DNA from: an uncultured bacterium
GTDB lineage: Bacteria; Zixibacteria; MSB-5A5; UBA10806
Direction: 5' to 3'
DNA length: 64,000 nt
Assembly (NCBI GenBank): GCA_965541585.1
Contig: CBEUCH010000015.1
Location: 1 to 64,000, forward strand
The translations under genes and the position numbers were made by a program. Every line of letters begins with the position of its first letter. Within the stretch, counting starts at the first letter, position 1. The notes beneath the pieces were generated by a model. That model made no database searches. It was not told the origin of the DNA and saw only the letters and a list, made by a program, of their open reading frames with translations. Positions 1 through 64,000 of this stretch are shown here, in pieces.

Positions 1-2
1 AG

Positions 3-476
3 GTTATATTCTTATCAGCTATTTTCATAGCCGTATTTTTCATAGATATTGAGTTCACGATTATACCCGATGCTTTCACTTTACCGGGAGTGATTATCGG
101 TTTTGGCATTAGTTTTTTCCCCGGCGGTTTTGTCAACTGGAATCATTCTCTAATCGGTCTTCTTGTGGGAGGTGGGTCGTTTTTTCTTGTTGGCATGCTG
201 GGAGAGTTCTTATTCAAGAAGGAAGCTCTGGGATTTGGCGATGTTAAATTTGCAGCCATGATCGGGGCCTTTCTGGGATGGCAAAATCTGCTTCTCATCC
301 TGATTCTGGCCTCCTTTCTCGGTTCGGTGGTCGGGATATCGATGATCTACCTCACCCGCAAGAAGGGGAAATCCTCATATATTCCTTTCGGGCCGTTCCT
401 CGTAGCGGGGGCGTTGATTGCAGTATATTTCGGCGACATCATCATCAGAGCCTATCTCGATTTCATAGGCGCTTGA
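3..476 (+). CDS. pilD: Prepilin peptidase (A24A), 5'-truncated by window edge
   Basis: Frame is open from base 3 (VIFLSAIFIAVFFIDIEFTIIPDAFTLPG). Contains both catalytic Asp motifs (IDxxxxIIPD; LGFGDVKF) and the C-terminal IPFGPFL motif. Confidence 0.9.
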   Translation, partial: VIFLSAIFIAVFFIDIEFTIIPDAFTLPGVIIGFGISFFPGGFVNWNHSLIGLLVGGGSFFLVGMLGEFLFKKEALGFGDVKFAAMIGAFLGWQNLLLILILASFLGSVVGISMIYLTRKKGKSSYIPFGPFLVAGALIAVYFGDIIIRAYLDFIGA

Positions 477-514
477 ATTTCTGAAATCGGTCTCTTTCCT
501 GCCGATAATTCCTA

Positions 515-2317
515 TTGATGGGCAAAAAGTATGACAGATATGAATTGGAAATCATAATCTCGCTGGGATTTCTGATCCTCTTTTTGATCTCAACCAATTT
601 CATCTCCGGATATTCTTTCGAGCGAGCCATTCAAGGGCAGGCGATGCAATTTGATAAAGCCGCAAATATCGCAGCCAATTTTATCCGGGCCGAGCTGGAA
701 AAAGATGTAAATAAGTGGACTCACTCCAACGAACTGCTGCTGGAGCGACTCCGTGACCTCTCGATGTTGACTGATATCGAGAATATAACCGTGAGCGACA
801 CATCCGATCGGATTATTGGCGAAATAGCTTCGGCGCGATTTGGAGAAGAGGCCGGGTCGATTTTGACTCTGAGAAGGCCTTTGAGGCTTAGCAACGGCCG
901 CATTGCGGCATACCTCACCATTGTGGCAGCCAATCCTATGGGCGATAGATTCGATACGCTTTCCCGCTGGGATGCTGTTTTCAGGGCCGCCGGATTAATC
1001 GCCGCCTTGATCGTAGCCGCCTATTTCATTAGGGCGGTCTTGTATCCGTATCAGCGGATAAAACGCGAGGCGTTGGATTACAATCTCGATTTGAAAGATA
1101 CCGATTCCGGCAAAGGAATTGAATACATTATCGATACTTTCAAGGATGTCATCAGCGAACTCGAAGACAAAAAAACACGCTTGGAGACGATGTATAAAAA
1201 TTCCGAGAAAAGAGCGGATTCTCTTGCCCGTTACAATGAATATATTCTCGGATCGATATCATCGGGGGTGGTTATCTGCGATTCTAAAGGAATCGTTACC
1301 AGGTTCAATCGCTCCGCCGAGAATATATTACGATATTTCGAAAAGGAATGTCGCGGGAAGCATTATCGCGAGATCTTCGGTCAGGAGCATCGCCTGACCT
1401 CAATGCTTGACGAAGCCTTGATCGAGGGGGCAGTCCATTCGCGACTCGAATTCGAGGTGAGGCGTCCCGATGGCGAGATACTGTGGCTCGGCTGCTCCTC
1501 TTCAATGATCAATGATGAAAAAGGGGAGGGGATGGGGGCGGTGCTGCTCATGATCGATCTCACCGAGATCCGACGCCTGCAGGAGCTGTCATCGTATTCG
1601 GAGAAGATGGCCTCGCTGGGAGAGATGTCGGCCGGTATAGCTCACGAAATCAGAAACTCGTTCGCCGCCGTTGTGGGATTCGCCGGGCTGGCGAAAAAAA
1701 GCGGTAATCTTGGCAACAAAGCTGCTAAGCTGGTGGATGCAATTCGGGAAGAATCTATAGCGACAGAGGCCCTCCTTTCCCGTTTCCTGAATTTTGCCAG
1801 ACCTCTTGATCTTAGTCCGGAAGCGATAAATATCCCTCAGCTTATCGATTCCACGCTTGAGCACCTGTCTCATTCGAATCTGGAGATTATAAATATCAAA
1901 TGCCGGCTGTGCGACGATATTCCGATGTTCATCGGTGATCCCGTGCTTTTAAGGCAGGCCCTTACGAATCTGCTTTTGAACGCCTGCGATGCTTTAACCG
2001 ACGGAGGCGATATTTCACTGGATGTGAAAGTGGAAAAGAAAAAGACAGACGGCATGAGCGATCTATTGATATCAGTGGCCGATAACGGTGCGGGCATAGC
2101 CTCCGAATCTCTGGACAAAATCTTCGAGCCGTTCCACACCGATAAGCCTCACGGAACAGGCCTCGGCCTGGCGCTCGTCAAAAAAATAGTGGTGCTCCAC
2201 GAGGGCAGAATCGACGTCCATAGCAAGCCGGGTAAAGGGACGAGGTTTACGATCCATCTGCCCATTAATATGAAATCCGAGAGACCACAAACAAAGAAGG
2301 CCGTCGAAACCGCTTAG
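515..2317 (+). CDS. Membrane PAS-domain sensor histidine kinase (NtrB/PilS-like)
   Basis: Two TM segments, PAS region, H-box AGIAHEIRN, N-box NLLLNACDA, G1 DNGAGI, G2 GTGLGL. Confidence 0.92.
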   Translation: MMGKKYDRYELEIIISLGFLILFLISTNFISGYSFERAIQGQAMQFDKAANIAANFIRAELEKDVNKWTHSNELLLERLRDLSMLTDIENITVSDTSDRIIGEIASARFGEEAGSILTLRRPLRLSNGRIAAYLTIVAANPMGDRFDTLSRWDAVFRAAGLIAALIVAAYFIRAVLYPYQRIKREALDYNLDLKDTDSGKGIEYIIDTFKDVISELEDKKTRLETMYKNSEKRADSLARYNEYILGSISSGVVICDSKGIVTRFNRSAENILRYFEKECRGKHYREIFGQEHRLTSMLDEALIEGAVHSRLEFEVRRPDGEILWLGCSSSMINDEKGEGMGAVLLMIDLTEIRRLQELSSYSEKMASLGEMSAGIAHEIRNSFAAVVGFAGLAKKSGNLGNKAAKLVDAIREESIATEALLSRFLNFARPLDLSPEAINIPQLIDSTLEHLSHSNLEIINIKCRLCDDIPMFIGDPVLLRQALTNLLLNACDALTDGGDISLDVKVEKKKTDGMSDLLISVADNGAGIASESLDKIFEPFHTDKPHGTGLGLALVKKIVVLHEGRIDVHSKPGKGTRFTIHLPINMKSERPQTKKAVETA

Positions 2318-2450
2318 AATCAATCGCCATATATCCGATACGTGTCCAACTTGGTATGCTTTATCTCATTTGATTGATTATACGCGTGGGGTTTCCGAAA
2401 TACTTGACCGCCTGAATGAAAAAGTGTATTTTACGTAGTGGATTTTCGCG

Positions 2451-3725
2451 TTGGAGGTTTTGCTGCGAAAAAGAATATTATTCTATCTAATTGCTACGGG
2501 AGCGTTCCCCGGTTGCGACAATACAAGCGTGTATCGTAATTATGAAACGCCCGAAAACGAACCGCCGACGGTCCCAGCTTATCCCTTTCCAGAAGACGGG
2601 GAGATAGGATCATCGAATGTTGAGCTTAAATGGGTTTCCTATGATTCATATGAGGACACTATAACATTCGATATTTACCTGGGGACCGAATCCTCGCCCC
2701 CGCTGATAAGGGAGAATCATCCGCAAAACTCGTTTACACCTCAACAACTTCAAGGCTCCACAATATATTACTGGAAAATTCTTGCCAAGGATAATCATGG
2801 TAATATTACCGAGGGTCCAATATGGTCGTTTAGTACTTTACGGCCAATATATCTTGTGGGTCGTTGTTCGTCTCCTGGTATTTCCAGCAATATTTCAATT
2901 TTGGGTAATTATGCCTATATAGCAAGTCAAGCCGCTGGCTTACAGATTATCAATATTCAGAATCCCTCCGTTCCGGAGGTTATCGGGGGCTATAATGCCT
3001 GGGGCTTTGCCATGGACATTTTTGCCATCCCAAATATCGTATTTCTTGCAACAGGTACCTCGGGACTTCAAATCTTTGACGTAAGCGATCCCCTTAGTCC
3101 CGATTCCATTACTGTCTATAGTGATACGTCAACCTATATCCATGGAGTTTATATTCGAGGTGATTATGCATTTTTAGCTGATATTGGCGATGGTTTGAGG
3201 ATCATCAGTATCGCTGACCCCGGAAACCCTTTCCTGGTAGGAATTTGTGAAATACAAGGTCCGTCATATGCTTTGACCGTATCAGGTGATTACGCTTATA
3301 TTGCCGGTGGCCTATCAGGTCTTCGGATAATTCACATCCTTGATGTCAACAATCCGACTATCACCGGGAGCATTGATACTGACGGAAGCGTGACAGATGT
3401 TTGCGTGTCAGGGAACCTCGCCTACCTCGCCGATTATAATCGGGGCCTACAGATAATTGATGTTTCGAATCCCGAGGCCCCTTCAATTGTAAGTAATTAT
3501 GATCTACCCAATTTTGCTCAAGGTGTTTTCGCCGATGGCACTTACGCATATGTTGCCAATGCAGGATTTGGTCTAAAGATATTTGATGTTACTGATCCTG
3601 AGGATCCAATCTTAATCGGCCATTATAATACAGCTGCCAGCGCTCACGCTGTTTATGTAGATGATGAATTTATCTACATCGCCGATGGAGTAGGCGGCTT
3701 CTCAATCCTGCAGTTAGCGCCATAG
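2451..3725 (+). CDS. LVIVD-repeat beta-propeller, probable lipoprotein with N-terminal FN3-like segment
   Basis: Repeated 'G.YAY.A....GL.I.D.S.P..P' units; possible lipobox FPGC; 'YYWKILAKD...GPIWSF' FN3-like motif. Confidence 0.8.
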   Translation: MEVLLRKRILFYLIATGAFPGCDNTSVYRNYETPENEPPTVPAYPFPEDGEIGSSNVELKWVSYDSYEDTITFDIYLGTESSPPLIRENHPQNSFTPQQLQGSTIYYWKILAKDNHGNITEGPIWSFSTLRPIYLVGRCSSPGISSNISILGNYAYIASQAAGLQIINIQNPSVPEVIGGYNAWGFAMDIFAIPNIVFLATGTSGLQIFDVSDPLSPDSITVYSDTSTYIHGVYIRGDYAFLADIGDGLRIISIADPGNPFLVGICEIQGPSYALTVSGDYAYIAGGLSGLRIIHILDVNNPTITGSIDTDGSVTDVCVSGNLAYLADYNRGLQIIDVSNPEAPSIVSNYDLPNFAQGVFADGTYAYVANAGFGLKIFDVTDPEDPILIGHYNTAASAHAVYVDDEFIYIADGVGGFSILQLAP

Positions 3726-3817
3726 AGATTTTTCAAAAGGCTGATATAATCCTTTCAAGTGATATTCTCTATCCGAACGGTTAAGCATGCTGAGTTATCT
3801 TTTTGTTACGCGCACAT

Positions 3818-4363
3818 TCATGTCTTGTCCCTGATCCTTTTTCCGCGCTTCATAACATTGAACTCGTCCGATTTCCCTTTGGGAATGCTCAGAGATTGCC
3901 ATTGAGAACCCGCCAAACTTCTTGCCAGAAACACAATCTGTCCCACGTGGTAAGCGTAATGCGCAAGCTGGCGATTTGTGGCCTCTATAACAGTATGCGG
4001 CTCTGTGCGAATAAGAACCGTCTTTTTCAAATCGTCGGGTTCTAACGGCTCCAGAGCGTCAAATAGATATTGCCATCCTCTTTCCCAGGCCTGTAGAATG
4101 CTCTTTTTAGAATCGCCTTTCTCTATGATGAATTCTGAATCGCGATTTCGGTCGGCCTTCTCGCCGTCGGAGGTGAGAAAATCCCTCCATCGCGACCGCA
4201 TATTGCCGGCCATATGCTTTAAGATTATAGCGATGCTGTTGGAATGCTCGTTCGGCATCGCGAAGAGATCTTTATCAGCTACCTGTGATATTGCCTTATC
4301 GGCAAGTTCCCTGAGCTTTCGAAACTGGTTAATAACGTCTTTCAGATAATGATCTTTCTGCAT
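3818..4363 (-). CDS. DUF1572/DinB-like family protein
   Basis: NSIAIILKHMAGNMRSRWRDFLTSDGEK and HYAYHVGQI motifs. ATG at 4363 preferred over the ORF start 4423, which overlaps pmbA. Confidence 0.8.
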   Translation of the reverse strand: MQKDHYLKDVINQFRKLRELADKAISQVADKDLFAMPNEHSNSIAIILKHMAGNMRSRWRDFLTSDGEKADRNRDSEFIIEKGDSKKSILQAWERGWQYLFDALEPLEPDDLKKTVLIRTEPHTVIEATNRQLAHYAYHVGQIVFLARSLAGSQWQSLSIPKGKSDEFNVMKRGKRIRDKT

Positions 4364-4412
4364 GTTTGGTGCCTCGAATTGATGTGAGTTATGAATTGAT
4401 CCGTTACCGCAA

Positions 4413-5762
4413 TCATCCCCCACTCACCGTCATCTCGGCCACCCGGAATGTGGGGGAGGAAACCGGCCCTAAGAATTTCAGATCGTCCCCCACCATATCG
4501 ATATTCTTCAGCATCGTAAGCATATTGGACGCCACGGTTATTCCCTCAACCGGATAAGCCAGCTCTCCGTTTTCGATCCAAATGCCGGATGCGCCAAGGG
4601 AATAGTCGCCCGTGACCGGGTTGGCCCCGAACCCCATCAGATTAGTCAAAAACAGTCCGTTTTTGACCGATTTAATTATATCGTCATAACTGTCCTTGCC
4701 CTCCCGCAGATAGAAATTGAAGGCGCCTATCGACGGCAGAGAATCATAGCTTCGCTGAGCATTGGCGGTTGATCTGGTATTTGCTTTCCTGGCGGTGTAA
4801 GTATCGTACATATACGATTTTAAGAGGCCCTGCGAAATAACCTCCCGGCAGTCGCCCGGCAAACCCTCGCCATCGAATGGAGCCGAAGCCAGTCCTTTTT
4901 TGATGGTAGCATCATCTATAATCGTGACGAGAGGCGAGGCTATTTCCTCGCCAATTTTGCCTACGAGATACGATGCTTTTTTAAACACCGCATCACCGTT
5001 GAGCGCTCCAAGCAGGCTTCCCAGAATGGATATCCCCGTTATATTATCGAAAACCACAGGCACCTTCCCGGTTTTCGGTGTCCTTGCGCCGAGCATCCTC
5101 ACCGTACGCTCAGCCGCCGTCCGGCCTACATCCTCGGGCGAATCGAGCTCGGAGAGATGCCTCTTATATGAAAACCACCAGCCCGCCTGCAGCTTGCCGT
5201 CTTCGCGGGCCACAGGTTTGCAGACGAGATAACAATACGAGGATTTCAGGCTGCAATGCCGCCCGTTGGAATCCGCGAAGGTCGTCACGGTTTCACCGTC
5301 GTAGAATCCTGAACCCTCGGAGTTAAAGATCCTTTCATCGTATTCCATCATCGCCTGCTCCATCCGACGGCAAGCGTCTATCTTCCATTCTGCAGAGATA
5401 TTTCCTATCTCTCCGTCAAAGAGATCGAGATCGGAACGAACCTCAACACCCTTTATTCGGGGAAGACCATTGAAGTCATCTGCTGACACCTCACCGGCAA
5501 GGTTCGCCGCCCGCTCCGCAGATTTTTTCATGCCGGATTCGGAGAAATCCGAACTGAAACAAAATCCCAGTTTCTTGTTCTTGAAGACCCGGAGTCCATA
5601 TCCTTGCGATCGTGCCTCTTTGACGTTCTCGGTCTCACCCATCCTGAACGAGACCTCGGATTCACGCCCGCTCTGAATGTAAATATCAGCTTCATCTGCG
5701 CCGCTGCCGATGGCCTTTTTGATTACGTCTTCTGCAAATTGCTCCAGGCTGCTCTGCATCAT
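4413..5762 (-). CDS. pmbA: PmbA/TldE metalloprotease subunit
   Basis: PFDGEG and NPVTGDYSLGASG motifs; no HExxxH; 4-bp overlap with tldD. Confidence 0.9.
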   Translation of the reverse strand: MMQSSLEQFAEDVIKKAIGSGADEADIYIQSGRESEVSFRMGETENVKEARSQGYGLRVFKNKKLGFCFSSDFSESGMKKSAERAANLAGEVSADDFNGLPRIKGVEVRSDLDLFDGEIGNISAEWKIDACRRMEQAMMEYDERIFNSEGSGFYDGETVTTFADSNGRHCSLKSSYCYLVCKPVAREDGKLQAGWWFSYKRHLSELDSPEDVGRTAAERTVRMLGARTPKTGKVPVVFDNITGISILGSLLGALNGDAVFKKASYLVGKIGEEIASPLVTIIDDATIKKGLASAPFDGEGLPGDCREVISQGLLKSYMYDTYTARKANTRSTANAQRSYDSLPSIGAFNFYLREGKDSYDDIIKSVKNGLFLTNLMGFGANPVTGDYSLGASGIWIENGELAYPVEGITVASNMLTMLKNIDMVGDDLKFLGPVSSPTFRVAEMTVSGG

Positions 5763-7258
5763 TCCTCCGTGGCCAGCATCGATCTTCCCGCAATGTTCGT
5801 TCCACCAACGGTAATCTCCGAGACTTTACAGGTCGGCAGACCCACACCGACGGGCACCGACTGGCCGTCCTTGCCGCAGGTTCCCACTCCGGGATCATAC
5901 TCGAGATCATTTCCTACCATGACTACTTTCTGCAAAACCTCCGGACCCGTTCCGATGAGATTGGCTCCTTTCACCGGGTATGTGATCTTGCCGTCCTCGA
6001 TCATATATCCCTCGGTGACCTGAAAGACGAACTGCCCATTGGATATATCAACCTGTCCGCCGCCGAAGGACTTGGCATATAAGCCCCTTTTCACCGATGA
6101 TATGATTTCTTCGGGCGTGTGTTCGCCGGGTAACATGAAAGTGTTTGTCATCCGTGGCAGCGGGTAGTGCTGGTATGATTCCCGCCTGCCGGAACCGGTT
6201 AAATCTATCTCCATAAGCTTTGCATTCATACGGTCTGACATGTATCCTTTGAGAATTCCGTTTTCGATAAGAACGTTTCTCCGGGAGTGATTTCCTTCGT
6301 CATCCATATTCAAAGAGCCTCGAAGATTCGGGATGGTGCCATCATCCACCACGGTGCATAACTCTGATGCCACTTTTTGTCCGATCTTCCCGGAATACAG
6401 CGATGTTTTCTTGCGATTGAAATCCGCCTCGAGTCCATGTCCAATGGCCTCATGAAGAAGAATACCCGCCCATCCGTTTCCCAGGACGACGGTCTGTGGT
6501 CCCGCAGGCGCATCTTTGGCCGAAAGCAGGACGAGAGCCTGCCTCACAGCCTCCCGGGCAAGCATCTCCGGGGTGTTATTCTTAAAATGCTCGAATCCGG
6601 TTCGCCCTCCACTTCCATGACGACCGGTTTGCCTGTTGTCATCTTCTGCTGCGTATGCTGCCACGTTGAATCTGGTCATGACTCGCTGGTCCCCGGCCAA
6701 CAGGCCGTTGGAGTTTGCAACCGCCACCAGTTTGACCCCATCCCAGAGCGAGGCCTCGACCTGGTAGACCCTGCTATCCATATCGAATGCCGCCCCGTTG
6801 GCTCTCCGAAGCAAATCTGCTTTCATGGAAACGTCCACGCTGTCAGGATATTCATCTATATGCGAGACGCTTTTTATTCTCTGCGGCAAGATATTCAACG
6901 CATACTTCCCGCTGGCAGCCGAGCTCGAAGCTATGAAAGACGCCGTTGTAGCCGCACCCAGGAGATCTTTTATCTCAAAATGCTCCGAATAGGCATATCC
7001 GGTTTTCTCACCATGAATCACCCTGATTCCAACCCCCGCTGAATACCCGGATTGCGCCTGCCTGATCTTGCTCTCTTCGAGAGATATGCCGTTTATTACA
7101 GAAAATTCTGCATAGATCTCGGCAAATTCCCCTCCACGGTCCAGCGCGGCAGAGAAAATCTTGTCGAAATTGTCCGCGGTCAATAGATGCTCGAATAACC
7201 TGAAGCCGGACCTGACGGTGTCTGCAATCTCAATATCTGCGTACAGCTCTTTGATCAT
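5759..7258 (-). CDS. tldD: TldD metalloprotease
   Basis: LLHEAIGHGLEADF, PRMTNTFM and CGKDGQSVPVGVG motifs. Confidence 0.95.
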   Translation of the reverse strand: MIKELYADIEIADTVRSGFRLFEHLLTADNFDKIFSAALDRGGEFAEIYAEFSVINGISLEESKIRQAQSGYSAGVGIRVIHGEKTGYAYSEHFEIKDLLGAATTASFIASSSAASGKYALNILPQRIKSVSHIDEYPDSVDVSMKADLLRRANGAAFDMDSRVYQVEASLWDGVKLVAVANSNGLLAGDQRVMTRFNVAAYAAEDDNRQTGRHGSGGRTGFEHFKNNTPEMLAREAVRQALVLLSAKDAPAGPQTVVLGNGWAGILLHEAIGHGLEADFNRKKTSLYSGKIGQKVASELCTVVDDGTIPNLRGSLNMDDEGNHSRRNVLIENGILKGYMSDRMNAKLMEIDLTGSGRRESYQHYPLPRMTNTFMLPGEHTPEEIISSVKRGLYAKSFGGGQVDISNGQFVFQVTEGYMIEDGKITYPVKGANLIGTGPEVLQKVVMVGNDLEYDPGVGTCGKDGQSVPVGVGLPTCKVSEITVGGTNIAGRSMLATEE

Positions 7259-7480
7259 CTGATTTTCCTATTCCTGCAAATAAGTGGGACCTTATCGCAT
7301 CGCCTGATCAACCGAATCCTGCACCCCGGCTGAGCCCACTCGCGGCCTTCCGCTTAATATGACAAATGGGCATACTGTTCAACAATGAAAAAACCTAAAA
7401 AGATCCGGCTGCAGGTATTAGCCCGATAAAGCGCAGAAATTAGTGGTCGATAACAATAGCAAAACACTGAAGGGAATTGG

Positions 7481-8794
7481 ATGTCTCTAAGAAATAAGAT
7501 ATTGGCGCGGCTCGGTTCGATCGATGTTATCTCTGCTCCCCCGGCCATCATCTCCGAGGTTCTCTCGCTGTTGAACCAGGAGGATTCCTCCTCGGTGAAG
7601 CTCTCCCGGATTATTTTAAAGGATCCCAACCTCACGGCAAGGGTTCTCAGGATCGCCAATTCGACATTCTATGGTTATCGCGGGCAGGTGAATAACGTCA
7701 ATCAAGCCGTGATGATATTGGGACAGAACATGGTAAAATGTCTTGTGCTGTCGATCTCGATTTATGATCAGGTCATATCGAAGGATCCCGGTAAAGAAAA
7801 AGAATTCAATAGACTCTGGCAGCATTTTCTTGAGACTGCGACTGCTGCCAAGAACGTGGCGCTACATATAGGTTATGAGATGCTGGAGGAGGCCTATGTT
7901 GCCGGGTTGCTCCATGATTTCGGGCGGCTCTTTCTTTTGAGATATTTTGGAAAGGAAACCTTTCAAGCAAACCGGCTTCTGGCTGACGGCATGACACTGA
8001 TCGAGGCCGAGCAAAAATTATTCGGTATCGATCACCAGGAGATCGGGGGGATCATCGCCTCCCGATGGAATCTGCCGATTTCCCTGGTTCAGGCTATCGG
8101 AAACCATCATCCGCTTGACGGGGAAACGCTCAAGGAGCTTCCTTTGCTCTCCAGAATAGTCGCCATCTCGGACAATCTTTCACATACCGGTAATGAATTG
8201 CCGGAAAACCTGGACGGCGCCGGATACAGGATTGAAATAATCGATGCCTGCTGCAGTTCCCTCGGGTTGGATATGGACAAGATCAAGAAAGTCTATTCCG
8301 CCATTCCGAGCGAAGTGCTTGGCAATGCCGAGGGGATGGGGCTGAATCTTGGAGAGGCTTTCGAATATCTCTCGCAGGTCAATGCGACGCTATTCAATCT
8401 CTATGTTGAACTGGCCGGTATCTTCAGGGAACGGCAGGAGCTATCCCGCCGTCTGCTGAATGAAGAGCGGCTCGAGGGTACGCTGGAATCTCTTCACATC
8501 GCCCTGGCAACTCTCTCGCATTATATTAATAATGCCATCATGAATATCTCCGGCCAGTGTGAAATCCTGCAGTTGCTGCATGGAAAAGGCGACAAAGAAG
8601 AGATATTTGAAAGGATACCTTCCTTGAGAGAGTCGATCAAATTATCGACCAAGAGGATAACGATGGTTCTGCGGGAGCTTTCGAACATAGCCAGTATGGA
8701 AAAGATCAGTTATTTCAAGAATTCCAGGGCAATAGACATAGAGAAATCACTAAAAGAGCGACTGGAAGACAGTCTTGTAGAAATCGAATCCTGA
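7481..8794 (+). CDS. HDOD-domain protein with C-terminal HisKA-like helix
   Basis: DPNLTARVLRIANS, AGLLHDFG and DHQEIG...WNLP motifs; C-terminal LATLSHYINN H-box-like segment. Confidence 0.85.
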   Translation: MSLRNKILARLGSIDVISAPPAIISEVLSLLNQEDSSSVKLSRIILKDPNLTARVLRIANSTFYGYRGQVNNVNQAVMILGQNMVKCLVLSISIYDQVISKDPGKEKEFNRLWQHFLETATAAKNVALHIGYEMLEEAYVAGLLHDFGRLFLLRYFGKETFQANRLLADGMTLIEAEQKLFGIDHQEIGGIIASRWNLPISLVQAIGNHHPLDGETLKELPLLSRIVAISDNLSHTGNELPENLDGAGYRIEIIDACCSSLGLDMDKIKKVYSAIPSEVLGNAEGMGLNLGEAFEYLSQVNATLFNLYVELAGIFRERQELSRRLLNEERLEGTLESLHIALATLSHYINNAIMNISGQCEILQLLHGKGDKEEIFERIPSLRESIKLSTKRITMVLRELSNIASMEKISYFKNSRAIDIEKSLKERLEDSLVEIES

Positions 8795-8908
8795 TCCGGT
8801 TCGCTCGATTTTATCTGTCCGATAATTATCTCTCACTGCGCGAAAATATATAAGAAACCGCCGCACCGATTATCACACATGCGGCGGCAATACCAGATAA
8901 GAGCTGAT

Positions 8909-9673
8909 CTACTCCACGACAGTTCCTTTGATTGGAATGGATATGCGCGATTCAGGCGCTCCTTCCGCCTCCAGGGTCAGTGATGAAACAAAAGGTCCGG
9001 GAGCCAATTCTGTCATGAGCTCAAGTTTCATGATAGTTGAGTTACCGGGGGCGAGAGCACTATTCTCGAATGAAACTCTGAGGACGTCATCCGGCGGCCT
9101 GTTCGGAGTAAACAGGCTTATGGGATTCTCGCCGCGATTGGCAATATCAAGGGATAACTCTGCCCTTTCACTACCCTTAAATTCCCCGAAATCGGCCACC
9201 TGGGGATTTGACTGAATTGTCGCCAGCGTGTCATTGATCCTTGCCTTAATCGAGAGCTTCAAATATGGGCTTACCGGGTCGTTGCAATCGATCAAAATCG
9301 ATTTTTTGACAGTGCCCTTGAGTTTCTTAGTATTGAGAGATGCTGATATCTCTGCCGTCTCTCCGGGAGCGATTCTATCCGATGACAGCGGAGCGGTGGT
9401 GCAGCCGCAGGTTGGCCTCACCTTGGTAATCACCAGCGTATCGGAGCCGACGTTTTTGAAGACGAAGTCGTACTTGACAATAGATTCTATCGGAATGGAG
9501 CCGAAATCCCAGAGATCATCGATGAATTCTATCCTCGCCTTGGATGCCGGATCGATTTCGATTTTCCACTTGCTCGCTTCAGAAGAGTCTTCCTGGGCTG
9601 TGGCAAGGGCAGAAAACAAAAGTAAAAGACCGGATAAAATAACGAAAACCATTGATTTTCCTGATCGTTTCAT
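8909..9673 (-). CDS. DUF1573 Ig-like domain exported protein
   Basis: Signal peptide; WDFG..FKNVG...PTCGCT...IAPGE motif. Confidence 0.8.
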   Translation of the reverse strand: MKRSGKSMVFVILSGLLLLFSALATAQEDSSEASKWKIEIDPASKARIEFIDDLWDFGSIPIESIVKYDFVFKNVGSDTLVITKVRPTCGCTTAPLSSDRIAPGETAEISASLNTKKLKGTVKKSILIDCNDPVSPYLKLSIKARINDTLATIQSNPQVADFGEFKGSERAELSLDIANRGENPISLFTPNRPPDDVLRVSFENSALAPGNSTIMKLELMTELAPGPFVSSLTLEAEGAPESRISIPIKGTVVE

Positions 9674-9726
9674 TCGTAATTCTCCTTTTTTATTTCAAAT
9701 TACGCCCTATTCCGGAATTGTCAAGT

Positions 9727-10719
9727 TCAATTGGCGAATCCCATCCGGGTCATCCATTTATCGCTATAGATCTTCGATAAATAACGATCACCCGAATCCG
9801 CCAGTATCACCACTGGGAATCTAATATCGGGGTCGTCTTGCAGGACCTGTCTGGTCGCCGCAATCACGGCCCCCGATGATCCACCGCAAAAAAGCCCCTC
9901 CGATTGGGCAAGCTCCCGGGTGGTAATGAACGCCTGCCGGTCGTTTATGGCGATGAACCTGTCTACGACATCAAAATCCATAGCCCTGACTATTTTGTCG
10001 CTGCCGATTCCCTCAACTTCATAGTGGAACGGTTCGATCAGCCTGCCGGTCTCAAAATACGTCTTGAATACCGACCCTACGGAGTCGACCGCAACGATTT
10101 TGATCGCGGGATTCTTCTCTTTTAAGTAACGTCCCACTCCTGAAACTGTCCCGCCCGTTCCGGCGCCGGCTATGAGGCAGTCAATCTCCCCGGCGGTTTG
10201 CCTCCATATTTCAGGGGCGGTTGTCGTATAATGGCAGTCGATATTCTCAGGATTATTGTATTGATCCAGATATATAGAATTCGGCAGTTCAGTGGCCAGC
10301 CGCTCGGCTGTTTTATAGTTGCTCTCAGGCTCGTCCGGTCTGGCGGTGTGCGGCGTAATTGTCAATTCCGCGCCGAAAAGCTCCATCATTTCGCACTTTT
10401 CCCGGGAGTTTTTATCACTCATGACTATTCTGGCTCTGAAGCCCTTGGCAGCGCAGATCCAGGAGACTGCAATTCCGGTGTTGCCCGATGTCACCTCTAT
10501 CACCGTGCCGCCCGCTCTCAGGCTGCCGTCTTTCTCGGCAGACTCAATCAACCATTTTGCCAGCCGGTCTTTAATGGAGCCGCCGGGATTGAGCATCTCA
10601 GCCTTAGCATATATCGTGCAATTCGTCCCGCCCGCGGTTTTTTCCAAGGGGATAAGCGGCGTATCGCCGATCTGATCCAAGACTGACGATTGCATAATGG
10701 TAGCTTGCCGAACCAGCAT
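9727..10719 (-). CDS. PLP-dependent cysteine synthase / cystathionine beta-synthase family
   Basis: NPGGSIKDR (PLP Lys), TSGNTG and GAGTGGT motifs. Alternative start at 10695. Confidence 0.92.
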   Translation of the reverse strand: MLVRQATIMQSSVLDQIGDTPLIPLEKTAGGTNCTIYAKAEMLNPGGSIKDRLAKWLIESAEKDGSLRAGGTVIEVTSGNTGIAVSWICAAKGFRARIVMSDKNSREKCEMMELFGAELTITPHTARPDEPESNYKTAERLATELPNSIYLDQYNNPENIDCHYTTTAPEIWRQTAGEIDCLIAGAGTGGTVSGVGRYLKEKNPAIKIVAVDSVGSVFKTYFETGRLIEPFHYEVEGIGSDKIVRAMDFDVVDRFIAINDRQAFITTRELAQSEGLFCGGSSGAVIAATRQVLQDDPDIRFPVVILADSGDRYLSKIYSDKWMTRMGFAN

Positions 10720-10792
10720 GCTTCATTATACCTGATATCCGCTTATAGGTTCAACCTAAATTTGCCATAAGACACTGGATTGTAATTCCCCT

Positions 10793-10962
10793 GACATCGA
10801 TGATCTCCAAATCCGCTTTTCCGCTATGGATGGACATCGTTTTCACTTTCTCGGAACCACCCGAACCCGTTCAATTCTGCAACAGCCCTGAATTACTTTA
10901 TTCCCGAATTCGGACCCGTTGACCTTTCGATATACGATATCCTCGGCAGGCACATCGATTGA
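10793..10962 (+). pseudogene. Relic of a CTD-bearing secreted protein gene
   Basis: Unannotated frame reads NPLFRYGWTSFSLSRNHPNPFNSATALNYFIPEFGPVDLSIYDILGRHID*, the first half of the CTD found in neighbouring genes, with a premature TGA at 10960-10962. Confidence 0.75.
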
Positions 10963-11153
10963 GTTAATAATGCCTGTGCCATAAGTGGGCGGGAAGGTCA
11001 ACTCCTTTCCACAGCGTAGAAAACCTCCGACCGTAAAAGTGCTACCAGCCCTGCTTGCTGACCCCTGCAAAGGGTGAGATTCCAATTCGCTCTAATGAGC
11101 CTCCAAATTAGCCCGACACCTATAGTAAAACGTTAAACAGCACAGAATTGTGA

Positions 11154-13619
11154 ATGAGAAAAATGAAGATATCGTGCATTTTCATCCCGATTTTCATGGT
11201 TTCCACAACCGCTGCAGCGGCTATCCTCAACGTCCCGGGAGAATTTGCGACCATTCAAGAGGCGCTTGATACAAGAGCGATTTCCGACGGCGATACGGTG
11301 CTCGTACAACCGGGGATCTATACCGAGAATATCAACTTCGGGGGACATAATGTTACAGTCGGCTCTCTGTTTCTTACCACCGGAGACAGATCATATATAA
11401 CTTCGACTGTAATAGATGGCGATTCGTCGGGTTCGGTCTTGACCTTTGAAAATGATGAGGACAGCTCGGCCGCTATAATCGGGTTCACCATAACGAATGG
11501 CTACGCTGAAAACGGCGGCGGCATATTATGTATCAATTCCGGTCCTACCATCGAGGATAATATTATCATTGGAAATATCGCCGGCAGGGAGGGTGGAGGA
11601 ATTTTCTGCAGCTATTCCAATCCGGTGATCAGGTATAACAGGATCATGGCAAATGAGGCTGCGCTGGGTGGAGGTATCTGTTATAAGTATTACAATTCCG
11701 CAAACGGTGGCGGCAACGTGGATGATCAATTCATAACGAGGGAAAATTCGCTTCCGTCAATTGCAAACAACATCATCAGCGGAAATTCGGCGGAAGTCGG
11801 CGGCGGGATATATTGTCTGGGATCAAAACTGCTGATTTGCAACAGCACGATCACGGAAAACATAGCAGAAAGAGGAGGCGGTATATTCTGTCTCGATCCG
11901 GGCCTGGAGATAACAAGCACAATTCTCTGGGGAAACTTAGCTGATGAAGGCCCTCAGATTGTCGGTGCTTCTATCGTAATAAATTATAGCAATATCGAAG
12001 GAGGCTGGAACGGTGACGGGAATATCGATCTCGATCCCTTATTCCGTGATGCCGGGAATGGCGATTTTCGGCTGATGAGCGCAGCTTGCGGCGACTCCGG
12101 TGACTCTCCATGTATCGATGCCGGCAGCCCGGGTTTCATTGACAGGCTGGTAGATTGTTCATGGGGTCGGGGTACGGTTCTGTGTGATATCGGCGCCTAT
12201 AGCGGCGGAGGAACGGCTCCTCCGCCGGAAACCGTTCACCGCGTTCCCTATGATCATCAGACTATCCAGCAGGGAATGAATGCCAGCTCCGATGGTGACA
12301 CGGTTCTTGTATATCCCGGCACATATGTTGAAAACATCAATTTCGGCGGCCGTAAGATAACACTCGGTTCTTTATATCTGTTTACGCGAAATTATTCGCA
12401 TATATCATCGACAGTCATCGATGGCAACTCCTCCGGGTCGGTAGTGACTTTTGAAAATGGCGAGGATAGCAGTAGCGTTATGGCGGGGTTCACAATAAGA
12501 AATGGACTGGCCGAAAACGGCGGTGGGATTTTTTGTTTCTATTCAGCCCCTCTGATCACCGAAAACATCATAAGCGAAAACAGAGCCAATTCGGAGGGCG
12601 GCGGAATTTTCTGTTTTTATTCGAGTCCGTCAATAAAGAACAACGTCATTCGAGATAACAGCGCTACCTCCGGCGGCGGCATAAGCTGCCGTTACTCGAA
12701 TCCTGTAATCAGCGATAATCTGATAATCCAGAATGAAGTGTCATGGGAGGGCGGAGGTATATTTTGCCGAGACAACTCGACATCTCTTATCAAATATAAT
12801 GAGATTCGCGAAAATCGGGCTGACAACGGCGGCGGGATTTTGTGCAGATATTCCAATCTCTTTATCAGCAATACCGTTATTTCCTCAAATATAGCCAATC
12901 AGGGGGGAGGCTTATTCTGCGTGGGTTCCACTCCATCAATAACCAACCTCGTAATTGCCGGGAATACCGCCGCATCCGGCGGTGGAATATTCTGCCTCAA
13001 TTCCATGCCCATAATGACCAATACAATCCTGTGGTATAATGCCGCGGAAGAGGGATCGCAGATTTACGGCGATTCGCCTCTAATCAGATACAGCGACATA
13101 CAGGGCGGTTGGGAAGGCCTGGGGAATATCGATCTTGACCCTCTGTTTCGAGATCCCGCAGGCGATGATTTCCACCTTATGGCTATCGCCTGTGGCGACT
13201 CCTCCGATTCTCCCTGTATCGATACCGGCGATCCAAACGTCTCAGACAGTCTGCTGGACTGTTCCTGGGGCCTGGGAACAACGGACAGCGATATGGGCGC
13301 TTATGGAGGCGGAAATATTCTGACCGGAATCGATGAAATGAATCCCGACGTTTCTCGCCGCCTGGTTCTGGCCCGAAATTACCCCAATCCGTTCAATGTC
13401 TCAACATCTTTGGAATATAATCTACCCGAGCCTTCTTATCTGACTATTGATATATATAATATCCTTGGCCGGCAGGTAGCTACCATATTCGAGGGCACCC
13501 AAGAAGCGGGCAAGCATACCATCACCTGGGACGCTTCCGCTTTCCCCTCCGGCGTCTATTTCGCCCGGCTGAAAACAAAGAGACATTCCCGGACCATTAG
13601 ACTGGTGCTTTTGAAATAA
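11154..13619 (+). CDS. Secreted tandem right-handed beta-helix (GGGI repeat) protein with T9SS-A/FlgD-like CTD
   Basis: Signal peptide; two copies of the module 'VP....TIQ..GDTVLV.PG.Y.ENINF...GGGI.C...NIDLDPLFRD...SPCID.G'; NYPNPFN CTD. Confidence 0.85.
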   Translation: MRKMKISCIFIPIFMVSTTAAAAILNVPGEFATIQEALDTRAISDGDTVLVQPGIYTENINFGGHNVTVGSLFLTTGDRSYITSTVIDGDSSGSVLTFENDEDSSAAIIGFTITNGYAENGGGILCINSGPTIEDNIIIGNIAGREGGGIFCSYSNPVIRYNRIMANEAALGGGICYKYYNSANGGGNVDDQFITRENSLPSIANNIISGNSAEVGGGIYCLGSKLLICNSTITENIAERGGGIFCLDPGLEITSTILWGNLADEGPQIVGASIVINYSNIEGGWNGDGNIDLDPLFRDAGNGDFRLMSAACGDSGDSPCIDAGSPGFIDRLVDCSWGRGTVLCDIGAYSGGGTAPPPETVHRVPYDHQTIQQGMNASSDGDTVLVYPGTYVENINFGGRKITLGSLYLFTRNYSHISSTVIDGNSSGSVVTFENGEDSSSVMAGFTIRNGLAENGGGIFCFYSAPLITENIISENRANSEGGGIFCFYSSPSIKNNVIRDNSATSGGGISCRYSNPVISDNLIIQNEVSWEGGGIFCRDNSTSLIKYNEIRENRADNGGGILCRYSNLFISNTVISSNIANQGGGLFCVGSTPSITNLVIAGNTAASGGGIFCLNSMPIMTNTILWYNAAEEGSQIYGDSPLIRYSDIQGGWEGLGNIDLDPLFRDPAGDDFHLMAIACGDSSDSPCIDTGDPNVSDSLLDCSWGLGTTDSDMGAYGGGNILTGIDEMNPDVSRRLVLARNYPNPFNVSTSLEYNLPEPSYLTIDIYNILGRQVATIFEGTQEAGKHTITWDASAFPSGVYFARLKTKRHSRTIRLVLLK

Positions 13620-13747
13620 ACTGCCTTATCCTGGGGCAAGTTAGTCTATTGCACCTTTGCCTGCTTGCGCGAATTTCGCCAAAAAAAAGCTTGACAAAAT
13701 ACAAGCCTTGATATATTTTTTTATTAAGGTAATTCAAGGAGGTTGTT

Positions 13748-16030
13748 ATGTGCAAAAGGGCAGGTATGAGCATATTGCCGGTATTGGCATTTGTGTCTTT
13801 TTGTCATCCCTCCCTATCCTACGGCTGCATAGACACGCTGTACACTGAACAGGGTGGGGAGTACATAAGGGTGTGGCCCCAGCAACCGGGCGTTGATTAT
13901 GCTGTAGATCAACTAATCATGAAAACGGGTGTAACCGCTATCAAACTCCCTGAAGGAGCAACCGAGGCTGATCTTAAATACTGTAAATTTAATAATGTCG
14001 AGTTGAAGAACGCCCTGAAGAATGCGAAGGCGTACTACATTAAAAAGGTCTTCCCTGATGCCAGCCCAAGTGATACAGTAGCTGTCCTTGACGACTCCAC
14101 TACAATTCGATTAGCGATTCTTTCATCGATTTATAAGGTCCTTTTACTTCAAGATTCGGATGTCTATAATGCCATTGATTTGTTATGCCCGCTAGATGAT
14201 GTAATCTGGGCGGAACCGAATGTGATAATGGAGCCTCATAATACACCCAACGATGAATATTTCGATGTCCAGTGGAATCTAAAGGATACGGGCTATGGAA
14301 TTAAGTGTGAATCGGCCTGGAATATTACCCAGGGAATTCCCGAAATTAAGATAGGTATGGTCGGTTCGGGGATCGATTTGAGCCACCCGGAATTCGCCGG
14401 AAAGATAGCGGGAGGAGGGAATTATAATGACCAATGCCCGGGCTGCGGTTATGACGACGATGGTTCGGGACACGAAACCAGGGTGGCGGGGATAGCCGCA
14501 GCATTAACAAATAACGGCAATCCGGGCGGTTTTATAGCGGGCATAGCTGGCGGGTGGAACGGGGGCGGTAACGATATCGGCGCGGTCCTGTATTCGTTAA
14601 GGTCTACCGGTAACCCTGGCCACGATCACTTAGGCGATGACATAGCCCGCGCAATTTATAACGGAGTAAGAAGTCCATTGGACTGCGATATCATTAACAT
14701 ATCCTGGGGCCGTGAGGAATACAGCGAGGTGCAACATGCTGCTATCGCATATGCGCAATCAAGAAGAAAAATAACTGTAATTTCTATGGGTAATGAGGGA
14801 TTTGATGGTGGGCCTCCAGATGGCCCTTGCGAGCCTCTTGAGTGCAGACGTGTTTATCCGGCTCAGTTCGATAACACATGGATCGTGGCTGTAGGTTCGT
14901 ATGGCCAGGATGGTTTTAGGTGCGAAGATATATACAGGCAAAACTGTGGGAACCATCATTCCAGCTATGGCGGCCAGATTGATATCGTGGCCCCTGGCTA
15001 TCTCATTCCGACCACTTCACCCGGAGGTTACGATCCGATTTTTGGGAAAACCTCCGCGGCGGCCCCGCATGCCACAGGTGCAGCGGCGCTTGTTCTATCT
15101 CAAAAATCGCCTTTATGGTCTGAGGATATGGATTGGATTCTTAAATTTACTGCAGACGATCCCGGCGATGACGGTTACGACGAAGAGCATGGTTGGGGCC
15201 GTCTCGATGCCGCCGAGGCTGTGGCTAAGGTCTCATATCCTTCTTTCTATGACATATTTTACTATTCGGACGATTTCTTCTATTTCGATAGCACCAGCTC
15301 CTTCTATGTGGAAAGAGTGTGGTCGTTTTACAACGGCGATGACTATGACGACGATGATCCCGGGCCAATACCCGACGGCGAGTATACCGCCAGACGCTAC
15401 GCAGTTTACTTTACGGTCAATTATCCCTATCCCTTCTTCCCATATGTTGGCGCCTGGGGTAAAAGACATGCCTATGAAAACGGGGAGTTGGTTCAAACCA
15501 AAGGATGGTCGGGCGCCAGCCCTAACTTACAACGTGGGTATTGCGAGGTAGTTCCCGATACCGAAATCCCTTCCGGATGCGTGATAAAAACCTATACTTA
15601 CCATATAGACAGAGGCGGTTACTGGGAATGGCAACCTTTTGATCCGGATTTCGTTCAGTGGGATCCGGTTAAGTTATGCTACGCGGTTTGGGGATTGCCC
15701 GCCGGGCACGGCCCCGGAGGACCCAAGGCAGGAGATACGGACACAGATGAGCCAATCGACTTTTCCCTTAGCTCTTACCCTAATCCGTTTAATAGCAGTG
15801 TGTTGATTAAGCTGGATCTCCCCATTCCTGATTTCGTCTCCGTTGATATTTACAACATCCTGGGGCGAAAAGTGAAAAATTTGATTTTCCAACGGCTCAC
15901 GGCCGACTCATACGATATTAGATGGGATGGAACTGACAAGAACGGTGCCAACATTGGTTCCGGCATTTATTTGCTTAAAATCAAGGTTGGCGGTATAACC
16001 AGGACCGAAAGGATGGTCTTGATAAGATGA
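13748..16030 (+). CDS. S8 subtilase-family protein with FlgD-like CTD, non-canonical active-site motifs
   Basis: Prodomain AEPN; PNDEYFDVQWNL; GHETRVAG (His); SMGNEG (Asn); KTSAAAPH (Ser); Asp motif reads MVGSGID. Confidence 0.85.
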   Translation: MCKRAGMSILPVLAFVSFCHPSLSYGCIDTLYTEQGGEYIRVWPQQPGVDYAVDQLIMKTGVTAIKLPEGATEADLKYCKFNNVELKNALKNAKAYYIKKVFPDASPSDTVAVLDDSTTIRLAILSSIYKVLLLQDSDVYNAIDLLCPLDDVIWAEPNVIMEPHNTPNDEYFDVQWNLKDTGYGIKCESAWNITQGIPEIKIGMVGSGIDLSHPEFAGKIAGGGNYNDQCPGCGYDDDGSGHETRVAGIAAALTNNGNPGGFIAGIAGGWNGGGNDIGAVLYSLRSTGNPGHDHLGDDIARAIYNGVRSPLDCDIINISWGREEYSEVQHAAIAYAQSRRKITVISMGNEGFDGGPPDGPCEPLECRRVYPAQFDNTWIVAVGSYGQDGFRCEDIYRQNCGNHHSSYGGQIDIVAPGYLIPTTSPGGYDPIFGKTSAAAPHATGAAALVLSQKSPLWSEDMDWILKFTADDPGDDGYDEEHGWGRLDAAEAVAKVSYPSFYDIFYYSDDFFYFDSTSSFYVERVWSFYNGDDYDDDDPGPIPDGEYTARRYAVYFTVNYPYPFFPYVGAWGKRHAYENGELVQTKGWSGASPNLQRGYCEVVPDTEIPSGCVIKTYTYHIDRGGYWEWQPFDPDFVQWDPVKLCYAVWGLPAGHGPGGPKAGDTDTDEPIDFSLSSYPNPFNSSVLIKLDLPIPDFVSVDIYNILGRKVKNLIFQRLTADSYDIRWDGTDKNGANIGSGIYLLKIKVGGITRTERMVLIR

Positions 16031-17427
16031 GATTCCTGACTTTTGCCACGGCTCTTTTTACATTATTCTGTTTGTCCCCTCCGTCCTTCGCTGGCTGGAC
16101 CAACCCGGTCTTTATAGACTCCAGCGATAATCTTCTTACGCATGGTATAGAGGCAAGAAACGATTCCATTTTTGTCACTTATGGATCAGATCCCGGCAGA
16201 TTCGTAAGAAGTCTCGATGGCGGGCTTACCTGGCAGGATGAATTCGTAAATGCGGAAGGCTTGGGTTGGGATATGTTCAAATTACAAGGAGATACCCTGG
16301 CCTTCTTTTTCGGTGCAGGCCAAAATATACAGTTTTATTTTTCTACTAACTTGGGAGCTACGTGGGAGGAACCCAGAAACTGTGGCGTCTATTCGTTTCT
16401 TGACAGCCCCTGGCCTGACTTTAGCTCATCGCTTGTGACTATCTGCAGCGCCGAATACCTGTACGAAGTAACCACGATATTCTTGAAGCACTCCACCGAT
16501 TTTGGAATTACCTGGGCCGAGCCGGAATCAATCTGGACCTATCCTCGCCCCGTTAACCCGTTTCTTGGTTATTTCTATGACCGCCCCTATATACTTTCCA
16601 GCGACTTTGACCTTATGAATAATCATTCCCTTATAAAGCTTCTTTTCACCGTAGATGACGGAGAAAGCTGGATCAGTTACGATTCGATATCGGCACCCGG
16701 GGCGAACTGGGAACAAAGAATGGATGCCTCACCGGGCGGTCAGATGGCCATAGTTTATATGGATTGGTTTTCACAGATGACAGACGAATCCAGCGTACTA
16801 GTCTGCCTGTCATCCGACTCGGGAATGACATGGACACCTCCAGTTGACCTGTCCGTAGCCGATGTAAACAGATATCCGCGAGTAGCCGTATCTGGCGATA
16901 CAGTAATCGCGGCCTGGCAGGGAAACGTAGATACAACCGATCAATATAGCTCGGTTCTCCTGCGACGAACATACGATTTCGGGCAAACATGGCAGCCAGT
17001 GGAAGTCCTGTCAGAACCTGGATTAGGGGGGTTGCATCCGACCATAGAATTGGTTAACGGCAAAATACACCTGTTATGCTTCGGGCGATATGGGGGTGTT
17101 CCCGGCCTCTACTACCGCCGCTGGGAGCCGGAAACGGGTATTGAGGAAGAGATAGAAAAACCTGCGCATATATCGCTTCTAACAGCCTTTCCCAATCCCT
17201 TCAACGCCTCAACCACTATCAGCTACGGTCTGCCTGAGGCTTCGGACGTTTGTATCGAGATCTACAATATCCTCGGCCAGCATGTGGAAACCGTTTTCGA
17301 AGGTGGAAAGCCAGCGGGTAATCACGTTATCACCTGGGATGCTTCCGCTTTCCCCTCCGGCGTCTATTTCGCCTGTCTGAATACTCTGAAAAGCTCGCAA
17401 AACATCAAGATGGTTTTGCTGAAATAG
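16027..17427 (+). CDS. Secreted BNR/Asp-box (sialidase-like) protein with CTD
   Basis: Several S.D.G.TW boxes; FPNPFN CTD; ATGA overlap with the S8 gene. Confidence 0.8.
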   Translation: MRFLTFATALFTLFCLSPPSFAGWTNPVFIDSSDNLLTHGIEARNDSIFVTYGSDPGRFVRSLDGGLTWQDEFVNAEGLGWDMFKLQGDTLAFFFGAGQNIQFYFSTNLGATWEEPRNCGVYSFLDSPWPDFSSSLVTICSAEYLYEVTTIFLKHSTDFGITWAEPESIWTYPRPVNPFLGYFYDRPYILSSDFDLMNNHSLIKLLFTVDDGESWISYDSISAPGANWEQRMDASPGGQMAIVYMDWFSQMTDESSVLVCLSSDSGMTWTPPVDLSVADVNRYPRVAVSGDTVIAAWQGNVDTTDQYSSVLLRRTYDFGQTWQPVEVLSEPGLGGLHPTIELVNGKIHLLCFGRYGGVPGLYYRRWEPETGIEEEIEKPAHISLLTAFPNPFNASTTISYGLPEASDVCIEIYNILGQHVETVFEGGKPAGNHVITWDASAFPSGVYFACLNTLKSSQNIKMVLLK

Positions 17428-17572
17428 ATAGGCTTATCTTTAGGCGCCTATTCGGGTGTTACATGATCTGCTCCTGAATTATCACATTTTTCTCTTGACA
17501 TCATATCATATAGATGTTTATTATATATGAGAATACATTCGCGAAGTGATTGACAGGTTTTAGGTATGATAC
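17329..17572 (+). repeat. Copy 1 of ~244-bp direct repeat (CTD 3' end plus intergenic promoter region)
   Basis: Aligns without gaps to 20576-20819 (offset 3247). Includes TTGACA-18-TATTAT at 17495-17524. Confidence 0.9.
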
Positions 17573-17680
17573 TATCAGGGGCTTATGGGGAATTGGCATC
17601 TGAGGGTATTGAATATAACATATAGAGATCGATGCAGTTTCGCGGATATTGGCATTCACAGGATGAAAGGAGGTGGTTGA

Positions 17681-17782
17681 ATGGCTCAAAAGCCCGTTAA
17701 TTTCAATAGGTTGGAAGAGAAATCACCGAGAAAGGGGGTGCGGAAAATAACCGGGACGCCGTCGATAGCTCCGGACAAATAG
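17681..17782 (+). CDS. Putative 33-aa basic small protein
   Basis: Strong RBS AAAGGAGGTG upstream; MAQKPVNFNRLEEKSPRKGVRKITGTPSIAPDK*. Confidence 0.35.
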   Translation: MAQKPVNFNRLEEKSPRKGVRKITGTPSIAPDK

Positions 17783-17888
17783 ACCCATAAAAACCTATCG
17801 GGCCGGAGTCGGGACGCCCCGGGAAAAGTAAAGAACCGTTGTCATTCTAAAGATAGCATGAACTTGGAAAAAGTCAAGGAGGAATGTT

Positions 17889-18317
17889 GTGAGAACATTC
17901 ATTTGCCTGATAATAATTGGCCTGCTGGCCGGGGTATTTGGGATTTTCCCCAATGTAGCGTCGGCTCAAATACAGTGCAAATACAAGGCGTCGATAGATT
18001 ATGTCGGTATGTGGGGCCCCTACTACGACGCATGCGCGTCTGAAATGAAGACCACGTTTGAATACAATATTTCTGCTTTTGGTAGTTACAGAGTCATTTG
18101 GTGTCAGGTAGATAATACGCCCTATTCCGAACAGTATTGGGCTGGAGTCATTTGCGAAACTCCTCCATGTTCTGGATCAATAGTGGCGTATACGCATTGT
18201 TCAACATCATCTGATCATAGGTTACTCATGGATGTCGAGACGTGTAGTCCTAATGAGATAGGTTTTGTCTATCCATTTAAGTTGACCGCGGAGTACTACC
18301 TGTATACACCCGACTAA
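17889..18317 (+). CDS. Secreted Cys-rich hypothetical protein
   Basis: GTG start after AAGGAGG; signal peptide ending ASA; seven Cys in the mature part. Confidence 0.7.
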   Translation: MRTFICLIIIGLLAGVFGIFPNVASAQIQCKYKASIDYVGMWGPYYDACASEMKTTFEYNISAFGSYRVIWCQVDNTPYSEQYWAGVICETPPCSGSIVAYTHCSTSSDHRLLMDVETCSPNEIGFVYPFKLTAEYYLYTPD

Positions 18318-18338
18318 AAAATCGATAACAGAAGATTA

Positions 18339-18368
18339 CCCCCGGCGGACAAAAACCCGCCGGGGGGA
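18339..18368 (+). terminator. GC-rich hairpin (terminator or RBS-adjacent structure)
   Basis: ccccggcgg-acaaaaac-ccgccgggg directly before the GAGGAG RBS of 18383; no T-tract. Confidence 0.45.
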
Positions 18369-18382
18369 TTGAGGAGTGGCAA

Positions 18383-20674
18383 ATGCGTGAAGCTGGAACT
18401 GCGATAGTTGTTGTCAAGATCTTGATAAGCATACAACTATGCCTAAGCCATGCCGTTGCCGACGAAGGACAGTGGTCAACGGCGGGGCCGGAAGGTGGAA
18501 GGATACGGACAATTGCTATACATGCCCAGGATAATCAGCGGCTTTATATAGGCACCATCGGCAAGGGCATATATCAAACAACCAACGGCGGCGAGGACTG
18601 GTTTCTGATGGAGGATGATTCACTTGATCCGGTTATGCGCGATATCGTATTCCATCCGGCGGCCCCTGAGACGATGTATGCTGGTACATTAAATGGTATG
18701 TATAGAAGCTTTGATGAAGGGAACAACTGGGCCCTGATGAGGCCTCCGGGATACTGGTATAATAATATTAATGACCTCGAAATCCATCCCGTACATCATA
18801 ATATAATATTTGCTGGGGGATCATCCACAAACGTTAAATCAACCGATGGCGGTAATAGCTGGTATGATCTCGACCTACCCTGGGTGGCGGTAGTGGCCAT
18901 AAGAACCGATCCTCTGCGCCCCGATACCATCTACCTGGCAACTCAATCGGCCCCGCAGGGCCTCTCGGTTTTCAGAAGCGAGGATCTCGGCGAGAACTGG
19001 TATCCGATTCACAACAACCTCGATAACTACCTCTGGGCCTGGTCCCTGGAGGTCGATCCCGTAAACAGCGATATTCTCTATCTGGGCGGAAGCAGTCATC
19101 CTGACGGAACGGGCATCTGTCTTGAAAAAACGACTGACGCCGGCGATTACTGGTTCGATATAACGCCGCCCGACCTGGCCAGCCCCTGGATATTCGATAT
19201 AGCCATATCGCCTTCGGATCATATGACAATCTACGCCTGCTCGGAAGCGGACGGCATTTTAAAAAGCACGGACGGCGGGGAGTCGTGGCGGGAGATCAAC
19301 GAAGGCCTTAACGCCGCAACGGTTATGGATGCCGAAATAGATCCCGTAACCGGTTTTATCTATATAGGAACGCTCTACTACGGTATTTATCGGTCTACCG
19401 ACGGCGGCGGGAGCTGGCAGAAAATCAGCCATAACATTTATAGTTCGGAGTGCAGAGATTTCTCAGTTAATCCTCGAAACCCGGACTCGGTTTATGTTGC
19501 CACGATGAACGGCGTATATCGCTCCATGGATGGGGCCCGGAGCTGGCAGGAGGTAGATCTGGAGTTCCCGGCTGACGACGAGCGGACCTACGGTGTGGCC
19601 ATCGATCCTTACGATCCCGATTTCATATACGTCAGCTTCTTCAACTATAGAGAACCGATAGAAGGCGGGATTTTCCGTTCCACCGACGGCGGCGACAGCT
19701 GGGAGATATTCTCCAACGGATTGCCTGATGGCCGCTACTACGGCGACATAGAGGTGGCCGATTATGGAAATGGCACCCGACGGCTCTTTATGGCGGCCGT
19801 CGGGCTCTATTATTCCGATGACCTGGGTGAAAGCTGGCATCTCTGCCAGGGCGGTTTGCCTGAGGATTTTTATTATGGAACGCTGGCAGTAAGCCCTGTA
19901 GATCCCGACTTAGTTTTCGTAAGCGATTGGGATGACCCCCGCCGGATATACAGATCCGAAGACGGAGGCCAGACGTGGCTCGAGTTTGAGGGGCCCCCCG
20001 GAACCGGCCTTTTGAACAAGATTACCTGCGATCCTGTCGACCCCGATCTGGTCTACTCATGCAGGTATTTCGAGGGGCTATTCATATCGACAGACAGGGG
20101 TCAGAGCTGGCAAGACATAAACAACAATCTGCCCCGGGACGCCGATTACTTCATCCCCTCGGGTCTTGCTATTAATCCTCTGAACCCTCAGAATCTTTAT
20201 GTAAATGTAAGGTTCCGAGGTGTGTTTATCTCCTCTGACGGGGGCCAGAACTGGCAGGCTTTTAGCGATGGATTGAACATGGGATATTCCTGGGCGGTCA
20301 CCTTAATAGCACCGTCGGATACGAACAGGATCTGCCTGGCCACCGATTCCCGGTCGGTCTGGTCCATCACCCGAATTCCCACCTCAACCGAAAACGACGA
20401 TGTTTCACCGAGGGAATATTCGATTCTGTCAAACTATCCCAATCCCTTCAATTCTATCACCGTTATAAAGTACTCTCTATTGGAATCCGAGCCGGTTATT
20501 CTCTCTATATACAATCTCCTCGGCCAGAAAGTGACCACACTATTTGACGGTATACAACAGGCCGGCGAACACCACATCACCTGGGATGCTTCCGCTTTCC
20601 CCTCCGGCGTCTACTTCGCCCGGCTGAATACTCTGAAAAACTCGCAAAACATCAAGATGGTTCTGCTAAAATAG
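18383..20674 (+). CDS. Secreted BNR/VPS10-like double beta-propeller protein with CTD (paralog 1)
   Basis: Many S.D.G..W boxes; GPEGG N-terminus; NYPNPFN CTD. Confidence 0.85.
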   Translation: MREAGTAIVVVKILISIQLCLSHAVADEGQWSTAGPEGGRIRTIAIHAQDNQRLYIGTIGKGIYQTTNGGEDWFLMEDDSLDPVMRDIVFHPAAPETMYAGTLNGMYRSFDEGNNWALMRPPGYWYNNINDLEIHPVHHNIIFAGGSSTNVKSTDGGNSWYDLDLPWVAVVAIRTDPLRPDTIYLATQSAPQGLSVFRSEDLGENWYPIHNNLDNYLWAWSLEVDPVNSDILYLGGSSHPDGTGICLEKTTDAGDYWFDITPPDLASPWIFDIAISPSDHMTIYACSEADGILKSTDGGESWREINEGLNAATVMDAEIDPVTGFIYIGTLYYGIYRSTDGGGSWQKISHNIYSSECRDFSVNPRNPDSVYVATMNGVYRSMDGARSWQEVDLEFPADDERTYGVAIDPYDPDFIYVSFFNYREPIEGGIFRSTDGGDSWEIFSNGLPDGRYYGDIEVADYGNGTRRLFMAAVGLYYSDDLGESWHLCQGGLPEDFYYGTLAVSPVDPDLVFVSDWDDPRRIYRSEDGGQTWLEFEGPPGTGLLNKITCDPVDPDLVYSCRYFEGLFISTDRGQSWQDINNNLPRDADYFIPSGLAINPLNPQNLYVNVRFRGVFISSDGGQNWQAFSDGLNMGYSWAVTLIAPSDTNRICLATDSRSVWSITRIPTSTENDDVSPREYSILSNYPNPFNSITVIKYSLLESEPVILSIYNLLGQKVTTLFDGIQQAGEHHITWDASAFPSGVYFARLNTLKNSQNIKMVLLK

Positions 20675-20819
20675 ATGGGCTTATGTTTAGGCGCTTAATC
20701 GGGTGTTACGTAGGCTCGTCCTGAAATATCACATTTTTCTCTTGACATCATATCATTTAAATGTTTATCATATAACAGAGTACATCCGCGAAGTGATTGA
20801 CAGGTTTTAGATATGATAC
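20576..20819 (+). repeat. Copy 2 of ~244-bp direct repeat
   Basis: Matches 17329-17572. Confidence 0.9.
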
Positions 20820-20867
20820 CTCAAGGATTGCGGATTTTGACCCGCCGGGGGCATTGAGGAGTTGCAA

Positions 20868-23159
20868 ATGAGTGAAGCACGATGTTCGCTGGTTGTTGCG
20901 ACGATTCTTATATGCATACAACTATGTTCTGGTCAAGCCATTGCCGATGAGGGTCGCTGGTCCAGCGGCGGGCCGCACGAGGCCAGGGTTCGGACCATAG
21001 CCATCCATCCGGACGATAACCAACGGATATATATAGGGACTATTGAGAACGGCATCTACCAGACAACGGATGGCGGAGCCAATTGGTTCTTGATGGAGGA
21101 TGATTCACTTGATATTACTATACGCGATATAGTCTTCCATCCGGCGGCTCCGGAGACGATGTATGCGGGAACCCAAAGAGGTATGTATAGAAGCTTTGAC
21201 GAAGGAAACAGCTGGAGCCTGATGAGGCCGCCGGGATACTGGTATAATAATATTAAGGACCTCGAGATCCATCCCGTAGATCATGATATAATATTTGCTG
21301 GCGGGTCATCCACAAACGTCAAATCGACCGATGGCGGTAATAGTTGGTACGATCTCGACCTACCCTGGGTGGCGGTAGTGGCCATAAGAACCGATCCTCT
21401 GCGCCCCGATACCATCTACCTGGCAACTCAATCGGCCCCTCAGGGCCTGTCTGTTTTCAGAAGCGAGGATCTCGGCGAGAGCTGGTATCAAATTCATAAT
21501 GACCTCGATTCTACCATGTGGGCCTGGGATCTGGCGATCGATCCAGTCAACAGTAATACCCTCTACCTGGGGGGCAGTAGTCACCCGCAAGGCACAGGCG
21601 TATGCCTGGAAAAGACGACCGATGCCGGCGAGCACTGGTTCGATATCACCCCGCCGGGACTTGTCAGCCCGTGGATTATCACTATTACGATATCACCGTT
21701 TGACCACAGCACCGTATATATCTGCACTGAAGCCACTGGCGTTTTGAAAAGCACGGATGGCGGAGAAACCTGGCGCGAGATCAATGAAGGGCTTGATGCT
21801 CGAACTGCGGCGAAAGTGGAAATCGATTCGGTTACGGCGTATCTCTACCTTGGAACTTACTACCATGGTATCTATCGATCAACGAACGGCGGCGAGAGCT
21901 GGCAGAAAATTAGCAATAATATCAATCAGGCCAATTGCGAGGATCTATCTATAAACCGGCACGATTCGGACTCGCTTTATGTGGCCAGCATAGGCGGCGT
22001 TTACCGTTCTGTTGACGGCGCTTCAAGCTGGCAGAATGTAGAGCTAGACTTTCCCTTCTACGAGACCAGGGCAAATGGCGTCCAGATTGACCCGTATGAC
22101 CCGAATTATGTCTACGTAAGTTTCTACGATTACAGAGGCTTAGGCGAAGGCGGGATATTCCGTTCAACCGATGGCGGGGAGACCTGGGATATGTTTACCA
22201 ACGGCCTGCCTGAAGGTGGCTATTACGGCAAATTCGCGGTGGCCGATTACGGAGACGGCTCCCGACGGCTCTTTCTTGGAGCTGTCGGGCTGTATTATTC
22301 CGATGATCTTGGCGAGAACTGGGCTCTGTGCCAGGGCGGCCTGCCGTCTGATTTGTATTATGGAAGAATTGAGGTAAGCAACGTTGATCCCGATCTAATC
22401 TTTGTCTCTGACTGGGGTGACCCCAGATTAGTTTACCGCTCCACTGATGGTGGTCAAACGTGGGCTGCTCTATCGAGCCCACCGGGGAACGGAGCTATAA
22501 ACAGTATCGCCTGCGATCCTTTCAACTCTGATATCGTTTATGCCTGTAGATCCCATGAAGGAGTGTTCAGGTCCACTGACACCGGGCAGAGTTGGGTTGA
22601 TATCAGCAATAATCTACCGAGAGATCCCGATTATTTTATCCCGTCTGGAGTTGCCATTAACCCTCTTAATCCCCAGATTCTTTATGTAAACTCGGCCCGT
22701 TACGGCATATTCGTCTCACATGACGGCGGGCGAAGCTGGGAGGATTTCAATGAAGGATTGCGAACCGGATATTCTCATGCCGTTACCGCCATTGCGCCCT
22801 CGGACACCAACAGGATTTTCCTTGCCACGAGCTCGCAGTCAGTCTGGACTATAACTAAGATCCCCACCTCGGTTGATAATGACGATGTTTCACCGAGGGA
22901 ATATTCGATCCTGTCAAACTATCCCAATCCCTTCAATTCTATCACCGTTATACAGTATTCTCTATTGGAATCCGAGCCGGTTATTCTCTCTATATATAAT
23001 ATCCTCGGCCAGCAAGTAGCTACCATATTCGAGGGATTGCAGCAGGCTGGGGAACATACGCCCACTTGGGACGCTTCCGCTTTCCCCTCCGGCGTCTACT
23101 TCGCCCGGATGAAAACCCTGAAAAGCTCGCAAAGCCTTAAGATGATTCTGCTCAAATAG
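20868..23159 (+). CDS. Secreted BNR/VPS10-like double beta-propeller protein with CTD (paralog 2)
   Basis: Colinear with 18383-20674 over its whole length. ATG at 20868 follows GAGGAG. Confidence 0.85.
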   Translation: MSEARCSLVVATILICIQLCSGQAIADEGRWSSGGPHEARVRTIAIHPDDNQRIYIGTIENGIYQTTDGGANWFLMEDDSLDITIRDIVFHPAAPETMYAGTQRGMYRSFDEGNSWSLMRPPGYWYNNIKDLEIHPVDHDIIFAGGSSTNVKSTDGGNSWYDLDLPWVAVVAIRTDPLRPDTIYLATQSAPQGLSVFRSEDLGESWYQIHNDLDSTMWAWDLAIDPVNSNTLYLGGSSHPQGTGVCLEKTTDAGEHWFDITPPGLVSPWIITITISPFDHSTVYICTEATGVLKSTDGGETWREINEGLDARTAAKVEIDSVTAYLYLGTYYHGIYRSTNGGESWQKISNNINQANCEDLSINRHDSDSLYVASIGGVYRSVDGASSWQNVELDFPFYETRANGVQIDPYDPNYVYVSFYDYRGLGEGGIFRSTDGGETWDMFTNGLPEGGYYGKFAVADYGDGSRRLFLGAVGLYYSDDLGENWALCQGGLPSDLYYGRIEVSNVDPDLIFVSDWGDPRLVYRSTDGGQTWAALSSPPGNGAINSIACDPFNSDIVYACRSHEGVFRSTDTGQSWVDISNNLPRDPDYFIPSGVAINPLNPQILYVNSARYGIFVSHDGGRSWEDFNEGLRTGYSHAVTAIAPSDTNRIFLATSSQSVWTITKIPTSVDNDDVSPREYSILSNYPNPFNSITVIQYSLLESEPVILSIYNILGQQVATIFEGLQQAGEHTPTWDASAFPSGVYFARMKTLKSSQSLKMILLK

Positions 23160-23248
23160 TTAGCCTGAACAAGGGCACGCCACCGGTTAAAAAAGTATTG
23201 ATATTCCCCACAATCTTCTATAATATAGAGCCTTAATCGGGGAGAGGT

Positions 23249-24532
23249 ATGAGAATCCTTGTAATTGGAAAAGGTGGTCGGGAACACGCCCTGGCCTGGA
23301 AGCTCTCGCAGTCGGACAAAGCGGAGAAGATCTTCGTGGCGCCCGGCAATGGCGGCATAGCAAAGCTGGCTGAGATTGTCCCCATCGCGGTCGATGATCT
23401 GACCGGCCTGGCCGATTTCGCCGGAAAAAACCGCATAGATCTGACCGTTGTCGGCCCGGAGCTGCCATTGACAATGGGTATCGTGGATATATTCGAGGAG
23501 CGCGGCTTGAAGATTTTCGGGCCCAACAAAGAGGCGGCCGAGATCGAAGGTTCGAAGGCCTTCGCCAAAAACTTCATGGATAAATATCATATCCCCACGG
23601 CGCGATTTAAGGTCTTCACCAGCCACCTGGAGGCGATTGATTTCACGACATCGGCCAGTTATCCTCTGGTCATAAAAGCCGACGGTCTGGCTGCCGGTAA
23701 AGGGGCTGTGATCGTGAATGATCCGGACGAAGCCAGATCGCAGATAGAAGAAATTATGGTAGATATGGTCTTTGGCGAAGCGGGTTCCAAGGTACTGGTC
23801 GAGGAATTTTTAACCGGGGAAGAGGTGACAGTAATGGCCCTAACCGACGGCGAGCGGGTTATTCCCATGGCTTCCTCCCAGGACCACAAGAGGATCGGAG
23901 AGGGTGACACCGGCCTGAATACCGGCGGCATGGGAGCCTATGCCCCTACCAGCATCGTCAACGAAAAGATGCTGAAGCAGATTAACGATGAGATTCTCGA
24001 ACCTACAATTAGAGGTCTGGCCGAGCAGGGCCGCAAATATACCGGTGTGCTGTACACCGGGCTGATGATCACCGATAGGGGACCGAAGGTGCTTGAATAC
24101 AACTGTCGTTTCGGAGACCCGGAGACCCAGGCGGTTCTTCCCCTGCTCGAGAGTGATCTGGCCCGGATTTTCTCCGATATAGCAGACGGATATTTGAATA
24201 TTGATGAGATCAAATGGAAAGACGCTCATGCGGCCTGTGTAGTGCTGGCGTCAAGGGGATATCCTGCGGCAGTGGAAAAAGGCATGGCGATTAAGGGGCT
24301 GGATAAGTTAGATTCTAATAATTGCGTGGTATTCCATGCCGGCACGGCCAGACCCGGAAATCAATACATCACCGATGGCGGACGGGTCCTGGGTGTGACG
24401 GCAGTAGACAGGACTTTGAGTGGCGCTTTGTCCAGGGCATACGATACAATTAATAATATCCATTTCGATGGCATGCAATATCGGCGCGATATCGGTTGGC
24501 GCGCCGGAAAGGTAAACACCAGCTATTTCTGA
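23249..24532 (+). CDS. purD: Phosphoribosylamine--glycine ligase
   Basis: GxGGREHAL, KADGLAAGKG, NTGGMGAY and RFGDPETQ motifs. Confidence 0.97.
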   Translation: MRILVIGKGGREHALAWKLSQSDKAEKIFVAPGNGGIAKLAEIVPIAVDDLTGLADFAGKNRIDLTVVGPELPLTMGIVDIFEERGLKIFGPNKEAAEIEGSKAFAKNFMDKYHIPTARFKVFTSHLEAIDFTTSASYPLVIKADGLAAGKGAVIVNDPDEARSQIEEIMVDMVFGEAGSKVLVEEFLTGEEVTVMALTDGERVIPMASSQDHKRIGEGDTGLNTGGMGAYAPTSIVNEKMLKQINDEILEPTIRGLAEQGRKYTGVLYTGLMITDRGPKVLEYNCRFGDPETQAVLPLLESDLARIFSDIADGYLNIDEIKWKDAHAACVVLASRGYPAAVEKGMAIKGLDKLDSNNCVVFHAGTARPGNQYITDGGRVLGVTAVDRTLSGALSRAYDTINNIHFDGMQYRRDIGWRAGKVNTSYF

Positions 24533-24999
24533 TGGGAAATATCGACGTTCTAATAGTCCTGGGGAGCAAATCGGATACTGAAACCGTTTCGGTATGCGGG
24601 GATATCCTGAGCAAATTCGGTGTGCCCTTCAAACAGGAGATAAGCTCCGCTCATCGTCAACCCGATAGGACCAAAAACCTTATTAAGGAAGCGGAATCCG
24701 GGGGCGTTAAAGTAATCATAGCTGCCGCCGGTATGGCGGCACATCTGCCCGGCGTAGTGGCATCTTACACGACGTTGCCCGTCATTGGAGTCCCCCTGGC
24801 TGCCTCGGCTCTCTCTGGTACAGATTCCCTTTATTCTATCGTTCAGATGCCCGCAGGTATCCCGGTGGCCTGTATGAGTATAGGATCTCACGGTGCAAAG
24901 AACGCCGCTTTATTAGCGATCGAGATACTTGCCCTCTCCGACAGCGCTCTCAAAGACAAATTGAAAGCTTACCGCAAAGAGCTTGCCGGTGGACAATAA
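24532..24999 (+). CDS. purE: N5-CAIR mutase
   Basis: GSKSD, SAHR and AGMAAHLPGV motifs; TGATG overlap with purD. Confidence 0.96.
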   Translation: MGNIDVLIVLGSKSDTETVSVCGDILSKFGVPFKQEISSAHRQPDRTKNLIKEAESGGVKVIIAAAGMAAHLPGVVASYTTLPVIGVPLAASALSGTDSLYSIVQMPAGIPVACMSIGSHGAKNAALLAIEILALSDSALKDKLKAYRKELAGGQ

Positions 25000-25082
25000 C
25001 GATCTGCCAGAATCTTCTGCACTCCGAATCTTGATGACAGGTATAAAATCATTCAGGTCTATGGCGCTGATGCTAAACCGGC

Positions 25083-25991
25083 ATGAACAGAAAGAGGAGA
25101 CATCGTAGTATGCCGTCGATCGGCCAGAGAATAAGCACCCCGGTGGCCTCCACCAAGATCTCAATGGTTTTCAATATCCTGTTATTGATATTGAAATTCT
25201 TTGGAGGATTCTTCGGGGGGAGCCGCGCCTTAATTGCCGATTGCCTTAACTCCCTTCTCGATATCGTGGCCAACTCCGCGGTCTGGATCGGGCTGAAATT
25301 GGCCGGAAAGCCCGCCGATACCGATCATCAATATGGTCATGGCAACGCCGACGTTATAGCAGCGTCATTTGTTGCGATCGTAATATTCACCACCGGGATT
25401 TATATCGGATATGATTCGATTCATGTCATCCTCAACAGGAACTTCGGTATACCCAGTTATTTCGCTACCGGCGTGGCCGCCTTCACTATCATTGTGAAAT
25501 CAGTCCTCTTCCGCTATACAAAGAACGTGGGCGGAAAATTCAAAAGCGCCGCCGTCCTGGCAAATGCGCAGGATCATAAATCCGATGTTTACGCCTCTTC
25601 CGGGGCCCTGTTTGGCATCGTCGTATCCCAGATCGGCTATCCCATCCTGGATCCTATAGGAGGCTTATGGGTATCATTCTTTATTCTGAGAAACGCCGTA
25701 AACTTAATCCGGGATAATATACACACGCTCATGAGCGGGGCTCCGGATAGGGAGCTTGTGGAGAGGGTCGAAAAGACCGCCGCTCAGATAGACGAGGTAA
25801 AAGGCATTTTAGCTACCAGGATGAGAACCCTCGGGTCCAGGCAATTCGTAGATCTCGAGATATTCGTGGATGGCAATCTAAGCGTTCGTGAAGGCCATAA
25901 TGTCGCTCACCGGGTCAGGGATCTCTTGATCGCAAAATACGATGACATAACAGAGGTTATGGTTCATGTCGAACCCCGCATGGAGAATTGA
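25083..25991 (+). CDS. Cation diffusion facilitator transporter (FieF-like)
   Basis: SRALIAD, PADTDHQYGHG, DHKSD and VMVHVEP motifs. Start may be 25110. Confidence 0.92.
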   Translation: MNRKRRHRSMPSIGQRISTPVASTKISMVFNILLLILKFFGGFFGGSRALIADCLNSLLDIVANSAVWIGLKLAGKPADTDHQYGHGNADVIAASFVAIVIFTTGIYIGYDSIHVILNRNFGIPSYFATGVAAFTIIVKSVLFRYTKNVGGKFKSAAVLANAQDHKSDVYASSGALFGIVVSQIGYPILDPIGGLWVSFFILRNAVNLIRDNIHTLMSGAPDRELVERVEKTAAQIDEVKGILATRMRTLGSRQFVDLEIFVDGNLSVREGHNVAHRVRDLLIAKYDDITEVMVHVEPRMEN

Positions 25992-25992
25992 G

Positions 25993-27228
25993 ATGAAAGT
26001 TGTTTTCTTTGAAGATCACCATTATGCAAAATTCGATCCCATATCCCTTTCGCATCCAGTGTATATGCTGTTGCACGGGACATCGAAGCTATATTCGAAA
26101 TGGATCACGGCCTTAAAAAGCAATGATTATTCGTTTTTGTGCAGGCCGCACTTAGCGGGCGTGCTCGCTTTCGAGACCGGCAGAGAAGTTAATGCAATCC
26201 CGGATGGGGATCTGCTATTCATAAATGGACGCTATTTGCCATCGGATAAGACCGTCTGGTTGGTGCAGGAGATTAAGAAGGGGGAAGCGCTCTCATGTGA
26301 TGATGAGCTGGTTGCCTTCCGTATAGGCGATGACCGTCCGCCCAAACTTATAGAAATACTTGAAAAACTCTATGACACAAACACCAACGAGGAGTTGAAA
26401 TCTTATCTGGCTATTGAAAAGATAAAAGCGGAGTGCGTTAACTATCTTTGGGATCTGGTCGATGGCAACGGAGCGATGATCGCCGGAGAATTCGCAGGGT
26501 TCAAGTCGCGATCTGCACTGGCCAGCGATAAAGCCAGCGGGGTGACAATCATAAAGCCGGAATCCGCATATATATCTCCTAATGCGGTGGTATCGTCTTC
26601 AGTCGTTATCGATGCCACCGAGGGCCCTGTCATTATTGATGATGACGTCTCAGTGGAGCCTTTTACCTTCATCCAGGGTCCTGTTTACGTTGGTCCGGGC
26701 TGCCTGTTGACCGGTGGGCGGATCAGGGGAGGATGCTCGCTCGGGCCTATGTGCCGGGTCGGCGGTGAGATCGAGGAATCGATTATGCTCGGCTATTGCA
26801 ATAAATACCATGACGGTTTTCTGGGACACGCCTATCTCGGGGAATGGGTAAACTTAGGAGCCATGACGACTAATTCTGATCTCAAAAACAACTACGCACA
26901 GATAAAGGTGGCCGTAGGAAACGAGTTGGTGGATACAGGCCGGATCAAGGTGGGTTGTTTCATCGGAGATCATACCAAGACAGGTATTGGCACAATGCTT
27001 AATACCGGAATCTGTATAGGGTTCTCCTGCAATTTATACGGTTCGGGAATATTTGCTGAGAGGAGGATAAAATCTTTCGGCTGGGGGGCGTCCGGGAACC
27101 TCACTGAATACCGACTTGATAGGGCGATCCGGACTGCCAGGGCGGCGATGTCTCGTCGAGAAGTTGAATTCACAGAAGTACATGAGAATCTATTTTCCGA
27201 TATACAAAAGATCGATTCAGGGAATTAG
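25993..27228 (+). CDS. GlmU-like putative sugar-nucleotidyl/acyltransferase (hexapeptide repeats)
   Basis: NKYHDGFLGHAYLGEWVNLGA.T.NSDLKNNY and KVGCFIGDHTKTGIGT motifs typical of the FCB-type family. Confidence 0.8.
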   Translation: MKVVFFEDHHYAKFDPISLSHPVYMLLHGTSKLYSKWITALKSNDYSFLCRPHLAGVLAFETGREVNAIPDGDLLFINGRYLPSDKTVWLVQEIKKGEALSCDDELVAFRIGDDRPPKLIEILEKLYDTNTNEELKSYLAIEKIKAECVNYLWDLVDGNGAMIAGEFAGFKSRSALASDKASGVTIIKPESAYISPNAVVSSSVVIDATEGPVIIDDDVSVEPFTFIQGPVYVGPGCLLTGGRIRGGCSLGPMCRVGGEIEESIMLGYCNKYHDGFLGHAYLGEWVNLGAMTTNSDLKNNYAQIKVAVGNELVDTGRIKVGCFIGDHTKTGIGTMLNTGICIGFSCNLYGSGIFAERRIKSFGWGASGNLTEYRLDRAIRTARAAMSRREVEFTEVHENLFSDIQKIDSGN

Positions 27229-27395
27229 CATGCTGAGCGGCTTACGATTTGTATTGACAATGAATTCTGGTTTCAGCTATGATCGGCAACAGTTTCGATC
27301 CATTAAGGACGGGTCGAATCAGACGATAATCTAAGAGAATGAGAATCTTTGAATCGATCTGGCCTCTTTGCGCATAAGCAATAGCTGGAGGATGA

Positions 27396-28388
27396 ATGCC
27401 CGAGCTTCGTAAAGATCCTGTGTTGGGGCGGTGGGTTATAATTTCCACCGAACGTGGCAAAAGACCCACTGATTTTCCCATCCAGTCGAGCAAACGTCAG
27501 GCAAAGCTTTGCCCGTTCTGCCCCAATAATGAATCATCCACTCCTCCTGAGATTTTTGCCGTCAGGGATAACGGTTCCGAGGCGGATTCACCGGGTTGGA
27601 CATTGAGAGTTATTCCAAATAAGTTCCCCGCCCTGAGGATTGAGGGCGATCTGAACCGGGAAGGCGAGGGATTATTCGATAAGATGAACGGCATCGGTGC
27701 GCATGAGGTGATTGTAGAAACGGCTGCTCATGAGATGGACCTGGTCGATCTGAAGCCGGAGGAAATCAAGAATGTCATCGCAGCTTTCCGCGAGCGGATT
27801 ATAGATCTCAAGAAAGACCCCCGATTCAAATACATAATGATCTTCAAGAATCAGGGTGAGGCGGCCGGTGCGTCGCTTGAACACTCTCACAGCCAACTAA
27901 TTGCGACGCCGATCGTCCCAAAGAGAGTCCTCGAGGAGATGAACGGGTCGAGGGAATACTACGAATACAGAGAAAGATGCATTTACTGCGATATTGTAAA
28001 ACAGGAAATCAAACAGGATATGCGAGTGGTGACGCGGAATGACCAATTTCTGGCTATTGCGCCCTTCGCCTCCAGGTTCCCCTTTGAGATATGGATTATC
28101 CCCCGGTTCCACAGTCCCCTGATTGAAGATATAAAAGATGAAGAAATGATGAATTTTGCATCAATAATCAAAGATACGTTAGGGAGGCTGACACGGGCTC
28201 TGAGCAATCCGCCGTACAATCTAGTCATTCATTCATCTCCTGTAGAAAATAAATATCGAAAAGAATATCACTGGCATGTCGAAATAATGCCCAAACTGAC
28301 GAAAGTCGCCGGCTTTGAGTGGGGGACCGGTTTCTATATCAATCCGACAACTCCTGAAGATGCCGCCAGGTTCTTAAAAGAGATCTAA
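27396..28388 (+). CDS. galT: GalT-family nucleotidyltransferase (galactose-1-phosphate uridylyltransferase-like)
   Basis: ELRKDP, CPFCP, NKFPAL and GASLEHSHSQ motifs. Confidence 0.88.
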   Translation: MPELRKDPVLGRWVIISTERGKRPTDFPIQSSKRQAKLCPFCPNNESSTPPEIFAVRDNGSEADSPGWTLRVIPNKFPALRIEGDLNREGEGLFDKMNGIGAHEVIVETAAHEMDLVDLKPEEIKNVIAAFRERIIDLKKDPRFKYIMIFKNQGEAAGASLEHSHSQLIATPIVPKRVLEEMNGSREYYEYRERCIYCDIVKQEIKQDMRVVTRNDQFLAIAPFASRFPFEIWIIPRFHSPLIEDIKDEEMMNFASIIKDTLGRLTRALSNPPYNLVIHSSPVENKYRKEYHWHVEIMPKLTKVAGFEWGTGFYINPTTPEDAARFLKEI

Positions 28389-28444
28389 CCAGACCAATAA
28401 ATGGGCTGATAGTTAGAGATATAACGCTTGCTGGAGATCATACG

Positions 28445-29932
28445 ATGGGTCTTTTGAATATCTTAATAGCAACTCCCGAAGCCGTTCCCTTTGCCAAGAC
28501 CGGGGGACTGGCAGATGTAGCCGGCTCGCTGCCGAAGGCCATCGCATCCCGGGAGCATACGGTCAGGCTTGTATTGCCGCTTTACCCTCATGTGGATCGC
28601 GAAAAGCACAAATTGCAGATAATGGCTTCCGGACTGAAAGCTAAAATTGCAGGTCGCGAGGAGGTCTTCCAGGTTCAAAAATGCGATATGGACGGTACCG
28701 AGGTCTGGTTCATCGAGCATGACGGTTTCTTTAACCGTCCCGAACTCTACCGTGATCCCTCTACCGGAGACGATTGGGCTGACAATGATGAACGGTTCGG
28801 ATTCTTCGCTCGTGCTGTCCTTGAGGCCTGTCGCCGACTTCGCTTTATTCCCGATATAATTCATTGCAACGACTGGCAGACTGGTCTGATACCGGCCTTG
28901 CTGAAGATCGATGATAGTTATGGCGATTTCGCTGATACTGCTACTTTGCTTTCGATACACAATCTTGCCTATCAAGGCAGTTTTCCATCGGAGAGTTTCG
29001 GCAAACTGGGACTGGATTGGTCTCTGTTCGCCCCGGGGGGAGGCTTTGAGTTCTGGAAAAAGTTGAGCTACCTGAAGGCAGGCATCTGGTATTCGGATCT
29101 GCTCAACACCGTATCCGAAACCTACGCCGGGGAGATTCAATCATCAAACGAATTCGGCTATGGTTTCGAGGGTGTTCTGGCTGACCGATCCGATGATCTA
29201 TTCGGGATTTTAAACGGCATCGATTACGATGTCTGGAATCCGGCCACTGACGATCTTATTCCCGCCACGTTCACTCCGGAAAAGTTGGCGGGAAAGAAAA
29301 AATGCAAAAATGCTCTCAGGCGACAGGCTAAGTTACCAATGGTTCGTAGAGAAGTGCCGGTTATCGGGATTATATCGCGGCTGGCCGATCAAAAGGGGTT
29401 CGATCTCATCGCCGAGGCTGCCGATGATCTTCTGGCCCTCGATCTGCAGATCGTCCTTCTTGGCACCGGCGATCAGAAGTATCATGATCTGTTTGCGGCC
29501 TTGCATGAGAAGTATCCTAAGAAGATTGCGGCCTTCCTCGAATTTAATAATCAGATTGCGCACCTGATCGAGGCCGGCAGCGATATGTTTTTGATGCCTT
29601 CCCGCTATGAACCGTGCGGGCTAAACCAGATGTATAGCCTGAAATACGGCACCGTTCCCATTGTCAGGAAGACCGGCGGCCTGGCCGACACCATAGAGAA
29701 CGCCAATCCCGTGAAGGGCACGGGCAATGGTTTCGTCTTTACAAATTACGATTCCAGGGAGATGCTGAACGCCGTAAAGTTCGCTCTCGAGGTCTATCGC
29801 GACAAAAATGTCTGGGAGGTTATGATGCTTCGCGGCATGCGCCAGGATTTCTCTTGGGACGCCTCCGCCGGGAAATATGTGGAGTTATATAAAAAGGCCC
29901 TGGATAAGAAAAAAACGACCGTAGAAGCATAA
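28445..29932 (+). CDS. glgA: Glycogen synthase (GT5)
   Basis: PFAKTGGLADV, HCNDWQT, PSRYEPCGLNQ and KTGGLADT motifs. Confidence 0.96.
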   Translation: MGLLNILIATPEAVPFAKTGGLADVAGSLPKAIASREHTVRLVLPLYPHVDREKHKLQIMASGLKAKIAGREEVFQVQKCDMDGTEVWFIEHDGFFNRPELYRDPSTGDDWADNDERFGFFARAVLEACRRLRFIPDIIHCNDWQTGLIPALLKIDDSYGDFADTATLLSIHNLAYQGSFPSESFGKLGLDWSLFAPGGGFEFWKKLSYLKAGIWYSDLLNTVSETYAGEIQSSNEFGYGFEGVLADRSDDLFGILNGIDYDVWNPATDDLIPATFTPEKLAGKKKCKNALRRQAKLPMVRREVPVIGIISRLADQKGFDLIAEAADDLLALDLQIVLLGTGDQKYHDLFAALHEKYPKKIAAFLEFNNQIAHLIEAGSDMFLMPSRYEPCGLNQMYSLKYGTVPIVRKTGGLADTIENANPVKGTGNGFVFTNYDSREMLNAVKFALEVYRDKNVWEVMMLRGMRQDFSWDASAGKYVELYKKALDKKKTTVEA

Positions 29933-29953
29933 ATACTGAATTTATGGATATAT

Positions 29954-29984
29954 AAGCCTCGCCAACTCCGGCGGGGCTTTTTTT
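29954..29984 (+). terminator. Rho-independent terminator after glgA
   Basis: aagcctcgcc-aactcc-ggcggggctt followed by a T-run. Confidence 0.8.
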
Positions 29985-30142
29985 GTTGACGGAATCTTAT
30001 ACTGTGTTATTTTGTTTAATAGACGTATAGATTGATCTGTTCTTTTCAGGCTTTGCGGCAGAGGCGATTGGCCAAAACTTCGATGGATTGATCTGCGTAT
30101 CAATGGATGGATGCTTGAACTTGAATCCGAAATAAGGGAGGT

Positions 30143-31831
30143 TTGATGCGGGAGTTTTTATGTTTTTTGATGATCGGTTTTTTTGCGCTCTTTCAGCTGC
30201 CATCTTACGTGGCAGCGGGCGAGATCGATTACCCGAAACCGTTTCGGCTGTCTATTCTGGAGTATCCGAACTCGGATACGCCTGACGATCCCTGGGCCAT
30301 CATCCTCGATGTGGATAATATCCAGATAAACAGCGACAACAGCGGCCGGGTGCAGAATGAGGAGATGGTCTGCATAAATCCTACCAATACGGCCAACGCT
30401 GTGGCCGTCTGGCGCGATTTCCGTCTCGACTACCGGCGCGTGGGTGTCGGCTATACCTTTGATGGCGGCCAGACATGGCACGATACCCTGCTCTTTGTTC
30501 CGCCGCATCCCCGTCAATCCGATCCCGTTCTGACGGTCGATGATGACGGCACCTTCTACGCCTGTACATTGACGCTTGAATGGTCAATGAACGAGCCGTC
30601 CGGAATCTATATTCAAAAATCGACCGATGGCGGCGTGAGCTGGTCCGAACCTTATATTGCAATCGATTCCGTTCAAGGTGCTTTCGAGGACAAGCAGTGG
30701 ATGACTCTCGATAGAACCAGCGGTTCCACCAATGGCAATATATATATCAGCTGGACACGATTCACCGATATCACCGAAATTCTCTTGGTCTCATCTACCG
30801 ACGGAGGAGAAACCTATTCCGATCCGGTGTATGTTTCCGATGAAAACGGCGTTCAATGGTCGGTTCCCACGGTCGGTGTCTGGGGAGACGTATTTGTTGC
30901 CTGGTTCGACTATTATCCAACCTCCGCGATTTTGATGGATGTTTCCACTGATCAGGGAGCAACTTTCGGGACAGACCGGGTAATCGTTGAAACCAACACC
31001 TGGGACGTTAATATCAACGGCGGCATCTGGGTTTTCCCCTATCCAGCCCTGAACTCCGACGTGAGCTTGCTCTCACCATATCTTGGCAACCTCTACCTGG
31101 CCTTTATGGACGAGAACGTTACAGATATGGATATCTTCTTTATGAAATCCGAGGATAACGGGGCCAGCTGGTCAGAGCCGATCAGGCTCAACGATGATCC
31201 GGAACATAACGGCGCAGACCAGTTCCATCCCTGGATAACGGTGGACGAGACTGGATCAATCCATGCCATCTTCTACGACAGGCGGATGGATGAGCGAAAC
31301 AGAAGTTTCGATCTCTATTACACCAGGTCCGACGATGCCGGGGAAACCTGGCTGCCGAACGAGCGGATCACCACCGTCTCTTCCGACCCGAACGATGCTC
31401 GTCTGGCGGGCCTGATTGGGGAATATATCGGCCTCGACGCCTGGCAGGGCCAGGTTCAAATGGTATGGACCGATACCAGAAACGGCAACCAGGATGTTTT
31501 TTCAGGCAGAATGTCTCGCACCGGTATCGAAGACGATATCGTGACCATTCCTGACAGACTGAGGCTCCATATGCCCCATCCAAACCCGTTTAATGCCTCT
31601 GTTTCTGTTACCTTTGAGTCTGATCAGGAGGCGCCGGTTAGTCTCGAGATCGTGGATATACTCGGCCGGAAGACGGCTGAGTTATTCGATGGCGTCTGCC
31701 GGACCGGCACAAACAGATTCGTCTGGGATGGCACCGATATGACCGGCGGCGAGGTCGCCAGCGGAACATATTTCGTCCGTATGAGCGGACCCGACGGTGT
31801 GCAGGTTGAGAAGGCCGTGCTGTTAAGATAA
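30143..31831 (+). CDS. Secreted BNR/sialidase-like protein with FlgD-like CTD
   Basis: QNEE..INPTN, DKQWM and GEYIGL motifs, S.D.G.TW boxes, HPNPFN...WDG CTD. Confidence 0.85.
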   Translation: MMREFLCFLMIGFFALFQLPSYVAAGEIDYPKPFRLSILEYPNSDTPDDPWAIILDVDNIQINSDNSGRVQNEEMVCINPTNTANAVAVWRDFRLDYRRVGVGYTFDGGQTWHDTLLFVPPHPRQSDPVLTVDDDGTFYACTLTLEWSMNEPSGIYIQKSTDGGVSWSEPYIAIDSVQGAFEDKQWMTLDRTSGSTNGNIYISWTRFTDITEILLVSSTDGGETYSDPVYVSDENGVQWSVPTVGVWGDVFVAWFDYYPTSAILMDVSTDQGATFGTDRVIVETNTWDVNINGGIWVFPYPALNSDVSLLSPYLGNLYLAFMDENVTDMDIFFMKSEDNGASWSEPIRLNDDPEHNGADQFHPWITVDETGSIHAIFYDRRMDERNRSFDLYYTRSDDAGETWLPNERITTVSSDPNDARLAGLIGEYIGLDAWQGQVQMVWTDTRNGNQDVFSGRMSRTGIEDDIVTIPDRLRLHMPHPNPFNASVSVTFESDQEAPVSLEIVDILGRKTAELFDGVCRTGTNRFVWDGTDMTGGEVASGTYFVRMSGPDGVQVEKAVLLR

Positions 31832-31896
31832 AAGATCTTGACAAAGATGGCCGATTAAATAATTATGAAAACGCCCGGCAGCGCCGGGAAGCTTTT

Positions 31897-31969
31897 GCGG
31901 GAGTAGCTCAGCTGGTAGAGCACCACCTTGCCAAGGTGGCTGTCGCGAGTTCAATCCTCGTCTCCCGCT
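31897..31969 (+). tRNA. tRNA-Gly(GCC)
   Basis: GCGGGAG/CTCCCGC acceptor stem; anticodon arm ccacc-TT-GCC-AA-ggtgg; CCA not encoded. Confidence 0.97.
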
Positions 31970-32045
31970 TTTCTTTATTTTTGATATCTATAGGTCGGGT
32001 TCCGAAGAAACCCGACAATAGCGCGGGGTTACCTTTCACAATCCG

Positions 32046-32089
32046 ATTGCCCATAGATTGGAAAACTTGTCTTAGCAGCTGAGGGACGG
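32046..32089 (+). repeat. 44-bp direct repeat copy 1 (copy 2 at 33476-33519)
   Basis: attgcccatagattggaa[a/g]acttgtcttagc[a/g]gctgaggga[c/t]gg; 3 mismatches. Confidence 0.9.
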
Positions 32090-32161
32090 AGGCCAGAAAT
32101 CTCTTGCCGAACCCGGAGAATTTCCTATTATTATCATAGGCTGCATCGATCGGGAGGACTT

Positions 32162-33295
32162 TTGAAAAGTGTATACATTATAGCTATTGCGTTGGCTTGC
32201 TATGCCTATCTGCCTGTTTCAGCTACGATCATCAACATCCCCGGTGACCACCCGACCATACAAGATGGCATAAATGCCTCCACCGATGGTGACACCGTGC
32301 TGGTACAGCCAGGAACATATGTGGAGAACATCAATTTCCAGGGGCATAATATCGTGCTGGGGTCGCTGTTTTTGACTACGGGGGATACTGATTATATCTC
32401 ATCGACAATAATCAATAGTAATGGTTATGGGTATGGGAGTGTTGTATCTTTTTTTAATGGTGAAGATAATAGCGCTGTTATTACCGGATTCACGATTCAA
32501 AATGGTTATACTTCGTGGGGCGGCGGGATTCATTGCTTGGGTAATTCCAACCCTATGATAAGCTACAATACCATAAGCGGAAATTCAGCCATCGATTTCG
32601 GCGGCGGGATTCTTTGCGACAATTCCAGTCCGACGATCGACCACAATACCATCAGCGGAAATTCAGCTGGCATTGACGGCGGCGGGATTTATTGCCATGA
32701 TTCCGATCCCACGATCAGCAATAACACCATCAGCGGAAATTCAGCCGACTTCTTCGGCGGCGGGATTCATTGCTGGGATTCCAATCCGGTAATAACCAAC
32801 ACCATCTTCTGGGCTGATAGCGCCCCAGGTGGATCGGAGATTTCTTTAGAATGGTCATTTCCGGTGATTACCTACTGCGACGTTCAAGGCGGCTGGGCAG
32901 GCGACGGGAACATCGATTGCGATCCTGAATTTTGTTTTCCGGATACGGGGAATTATTATTTGACAGAAGGTTCCTGCTGCCTTGGCGGAGGCGAAGGTGG
33001 GGCTGACATTGGCGCATTCGGTCAGGGTTGTTGCCCTTACATTGCAGGAGATGTTAATTACAACACTATGCCGTTCGAACTTGTTGACGTTATGGCTATG
33101 ATCCGATGCTATCACGGGGCGCCGCCGTATTACACCTGCGATTGTCCCCCTCATGGCTCCGATTTTCCGGCGACGGCCGACCCCAACGGCAACTGCGTGG
33201 CCAACGAACTTAACGATGTGGTCACTGAGATTGCAGCCTACAGAGGTTCAACCACGGTATCCGGATGTATAGATTGTCCGGTTTCGGGAAGATAA
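32162..33295 (+). CDS. Secreted beta-helix protein with dockerin-like C-terminus
   Basis: Same N-terminal module as 11154 and 33642; 24-aa NTISGNSA...GGGI.C repeats; tail YIAGDVN...D.....I...ADPNGNC...NDV. Confidence 0.8.
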   Translation: MKSVYIIAIALACYAYLPVSATIINIPGDHPTIQDGINASTDGDTVLVQPGTYVENINFQGHNIVLGSLFLTTGDTDYISSTIINSNGYGYGSVVSFFNGEDNSAVITGFTIQNGYTSWGGGIHCLGNSNPMISYNTISGNSAIDFGGGILCDNSSPTIDHNTISGNSAGIDGGGIYCHDSDPTISNNTISGNSADFFGGGIHCWDSNPVITNTIFWADSAPGGSEISLEWSFPVITYCDVQGGWAGDGNIDCDPEFCFPDTGNYYLTEGSCCLGGGEGGADIGAFGQGCCPYIAGDVNYNTMPFELVDVMAMIRCYHGAPPYYTCDCPPHGSDFPATADPNGNCVANELNDVVTEIAAYRGSTTVSGCIDCPVSGR

Positions 33296-33357
33296 TTTTC
33301 AGGTAATGGAAGCCAAGCGGCGGATTGAGATTCCTGCAGTGGTCGTTTACGAGCAGT

Positions 33358-33386
33358 AAAAAAGGGCTGCCGAAACAACCCCTTTT
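33358..33386. terminator. Probable bidirectional terminator
   Basis: aaaaagggctg-ccgaaa-caaccccttttaa; imperfect stem. Confidence 0.5.
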
Positions 33387-33475
33387 AACTTATACATCAA
33401 AACGCCTATATCCTATCCCCCGGACTCAGCCGCCTGTGGCGGGATTTGTGCACGTGGTTGCACACCAACTACCTT

Positions 33476-33519
33476 ATTGCCCATAGATTGGAAGACTTGT
33501 CTTAGCGGCTGAGGGATGG
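33476..33519 (+). repeat. 44-bp direct repeat copy 2
   Basis: Matches 32046-32089. Confidence 0.9.
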
Positions 33520-33641
33520 GGGTATACTCTCGCAAACGCCGAAAATCCTTGACATTTAAGTAGAATTGTGTATTCATATTAATGGACAGACGTAATTTTC
33601 ATCTGTGATCGGCACTAGGATAAATACCTCGATGGGAGGAT

Positions 33642-34958
33642 ATGATGAAACTGGTTACGGTTTTTACGACGGTTATCGTAGTCATTGCCTTTGCTGCTGC
33701 GACGGCAACGATTATAAACGTTCCTGATGATTATCCCACCGTTCAGGAAGGCATAAATGCTTCCACCGACGGCGACACAGTCCTTGTGCAGCCGGGGACG
33801 TACGTGGAGAACGTCGTCTTCAACGGCCATAATATTGTTCTTGCGTCGTTGTTCTTGACCACAGGGGACGCATCCTACATATCCTCCACGATACTGGACG
33901 GTAACTCATCGGGGGCTGTAATTACGCTTACAGACGGGGAAGATAATTCAGCAATGATTATCGGCTTTACCATTACGAATGGAATCTCAGTTTTTGGCGG
34001 CGGTATTAATGCCTGGTTTACTTCTCCTACAATACTTCATAATATAATCAGAGGTAACAAAGGAACATGGTATGGGGGGGCGATCAGTCTTGAACAATCA
34101 CCGGGTACGGCCATAGTACAATATAATGTTTTGACGAAAAATCAGGCTGAACTCGGAGGAGGACTGAGAGCCTCGTATGGCGATCCTTTTATCGGAAACA
34201 ACCTCATTATTAATAATTATGCGGAGGAATGGGGCGGCGGTATGTATGTAAACAACAACACGCCCCTAATTATCAATAATATTATTTCAGGCAATGAGGC
34301 GGATGAAATGGGAGGGGGATTAAGAACGGGAAATGCGTCACCCAATGTTGTAAATTGTATTTTTTATGGTAATTCTGCCCCCGACGGACCCGAGATTTCG
34401 CCCTGGGGTTCCCCGGTATTTTCATATTCGGATATACAGGGAGGATATGAGGGGGAGGGGAATATCGATGCCGATCCGCTCTTCCGTGATCCTGAAAACG
34501 GCGATTTTCATCTAATGTCAATCGAATGCGGCGATCCCTCCGACTCTCCCTGCATCGACGCCGGCGATCCGTCTATCTTCGATTATCTGCTCGAATGTGA
34601 TTGGGGCTTAGGAGGCCAGCGGAGCGATATGGGCGTCTACGGCGGCCAGGCCATCCCCACCGATATCAGGGAGGAGCATCCCCCGACAATTCCCGTGGCA
34701 TACGGCCTCCCTCAGAATTACCCCAATCCGTTTAATGCTTCAACCGTCATTCGATATAACCTACCCACAGCTTCCGATATAACCATCTCCATCTACGACA
34801 TCCGCGGCCGCAAAGTTGAAACGCTGGTTCAGGGAGAACAGCAGGCCGGGTATCATCAGATTATCTGGGATGCCAGCGATCATTCCTCCGGCATGTATTT
34901 TTATAAGATTCAGGCGGGGAAATATGCTGAGACGAGGAAGATGGTGCTGTTGAAGTAA
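33642..34958 (+). CDS. Secreted beta-helix protein with T9SS-A-like CTD
   Basis: Signal peptide; GGG repeats; NIDADPLFRD...SPCIDAG; NYPNPFN CTD. Confidence 0.85.
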   Translation: MMKLVTVFTTVIVVIAFAAATATIINVPDDYPTVQEGINASTDGDTVLVQPGTYVENVVFNGHNIVLASLFLTTGDASYISSTILDGNSSGAVITLTDGEDNSAMIIGFTITNGISVFGGGINAWFTSPTILHNIIRGNKGTWYGGAISLEQSPGTAIVQYNVLTKNQAELGGGLRASYGDPFIGNNLIINNYAEEWGGGMYVNNNTPLIINNIISGNEADEMGGGLRTGNASPNVVNCIFYGNSAPDGPEISPWGSPVFSYSDIQGGYEGEGNIDADPLFRDPENGDFHLMSIECGDPSDSPCIDAGDPSIFDYLLECDWGLGGQRSDMGVYGGQAIPTDIREEHPPTIPVAYGLPQNYPNPFNASTVIRYNLPTASDITISIYDIRGRKVETLVQGEQQAGYHQIIWDASDHSSGMYFYKIQAGKYAETRKMVLLK

Positions 34959-34979
34959 AGACCATTCATTTAAGCAATT

Positions 34980-35014
34980 AAGGGGCTACCATCACGATAG
35001 CCCCTTTACTTTTT
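34980..35014. terminator. Terminator between convergent genes
   Basis: aaggggcta-ccatcacga-tagcccctt followed by a T-rich tail. Confidence 0.75.
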
Positions 35015-35051
35015 ACTCTCGGCAAGACATGCTTTACGGAAACCAGGATTC

Positions 35052-35324
35052 TTAAACAGATACGTCTTGTTTCGATTCTTTCTTTTCCAAAGATGTTTTT
35101 GAGGGAATTAATCGCTCAAGTTGAGCTTTAAGTTCTTTGTTGGCCTCAAGAAGCTTTTCTTTGTCCCCTTGTTTGCTTAACATATTCGCCCTGAGGAGAA
35201 GTCCGAGCGAAGTAAGCATAAACAAGGCTGGACTAACACTTCTGAATAGTTGACCATAATTATAAATGGAATCAAGAAGCGCCAGAATAGCAAGACCGAA
35301 AAGCACTAAACCCCAGACTATCAT
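35052..35324 (-). CDS. Small 2-TM membrane protein with coiled-coil tail
   Basis: AAGGAGG RBS; two hydrophobic helices. Confidence 0.7.
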   Translation of the reverse strand: MIVWGLVLFGLAILALLDSIYNYGQLFRSVSPALFMLTSLGLLLRANMLSKQGDKEKLLEANKELKAQLERLIPSKTSLEKKESKQDVSV

Positions 35325-35617
35325 CAGTCCTCCTTGTTGAGGATAAATATATGGATCCAGTAATATTATCGGCAGGATCAGATTGGCCTTAATTGGCCAT
35401 ACCCTTATTCAACCAAATCCGATCTCCCGCTGACAGCCGCCTGTGGTAGATTCGCAGGCCTTCCTGGTTGACGGTCTGATTGATGTAGCGTTGGGTAGTG
35501 TTCGGATTGCTACTGCTTAAGAGGAATCTCGAATAAAGTTGATCGGCGGGCGTCTTCGTCTATCCCGCCTATGGCGGGATTGGTGCACGTGAACATACAC
35601 GGATAACCGAAACGAAT

Positions 35618-36970
35618 CTATTTCAATTTCTTCTTTAGCTTCTCCGTTTTTTCTTCTATGAACTTTCTATTTTCCTCTGGAATATCGGCGGCTATTATCC
35701 ATTCCTCGATATCGTCGTAAGACCACGTTAGAGCAATATCCTCTTTAAGAATCTCTTCAAGCTCTGCCTCCGCTTCCATTGTATCCTTACTTGAGAGTTT
35801 TTGGGCAATGCACTTTAGATAGAGTAAAACAGCTTTTTCTTTGGATTCTTTGGGTTGAATCATAGCTTTCTCTATTCTTCCAATAGCCAAATCGTGCTCT
35901 CCCCTAAAGATGAGCAATTCGGCCATATTTTCATAAGCAATGATATTTCCAGGATCGAGTTCGATGGCTATATCGTAATCGGCTAAAGCCTTCTCGTATT
36001 TCTTCAGTCGCAAATATGTAAGCCCCCTATTGTTGTATGGCTCGGACTTATTTGGATCGAGTTCGATGGCTATATCGTAATCGGCTAAAGCCTTCTCGTA
36101 TTTCTTCAGTTGCGAATATGTAAGCCCCCTATTGTAGTATGCTATCGCATTTTTTGGATCTTTTTCAATCGCTTTGCCATAATATTCATTGGCTTCTTTA
36201 TAATTCCCCTTTAGATACTCACTGGTCCCTTTTAATTCCCAATCAATCGAAGTGTATTGTTCTTCGCGCTTAATTGATAGCAGCTTTTCCTCAAATTTCT
36301 CATATTTTTCGGACCGCTCTTCTGGTGATGGCTCTTTCATGGCAAGACTATCCTTCATTTGAAGTAACTCATCTTTCAATCGCGAATATTCTTCCCGCTC
36401 CTTTTCTAGTTTATTCAGTCTTTCGGTTAAAGAACTTTCATATTCCTCGGTTTTTTGTTCTGCAAATTTTTGAAAGATGTCTGCCCATGTTTTTTCCAAT
36501 TCTTTTTCCGTAATTTCATTTACTTTCTCATTAATTTTATCCTTAATCCAGTTAACCATTGTTTTCGCGCCCAAAAACCTTAGAAGAAATGCAATAAAAA
36601 CTAATACCAGACTTCCGCCCCAAAAATACAGATCTATTCTTTTTTCCAATTCCTTTGTCCTCAACTCAATCTCACTTTTCCGGGCGTTATCTCTGTATCC
36701 AATTTCGTTTCTAATTGCTTCAAGTTTCGTCTCGTTGTTTTTATTCTGTTGCTTTAACCGCTCCTCCAGCACTCTGATATCGGAACTGTCCTGTGCAGTA
36801 GACTTATCCGGAATTTGCGCTACTGATGTTGCGGCAAAAAGCATCAACATTGCCGCGGCCTTTACAAAGATCTTAAATAAAGTAGCCATATATCTATCCC
36901 TGCTTACTGGGATTATTATTTTCATTTTCCACGGAGCGTCCTTATTTAATTTTTTCCTACAGTTTTTCAA
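35618..36970 (-). CDS. Membrane-anchored coiled-coil/TPR protein (AT-rich)
   Basis: TPR motifs AYYNRGLTY...YEKALADYDIAIELDP; TM helix. True start probably ~36889 (MATLFK). Confidence 0.8.
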   Translation of the reverse strand: MKNCRKKLNKDAPWKMKIIIPVSRDRYMATLFKIFVKAAAMLMLFAATSVAQIPDKSTAQDSSDIRVLEERLKQQNKNNETKLEAIRNEIGYRDNARKSEIELRTKELEKRIDLYFWGGSLVLVFIAFLLRFLGAKTMVNWIKDKINEKVNEITEKELEKTWADIFQKFAEQKTEEYESSLTERLNKLEKEREEYSRLKDELLQMKDSLAMKEPSPEERSEKYEKFEEKLLSIKREEQYTSIDWELKGTSEYLKGNYKEANEYYGKAIEKDPKNAIAYYNRGLTYSQLKKYEKALADYDIAIELDPNKSEPYNNRGLTYLRLKKYEKALADYDIAIELDPGNIIAYENMAELLIFRGEHDLAIGRIEKAMIQPKESKEKAVLLYLKCIAQKLSSKDTMEAEAELEEILKEDIALTWSYDDIEEWIIAADIPEENRKFIEEKTEKLKKKLK

Positions 36971-37118
36971 AACTGTAACTGATCCAAAAGAATTACAGCA
37001 AACTCCAGGGGGGAATTATCAGCAAATATAGACTCTGAAGTCGGAAAGTCAATATCTTTATAACTACTTGCGTATATTATCTTGGCGGGTGCCCAGATCC
37101 CACTTCATGGCCGGCTTC

Positions 37119-37553
37119 TTACAAATGCAAAATCTCAGTTGCCCCATCAGCCATCTTGCTGAGTTCCGCAGCCACCGCCCGCCTGTGGCATCTATTCACG
37201 TCCCGCTCATAACAGAGCAGGCATACGGTTTCTCGTTTTGCCAGATCCAGGAGGGTCTTTAAGGCCTCGGCCTGTTCCTCGAGATATTCACGGTATTTAT
37301 CGAAGAAGTAATCGTAATCGTCGTCGGCCCTTACTTTATCCCTGAGCTCCTTCGGGCCTCCCAGATCGATCAGGTGGATATATTCTATTCCAGCCACGGC
37401 AAGTTTGGCGGGCAACTGCTTCTTAGAGAATTCCTTTCGCCTCGAATAAGGGACGGCCCGTATATCAGCTAAAACGGCAATCCGGTTATCTGAGAGTACC
37501 TCGAAAAACTCATCGGTATCCCTTTTTTCATAGCCGATTGTAAATAGCTTCAT
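37119..37553 (-). CDS. DUF488 family protein
   Basis: LFTIGYE, DIRAVPYSR and LLCYERD...CHR motifs. Confidence 0.88.
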   Translation of the reverse strand: MKLFTIGYEKRDTDEFFEVLSDNRIAVLADIRAVPYSRRKEFSKKQLPAKLAVAGIEYIHLIDLGGPKELRDKVRADDDYDYFFDKYREYLEEQAEALKTLLDLAKRETVCLLCYERDVNRCHRRAVAAELSKMADGATEILHL

Positions 37554-37722
37554 TTCAGATCCTCTGTCGCCGGGACATGTTCATGTTTGCTGGTATCAAC
37601 TTAATGGCTAAGACGCCCGAAAAAAAGGGCTTTTCCCCTTATTGTTAAAGAATTGAACCTATTTCGATATCTTCCGATAGCAGTAAGTAAGGGAAGACGG
37701 TTGAGGGGGGCGCCGTTTTCCC

Positions 37723-37751
37723 TTGACTCTAAGATCTTTCAAATCTATTTT
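37723..37751 (+). promoter_or_regulatory. sigma70-type promoter of tRNA-Cys
   Basis: TTGACT-17-TATTTT just upstream of the tRNA. Confidence 0.55.
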
Positions 37752-37765
37752 CCGAATAGACTTAC

Positions 37766-37837
37766 GGCGGCTTAGCCAAGTGGTAAGGCGGAGGTCTGCA
37801 AAACCTCTATTCTCCGGTTCGAATCCGGAAGCCGCCT
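37766..37837 (+). tRNA. tRNA-Cys(GCA)
   Basis: GGCGGCT/AGCCGCC acceptor stem; gaggt-CT-GCA-AA-acctc; GGTTCGAATCC. Confidence 0.97.
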
Positions 37838-37885
37838 TATTTTTATGCCGGAATTGCGGAAAACGAGGCGATTCGATCTACCATT

Positions 37886-40000
37886 CTATCTCGAAAGCAT
37901 TCTCTGTAGATATGTGTATTCAAGAGCATGTCTTTTCGCTCTCTGAGCGTTATCAGCCGATGCCGCATGCCCACCCTCCATTTCCTCGTAATAATAAACC
38001 TTATTTCCGAATTCCTCCATCCTGGCCGCCATTTTCCTGGCATGCCCCGGATGGACCCGGTCGTCCCAGGTGGAGGTCACGAATAATACGTCGGGGTAAT
38101 CAACTCCCTTTTTTAGGTTCTGATACGGAGAGTATCTGGCGATATATTCCCTCATCTCGGGTATATCGGGATCGCCGAATTCAGCCATCCACGATGCTCC
38201 CGGCGGAAGCTTGTGATATCTGAGCATATCCAATAGCGGCACTTGGCATACCACCGCGTTATAGAGATCGGGTCTCTGGGTCAATACTGCCCCGACCAGC
38301 AGTCCGCCGTTACTGCCGCCCATGATCCCCAGATGATCCGGCGATGTTATTTTTCGATTTATCAAATCCTCGGCGACGGCAATAAAATCATCGAAAGCGC
38401 GTTGCCTGTTTTCCAGAAGGGCTGCTTTATGCCATCTCGGCCCGAACTCCCCACCGCCTCTGATATTCGCCAACGCGAACACGCCTCCTGTTTCGAGCCA
38501 TAGCTTTCCTATCGTCGCCGAGTAAAACGGAGTTTGTGGATTTCTAAATCCCCCGTAACCGTAAAGCAGGGTAGGGTTGCCGCCGTCCGTTTCCAGATCC
38601 TTTGCCGAAACCAGAAAATATGGTATTACGGTACCATCCTTACTCAGAGTCTCGAGTTGACTTACTTTCAAGTTGTTGGCGTCGAACATGGGAGGGACCG
38701 ATTTGATCACTCTGGGTGTTTCCTTCGGATCGGAAAAAATGTATAGATTGCTTGGGATCAGAAAACTCGCGAACGAAATCATCAGCCTGTTATCGAATGC
38801 GCTATATGAACGTACCTTGACCGATCCGAAATCGGGAAGATTTATGGCGCCTCCTGTCCATTCGGGTTTCTCGGAAGAGCCTGCCAGCGAAAAATAACGG
38901 ACTTTACCTATCACGTTTTCAAGCAGGGATACGATTATATAATCCCTGGTGGGATGGACCGACCTGATCGTGCTCTTTTCATCCGGTCGGAATAAAACTT
39001 CAATGTCGGATTTGAGATCATCCGATTCGAGATCATCTATTTTTAATGCTATTAGAGAACCCTGCGTGATATCTAGCCAGTCGGAATGAAGAAGAACGAC
39101 AATATAACCTTTGAAAAAAGCCTCTATCGTGGCGTCTTTGGGGATCGGGATTTCGCGTTTTTCGAGATTTTCATCCAGAAGCCATTGAGTGGATTCCCAG
39201 AAGGATATATATCTGCCCACAGATACATATTTCCCCTCGGGTCTGTGCTCAATATACCCGTAGATAGAAACGTCCGTTTCCTCTCCTTCAAGAAGGGTTA
39301 TAGCCTCCGAAAGAGGCGTTCCTCGCTTCCATAATTTGGCGATCCTCGGATAGCCCGACGTTGTCAATGAACCGGGACCGAAATCGGTATCCACAATCAA
39401 ATTGTCATCATCGTACCAGGCCACAGTGCTTTTGGCCTCGGGAAGATAAAAGCCGTCGCCCACGAACGACTTAGTTTCATAATCAAACTCCCTGACAAAT
39501 ATGGCGTCCTTACCGCCTTCGGAGAAGTAAATCATGCATCTTGCATAATCGGGCGGTAAATTGGCCGTTCCCTTATAGACCCAGCTTCTTCCTTCTTTCT
39601 CATTGAGTTCGTCGATATCGAGGAGAATCTCCCATCGGGGATCTTTCTTCTGGTATTCTTCCAGGGTGGCTCTTCTTATGATCCCCCTGACGTGCTGGTC
39701 ATCCTGCCAGAAATTGTAAACGTATTCACCCTTAATAGTCCCATACGGTATCCTGTCTTTTGAATTTAGAATATTCAGAGCTTCATTTTGAAATTCCAGG
39801 AAATTGGGATCGTTGCCCAGATCATCCATTGTGGCCTTGTCATGCTCTGTTACCCATTTGAGGGGTCTTTCTCCTTCCACCTCTTCTAGCCAGATATAAG
39901 GATCATCATGCGTATCGATCGCGTCCTGCGCCGTCGGACAGGTATTCGGTTTAACTATGAATATAAATACAATAGAGGATAGGATTCTTAGAGCCTTCAT
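37886..40000 (-). CDS. Prolyl oligopeptidase (S9A), exported
   Basis: DPYIWLE, GGSNGG nucleophile, DDRVHP and GGH motifs. ATG at 40000 follows GGGAGAG (ORF track start 40138). Confidence 0.93.
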   Translation of the reverse strand: MKALRILSSIVFIFIVKPNTCPTAQDAIDTHDDPYIWLEEVEGERPLKWVTEHDKATMDDLGNDPNFLEFQNEALNILNSKDRIPYGTIKGEYVYNFWQDDQHVRGIIRRATLEEYQKKDPRWEILLDIDELNEKEGRSWVYKGTANLPPDYARCMIYFSEGGKDAIFVREFDYETKSFVGDGFYLPEAKSTVAWYDDDNLIVDTDFGPGSLTTSGYPRIAKLWKRGTPLSEAITLLEGEETDVSIYGYIEHRPEGKYVSVGRYISFWESTQWLLDENLEKREIPIPKDATIEAFFKGYIVVLLHSDWLDITQGSLIALKIDDLESDDLKSDIEVLFRPDEKSTIRSVHPTRDYIIVSLLENVIGKVRYFSLAGSSEKPEWTGGAINLPDFGSVKVRSYSAFDNRLMISFASFLIPSNLYIFSDPKETPRVIKSVPPMFDANNLKVSQLETLSKDGTVIPYFLVSAKDLETDGGNPTLLYGYGGFRNPQTPFYSATIGKLWLETGGVFALANIRGGGEFGPRWHKAALLENRQRAFDDFIAVAEDLINRKITSPDHLGIMGGSNGGLLVGAVLTQRPDLYNAVVCQVPLLDMLRYHKLPPGASWMAEFGDPDIPEMREYIARYSPYQNLKKGVDYPDVLFVTSTWDDRVHPGHARKMAARMEEFGNKVYYYEEMEGGHAASADNAQRAKRHALEYTYLQRMLSR

Positions 40001-40400
40001 AATCTCTCCCGGCATTGGTGCTTTAATCTTCCGATGATCATTCCAAGTTCGAAAAAACAGGGTAGCGACGATTATGTCAAGCGCAAAAGCCGCTCTTATA
40101 GTATCTTCAGGATTGTCGATAACTCTTGCAGAGAACAAAGGAGGAGCGAGGAAATGGAGGCTTGTTTCGAAGCAATTTTAAGAAAGCCGAAAGCGTCAAA
40201 CGGCCTCTAAATAACCGAAGTAAAGACGATCGATGATTCACATACTTTCTCCATCCAATGAGGATATTTCATGACCACCCCTGAATAGTTGCTCGTTTTT
40301 TTTACTCGGTTGCATTTCAAGAGCTTGCCGTGCCTGCAGAAAAAGTGAGAACTCACTTGTGTCTTTTTTATTATTATCGTAACTTAAAATGTAGATTATT

Positions 40401-40486
40401 GCCGGAATGGCGGAATAGGTAGACGCAAGGGACTTAAAATCCCTCGGTCCGTATGGACTGTGCCGGTTCGATTCCGGCTTCCGGCA
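40401..40486 (+). tRNA. tRNA-Leu(TAA), probable integration site
   Basis: GCCGGAA/TTCCGGC acceptor stem; aggga-CT-TAA-AA-tccct; long variable arm; GGTTCGATTCC. Confidence 0.97.
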
Positions 40487-40505
40487 TTATAAATCACTAC
40501 GAGTG

Positions 40506-40541
40506 AACGGGTTGCAAAATGTGCATCGCAACCCGTTTTTT
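40506..40541. terminator. Hairpin between tRNA-Leu and the integrase 3' end
   Basis: aacgggttgc...gcaacccgtt followed by a T-run. Confidence 0.7.
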
Positions 40542-40595
40542 GGTGGATTGTAGGCAAGTCCTACATGAGTCCACACTTTTTGCGGTTTTTACCAG

Positions 40596-41663
40596 TCAAT
40601 AAGGAAGTTTTGCCACCATGTCGGTCTTGTATTTTTCCGCAAGATGAGCGTATATTTCTGTGGTTTTGATGGAGGAATGACCCAATAGTTCCTTTATTGC
40701 GTATAGCGGCACTCCTGCCATCGCAAGATGTGAGGCATAGGAAAAACGTAGGGAATGGCAGCTAGCCCAGTCCAGGCCTATCGAGGAACAGGTCTTACTG
40801 ATTTTCCGGCTTACTGTATCGGGTTTCCATTGTGGGAGTTCCTTTCCTTTTTCATCCCGGGAACCAAAAACTTTATTGTCTTTTCTCCTTTGAAGTGAAC
40901 CAAGCATTTTCCCAAGACCACTTTTTTTATCAAACCCAAGGTATCTATACCTTCTACTCTTCGAATTTGACGCCCTTATTGTAATCTGGCATTTATTGAA
41001 ATCAATGTCATCCCAGGTTAATGATAAGGCCTCGCGAAGCCTAACGCCCGTCCATAAATAAAAATTCACAACATCTTGGAAAACAGTTCCTTCAAACGCT
41101 TCGCGTAACTTCTCAATTTCGTCTACTTCAAGATACTTTGGTCGAGGCGCACCTTGGCTCCGTAGCATTTTGATCCTTCTAAAAGGGCTCGTTTCCATTA
41201 GCCCCCAGCTAAGAGCGGTATTAAATATTGCCTTAAGATGACGAAGCTCTAGATTTACCGTCGATTCTGAAATATGTGAGTTTTTTCTATTTGACGGCTG
41301 GCTGAGTCTGTGTCTAACATAACCATCAACGAGGGCGCTATTGATTGTTTTCAATTCAACGTTTCCGATGTATTTCGCAAACAATCTCAATACTCTTTCT
41401 TCTCTGTTTAAAGTCGATGGCCTCTTTACAAGACTGCAGTGATTTAAATAATCACGCATAAAATCTTCGAGTAGAATATTCTCAAATTGCCCTACTGTAG
41501 ATTTGCCTTCAACAAGCTGGCTGCAAAACTTATGGTACTCTTTTTGAGCAGTCCGTTTATCAACTTCACCGATTGTTTTTAATTGATCTCTGCCATTCAA
41601 TCTGTAACGAATTACCCACACAGATCTCCCCGTCCTGTAATTTCTTTTTTGCAATGAGGCCAT
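40596..41663 (-). CDS. int: Tyrosine recombinase/integrase
   Basis: TGVRLRE (R), K, HSLR, LGHSSIKTTEIY; SAM-like domain; AAGGAGGTG RBS. Confidence 0.95.
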   Translation of the reverse strand: MASLQKRNYRTGRSVWVIRYRLNGRDQLKTIGEVDKRTAQKEYHKFCSQLVEGKSTVGQFENILLEDFMRDYLNHCSLVKRPSTLNREERVLRLFAKYIGNVELKTINSALVDGYVRHRLSQPSNRKNSHISESTVNLELRHLKAIFNTALSWGLMETSPFRRIKMLRSQGAPRPKYLEVDEIEKLREAFEGTVFQDVVNFYLWTGVRLREALSLTWDDIDFNKCQITIRASNSKSRRYRYLGFDKKSGLGKMLGSLQRRKDNKVFGSRDEKGKELPQWKPDTVSRKISKTCSSIGLDWASCHSLRFSYASHLAMAGVPLYAIKELLGHSSIKTTEIYAHLAEKYKTDMVAKLPY

Positions 41664-41684
41664 CAACACTCACCTCCTTTCCGG

Positions 41685-41912
41685 CTATTTGATAAAGTTG
41701 ATTTTTTGTTTGAATTCGTTTTCCTCGATGAAATGAACGACCTGGTCGTAGGTGAAACAGATTGAATTTCGGCCGTATCGAGTACAGGTGATCCGCCCGG
41801 ACTTTATCCAGCGAATGACCGTGTTATAGTGGACACCCAGGAGATCAGCCACCTCACGTAAGGTCTTGGTCAATTTACCGTCGGGCCAGGTGTTCATCTC
41901 CTTATACCTCAA
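41685..41912 (-). CDS. Excisionase-like HTH_17 DNA-binding protein
   Basis: TLREVADLLGVHYNTVIRWIKSGRI; directly upstream of int. Confidence 0.85.
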   Translation of the reverse strand: MRYKEMNTWPDGKLTKTLREVADLLGVHYNTVIRWIKSGRITCTRYGRNSICFTYDQVVHFIEENEFKQKINFIK

Positions 41913-41993
41913 AAATTAATCCCAAAATCACCTCCCGGCGAAAAATATAGCCCAAAAAAACACCGGGAGGCTTCGGAACGCCTACAAACGTTC

Positions 41994-42458
41994 CTACGTT
42001 TGACTGCCTGACGGACTATTTTTTAGTCCGTGGCCGAATTCGATGAACAATTTATTGGCATTGACCAGATGCTCAAACATGTCCCGCATATCGCCAATCA
42101 ATCTCTCAAGCGATTTTCCGATTTCATCAACCGATTCGAACCTATGCTCCTTAGCTATATGATGAGATAAATTCCCAATGATGATCGTCCATTCATGCAA
42201 AAAACCTCGAGTGAGAGATTCATAATTCTTCAGATCATCCAAGGATTGGAATTCTCTGGCTGAAGATGCGAGTTGATCCAGCCTGGGGAGGATGTAATCA
42301 GTATATGCTCGAACCGAGATATACGTTTCGCCATTTTTATCCTCCAGGGCATCCGCGTCAGCAAGGATGTCCATCGCAGCTCTGCGCTGACTATCATCAA
42401 GGCGGAGCGCTTTAAAATGGTCTTCCAACAGTACGTGGAAATCGCCTTTATCTTTCAT
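41994..42458 (-). CDS. Hypothetical helical protein (paralog of 42552-43043)
   Basis: GGAGG RBS; shares the ADAL..N...YIS...Y...EW...H pattern with its neighbour. Confidence 0.75.
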   Translation of the reverse strand: MKDKGDFHVLLEDHFKALRLDDSQRRAAMDILADADALEDKNGETYISVRAYTDYILPRLDQLASSAREFQSLDDLKNYESLTRGFLHEWTIIIGNLSHHIAKEHRFESVDEIGKSLERLIGDMRDMFEHLVNANKLFIEFGHGLKNSPSGSQT

Positions 42459-42551
42459 TGTTTTACCTCCATTTTTGGTTTGTAAGAATGTCAGCGTTTT
42501 TTTAGGGTCGCCCTAGTCGCCGCAATAAAGACGGCGACTAGAGCAGTAAGG

Positions 42552-43043
42552 TTATTCGCATTCATGCAAGTTATGGCCTTCCGCGTAAGCCCTTAGGATC
42601 TCATCCGACGGAGGTGGGGCACCCATATCAAAGAGGATTTTGTGGCTGGATATGCAATGGTCGACCAGGCTTTTCAACTCAGAATTTACGGTCACCCACG
42701 CCTGAAAAAGGTCGCTCCTGATGGCACTATTACGTGGATCAACCGCCATGTTCATTATATCCACGCCGAATAACATCCATTCCTTCACCAGCTTGGCCGC
42801 CAGCGACGCATAAAAACTGTAGTCCTCCTCGGTCTGCGACTCAACTGCCATATTCTCCAATCCACTTAGGGCGTCATGCATAAATGTTGAATAGGTCTTG
42901 AATGAAATGTATTCGATTTCGTTTTCTTGGGATAAGGCGTCAGCTTTATCGAATACGGCACGGATTGATTTACGGCAATTGTCGCATTTTCCTTTAGTGT
43001 GGAGATCAAAAGGGATTAAGACGTCTTTTTCTAATCTTGTCAT
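42552..43043 (-). CDS. Hypothetical helical protein (paralog of 41994-42458)
   Basis: Start MTRLEK at 43043 follows GAAAGG; colinear similarity to its neighbour. Confidence 0.75.
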   Translation of the reverse strand: MTRLEKDVLIPFDLHTKGKCDNCRKSIRAVFDKADALSQENEIEYISFKTYSTFMHDALSGLENMAVESQTEEDYSFYASLAAKLVKEWMLFGVDIMNMAVDPRNSAIRSDLFQAWVTVNSELKSLVDHCISSHKILFDMGAPPPSDEILRAYAEGHNLHECE

Positions 43044-43117
43044 TTTTTTCCTTTCATTTTTGTACCCGGTCGCCTCATAGTGGTGGCGACAGGAACCTGA
43101 TCGCATTCAAGTGCAAA

Positions 43118-43987
43118 TCAGACATCGTACATCGTGCCAGGGCCAACAAACCTTACCCTGATTTCCTTTATCCTTTCTCCCCAGCCTTCTACCTCACCGA
43201 TCAAAGCTTCGACGTCGTAAGCACCATCGCCGAGCCCAGCTGGGATCAGAACCGCAATTCCTTCTCCTATCTGGTAGCCTCTCTTAAAGCCATCCACAAT
43301 CTCTTGTATTGGATGGATATCACTGTGGAAATGACATGGATCGAAGACCATGACATACCCGCTATCAACATTAATCTGGCCAATCGTGGTCCACATGTCC
43401 TCTACGGCTGTCTCCTTGTTCGTTGTCGCAGATACCGGTTCTCCTCCAGAGTGATATTTTTTCGCTGTTCCTTCACGCTTCCTGTTCTCAAGGAAGGAAT
43501 CGACCCGTTTTTTCTCCTCGGGGATGAGCTTTCCAAGACGATCCTCAGCCTCTTCTAATGTCTTCAGATCTGCATCGAGCTCGCCATAAACATCGCGGTA
43601 TTCATGAGCGAGATCCAGCCGCTTACCAGGGTCATCTTCCTGTAGCATCTTGCTGAAGGTTTCTTTTAGCTTAATTTCTTTTAACAAGGATAGGGTGGCC
43701 AATCGATAAGTAATGCCTCGAAGTTTACCGATGGAATTGATCGTATTAACTATTTTGGACGGCTCGATAATTCCCCTGCCAGTCTGCCCTGGGGACTTGA
43801 GTTCGCCCAGCTGTCCCAGAAGTAGGGACGATAAACGTATGTAATTGTTCTCGCCTATTCTGATAAGAGCGTCGTGAATTGAGGCTTGGATCTCCAGGGT
43901 TTTCTGATCAATGCCAGATACATTGGAGTAAGCTTCTGCCAACACGAGGTCGCCGAAAACATCAAGTAGTTTGTTTTGATTTTCCAT
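43118..43987 (-). CDS. Hypothetical protein with C-terminal DUF4241-like domain
   Basis: IGQINVDSGYVMVFDP...GLGDGAYDV motif; AGGAG RBS. Confidence 0.65.
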   Translation of the reverse strand: MENQNKLLDVFGDLVLAEAYSNVSGIDQKTLEIQASIHDALIRIGENNYIRLSSLLLGQLGELKSPGQTGRGIIEPSKIVNTINSIGKLRGITYRLATLSLLKEIKLKETFSKMLQEDDPGKRLDLAHEYRDVYGELDADLKTLEEAEDRLGKLIPEEKKRVDSFLENRKREGTAKKYHSGGEPVSATTNKETAVEDMWTTIGQINVDSGYVMVFDPCHFHSDIHPIQEIVDGFKRGYQIGEGIAVLIPAGLGDGAYDVEALIGEVEGWGERIKEIRVRFVGPGTMYDV

Positions 43988-44059
43988 TTATTTCGTTCTC
44001 CTATTTTTATGCCCGGCGCCGGATGGAACGGCGACGCGGGCGTTAATGGTCAACAGTTA

Positions 44060-44599
44060 CTACTTGACTGGCTCGGCGACAGGTGTCGCTCCTTCTTCCG
44101 GACCTCCATCCTCGGCAGAGTCGTTAGCTTCCAAATCGTCAAGCATCGCTCTTCGCTCAGCCTGTACGCGTTTCAAACCCTGCGTGGCATCTTCGAGATT
44201 CTTGCGGTGGCGTTCAAGATCGGTCTCCAATGTGCTTTTCTCCCCGCGTAAACTGTAGATCTCGTCATCGGAGGTAGCGTCTTTAAGCAAGGCTTCGATT
44301 GCTTTTAGCCTCCGCTCTTTCTTCTTAATGATGTCAGGCAATCTTTTCAGATTCGATTTGAGGATGCCGATCTGTTTGGTATCCGCCAAGGTCTTGCCGG
44401 TCTTCGAGCGTTCGCTTACTTTGGAATTGAATGCCCTCAGAACGTTGGCATCCCACTCCTCCAGGCAGATATGTGGCGCCCCGGCATACTCGAAGAGAAT
44501 ACCGGCTTTCGATGCCTCCTCGGTCACTTTATCAACATCAGAATATTCCCGAAGTTCGGCCAACTGTTGAATTGTTAAAATTGTCTTTGGGGATTTCAA
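44060..44599 (-). CDS. Hypothetical protein, HTH-like N-terminus plus coiled coil
   Basis: TTG start after AGGAGG; LTIQQLAEL N-terminus; heptad-rich C-terminal half. Confidence 0.7.
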   Translation of the reverse strand: MKSPKTILTIQQLAELREYSDVDKVTEEASKAGILFEYAGAPHICLEEWDANVLRAFNSKVSERSKTGKTLADTKQIGILKSNLKRLPDIIKKKERRLKAIEALLKDATSDDEIYSLRGEKSTLETDLERHRKNLEDATQGLKRVQAERRAMLDDLEANDSAEDGGPEEGATPVAEPVK

Positions 44600-44978
44600 A
44601 GAAAACCTCCTATGATAAAAGTTAAATTTTCATTATCTCATCTACTTGATAGTAGAAACGGGTTGTAGTGGGGTTCCTCCTTTCAGTCAGCATTCATTGA
44701 CGATTAATTGGTCCATCCTTAATAATGTGACCGGTCACGAAAGCTCGACTCCTTCCCTGATAATTTCAAAACCTCCGAGATTCACAGGGGCAATCGTTCC
44801 ATCAGCGCTTGCACATTCTTCTAACTAAAAAATTATCGGGGTTCACAAAATATAATGGATGATGTAAGCCACTATCTTGTGCTATAAACACTTAGAGAGA
44901 AAAAATAATTATAAAAAAAAAGATAATATTTTATTTGTATTATTGGAGGCTAATTACGGAGAGATAAACTACAAAATA

Positions 44979-46877
44979 TCAGCGATCAGAGCGCCGATAA
45001 ATCTTAAATATTGAACAATAATAACCCATATCCCTATCGCATTCTATTAGATTTTCTTCTATTTTGAAAAAATGGCGCAATCGCTCATTTGTTTCTGAAA
45101 TGTTTACTATTAAAGTGGCATCAGTCTTCTTATAATGTAATATTCCGTTACTATCAGCCAGCTTACCCAGCACCTCTTCGTAAGGCCTAATTGAATTTCT
45201 TTTTGATTTTATATTCTGAAAACCCATCTCCTTAAACGTTCTAATTTCTGTTGGATGCTTTTTCCTAACATCATTGATATCAAATTTACATGAATCGTCT
45301 GCGAAACCAACTACAAGCTGCTTCCATTCAATTCCGGGTGGCAATATAAATGGGATTATTGAATCAATCGCTTCTTGTGGGATAGACGGTTTTTTCTCTT
45401 TGGCTTTTTGTTCTCTATCTATTAATAAACTATCTGGAAGTTCAGTCAAAGTGTTTTCATTATCATCAGCGAGGAGTACTGTTCGTTCAATTACTGACCG
45501 CAGTTCCCTTATGTTGCCCTCTTTCCAGCTGTGTAATTTTAGTTTCTTTAATAGATCTTTGGAAACTTTCCGGATATTTTTCCTGAATTGTTTCGAGAAT
45601 TCAGCAATAAACAGGTTAACAAACTTTTCAATATCGTCGCTTCTTTCTCTTAAAGGAGGTATATGTATCTCATAAGTATTTATCCGATGATAAAAATCCT
45701 CTCTCATAATGTTATTATCTATTAAGTGACGTGGTTTTTTGCTCAATGTCATAACTATTTTAATATCTGTTTTTATACTCTTGGTAAAGCCCTGTTCCTG
45801 TATTTCCCCCTTATCTAAAAACCTCAGCATCTTTCCCTGAAAATCATAAGGCATATCATTGACATTATCTAAAAATACTGTCCCTTTATCAGCCTGTTCA
45901 AAGATGCCCTTTTGATTGTGTATCCCTTCCAAAAAAGGTCTATTCTTGGCGCCGAATAGATAATACTCGAATGCAGCATTTGCAATCTCGGAGCAGTAAA
46001 CAACATAGAACGGTTCCCTGTTTCTATTACTTTTGCCATGAAAATAGCGCGCAATAACATCTTTTCCGGTTCCGGGCTCACCGTTAAGTAATATGATTTT
46101 TGCTTCATCATACTTAGCGATTTTTTCAACCTCTGATAAAACATTCTTAAAATTTGGAGCATCCCCGATTATAGTGAAAGGCTGATCAGCTATTTTCATA
46201 ATTGCCGGTTTTGCCTGGTCAACATATGTCTGAATATTCCCGACGAGATCAGAATAACTGTCCGTATCTCCGAGAATATTAGCATACTTTTCACCAAGCC
46301 GGGCGAATGGGATTTCCTCAAGAGCGATATCGGCATTCTCACCCTTCCGCGGATAGAAATAATCTGGTGTCATGATGCCCTCGGGGTGTCGAAGGTAATA
46401 AAGATGATCTTGTTTTCTGCCTAATATTGTTAAGGCGAGTCCCAAATAAACGGACATTATTCTTCTTCCGCCCGCATATATACAGTGTAATTCTGTATCG
46501 GGGTCTTTTGTCAAGTTCCTAAGTAAATTCGCAATTTTATTCGCGGTCATTTCAAATTGTTCTGGAGTCTTTATATCATCCTGGATATTTCCTTTCTCAT
46601 CTTCAATCATATAGATATCTTCTTCAGTAAATTTGGGGAATGTTTTATATTCCGCGCAAAACTTGCTGAAGACTTTGTTTTCGCCGAGTAAAGGGGGCAT
46701 ACCTGTTCTAGGATTACCCATAAAGAGTTCGTCCCTGCCAATTGATGTTGTGATTAAGACTATTCTTTCAATATCGATGGGTCGCGGCCGTTTTCGGGTT
46801 CTAAAATACCAAAGCGACAGTGTTATAACGTTAGGGATGTTACCGAAGACGCCAAATAGCAAGTGCATCTTTTTCAT
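44979..46877 (-). CDS. NE0113/Crn1-type CARF + degenerate sigma54-activator AAA+ + putative wHTH fusion
   Basis: FG..PNVIT...ITTSIG...DDIKT...HCIYAGGRRIMS...QDHLYY...IPFARL (Cas_NE0113 pattern); GEPGTGKDVIARYFH, ADKGTVFLD, REDFYHRI, IPPLRER and W.GNIRELRSVIER (bEBP pattern). Confidence 0.85.
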   Translation of the reverse strand: MKKMHLLFGVFGNIPNVITLSLWYFRTRKRPRPIDIERIVLITTSIGRDELFMGNPRTGMPPLLGENKVFSKFCAEYKTFPKFTEEDIYMIEDEKGNIQDDIKTPEQFEMTANKIANLLRNLTKDPDTELHCIYAGGRRIMSVYLGLALTILGRKQDHLYYLRHPEGIMTPDYFYPRKGENADIALEEIPFARLGEKYANILGDTDSYSDLVGNIQTYVDQAKPAIMKIADQPFTIIGDAPNFKNVLSEVEKIAKYDEAKIILLNGEPGTGKDVIARYFHGKSNRNREPFYVVYCSEIANAAFEYYLFGAKNRPFLEGIHNQKGIFEQADKGTVFLDNVNDMPYDFQGKMLRFLDKGEIQEQGFTKSIKTDIKIVMTLSKKPRHLIDNNIMREDFYHRINTYEIHIPPLRERSDDIEKFVNLFIAEFSKQFRKNIRKVSKDLLKKLKLHSWKEGNIRELRSVIERTVLLADDNENTLTELPDSLLIDREQKAKEKKPSIPQEAIDSIIPFILPPGIEWKQLVVGFADDSCKFDINDVRKKHPTEIRTFKEMGFQNIKSKRNSIRPYEEVLGKLADSNGILHYKKTDATLIVNISETNERLRHFFKIEENLIECDRDMGYYCSIFKIYRRSDR

Positions 46878-47461
46878 GTTTGGCTCTCCTTAAAAATGCT
46901 CCACGTACCTTGAATGTGATATCTGCCTCTGATCTATTCTACATTTTCAATCGGGCGAGATCGCCTTTTCTAATCGCAAATTCATTTTAGCTCAAATCAG
47001 TAAGATTGTAAAGCGGATCTCGTAACGCTAAGTGTCTGATTCATCAAACTCTCCATTTATCGTATTAGAATAGCGCTTTTATGGCTTATTTCTAACGATT
47101 CTGTGGCCAATGCGATTTATTATTTGCGTCACTATCATGTTTCTTCCCCCTCGTTTTTATGGCACCACGGCAAAGGCCTCTGAGGCGCAATCGCCAGCCG
47201 GTTTGCCATAGTATCCGCCGTTAACTCGATACGACTGATTTGCAATTCTATGTCTGCCAATGGCTTATGTTTGCTGCATCGGGGTCCGAAACCAACCCGA
47301 CCATCTACCAACGACTTATGGGGATCGACGGGTGGCCCCAGAGTGCCTCCGAAATTTCAAACCGCTCAGGGACGATTTTGGGCCGTCTTCTCGTGACATC
47401 GAAATTCCATAAAATCTACACTAAATCGAGCTAGCGGGAAGAAGAAAAAGTAAAAAAACAT

Positions 47462-47490
47462 TTGACAAAGCTACAATGTTTTAGTATAAT
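47462..47490 (+). promoter_or_regulatory. Perfect consensus sigma70 promoter, leaderless transcript predicted
   Basis: TTGACA(47462-67)-17 bp-TATAAT(47485-90); ATG at 47497 with no RBS. Confidence 0.85.
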
Positions 47491-47496
47491 TAGTAT

Positions 47497-47943
47497 ATGA
47501 AAGAAACCCCTGATTTGAAATCGCTCCGTCTGGCGCAAAAGCTAACCTTGGCCGAAGTGGCACTACGCATGGACGTTTCCAAAGGTTTTGTATGCCATCT
47601 GGAGAACGGAATCAGAAGACTAAACGATGATCTGACCAAGCGGCTGGCAGCGGCTCTGGACTGTCCGGAAAACGAGGTATGGAAAGCCAGCCAACGTTCT
47701 GGCGAAAAGAATACGATTTCCAATAGCTGGATCTCTCAGGTAAGGATCAATGGCTATCCAGTTTTCGATGCTTTCAAGTATCATCTTGAAGCGAAGAAGA
47801 AAAAACCTGATGTCAGAAATAGGGCAAGGCTCAGAAAACAGCTCGCACAATTCATAAGTGAGAACCTGCCGTTTTCGGTGATGGCTGAACTTTCAGAGAA
47901 TGACATATTGCTGGACCAGGTTGTTGAGCACTGCAAAAAGTAA
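47497..47943 (+). CDS. XRE-family HTH regulator
   Basis: LKSLRLAQKLTLAEVALRMDVSKGFVCHLENG. Confidence 0.9.
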   Translation: MKETPDLKSLRLAQKLTLAEVALRMDVSKGFVCHLENGIRRLNDDLTKRLAAALDCPENEVWKASQRSGEKNTISNSWISQVRINGYPVFDAFKYHLEAKKKKPDVRNRARLRKQLAQFISENLPFSVMAELSENDILLDQVVEHCKK

Positions 47944-48067
47944 CCTCTAGCCAATTCCACTACATCCAAACATTGAAATCATGGAAGGCCAGCTTGGCTG
48001 GTTGATGATTGATTGAAACTAACCAGAGAGCCTCATCATTGGGGCGCTCGAAACCAAACAATAAATT

Positions 48068-48295
48068 ATGAATACAAAAGACATGAACTACGCAGCATAT
48101 TTGCTGGCGAATAATCAAAAATTAGAAAACTGCTATGCTGAAGGACGCCGATTCTGGTTTGTGTTTTCGGATGATAAGGTTATTAATACGCTTGAAGAGC
48201 AGTATTATATGAATACTGGGGCTATTAAACCTCAGCACTTTATTAACGCGCAGAAAATATTGAAAAATCTGATAAGAAACTTCCGACCAGTATAG
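48068..48295 (+). CDS. DUF5659-like small phage/MGE protein
   Basis: T.D...AAYL....KL.......FWFVF pattern; precedes the replication gene. Confidence 0.6.
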   Translation: MNTKDMNYAAYLLANNQKLENCYAEGRRFWFVFSDDKVINTLEEQYYMNTGAIKPQHFINAQKILKNLIRNFRPV

Positions 48296-48360
48296 GTAGC
48301 GAAATATGAATATGAACACTTGGAATATTAAAAACGAGTCATGCCATGACTTAGCCCTGA

Positions 48361-50886
48361 ATGTTTTGGGGCTTGAATATGAAGACTTTATCCAATTTAA
48401 TTATTATGAACAGAAGTCTAATTTACGAGATTTTTTCACAACTTCAGGAAGGAGAGTACATCAGGTTAGCCTGGGAAGATAAAAATGAAGAGTTTCACTG
48501 GCAAGGAATAGACAACTATGAACAATTTATAGCGAAAGTTAATGAATTAAGATCCAATCCCCATATAGCCAGTATCTGGTTTACGCCTCATCCGAGCAAT
48601 TCGGAAACATCCCATGAAAACGACAACGTTAAACATGTTCAATGGGTTTATGTCGATATCGATGATATTTCGACCGAAGATTTTATAAAGAACTACAATT
48701 TCATAAGACCAACATATATTATTGCTACAGGTCACGGCGTTCAGCTTTATTGGCAGTTGAAGCAGCGTATAGCAGCACCTTTTGATGAATGGCGTTATGT
48801 CGAAAAGGCCATAGAGAAAAAGCTTAATGGAGAAAAAGGTTACCCTTGTGCTTTGCTTCGCGTTCCCGATACACCCAACAGAAAACATCTCATCGAGAAA
48901 CATCGCAAAAAGGGATATACAGTAGAAACCGATTGCAAGGTCATTGAATTTAATGATGTTGCCTACGGCCTTGATGATTTCATACAGGCCGGTTTGAAAA
49001 TCAACGCTAAACCTGCTCCTACTATTCAAAGTAATGAATCTAAGCTGACAATCTCCGATCTAACGTGTATTCGTCAACACTGCGCTGCCGTAGACTCGGC
49101 GTTTAAATCTATTGAAAATGACTCGGATAATGATAAAACGGCCGGTCACAATAAGCGTCTAACCGCTGCCAGCATCATAAAGCATACCGTTGATGATGAA
49201 GATTATGTGTTAAAGCTGTTCGGTAACACTGCTGATTTTAAAAAGGATGTCACGCTAAAGAACTATCAAAGTATAAAACAAAAACCAATCACTTGTAGGC
49301 AATTGCAGGAATGGAATCTTTGCTTCAAACCTTGCCAACTGATCCAAGACCTGAACAAGAAAAGCCCTATAGTATTTGCCTACCGCAAAGGAGTTCAGCT
49401 TAAGCGGACTAACGAATTATTAAGCGACACTGAAAACGATGCCTGTTTTGAAGAACTTATGAAGCGGGCCAAAACAGTAGAAAATCCCGTTAATCAGTTA
49501 AAACTTATCAACAGAATACAGGCTACAACCGGATTGAATAAAGCGGAAATCAGCCATTATATGCGTCGGGTCAAGGTTTTCGATGAATTAAATTCATATA
49601 TAGTCAATGCCCAAGTGGATCCTGTAAGAGCGGCAAAATACATAATCAAAAAATATCAACTGATGCGTTTTCAACAGGACTTTTATCAATTTGATGACGG
49701 CATATGGGAGCATAAACCGCAGGAAGAAACCGAATCACTTATTCATCACGAAATTGAAAAATACTCGGACAACCATACAATCAGCGAAGTCATTAACGCC
49801 GTAAAACGCGAATCATTGATTACACATATACAAGTTGAGGATGCCCAGGATACTTATGTGATCGCGGCCGGTAACGGCTTATTAGATGTTCGTAATGACT
49901 CGCTTCGAGATTTTAAACCCGAAGATTATAGATTTGGGAAAATGGGTGCTGGTTATAATCCCGATGCCGATTGTCCGGCATTTAAGGATTTCATTAAAGA
50001 GCTGTTTCTTTTTGATGTTGACGCGTCAGATAAAAGGCTATTGGTGCAGGAGATATTTGGATATCTTTTAATCCCTGATTATACTTTGATAAAAAAGATG
50101 TTTTATTTCTACGGCCCTAAAGCCAACAACGGCAAATCCAGCCTAATTGAAATCATCCGATCGATTATGGGACCGGGCTACTTTGACAGCGTTCCTATGG
50201 ATAAAATGAATGGTTTTCTGTTAAAACGCCTAATGGGAAAACATGCAAACGTCGTAGGAGATCAGGATGCTTACACTAAAGTTCCTGATGGAGTATTGAA
50301 ACAGCTTATTGGCGGCATGGACGAAATTACCGCAGATGTGAAGTATAAAGATGCAATTAGCTTTATCAATCATGCCAGGCTGATATTCGCAGTAAACAAA
50401 CTCCCATATTCTGAAGCGAAGGATGAGGGATACTTTACCAGGGCGGTTATTCTAACATTCAACAATCAATTTCTTATTAATCCAGACAAGAAGGATCCGC
50501 GGCAGATGAAAGCTGATATTGAAAAGATACAGTACATAAAGGATAACGAAAAGGAGGGCATCCTAAATTGGATGCTGGAAGGTTTGAAAAGGCTATTGGT
50601 AAATAAGAAATTGACAATCCCGGCAACTTCGGCAACTGCCTTGAAGGACTACAAAACGAACAATAACAGCATATTACTATTTGTTAGTGATAGATGTCAG
50701 CTTGGATCATCATTTGAAGTGAGTCAATCTGAGTTGTATACCGATTATAAGGCATGGTGCTTAGATCAGGGATTTAAATTCTATGCAAATGCAATTACTT
50801 TCTGTGATCTACTTGAGCGGGAGTATAACGTAGCCCGCCAGAGGAATAAAAATTCACGACAGCTGTTAGGAATTCAAATGGCATAA
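48361..50886 (+). CDS. AEP primase / PriL-like domain / D5-SF3 helicase (P4-family primase-helicase)
   Basis: YVDIDD, TGHGVQLYW and LLRVP.T.N.K motifs; Cys cluster; GNGLLD; Walker A YGPKANNGKS; KQLIGG, VKYK, N.LP. Start may be 48379 or 48406. Confidence 0.9.
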   Translation: MFWGLNMKTLSNLIIMNRSLIYEIFSQLQEGEYIRLAWEDKNEEFHWQGIDNYEQFIAKVNELRSNPHIASIWFTPHPSNSETSHENDNVKHVQWVYVDIDDISTEDFIKNYNFIRPTYIIATGHGVQLYWQLKQRIAAPFDEWRYVEKAIEKKLNGEKGYPCALLRVPDTPNRKHLIEKHRKKGYTVETDCKVIEFNDVAYGLDDFIQAGLKINAKPAPTIQSNESKLTISDLTCIRQHCAAVDSAFKSIENDSDNDKTAGHNKRLTAASIIKHTVDDEDYVLKLFGNTADFKKDVTLKNYQSIKQKPITCRQLQEWNLCFKPCQLIQDLNKKSPIVFAYRKGVQLKRTNELLSDTENDACFEELMKRAKTVENPVNQLKLINRIQATTGLNKAEISHYMRRVKVFDELNSYIVNAQVDPVRAAKYIIKKYQLMRFQQDFYQFDDGIWEHKPQEETESLIHHEIEKYSDNHTISEVINAVKRESLITHIQVEDAQDTYVIAAGNGLLDVRNDSLRDFKPEDYRFGKMGAGYNPDADCPAFKDFIKELFLFDVDASDKRLLVQEIFGYLLIPDYTLIKKMFYFYGPKANNGKSSLIEIIRSIMGPGYFDSVPMDKMNGFLLKRLMGKHANVVGDQDAYTKVPDGVLKQLIGGMDEITADVKYKDAISFINHARLIFAVNKLPYSEAKDEGYFTRAVILTFNNQFLINPDKKDPRQMKADIEKIQYIKDNEKEGILNWMLEGLKRLLVNKKLTIPATSATALKDYKTNNNSILLFVSDRCQLGSSFEVSQSELYTDYKAWCLDQGFKFYANAITFCDLLEREYNVARQRNKNSRQLLGIQMA

Positions 50887-50887
50887 T

Positions 50888-51122
50888 TGTCACCTTTGTC
50901 ACCCTCTGTCACCGCCTAAGTCGTTGTGTAACAAGAGAAATGACAAAATGACAAGAAAATAGCCTAGAAAAGTATTACAGGAAAATTGATAGACACACAA
51001 ATACAGGAGAATAGTTTTTTACGGTCATTTTTGTCACCCGGGCACTAAAAAGTTGTTAACTTGCTGCATATCAATTGATTGCGGCGAAAAAACAGGGTGA
51101 CAAAAAGGTGACAAAGGTGACA
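50888..51122. repeat. Iteron-like origin of replication
   Basis: TGTCACC at 50888, 50897, 50907 and 51032; inverted GGTGACA at 51096, 51107 and 51116; TGACA at 50941 and 50949; AT-rich core; IHF consensus TATCAA-TTGA-TTG at 51069-51081. Confidence 0.8.
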
Positions 51123-51132
51123 GAAATATATC

Positions 51133-51327
51133 ATGACGTACAGAAAGAAATTCATACCCGAAGCTAATCTGAGGAAGATAATAAAACATCCAAACCATCC
51201 AAGACTTGATAACGAAGAGAAACCTAAACCACAATATGAGGACGGTAGTGGTTTCTTGGCCGAGATGCGCCAGCTTGACTTTGCAGCTGACGAAGCCCTC
51301 AAATCCCACGCGGCGACTACAAGTTAA
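51133..51327 (+). CDS. Small hypothetical protein
   Basis: ORF only, same strand as its neighbours. Confidence 0.35.
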   Translation: MTYRKKFIPEANLRKIIKHPNHPRLDNEEKPKPQYEDGSGFLAEMRQLDFAADEALKSHAATTS

Positions 51328-51422
51328 GGGGGGTACACGCCATTAACCAGAGAATATTAGAAGAACACTTATGAAATAATATCCAAGCAGGTAATGTTCA
51401 ACAATTTAACCAGCAATAAATA

Positions 51423-51905
51423 ATGCTAATAAACCATAACGGCATCATATGCCACATATCAAAAATAGACCAGCCTCACAGGATCTGGTACCATATTTGG
51501 GTAGACCTTGAAAGATACGGGGAAGACTATATACGCGAAAAGTTCGGCGTAACAGATCCCAGAATCCAGCGTAAAATACAGGACGAGTTTTATCGCGCCG
51601 TCATATCCTATAGGTCGAAGCCGACCGAGATATTGGAGGAGCATGCCCTTCGGCTGGATAAAACGGATTACCCATTCTATTTGACCGATAAAACCAAGGA
51701 TTCAGTTACGGTATTTATGGAGAAAGGACTATTTACGTTGTATCCTGGTCAGCCAAACGGCATGGATCGGCCTCCTAATGGATATCCCTGGGCGATCATC
51801 TATAACACCGACACACCTGAAATCATCCAAGCCAAGTTGTATGATCACAGGAAGCGGTTTGGCCCAGCTATGCGAAAGAAGCTCTGGAAAGTCTGCGGTT
51901 GGTAG
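51423..51905 (+). CDS. Hypothetical protein
   Basis: 160-aa ORF followed by a terminator. Confidence 0.65.
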   Translation: MLINHNGIICHISKIDQPHRIWYHIWVDLERYGEDYIREKFGVTDPRIQRKIQDEFYRAVISYRSKPTEILEEHALRLDKTDYPFYLTDKTKDSVTVFMEKGLFTLYPGQPNGMDRPPNGYPWAIIYNTDTPEIIQAKLYDHRKRFGPAMRKKLWKVCGW

Positions 51906-51919
51906 CCCAACCTCCACCC

Positions 51920-51950
51920 CGCCCCTGCCTTTTGGTGGGGGCGTTTTTTT
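51920..51950 (+). terminator. Rho-independent terminator closing the replication module
   Basis: cgcccctgcc-tttt-ggtgggggcg followed by T7. Confidence 0.8.
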
Positions 51951-52051
51951 ATTGCCCGGTATCAAAAACAGCTTGCATAAGACTATAGCCGAGTATAACT
52001 TGGATTATTAACATACGTTAACCCCATTTTGCGAGGGCTAAGATAGATAAT

Positions 52052-53602
52052 ATGGCGAAAAAGGATATCAAAAAGAATTCCGAAAGTTTCGAAAAAACAC
52101 TATTTAAAGCAGCGGACAAATTAAGAAAAAACATAGACGCGGCTGAGTATAAGCATATTGTACTCGGCCTTATTTTTTTGAAGTATATTTCTGACTCATT
52201 TGAGGAATTACACATAAACCTCCTGGCAGGCAAAGGCGAATACAAAGGAGCCGATCCTGAAGATGCCGATGAATACCGTGCTGAGAATGTCTTCTGGGTT
52301 CCCAAGGTTGCTCGCTGGTCGCATCTTCACTCACGAGCCAAACAGCCAACTATCGGAAAAGATGTTGACGATGCAATGGAGGCAATCGAAAAAGAGAACA
52401 AGACCCTCAAAGGTATCCTCCCCAAAGTTTTCGCCAAACCAAATCTCGACAAGACTTCATTAGGTGGGCTGATTGACATGATCGGCAACATTGCTCTTGG
52501 TGATGAGGCTTCAAAGAGCAAAGATATACTTGGTCGAGTCTATGAGTATTTTCTTGGCGAATTTGCTTTGGCAGAAGGCAAGAAAGGCGGACAGTTCTTT
52601 ACTCCCAAGTCAATCGTCCAGACTATGGTCGAAATGATCGCACCCTACAAGGGCAGGGTATTTGACCCCTGCTGTGGTTCTGGCGGAATGTTTGTAATGA
52701 GTGAGAAGTTCGTTGCCAGCCATAAAGGTAAGGTCAACGATATTTCCATATACGGTCAGGAAAGCAACCAGACTACTTATCGCTTGTGCAGAATGAACCT
52801 GGCATTGCGTGGCATCGATGGCTCGCAGGTTAAGTGGAACAATGAAGGCTCCTTTCTAAAGGATGAACACAGGGACTTGAAGGCCGATTTCATTCTGGCT
52901 AATCCGCCATTCAATGATAGTGACTGGAGCGGTCAACTCCTGAGAAAAGACCCTCGTTGGCAGTACGGCGCACCACCCACTGGGAATGCCAACTATGCGT
53001 GGATGCAACACATGATTTATCATTTGTCCCCAAAAGGGATTATGGGATTGGTGCTTGCCAATGGGTCGCTCTCTTCGAATACATCTGGCGAAGGGGACAT
53101 CCGTAATAGTATTATAGGTGCTGACTTGGTGGATTGCATTGTCGCTCTGCCAAAGAATCTTTTCTATAACGTCACTATTCCTGCGTGCCTTTGGTTTCTT
53201 TCCCGTAAACGGACAGGCAATGGTAATAGGAAACGCTCGGGCGAGATTCTTTTCATAGATGCTACCGAAGTAGGCCACATGATTGATCGCACTCATCGGG
53301 TGTTTACCGATGAGGATGTGTTGAGACTTGCCAACACCTACCATGAGTGGAGAAAAGAGAATGGCAACTATGAAGATATCAAGGGCTTTTGCAAATCTGC
53401 CGCACTCAAGAACGTAGAAAAGCACAAATTCGTCCTCACACCAGGGCGTTATGTCGGCATTCCCGACGAAGAAGATGACGGTATTCCTTTTGATGAAAAG
53501 ATGAAATCGCTTACTGGTGAATTGGCCCAACAAATGTCAGACGAAAAGCGGCTCGATAGTGAGATACAGAAGCAGCTAAAGAATGTCGGGTATAACATTT
53601 AG
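52052..53602 (+). CDS. hsdM: Type I R-M methyltransferase (m6A)
   Basis: [24 protein letters not shown] and LTPGRYVG motifs. Confidence 0.96.
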
Positions 53603-53622
53603 CCGAGAACTAACTTGAGGTT

Positions 53623-54486
53623 ATGGCAAAATTAGGCATTTCAGAGTTTTCATTCAGCTTTTCTTTTCTGCATGAGCAGGTAAATAGAAATGGTAGACCA
53701 TTCTGTGTTCCTGTATTACCCTCTCTGCGTAGAGAATCTGATGTAGGGTATGATGCTAAGCTTCCTAAAAAGGGGATTGACTACTATTTCCAATTCAAAA
53801 TGAGTGATTACTTGCGAGGTGGAAATGCCAAATTTATTAAGGATGGCACATATAGAAGTCTTTACTATCGAATTGCTCTGCATAAGGCCAAGAAGAACAA
53901 ACAGCACAATCTTCTCTATATGCTTTCTCAAAAGAACCCATATGTTTACTACGTTGCACCTAAGCTAAGAACAGATCAGTCATTTTATGATGCTTGTGTA
54001 AGAAGGTTAGTTACGGTGAGTTCAATGATGATTCCAGTGGATTCCTGTGGTTATGTCAGCGATTCGCTTCAACACTTTGTGACATATCCAGAATTTGGCT
54101 ATGAGTGGCATTTCCATTCAAAGCCCAAGCGATTTGATAATGCAATTGAAGGGGAGCGGATAGTTTCGCACTTCGCAGAAAGTTCTAAGAACTGGGTGGC
54201 TATCAACAAGGAATTCGCTTTGAATGTTTATGAACGAATAAAGCAATCAACATATGTATATCAGAGTGGTGATTTTGAAGGGATAGAAGATAATACGAGG
54301 AAAGCTATAGGCGATGACAAAAGATTAGGTATCGTAGGCGTAGAAACCAAAAAGCCAACTTTCAATGTTGAAGAGTTCTTTGATCGGAATATAAAAAAGT
54401 CAGATACTTTTACGATATTGCAGAGAGCATCCGCTATTGCGATGATGTTATATGGTTCAGCACTGATGATAGTCGGTGAAAACTAA
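53623..54486 (+). CDS. Hypothetical protein, possible PD-(D/E)XK-fold nuclease
   Basis: SE...LPSL..E..VGYDAKL....YYFQFK pattern; sits between hsdM and hsdS. Confidence 0.6.
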   Translation: MAKLGISEFSFSFSFLHEQVNRNGRPFCVPVLPSLRRESDVGYDAKLPKKGIDYYFQFKMSDYLRGGNAKFIKDGTYRSLYYRIALHKAKKNKQHNLLYMLSQKNPYVYYVAPKLRTDQSFYDACVRRLVTVSSMMIPVDSCGYVSDSLQHFVTYPEFGYEWHFHSKPKRFDNAIEGERIVSHFAESSKNWVAINKEFALNVYERIKQSTYVYQSGDFEGIEDNTRKAIGDDKRLGIVGVETKKPTFNVEEFFDRNIKKSDTFTILQRASAIAMMLYGSALMIVGEN

Positions 54487-54491
54487 CAATT

Positions 54492-55661
54492 ATGAACAAG
54501 ACTGATTCAAAGCAAATACCTGATGGATGGAAAGAAACAACATTGGGAGCACTTGTTACCTTTCAACGTGGTCATGATTTGCCGAGATCTAAAATGGTTG
54601 ATGGTTCTTTTCCAATCATGGGGTCAAATGGTATTATTGGATTTCATAACCAAAGTACAACAAAAGCTCCAGGCGTGACAATCGGTAGAAGTGGTAATAT
54701 TGGAAGAGCCTTTTTAGTGAAAAGAGATTATTGGGCGCATAACACAACATTATATTCCAAACAGTTTCATGATTCGGATCCTGTTTTTGTATATTATTTA
54801 GTGAAAAACCTAAAATTTGAAAGATTCAATTCGGGTAGTGCTGTTCCAAGTTTAAATAGAAACTTCATTCATCCGATTCAGCTAAATGCTCCAATTATCT
54901 TTGAACAAAAAGCCATTGCCAGGGTTTTATCCTCTCTCGATGACAAGATTGAGTTGCTACGCAAGCAGAATGAAACCCTTGAAGCGATAGCACAGACAAT
55001 CTTCAAAGAGTGGTTTGTGAACTTCAACTTCCCTGACAAAAATGGAAAGCCGTTCAAGGACGGCGGCGGCAAGATGATCGACTCCGAGCTGGGCGAGATT
55101 CCTGACGGGTGGAGAGTGGGTAAACTCGGCGACGAGTTTGGCATACTAATGGGGCAATCGCCACCTGGAACAAGCTACAATGAAGAAAGCGAAGGGGTTG
55201 TATTTTTTCAGGGCAGAACTGATTTTCAAGAACGATTTCCAAAAGTTAGGCTCTATACAACAGAACCCAAGAGAATCGCTGAAGCATTTGATGTATTGGT
55301 AAGCGTAAGAGCACCAGTCGGTGATGTTAATGTTGCCATTGAAACCTGCTGCATTGGTCGAGGTCTAAGCTCTGTAAGAGGACAGCAACAATCCTACACA
55401 TTGTACAAAATGAAGTTTTTGGGAGACGTATTGCGACGATTCGATGCAGAAGGGACAGTTTTTGGGTCAATTAGCAAAGATGATTTCAAGAGTATTGAAG
55501 TCCTGACACCGATGGAAGAATGGATAAACTCATTTGAGAACACAGTCAATCCATTGGATCAGAAAATACTCTCAAATTATAAGCAAATACAAACATTAAC
55601 TCGACTACGAGACATTCTGCTGCCCAAGTTGATGAGTGGGCAGGTGAGGGTGAGGATGTAG
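54492..55661 (+). CDS. hsdS: Type I R-M specificity subunit
   Basis: Two IPDGW-started TRDs; EQKAIA..L..LDDKIE spacer; LRDILLPKLMSG. Confidence 0.95.
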   Translation: MNKTDSKQIPDGWKETTLGALVTFQRGHDLPRSKMVDGSFPIMGSNGIIGFHNQSTTKAPGVTIGRSGNIGRAFLVKRDYWAHNTTLYSKQFHDSDPVFVYYLVKNLKFERFNSGSAVPSLNRNFIHPIQLNAPIIFEQKAIARVLSSLDDKIELLRKQNETLEAIAQTIFKEWFVNFNFPDKNGKPFKDGGGKMIDSELGEIPDGWRVGKLGDEFGILMGQSPPGTSYNEESEGVVFFQGRTDFQERFPKVRLYTTEPKRIAEAFDVLVSVRAPVGDVNVAIETCCIGRGLSSVRGQQQSYTLYKMKFLGDVLRRFDAEGTVFGSISKDDFKSIEVLTPMEEWINSFENTVNPLDQKILSNYKQIQTLTRLRDILLPKLMSGQVRVRM

Positions 55662-55676
55662 AAGGAGGGAATCAAA

Positions 55677-56042
55677 ATGGAAAGGTATATTCTAACAACC
55701 TATGATAAGAACAGATTAAGCTCCTATCCTATGATAATTTCAATACACGGTAAATCGTGGTGTTGTAAGCAGGCTCGAATCCTTGTTCAAAGTATGGATG
55801 GTGGTTTCATAACTGCTAACTGTATGAAATGTAATAATAAAACGAATGTATTGATTGACGAATTTCAATCTTTTGATAGAGACGTAAACTGTCCCAAATG
55901 TGGTATGGTTATGTCTCCTGCTTATGTCCCTGATGGAAGTAAAATTGAAGAACGTAACTATGGTTTTAAGTGCATGAAATGTGATATTTATATATGGGCA
56001 TCTGATTTAATTCCATATTATGAAGATTTTCCATATAGATAA
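55677..56042 (+). CDS. Cys-rich putative zinc-finger protein
   Basis: WCC, CMKC, CPKC and CMKC motifs; GGAGG RBS; sits between hsdS and hsdR. Confidence 0.65.
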   Translation: MERYILTTYDKNRLSSYPMIISIHGKSWCCKQARILVQSMDGGFITANCMKCNNKTNVLIDEFQSFDRDVNCPKCGMVMSPAYVPDGSKIEERNYGFKCMKCDIYIWASDLIPYYEDFPYR

Positions 56043-56050
56043 TAAGAAAC

Positions 56051-59000
56051 ATGACAAGAGACAAAATCACAGAAGATGCAGTCGAACAGGTAGCCATAGA
56101 GCTACTCGAAGAGCAGGGATACCACTACCTCACTCCCGAACAGTGGGAGGCTGAACGAGGGGACCTATCCAATGTTCTCTTGAGGGATCGTCTGAAAACT
56201 GCCATTGATAAACTTAACCCGATAATTCCGCAGGAAGCGAAAGAACAAGCCTTACGAGTAGTGTCGAATCTTCCCAGTCAGAATTTGGTGGAGAACAACG
56301 AGACGTTTCATCGGATGTTGACCGATGGAATTGACGTTGAATATATGGGAGATGATGGCATTAAAGGTGATAAGGTCTGGCTTATTGATTTCAAAGAACT
56401 CACCGAAAATGACCTGGTCGTTTGTAATCAGTTTACGGTTATCCAGGACAGCCTCAACAAACGCCCAGACGTGGTGCTGTTTGTTAATGGATTGCCACTT
56501 GTTGTGATAGAGTTGAAAAATCCAGCTGATGAAAACGCTACTGTTAAGAAAGCATATACCCAGCTCCAGAATTACAAGAACGCAATCCCCAATCTGTTTT
56601 ATTATAATGGAATTTTAATAGCTTCTGATGGCCTGGACGCAAAGGTTGGATCATTGACTGCAGGTTGGTCTCGGTTCATGGTCTGGAAAACGAGCGATGG
56701 AGCCAAGGAAGATAAGGTCACTATTCCTCAAATGGAAACCGTCATCAGAGGTATGCTGAGACCCGATGTACTGTTTGACCTTATAAAGCAGTTCACTGTC
56801 TTTGAAAAAACCAAAAAAGAGGACACCAAGACCAGATTCACAACAATAGAAACAGCTAAGAAGATAGCGGCATATCACCAGTATTATGCCGTCAAGAAAG
56901 CAGTTGAATCTACCAAGCGGGCCGCCAGTGATAATGGAAGTAGAAAAGGTGGCGTTGTCTGGCATACGCAAGGCAGCGGTAAATCTCTTTCCATGGTGTT
57001 CTATTCAGGACAGACAGTATTAGAACTTGATAACCCAACGATTGTAGTAATTACCGATAGAAATGATCTTGATGATCAGCTATTTGATACTTTCGCGGGT
57101 TGTAAACAGCTATTAAGACAAGAGCCAGTACAGGCGGAGAATCGGGAACACCTAAAAAAACTACTCAAGGTTGCTGGCGGCGGTATCGTATTCACGACAA
57201 TTCAGAAGTTCTCGCCTGAAGACGGCGGAGATGTATTTGATCTATTATCTGACAGAAAAAACATCGTTGTAATAGCCGACGAAGCCCATAGGAGCCAGTA
57301 CGGATTCGGCGCCAAGACTATCGTGCGAAATAATGAAGCATATACCAGTTATGGCTTCGCTAAGTATCTCAGGGATGCCCTTCCAAAAGCGACCTTCATT
57401 GGATTTACAGGCACACCTATTGAAAAAGAAGACAGATCAACGCGAGCAGTCTTTGGCAATGAAATTGATATCTATGATATTTCTCAGGCTGTCAAAGACG
57501 GAGCAACTGTTCGTATTTACTATGAATCCCGATTAGCTAAAGTCCACCTGAAACCCGAGGAGAAAGATAAGCTCGACGCTGAAGTTGAAAGAATAACTGA
57601 AGGTGAAGAATCGACTGCGAAGGAAAAGGCAAAAGCCAAATGGACTCAACTCGAAGCAATAGTTGGGCATCGGGATAGGCTAAAATCTGTCGCCAAAGAT
57701 ATTATCGATCATTTTGAGAGGCGGGAGGAAGTATTTGACGGTAAGGCCCTAATTGTGACTACGAGCCGTCGCATAGCTGTTGAGTTATACGAAAAAATAA
57801 TGGCCTTACGTCCACATTGGCATGGCGACGATAAGAGAAAAGGCGAGATCAAGGTAATAATGACCTCCAGTTCCAGCGATCCTCAAAGCTGGCAAAAGCA
57901 TAATACAACAAAGCAGGACAGAAAAGACATTGGGGAAAGGTTCAAAGACCCGAATGATAGGCTGAAATTCGTTATAGTTAGGGATATGTGGCTTACAGGC
58001 TTTGATGCCCCTTGTCTCCACACCATGTACGTTGATAAGCTGATGCGAGGACATAACCTAATGCAGGCCATAGCGCGCGTGAATAGGGTTTTCAAAGATA
58101 AACCTGGCGGCCTCATTGTTGACTATATCGGAATTGGATACGATCTCAAAAAAGCGATGGCAACCTATTCTGAAAGCGGTGGGGAGGGTGAACCAACTTT
58201 GGATATTGATGAAGCTATCGCGACAATGCTGGAGAAGTACGAAATCGTTGCTCAAATGTTTGATGGTTTTGATTATAAGCGATATTTTACAGCCAATACT
58301 AAAGACAAGATGACAATCATCTTGGAAGCCCAGGAGCATATTCTCGGTCTGGACGACGGCAAGAACAGATTTGTAAGACAGGTGATTCTGCTTTCAAAAG
58401 CCTTTGCCCTATCCGTGCCAAATGAAGAGGCAATGGCGATTAAGGATGATATTGGCTTCTTTCAAACGGTAAAGGCTCGTCTCACGAAATTCACTCCAAC
58501 AGGAGGCGGTAAGTCTGACGAGGAGATAGAAACAGCAATACGGCAGATTGTCGATAAAGCCATAGTTTCAGAAGGAGTAGTCGATATATTTGCTGCTGCT
58601 GGTATCAAGAAGCCTGATATTTCGATATTGTCGGATGAATTTATGGCTGAAATTAAAGGTATGAAACGAAAGAACCTAGCTTTTGAATTATTAAAGAAAA
58701 TCTTGTCCGACGAAATCAGGCTCAGATTGACCAGAAACCTAATTCATGGCAAAAAGCTATCTGAACTGTTGGAAAACGCTATTAAGAAATACCAGAATAA
58801 CCTCCTGACCGCGTTTCAAGTTATTGAAGAATTGATTGAACTGGCTAAACACATCAAGTCCGAAGATGAGCGCGGCAAAGAGATGAATTTGTCCGCAGAT
58901 GAAATTGCATTCTACGATGCTTTGGCAGATAACGATAGCGCAAAAGAAGTTCTCGGCGATGACACACTACGAGAGCTTGCTAGAATATTGGTCGAGAAAG

Positions 59001-59173
59001 TTCGCGCTAATACGTCAATTGACTGGACAATTAAGGAGAGTGTTCAGGCCAAATTGCGGACAATAATCAAGAGAACGCTACGCAAGTTCGGCTACCCGCC
59101 TGATAAGCAGTTGTTGGCAACCGAGAATATTCTTAAACAAGCGGAGTTGTTTGCAAATGAATGGGCTGCGTAG
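56051..59173 (+). CDS. hsdR: Type I R-M endonuclease/translocase
   Basis: RPDVVLFVNGLPLVVIELK, HTQGSGKS, DEAHRSQYG, MWLTGFD and QAIARVNR motifs. Confidence 0.97.
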   Translation: MTRDKITEDAVEQVAIELLEEQGYHYLTPEQWEAERGDLSNVLLRDRLKTAIDKLNPIIPQEAKEQALRVVSNLPSQNLVENNETFHRMLTDGIDVEYMGDDGIKGDKVWLIDFKELTENDLVVCNQFTVIQDSLNKRPDVVLFVNGLPLVVIELKNPADENATVKKAYTQLQNYKNAIPNLFYYNGILIASDGLDAKVGSLTAGWSRFMVWKTSDGAKEDKVTIPQMETVIRGMLRPDVLFDLIKQFTVFEKTKKEDTKTRFTTIETAKKIAAYHQYYAVKKAVESTKRAASDNGSRKGGVVWHTQGSGKSLSMVFYSGQTVLELDNPTIVVITDRNDLDDQLFDTFAGCKQLLRQEPVQAENREHLKKLLKVAGGGIVFTTIQKFSPEDGGDVFDLLSDRKNIVVIADEAHRSQYGFGAKTIVRNNEAYTSYGFAKYLRDALPKATFIGFTGTPIEKEDRSTRAVFGNEIDIYDISQAVKDGATVRIYYESRLAKVHLKPEEKDKLDAEVERITEGEESTAKEKAKAKWTQLEAIVGHRDRLKSVAKDIIDHFERREEVFDGKALIVTTSRRIAVELYEKIMALRPHWHGDDKRKGEIKVIMTSSSSDPQSWQKHNTTKQDRKDIGERFKDPNDRLKFVIVRDMWLTGFDAPCLHTMYVDKLMRGHNLMQAIARVNRVFKDKPGGLIVDYIGIGYDLKKAMATYSESGGEGEPTLDIDEAIATMLEKYEIVAQMFDGFDYKRYFTANTKDKMTIILEAQEHILGLDDGKNRFVRQVILLSKAFALSVPNEEAMAIKDDIGFFQTVKARLTKFTPTGGGKSDEEIETAIRQIVDKAIVSEGVVDIFAAAGIKKPDISILSDEFMAEIKGMKRKNLAFELLKKILSDEIRLRLTRNLIHGKKLSELLENAIKKYQNNLLTAFQVIEELIELAKHIKSEDERGKEMNLSADEIAFYDALADNDSAKEVLGDDTLRELARILVEKVRANTSIDWTIKESVQAKLRTIIKRTLRKFGYPPDKQLLATENILKQAELFANEWAA

Positions 59174-59273
59174 ATGTCAGGAATTTATTTATGAATATTT
59201 TGAACCAAACATAACTTGAAGTCCACGAGCAGAAGATAAAAACAAAATAGGCGAGGTTTGGGGGGAATGACAT

Positions 59274-61766
59274 ATGATAAATAAAATAATTAAATTGAAC
59301 AATCTTGGTCTCTTCAAAGGATCAACATGGGCAGATAGTGATCTCCAGTTTGGGAAGGTCAATCTCCTTTACGGATTTACTGGGAGCGGGAAAACAATGC
59401 TTTCCAATGTTCTAAGGATGTTCAGCAAAGACTTACCCAGTGATGAACAATGTGCGATCCTGGACCAACTGCGCAATAAGGAGAGTGTGGATGTTGAGAT
59501 TGAGCTACTATGGGATAGTAAAAAGGTAAGATCCTTCTCTGAAAGAAAGAGCATTTTCGTGTTCAACTCACATTTTGTGAATGAACATGTCTATGACGGC
59601 TCAAGCTCAAAGCTAAAACACTTTAAGGCAAGTGTTGTTACAACAGAGCATCTCAAGAATCCAGAAATAAAAAAATCGGAGGACTCTATATCAGTTAAGC
59701 AACAACAGTATGAGCAGAATCAGAAGCAGATCACGCAGTTGTCCGAGCTGGCGCGTACAACAAGGGCTAATCTCTCAAACCTGTGGAACGCGTCTATTTC
59801 TGGTCCCAGACTACCGCAAAATCTAAATCTCAACAATCCCGAGATCATCCCTCATGGGGCCTCAGAAATTACGCTTGATGAACTTGAGAACCAATTGGCG
59901 GATCATTATCGAAAGTTCAAGGTCACAAAAAGTAATTATGATCTGCAAAAGGATGAAAAAACACTGGAAGAAAGGACCTTTGAAAAACTCACCATCCCAT
60001 TAGCAATAGAGTCACAACTACAAAAGGATATTTCGCAGGAGGCCTACAAGAAAATAAAGGGGAGGCTGGACACTCTCAAAGAGTCAGAACTCAAGCATTC
60101 AAGCGTTCAGGAATGGTTTGAAGACGGTGTTGTGCTCCTGACTGACTCAAAGGATAGGCAGAAATGCCCTCTTTGTGATAGCGACATTCCCAATATAAGA
60201 GAGATCATCGAGGACTATAACAGTTTCTTCAATGAGGAATTTGTAGGACTTCAAAAGGCCCTCGCTGCGGAAGTGCAGCAATTGAACACAATCTTAGAAA
60301 CGGCAAGGAATGATAAGGACCGATTTGATATTCTTAGCAAGATTATTCATAAATATCAGTTTATAGAGAAACTCACAAAGGACCAGAAATCCTTGCTACA
60401 GGAATATTCCATTATCGAGCTTGAAGACGTTGTAAATTCTGCCAAGAACCTTGTTGTTAAGAAACAAAAACAACTGGAAACGCTGTTCTTCGATAAGGAC
60501 TTAGCCCCGATCCGTGATGCACTAGAAGAAATCAGAGCATACAACAAGACCATTGATAAGATTGAAACTCTTAGGAAAAAAGCACTGGTTGAGTTGAAGA
60601 GGAGTAGCTTCAATCTCAATACGGCAAAAGAGACCGCAAAAGATTGTTTCTGGAAGAAATTCGATACCCTCGGGCATGTCTATGCAAAGAAATACGCGAG
60701 GAGCAACGAAGGTAAGAAAACAGATCAGATGGGAGGAATCGAATTCTACAAATACCTGATTGAAATAAATGAGTGCTTAAGCAGGGAAATAGGGCAATGT
60801 AGGAAAGACAAGCTAGTTTTATTATCAAAACTGAAGAAAGAATCAGAGTTTGTGAATTCATTTCTCCAGCAGTTGTGTATTGCAAACTTCAAGATCAGAG
60901 TCGGCGATAAGGAAGAAGACGATATAGAGGTTATATACGGTGACGGTGTAACCAAGAAAGGAATAAAGTATTCGTTAAGTGAGGGGGAGAAAACTGCTCT
61001 CGCTTTCGCGTATTTTCTCAGTAAGGTCAAGTATGAAATTTTAGATAACACACAGAGTAGACTGAAAGACCATGTAATGGTCATTGACGACCCAGTATCA
61101 AGTCTTGACGAAAACAGGCTATTCTCAACAGCATTACTCATAAAAGCAATGTTTGCTAGAGATTCAAAGCAATTATTCGTATTCAGCCATAATCTTGTGT
61201 TTTTGAAATTTATGGGCAGCGTTCTCGGGAAAGTGGATAATGAGGAGCGAAAGGATTTCTATCTGGAGAATGGGAAGATTGAGGGATTGCCAAAAACATT
61301 GCAGAACTTTCAAACATCGTACTTTTACAAGCTTGGAAGATTACAGGCCTATCTTGATGGGGAAGTGGATTACGAATCCGCGAAGGACGTGATTCCGAAT
61401 TGTGCGCGAATAGTCTTGGAGTCATTTCTTTCTTTCAAATTGTGCCGTCTGAAGCAGGGTAGCGGTGCGAGTAACAGGTATAAGTCCGCTGGATTGGACA
61501 GGTTGATACCGGCAATAGATGGCGTTAGCCTAACTGGTTTTACGCCGGTTGGCAATATCAATGACAAAAAAAGTCTGGTTCAAACGCTGTGCGAGATTAA
61601 GAACAGGGTGGATCCTGAAAGTCATGGAACGCCACAGGATATCACTGAGTTTGAGTTCCTGCCTGAATCTGAACTAAAGAAAGTCACCCATAATACTCTC
61701 GATGTAATTGCATTCTTAGATCAGATCCATATTCGGGAGGTAAGCCGACTGGGCACACAAGGTTAG
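59274..61766 (+). CDS. RloC-like AAA_13 ABC-ATPase with zinc hook and HEPN domain
   Basis: Walker A GFTGSGKT, CPLC hook, LSEGEK signature, IDDPVSSLD, FSHN, PNCARIVLESF and RVDPESH (Rx5H). Confidence 0.85.
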   Translation: MINKIIKLNNLGLFKGSTWADSDLQFGKVNLLYGFTGSGKTMLSNVLRMFSKDLPSDEQCAILDQLRNKESVDVEIELLWDSKKVRSFSERKSIFVFNSHFVNEHVYDGSSSKLKHFKASVVTTEHLKNPEIKKSEDSISVKQQQYEQNQKQITQLSELARTTRANLSNLWNASISGPRLPQNLNLNNPEIIPHGASEITLDELENQLADHYRKFKVTKSNYDLQKDEKTLEERTFEKLTIPLAIESQLQKDISQEAYKKIKGRLDTLKESELKHSSVQEWFEDGVVLLTDSKDRQKCPLCDSDIPNIREIIEDYNSFFNEEFVGLQKALAAEVQQLNTILETARNDKDRFDILSKIIHKYQFIEKLTKDQKSLLQEYSIIELEDVVNSAKNLVVKKQKQLETLFFDKDLAPIRDALEEIRAYNKTIDKIETLRKKALVELKRSSFNLNTAKETAKDCFWKKFDTLGHVYAKKYARSNEGKKTDQMGGIEFYKYLIEINECLSREIGQCRKDKLVLLSKLKKESEFVNSFLQQLCIANFKIRVGDKEEDDIEVIYGDGVTKKGIKYSLSEGEKTALAFAYFLSKVKYEILDNTQSRLKDHVMVIDDPVSSLDENRLFSTALLIKAMFARDSKQLFVFSHNLVFLKFMGSVLGKVDNEERKDFYLENGKIEGLPKTLQNFQTSYFYKLGRLQAYLDGEVDYESAKDVIPNCARIVLESFLSFKLCRLKQGSGASNRYKSAGLDRLIPAIDGVSLTGFTPVGNINDKKSLVQTLCEIKNRVDPESHGTPQDITEFEFLPESELKKVTHNTLDVIAFLDQIHIREVSRLGTQG

Positions 61767-62133
61767 GTGTTGAATTGGATGAACCTCATCACAGTTTTGT
61801 GGATATTATAGCGCAGTTGTTTTGCTCGGAAGATATCTGGCTTTGAAAAAGGTTCGAACATCCTTATCCGAATCGATCATTATGGTATAACTCGCCCCGT
61901 TTAATAGCCGACGATGGTGCCATCAGTAACTTCAGGCCGCCTCCATTTGATGGTATAAGAATGAAGCTTGCTTCACACGAGGTCTGCTATTTTTGGATGC
62001 AATAAGATACGATCTGGATCGATCAATCTGGGCCGTATAACCGCAATAAAATCCTTGCCGTATGGGCCATGTTTCTCCTAGAATTTCCACAATAAAGGCG
62101 TTTGAGCATTTGAGAATAGACTAGGAAACCAAA

Positions 62134-62862
62134 GTGACAGTCAAAAAAAAGAAGACTCGGCGGAGCAGGCAATTAGTTCTAGGCCATTTAGAACGGATTT
62201 CGAGTAAAGTATTTTCTGACTTCCCAAAGCAACTTACAGATTTAGTGAGCAAACAACACGGTGTTTACGCCCTTTATAAGGGCAACCGTCTCTATTATGT
62301 TGGGCTTGCCAGCAATTTGAGAAATAGAATCAGACATCATTTGCGAGACAGACATGCAGGGAAGTGGGACAAATTCAGCCTTTATCTGGTAAGAAAAGCT
62401 GATCATATAAAAGAGCTTGAATCATTGATCTTGCGAATTGCGGATCCAACAGGAAATGCAATAAGGGGGGGATTGGCCCGAGCCGAGAATTTGAGATTTG
62501 AACTTCAGGCAAAAATAAAAGCAGCCCAGGAGAAACAACTATTTAGCCTACTTGGCGCCAAGAAGAGGATAAAACTAAAGCAGAGAAGGTCTCGACCGCA
62601 AAGAAAGGTCAAGATGGCTTCTAAACCTGCTTTAGCTCCCTACGTCAAAAGGCGTTTTAAGATTCGTGCCAGAGATCGTGGAAAATTGTTCGAAGCGAGA
62701 GTTAGGAGCAATGGCACAATCAATTTCAACGGGAATCTTTTTAATTCACCGTCTGGCGCTGGAAAGGCCGCAACCGGTCGTTTAAAAAATGGATGGTGGT
62801 TCTGGCATTTCAAGAATAAGAAAGGTGAATGGGTGCGTCTGAGGGAGTTGAGGCGTAAGTAG
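62134..62862 (+). CDS. GIY-YIG nuclease fused to RAMA-like domain
   Basis: GVYALY...YYVGLA.NLRNRI..H...ELE; C-terminal FNSPSGAG......NGWWFW. Confidence 0.8.
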   Translation: MTVKKKKTRRSRQLVLGHLERISSKVFSDFPKQLTDLVSKQHGVYALYKGNRLYYVGLASNLRNRIRHHLRDRHAGKWDKFSLYLVRKADHIKELESLILRIADPTGNAIRGGLARAENLRFELQAKIKAAQEKQLFSLLGAKKRIKLKQRRSRPQRKVKMASKPALAPYVKRRFKIRARDRGKLFEARVRSNGTINFNGNLFNSPSGAGKAATGRLKNGWWFWHFKNKKGEWVRLRELRRK

Positions 62863-62884
62863 GTAATACAGAAGGAGGTTTGTA

Positions 62885-62998
62885 ATGGCAGCTAAAAGAA
62901 GAGTCCGTTGCTCGGGCAAGACATCAGCAGGCAAAAGGTGTAAACGCAAGGTGGCGCTTCCTGCGAAACGCTGCCATCTTCACAAGAGACAAAGATAA
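62885..62998 (+). CDS. 37-aa basic CCCH zinc-finger microprotein (not in ORF track)
   Basis: GAAGGAGG RBS; MAAKRRVRCSGKTSAGKRCKRKVALPAKRCHLHKRQR*; terminator follows. Confidence 0.7.
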   Translation: MAAKRRVRCSGKTSAGKRCKRKVALPAKRCHLHKRQR

Positions 62999-63009
62999 TG
63001 ACCTGTCTT

Positions 63010-63040
63010 AGGCGGTTGGATTCATTCCAGCCGCCTTTTT
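63010..63040 (+). terminator. Rho-independent terminator
   Basis: aggcggttgga-ttcat-tccagccgcct followed by a T-run. Confidence 0.8.
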
Positions 63041-63195
63041 AAATGATTATGGCATATTACCTTGACAGTATAGTTGTCTAAATATTATGGTTTAGAAATG
63101 GCTGAATTCTGCGGAGAATGCTGGGAAAAGATGGGAGCACCTCCAAAGGTCAACAGAATTTGACGCTTTTATAAGTGTTTGGAGAGTGAGGCATG

Positions 63196-63960
63196 TTATT
63201 CACCTGGTTCACTTTCGTCAAGCGCAGAATTATCCGTTTTTGATTTTTCTTCTTGAAAGATAAGAATTGAAAGCGGTATTAACAACAAAATTACTAAAGT
63301 GAACGCGATAAATGCTAGGGAATTGTTTCCCACCCAAGCCTTAAAGCCATGTAATTCGGTTGGGTAATCAATCTTTACAGACCCAGACGAAAAACTAACC
63401 CGAGTATCTTTTTCATCAAATTTGCTGTCGAGCTTATCTGCCCAGCAAACGACTCTGATTCCTTCTCCAGGCAATAGTGAACCTAAATCAATCCTGTGGT
63501 CATATTTCTCATTTCTATCCTCTTTTCCGATGTGCTCTATGAAACAGTAACCTGAAGAAGGTAGTTGCAAAACAAGCCCTTTTACTTCCCTGCTACCGTC
63601 ATTTTGAATTCTAAAGGTCCAATACGACCTCAAATCATATATAACGTCACTATAATCGGGTAATCTACTTCGTAGGAAAGCGGAAATATTATTGCCGTGA
63701 TCTTGGGGAGATAAACAGCTGTCTACCTCGATTCGTAGAACGGAGTCTATACTATCAGAGTATTCACGGCCTAGGACATTATTAATGAAATCAACAATCG
63801 GGTAAGGATCATAATGCTCATGATGGGAGCCTGTTGCTTTGATGTCGAAATCTTTCGTAAATATTACGCCGTATAATTGAATTGCGTAATACACTGATCC
63901 AGGAATACCAAAAACAGCAATGATCCATGGAAGCCAAAATTTGACTCTAAAATTCATCAC
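63196..63960 (-). CDS. Hypothetical protein with N- and C-terminal TM helices
   Basis: AAGGAAGG RBS; hydrophobic termini flanking a soluble domain. Confidence 0.7.
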   Translation of the reverse strand: MMNFRVKFWLPWIIAVFGIPGSVYYAIQLYGVIFTKDFDIKATGSHHEHYDPYPIVDFINNVLGREYSDSIDSVLRIEVDSCLSPQDHGNNISAFLRSRLPDYSDVIYDLRSYWTFRIQNDGSREVKGLVLQLPSSGYCFIEHIGKEDRNEKYDHRIDLGSLLPGEGIRVVCWADKLDSKFDEKDTRVSFSSGSVKIDYPTELHGFKAWVGNNSLAFIAFTLVILLLIPLSILIFQEEKSKTDNSALDESEPGE

Positions 63961-64000
63961 TTTTCCTTCCTTAAAAGGACTTACGACCTCTATGAATTTA

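Follow-up and report, generated by a model that had tools for sequence, protein, structure and literature searches.

A CARF-AAA+ regulator on a bacterial genomic island: a candidate cyclic-oligoadenylate-responsive switch with relatives in type III CRISPR loci

The window analysed here, a single stretch of 64,000 nucleotides, carries an island of at least 46 kb that is packed with defence genes and has a tRNA-Leu gene at its end (Table 1). From the regulator gene described below, whose product we call P0001, a block of genes runs leftwards to xis and int, and is divergent from the block with the XRE and primase genes, a gene order that had already been proposed in an earlier, sequence-only reading of this DNA. 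The primase assignment is supported by NCBIfam TIGR01613 (174 bits against a cut-off of 108.7). No att repeat was found inside contig C15; a perfect 56-bp copy of the tRNA 3' end is located on another contig (C3:6803-6858), and attR candidates occur on C3 only. An Rfam scan of positions 40000-52000 returned the tRNA only. The island also carries type I restriction-modification genes, together with an AAA_13 protein that has a PrrC match (E 2e-15). The earlier description of the element as satellite-like is unproven: an integrase, an HTH_17 gene and a P4-family primase are present, but no capsid-related gene was seen on the island, which has the size and the load of defence genes given above. 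It had no match in IMG/VR. In agreement with that reading, there is no cas gene among the 25 scanned ORFs and no CRISPR-like array in the window, and its three tandem repeats are all located elsewhere.

Table 1. Features of the regulator locus and its surroundings, in window coordinates
Feature	Position	Strand	Basis
tRNA-Leu(taa), island end	40400-40487	+	ARAGORN
Tyrosine integrase	40596-41669	-	Pfam
HTH_17 excisionase-like gene	41685-41912	-	Pfam
Three co-directional genes (289, 184, 154 aa) between partner gene and xis	41994..43987	-	ORFs
179-aa coiled-coil partner protein	44060..44599	-	Conserved downstream of regulator in 3/3 island contexts
379-bp intergenic region, candidate regulated promoter	44600..44978	-	Sequence, alignment, terminator scan
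Whole P0001 gene (CARF, AAA+, C-terminal domain)	44979..46877	-	ORF, translation; Pfam, NCBIfam, PADLOC matches
Rare 137-aa C-terminal domain, residues 496-632, candidate DNA-binding output	44982..45392	-	Protein search, AlphaFold, VIA-align
Sigma-54-type AAA+ core and lid, residues 236-495	45393..46172	-	Pfam PF00158, PF25601; alignment
CARF sensor, residues 5-231, Cas_NE0113 / CARF5 clade	46185..46865	-	PADLOC, Pfam PF09623, AlphaFold, Foldseek
Divergent control region	46878..47496	.	Promoter scan, sequence
Promoter-like site for regulator, TTTACA-17-TAAAAT	47012-46984	-	Promoter scan
Perfect TTGACA-17-TATAAT directly before XRE start	47462-47490	+	Promoter scan
XRE repressor-like gene	47497-47943	+	Pfam; synteny with L001, L002
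DUF5659 gene	48068-48295	+	Pfam; synteny with L001, L002
P4/D5-type primase-helicase	48361-50886	+	Pfam; synteny with L001, L002

P0001 is a protein of 632 aa, read from an ATG start codon with an AAGGAG located 8 nt upstream. All the N-terminal motifs listed in the sequence-only reading are present in the translation (GNIPNVIT at 12-19, ITT at 42-44, DDI at 100-102, AGGRRIMS at 135-142, QDHLYY at 156-161 and IPF at 189-191), the three-part architecture that it claimed was confirmed by domain matches, and the two Pfam families that it had suggested, PF09623 and PF00158, were both matched in P0001. Compared with the orthologue in a sister element (L001), the dN/dS is 0.21 overall, with 0.07 for the CARF domain, 0.16 for the AAA+ part and 0.31 for the C-terminal domain; by these ratios, purifying selection is acting on all three domains.

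Between P0001 and the partner gene there is an intergenic region with 78% nucleotide identity to L001, which contains a conserved block shared with L001 as well as the palindrome GTGACCGGTCAC. In all three island contexts the regulator and its partner occur as a pair, about 375 bp apart. The partner is 47-49% identical to its counterparts L001:8435-8980 and L002:12064-12585, and had no family match in Pfam, NCBIfam, PADLOC or PHROGs except weak SMC-like coiled-coil matches. The three proteins encoded beyond it have no Pfam, NCBIfam or PADLOC family and no PDB sequence relative; the largest matches one PHROG, of unknown function. It had been proposed that the regulator gene heads the leftward block. 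The direction is right, but a terminator-like hairpin (44977-44999) overlaps its stop codon, and this, with the 379-bp gap to the next gene, speaks against that part of the claim. Judging from gene spacing, the genes downstream may form an operon that extends through xis-int. No convincing operator emerged from a search, in the window and in L001, for repeats and for k-mers that both control regions share.

The assignment of the N-terminal part to the CARF family comes from several sources. Pfam Cas_NE0113 matches residues 15-186 (E 2.5e-18, 67.1 bits against a cut-off of 23), NCBIfam TIGR02584 scores 96.9 bits against a cut-off of 80.65, and the PADLOC CARF5 models cover residues 5-231 at E of about 1e-39; the NCBI label for this family is 'ring nuclease Csm6'. 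The AlphaFold models used in this study are of single domains, and that of residues 1-230 (pLDDT 84) retrieved solved CARF domains first in Foldseek, with 19 PDB chains at E <= 1e-3, of which those listed are CARF proteins: Cad1 (9c77, E 3e-5), then Can2, Sis0455, Cam1, Csm6 and Csa3. A PDB sequence search with the CARF part alone returned nothing meaningful, and an alignment-profile search of the PDB gave weak matches only (Sis0455, E 0.05). The CARF fold supposed in the sequence-only reading was thus found, but not the resemblance to Crn1, which belongs to CARF7 / CARF_m13 in the sources consulted (PMC12409355, PMC9638899): the best PADLOC models are those of CARF5, the Cad1 clade, and not CARF7.

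The nucleotide-binding signature of P0001 consists of D101 and G136-G137-R138-R139, and D101, G136, G137 and R138 are invariant in 15/15 aligned sequences. Motif I, however, is GNIP and motif II, at 136-139, is GGRR; the pattern G-x-[IVK]-P with GGRR is common to 6/6 island-clade sequences, whereas 9/9 cas-linked or other non-island sequences have G-x-[ST]-P with GGRK, and the motif-I Ser/Thr and motif-II Lys of ring nucleases are replaced in all six of the former. It has been reported that D75, R105 and K106 of Sis0455 bind cA4, that K106 is needed for cleavage, and that the motif-I Ser is catalytic in Sis0811 and Sso1393 (PMC9638899); the equivalence of the P0001 residues to T10/S11 and R105/K106 of Sis0455 rests on the weak profile alignment mentioned above. 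As a pattern across the alignment, the binding site appears to have been kept and the catalytic residues lost in the island clade, although the motif-I and Lys-to-Arg changes could reflect another ligand instead of lost cleavage. Cad1, the best structural match and a member of the same PADLOC clade, has a CARF domain that binds cA4 and cA6, and binding of cA4 or cA6 has been described for the CARF5 clade, with an apparent Kd of TaqCad1 for cA4 of about 7 nM (PMC12669630, PMC12825302). In TaqCad1, which cleaves cA4, the motif-II Lys106 is needed to bind this ligand, and P0001 has Arg there. Moreover, the output of Cad1 is a deaminase, and that of P0001 an AAA+/DNA-binding module.

Residues 236-405 of P0001 match the full 168-position profile of Pfam Sigma54_activat (E 1.8e-42) and residues 410-495 match AAA_lid_14 (E 1e-18). 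The structures of NtrC1 and PspF match the protein at E 1e-46 to 1e-30, and the best PADLOC model on the AAA+ part is RtcR_PspF2 (E 1.9e-62). Walker A (GEPGTGKD) and the arginine residues are retained. The Walker B sequence is FLDN (D337-N338) instead of the FLDE of relatives, with loss of the Glu, and the GAFTGA position is occupied by NRPFLEGI. In a motif check of 13 proteins, GAFTGA was present in 10/10 canonical relatives and in 0/3 loci of the window's type. A sigma-54 -24/-12 motif of at least 19 of 23, a score that arises in about 1.5% of shuffled regions, is located 87-146 nt after the stop codon in 9/10 GAFTGA-bearing and 0/3 GAFTGA-less loci, some of which are kin and so not independent. 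The region 44600-44978 has no such motif, its best score of 15 of 23 being that of the background. Across these loci, the loss of GAFTGA and the loss of the downstream motif appear to be correlated. The host genome does have rpoN. A first manual candidate for a sigma-54 motif, TGGAACGATTGCC, was dropped for its wrong spacing.

The C-terminal domain lies exactly where relatives have their Fis HTH. As the sequence-only reading had noted, it is of another kind: Pfam found no PF02954 in residues 496-632, and three relatives have it. The domain is rare: a search of 1.84 billion representatives gave 17 proteins at E <= 1e-3. In P0122 and P0123 it is joined, at 74-82% identity, to other N-termini. 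A PDB sequence search with this part alone gave nothing meaningful, PHROGs holds no family for it, and the protein Atlas no named cluster at 0.9 or above. Its AlphaFold model (pLDDT 94.8) had no Foldseek match at E <= 1e-3. With VIA-align, most of the 30 best-ranked structures are OmpR/PhoB DNA-binding domains, at Z 5.7-4 (under 8) over 75-85 aligned residues and 2.8-3.6 A. Pfam Trans_reg_C does not match residues 496-632, and the model has only two long helices, OmpR three. The winged-helix output proposed earlier agrees with these best matches, whose Z scores of 4-5.7 lend it moderate support at best.

Several features link P0001 with CRISPR loci. All of the ten examined homologues of about 40-57% CARF identity have GAFTGA, FLDE and a Fis-type C-terminus. 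The canonical relatives encoded between csm (type III-A) and type I cas operons come from Kryptonia and Bacteroidota MAGs (L003-L008 and L023-L028). In L004, L005, L006, L008, L023, L025, L026 and L028 the regulator is directly preceded by cas6-cas10-csm2-5 and a Cas_APE2256 gene, and where the sequence continues beyond it, a type I cas operon comes next. This arrangement suggests that in the canonical relatives type III signalling induces the neighbouring type I and adaptation operon. P0001 has in common with them the CARF clade (about 40-45% identity), the AAA+ family and a spacer after the gene, of about 300-430 bp in the relatives (581 bp in L026), that is followed by an operon. They are found in cas loci and P0001 on an island, and it has lost what they have: GAFTGA, the Walker B DE, the Fis HTH, the motif-I Ser/Thr, GGRK and the downstream sigma-54 motif. 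The homologues are not confined to cas operons, given that the neighbourhood survey also found the island contexts L001 and L002, two further element types with common island synteny. L002 is island-borne yet keeps GAFTGA and a sigma-54 motif (TGGCACGCTTCATGCT), and is therefore an intermediate. Among other mobile elements, IMG/VR viral contigs gave no CARF-domain relative, INPHARED phages gave generic bEBP AAA+ matches only, none of which covered the CARF domain, and PLSDB plasmids gave only ordinary NE0113 genes annotated 'csm6'.

A plausible path starts from a cyclic-oligoadenylate-sensing sigma-54 activator encoded between type III and type I CRISPR operons. An integrative island would then have captured this activator, with GAFTGA and the sigma-54 promoter still there; later the sigma-54 contact, ATP hydrolysis, the ring-nuclease residues and the Fis HTH would have been dropped, and a new output domain gained.

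In the host genome (98.2% complete, 40 contigs), there was no match for Cas10, Cas1, CD-NTase (SMODS) or mCpol, and so neither the host Cas10 nor the CD-NTase considered earlier as a signal source was found; Cas10 is present in only one of three island hosts with a genome. The present host has no known signal generator, and the sensor is therefore an orphan here, probably resting in the ligand-free state. In L001, a 270-aa gene located 23 bp upstream of the P0001 orthologue encodes DIDNLG and SGEELF motifs; its product aligns to the Cas10 palm-2 domain (BLASTP, E 2e-4) and lies nearest, among Atlas clusters, to the GGDEF, mCpol and Cas10-palm families. Neither the window nor L002 has this Cas10-palm-like cyclase gene. 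Cyclase-plus-sensor pairs based on mCpol are reportedly known from Burroughs et al. in 2015 and from the Panoptes system. L001 likewise pairs a cyclase-like gene with a CARF protein, but the partner of the cyclase in the mCpol pairs is an effector (membrane or nuclease), not a transcription factor.

We propose that P0001 is a ligand-gated, sigma-54-independent transcription factor that controls the leftward operon and descends from a cyclic-oligoadenylate-sensing sigma-54 activator of hybrid type III-A / type I CRISPR loci. To this explanation as a whole, descent included, we give an even chance. The CARF dimer would bind, and not degrade, an oligoadenylate that is cyclic or ends in a 2',3'-cyclic phosphate, and binding would alter the ATP-dependent oligomeric state of an AAA+ ring impaired in hydrolysis. 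The C-terminal domain would have its DNA site in the conserved 379-bp region, and possibly a further one in the divergent region. A ligand-responsive ring with a DNA-binding end would thus let P0001 switch a housekeeping-sigma promoter, which would drive the partner gene, the three genes beyond it, xis and int. As the source of the signal, we envisage the Cas10 of any host into which the island moves or, as in L001, a Cas10-palm-like cyclase borne by the island itself. The sequence-only reading holds as to what was observed, and in part as to what it made of it: the distant homologues directly behind csm operons and the invariant CARF binding residues give real support to its proposal of a cyclic-oligoadenylate sensor.

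Other regulators show parts of this design. TyrR and Rhodobacter NtrC are GAFTGA-less relatives of the bEBPs that act with housekeeping sigma factors. The same has been reported for PexR (PMC12754779). In all three, as proposed for P0001, the AAA+ core is reused for ATP-binding oligomerisation without sigma-54 contact, but they sense through ACT/PAS or receiver domains and have outputs of the Fis type. We know of no GAFTGA-less bEBP relative with a CARF sensor. Csa3, whose structure 2wte is among the Foldseek matches, likewise joins a CARF domain to a winged-helix output that regulates transcription; unlike P0001, it lacks an AAA+ core, falls into another CARF clade and occurs in cas loci (type I-A/III). 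Csa3 responds to cA4. RtcR shares the logic of a CARF sensor, a bEBP core and a DNA-binding end, and is a precedent for CARF-gated transcription outside CRISPR (PMC4012209, PMC7790460). Unlike P0001, it is sigma-54-dependent, adjoins rtcBA and has a divergent CARF mostly without the basic residue after strand 4. The NCBIfam RtcR model NF038308 reaches 176 bits on P0001 against a cut-off of 650, and covers only residues 235-496, the AAA+ part. All the literature found on CARF, enhancer binding proteins and type III CRISPR concerns RtcR, and no description of CARF(NE0113)-sigma-54 activator proteins was found in the literature searched, which excludes the CARF classification of Makarova et al. 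(2020).

The likeness to RtcR raises the question of whether P0001 senses RNA damage, its CARF domain binding 2',3'-cyclic-phosphate RNA ends and switching on the island genes with no cyclic oligoadenylate. The fragments could be, for example, tRNA halves made by the PrrC/RloC-like ATPase that the island carries beside its type I restriction genes, or could result from phage attack. Such a sensor would suit a host without every searched-for generator of cyclic oligoadenylates or cyclic oligonucleotides, an island with type I restriction-modification and a PrrC-matching protein, and an AAA+ part that scores best on RtcR_PspF2. Moreover, RtcR, a CARF-bEBP, is reported to respond to tRNA halves with 2',3'-cyclic phosphate (PMC7790460, PMC10159003), RtcR-like CARF-AAA+-HTH proteins to adjoin restriction-modification systems (PMC4012209), and A2>P to activate TaqCad1 as well (PMC12669630). 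We nevertheless consider this reading unlikely, given that the CARF domain belongs to the NE0113/CARF5 type and the RtcR and RtcR_PspF models match the AAA+ part only, that P0001 keeps the basic residues after strand 4 which are described as mostly missing in RtcR (PMC4012209), that type III loci surround its relatives, and that rtcB is unlinked, on contig C9, the rtcAB genes being absent beside P0001 as noted earlier. The contigs of L001 and L002 are too short to show the PrrC-like gene travelling with the regulator. It is also conceivable, though decidedly improbable, that P0001 is a ligand-activated effector, whose AAA+ ring and C-terminal domain remodel or sequester a protein or nucleic acid and bind no promoter. 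Most CARF proteins are effectors (PMC4012209), no operator was found in either control region, the C-terminal domain is found joined to varied N-termini, and the match of its fold is modest, with DNA binding predicted only. Sustained ATP-driven remodelling is, however, unlikely because the Walker B glutamate is lost; the domain takes the exact place of the Fis HTH, almost all of its best structural matches are DNA-binding domains, and the gene lies beside XRE, where the island has its divergent control point.

An anti-CRISPR role, in which the CARF domain would destroy cyclic oligoadenylate, or as a sponge bind it without cleavage, and so blunt the type III immunity of the host, was among the earlier proposals. 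Ring nucleases with an anti-CRISPR function are indeed encoded by mobile elements (PMC12409355, PMC13148439), TaqCad1 of the CARF5 clade degrades cA4 (PMC12669630), and P0001 retains the binding residues and carries the family label quoted above. Quenching by a ring nuclease is disfavoured by the replacement of the motif-I Ser/Thr and motif-II Lys in 6/6 island-clade sequences, both kept in 9/9 sequences outside it. The host has no type III system, an AAA+ core and output domain of 400 aa under purifying selection would be needless for such a job, and the known stand-alone ring nucleases are small, as far as a survey with a limit of 250 aa extends (PMC12409355); taken jointly, both variants seem very improbable to us. 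Least credible, and close to negligible, is that P0001 is a decaying orphan, a captured CRISPR regulator left without function once its partners (Cas10, the sigma-54 contact, the HTH) were lost. The loss of GAFTGA, the Walker B Glu and the Fis HTH, and a genome without a signal generator, would fit decay, but the frame of 632 codons is intact with a strong ribosome-binding site, dN/dS is low in every domain, P0002, P0003 and P0005, from other sources, repeat the derived features of P0001, and the HTH, instead of being deleted, was exchanged for another folded domain.

Most of what is known of CARF domains concerns the switching of effectors that bring suicide or dormancy; few act on transcription, namely those of Csa3 and RtcR and that of CalpL, through a protease-sigma route. 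With the sensor domain of a type III CRISPR alarm on a rewired regulator body, the island of P0001 probably switches its own genes on such a signal. In its full form, this reading makes a repurposed alarm sensor the master regulator of a mobile island, in which cyclic oligoadenylate, from the Cas10 of the host or from a cyclase of its own in the sister element, would switch xis-int excision and four unknown cargo genes through a non-hydrolysing, sigma-54-independent AAA+ switch and a new DNA-binding domain; we regard it as possible but doubtful. If the ligand is confirmed, P0001 would be a compact cyclic-oligoadenylate-responsive transcription factor that needs no sigma-54, and mobile elements would be seen to eavesdrop on host immune signalling, or to run a private cyclase-sensor circuit, in timing their own gene expression. 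In its full form, the reading would moreover describe the first mobile element with an immune second messenger wired directly into its life-cycle decision.

The regulator P0001 (632 aa) is encoded by an ORF with a good Shine-Dalgarno sequence, AAGGAG, 8 nt upstream of the ATG, and every motif quoted for it by the sequence-only reading was found in its translation. Pfam assigns Cas_NE0113 to residues 15-186 (E 2.5e-18), Sigma54_activat to 236-405 (E 1.8e-42) and AAA_lid_14 to 410-495, and the match to NCBIfam TIGR02584, at 96.9 bits, exceeds the cut-off of 80.65. The model of residues 1-230 (AlphaFold, pLDDT 84) retrieves solved CARF domains, with Cad1 at the top, followed by Can2, Sis0455, Cam1, Csm6, Csa3 and Card1. 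The proposed CARF and AAA+ domains are thus borne out, as is the statement that the C-terminal domain is not a Fis HTH: residues 496-632 match no Pfam family, and the canonical relatives carry a Fis-type HTH there. The suggested link to Crn1 was incorrect, since the Crn1 clade is CARF7/CARF_m13, whereas P0001 scores as CARF5 by PADLOC (residues 5-231, E about 1e-39). Reports on CARF5 members describe binding of cA4 and cA6 by Cad1 (PMC12669630, PMC12825302).

Relatives of P0001 are few. PF09623 and PF00158 are combined in 7 proteins, the query included, among the best 120 of 1922 matches in an index of 5.8 billion proteins; a search with the CARF part only gave 5 proteins of like length and one shorter fragment, and the CARF gene is present in 2 of the 285 species genomes of the host phylum, Zixibacteria. 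IMG/VR contained no relative of the CARF domain. When genome and metagenome collections were scanned with a CARF-only alignment, 9 and 24 loci were obtained. Those with about 40-45% CARF identity come from MAGs of Kryptonia and Bacteroidota and from related metagenome contigs, and share the order cas6, cas10, csm2-5, a Cas_APE2256 gene, a gene for a CARF-bacterial enhancer-binding protein (CARF-bEBP), a spacer, a 111-aa gene and a type I operon. This operon comprises cas8-like, cas7, cas5, cas3, cas4, cas1 and cas2, the last three being present where the sequence reaches that far (L006, L007, L023, L025). The arrangement is seen in loci L004, L005, L006, L008, L023, L025, L026 and L028, is partial in L007 and L027, and lacks the csm part in L003; the spacer measures about 300-430 bp, and at least 581 bp in L026.

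A sigma-54 -24/-12 motif scoring at least 19/23, exemplified by TGGCATAGTGTTTGCA downstream of a cas-linked CARF-bEBP, lies 87-146 nt past the stop codon in 9/10 loci whose regulator bears GAFTGA, a proportion that overstates independence because several of these loci are close kin, although the island-borne L002, which is counted among the nine, stands on a separate branch. Such scores occur in about 1.5% of shuffled regions and 0.04 times per 370 nt of host genome. The GAFTGA-bearing locus below the threshold, L003, scores 16, and the downstream spacers of the GAFTGA-less loci (the window and the sister elements L001 and L022) score 15, which is background. We infer that canonical CARF-bEBPs are cyclic oligoadenylate (cOA)-responsive sigma-54 activators of the adjoining type I operon. 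The succession of csm operon, CARF-sigma-54 activator, strong -24/-12 motif and type I operon suggests that in these hybrid loci the genes for type I interference and adaptation are switched on by type III signalling. A literature search found no description of the canonical CARF-bEBPs or of their hybrid type III-A/type I loci. In two of the loci, a second bEBP-related protein of about 420 aa (36-37% identity, BLASTP) is encoded upstream of or within the csm operon.

Alignment of P0001 with its few relatives, together with a motif check over 13 loci, distinguished two protein forms. In the canonical form, of 559-573 aa, GAFTGA is present, Walker B reads FLDE and the C-terminal domain is a Fis-type HTH. 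The window's form, of 632-674 aa, comprises P0001, the L001/L022 regulator P0002 and two further relatives, P0003 and P0005; GAFTGA is absent from it (P0001 has NRPFLEGI in that place), its Walker B is FLDN or FLDD, and its C-terminal domain of about 135 aa is unlike the canonical one. This form keeps Walker A as well as the arginine-rich sensor region. Having retained Walker A, the AAA+ core of P0001 is probably still able to bind ATP and oligomerise; from established bEBP biochemistry, the loss of GAFTGA would preclude the usual sigma-54 contact, and with the Walker B Glu lost ATP hydrolysis should be poor.

At E ≤ 1e-3, a search of 1.84 billion representatives gives the C-terminal domain 17 relatives. 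Of 15 further carriers, 2 have a degenerate sigma-54 AAA+ domain and 13 match no Pfam family. By sequence comparison it behaves as a portable module, since P0122 (293 aa, 82% identity) and P0123 (448 aa, 74%) carry it on different N-termini. In the P0128-P0136 group, the domain, at 23-40% identity, ends short proteins (78-318 aa) without a known family. Its structural model (pLDDT 94.8, pTM 0.88) predicts three strands, a helix, a strand, a long helix and a three-stranded sheet. Foldseek gave no match with this model. In an exhaustive VIA-align search, OmpR/PhoB-type DNA-binding domains filled most of the top 30 ranks, among them BaeR, VanR, AdeR, CadC, PrrA, VicR, GlnR, KdpE, PmrA, PhoP, OmpR, CpxR and ToxR, with 75-85 residues aligned at about 3 Å and Z of 5.7-4, where values below 8 can reflect a common arrangement; OmpR itself has one more helix than the model. 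In the spacer downstream of the P0001 gene are the palindrome GTGACCGGTCAC, a hairpin of terminator type that would serve the regulator's own transcript, and a block conserved in L001; this block may represent an operator or an RNA structure and had no match in Rfam.

The P0001 gene is part of an element whose integration site is tRNA-Leu. The leftward genes encode an integrase, an excisionase-like HTH_17 protein and four proteins of unknown function. Rightward lie XRE, DUF5659 and P4-family primase-helicase genes; beyond these come the type I R-M genes and then genes for an AAA_13/PrrC-like ATPase and a GIY-YIG/RAMA protein. The gene order first read from the sequence, with a leftward block ending in xis-int and a divergent XRE/replication block, was therefore recovered. 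The layout from the R-M system onwards recalls the prr anticodon-nuclease arrangement. Two helical island proteins of 154 and 184 aa have common segments (for example ISVRAYTDY / ISFKTYSTF) and look like paralogues, and a 289-aa neighbour matches one PHROG without assigned function (phrog_5209, E 1.4e-8). Only 6 nt separate the XRE ATG from the end of a perfect TTGACA-17-TATAAT promoter, so that the XRE mRNA would be leaderless or nearly so. The tRNA 3' end recurs only on another host contig, C3 (locus L014), in a perfect copy of 56 bp and, 2.5 kb before it, in one of 81% identity that includes the integrase-side flank. The two copies probably represent attR and the scar left by a decayed second element. 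With the copies only on C3, the island measures at least 46 kb, and further defence-type genes lie on it past the window edge; that it is a satellite-like element, as had been proposed, is not established.

Core synteny is shared by L001 (Zixibacteria MAG) and L002 (Bacteroidales MAG, regulator P0004), and consists of the regulator, a spacer of about 375 bp and a conserved 173-181-aa protein, with divergent DUF5659 and DUF5906 primase genes. At the divergent side, L001 has an XRE gene and no XRE ORF was found in L002. P0004 retains GAFTGA, FLDE and the Fis HTH, and L002 has a strong sigma-54 motif, TGGCACGCTTCATGCT; this locus looks like an intermediate, captured by an island and still unrewired. 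Between the window's gene and its L001 orthologue, synonymous divergence is saturated in the CARF, 0.26 in the AAA+ and 0.55 in the C-terminal domain, with nucleotide identities of 67%, 92.5% and 80%, and of 78% in the spacer and 60% in the next gene. This unevenness marks the gene as a recombination mosaic, in which the sensor was exchanged or has been diverging far longer than the core.

Coordinates of the island, the regulator and related loci
Feature	Location	Strand	Remarks
tRNA-Leu	window 40400-40487		integration site
154-aa protein	window 41994-42458
184-aa protein	window 42552-43106
Downstream spacer	window 44600-44978
L001-conserved block	window 44660-44790	minus	GTGACCGGTCAC; second GTCA...TGAC inverted repeat about 39 nt off
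P0001 gene	window 44979-46877	minus
L001 orthologue	L001:6154-8058
XRE promoter	window 47462-47496 region
Type I R-M system	within window 52052-62862 (with next two genes)		hsdM, 287-aa gene (no assignment), hsdS, 121-aa zinc-ribbon gene (matches PDC-M14A), hsdR
AAA_13 protein, 830 aa	within window 52052-62862, after hsdR		PDC-S06; PrrC-like at E 2e-15
GIY-YIG/RAMA protein	within window 52052-62862, after AAA_13 gene		PDC-S14
tRNA-end copy, 81%	C3:4144-4334
tRNA-end copy, 56 bp	C3:6803-6858
P0138 gene	L001:5319-6131; L022:3-692; L039:200-1012
Hybrid type III-A csm / CARF-sigma-54 activator / type I loci	e.g. L006:2537-20099		L004, L006, L007, L023, L025, L026, L028
-24/-12 motif in L006	L006:11802-11817
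Second bEBP-related protein	L023:1173-2432; L025:4694-5959

The earlier suggestion to look for Cas10 or CD-NTase was followed in the host genome, a 98.2% complete assembly of 40 contigs and 3.52 Mb, where a profile search gave no Cas10 palm-2, Cas1, SMODS or mCpol match and no second NE0113 CARF; rpoN is present. Across Zixibacteria, 20/285 genomes match Cas10 at E ≤ 1e-3, 14 of them above the cut-off. The L001-bearing genome is among the carriers, and its Cas10 has an intact GGDD motif; the L002 genome has no Cas10. In the sister elements L001, L022 and L039, a 270-aa protein, P0138, is encoded 23 bp upstream of the regulator and in the same direction. It contains DIDNLG and SGEELF motifs and has no significant Pfam match; in BLASTP, a 117-residue alignment pairs it with the palm-2 region of a Kryptonia Cas10 (E 2e-4). 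Its nearest Atlas clusters are GGDEF, mCpol, Cas10-palm and GTP cyclohydrolase III families, with 10/10 best named-family matches in one family or clan, and a poor structural model matches GGDEF cyclases at TM 0.5-0.6. P0138 looks like a minimal cyclase of Cas10-palm, mCpol or GGDEF type, and the L001 element like a self-contained cyclase-plus-sensor pair. The window holds no trace of P0138, its place being filled by about 280 bp of non-homologous DNA, and it is absent from the host genome.

Built on the observed anatomy, ancestry, losses and selection of P0001, the reading we favour, at about an even chance, is that of a ligand-gated, sigma-54-independent transcription factor; its ligand and DNA target, and likewise the sign of its regulation and the reach of the operon, are proposals. 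The CARF dimer would sense cOA, or a related oligoadenylate with a cyclic-phosphate end, and the non-hydrolysing AAA+ ring would turn this into an altered oligomeric state. The C-terminal domain would put the complex on the conserved spacer, from where it would set leftward gene expression, perhaps through xis-int. DNA binding by this domain is plausible from its model and is favoured because it occupies the former place of the Fis HTH; that P0001 is an effector instead of a regulator seems improbable. An RtcR-like sensor of RNA damage is unlikely: RtcR_PspF2 is the top PADLOC model for the AAA+ part, but only the AAA+ positions of that model are matched, the NCBIfam RtcR equivalog reaches 176 bits against a cut-off of 650, again in the AAA+ part only, and rtcB is on a contig apart from P0001.

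The sensor residues bear on the idea of an anti-CRISPR ring nuclease or sponge. G12, P15, T19, T43, T44, D101, H131, G136, G137 and R138 are invariant in 15 CARF sequences. A weak profile alignment with Sis0455 places its T10-S11 opposite the two residues preceding P15, and its G-G-R105-K106 opposite G136-R139; from the DD segment, its D75 is probably opposite D101. According to a study of Sis0455, cA4 binding depends on D75, R105 and K106, cleavage depends on K106, and the motif-I serine is catalytic in larger Crn1 enzymes (PMC9638899). G-x-[S/T]-P and GGRK are found in 9/9 sequences outside the island clade, mostly cas-linked, and G-x-[I/V/K]-P and GGRR in 6/6 island-clade sequences, the GAFTGA-bearing P0004 among them. 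We read this as a retained binding pocket with the ring-nuclease chemistry lost, the alternative being a changed ligand. Such a pattern suits a pure sensor and speaks against the ring nuclease, so that the anti-CRISPR proposal is disfavoured and has, in our view, a slim chance. A dead orphan is least credible of all: dN/dS against the L001 orthologue is 0.07 in the CARF, 0.16 in the AAA+ and 0.31 in the C-terminal domain, values that indicate a gene maintained, not decaying.

Transcription gated by a CARF domain is known from RtcR and Csa3, and bEBP derivatives lacking GAFTGA are likewise a known kind. A literature search did not turn up an island-borne protein that combines a CARF5 domain lacking ring-nuclease residues with an AAA+ core blind to sigma-54 and a new output domain. 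Tempered by the missing signal source in the host, the interest of P0001 lies in the evolutionary series to which it belongs and in the hypothesis that it eavesdrops.
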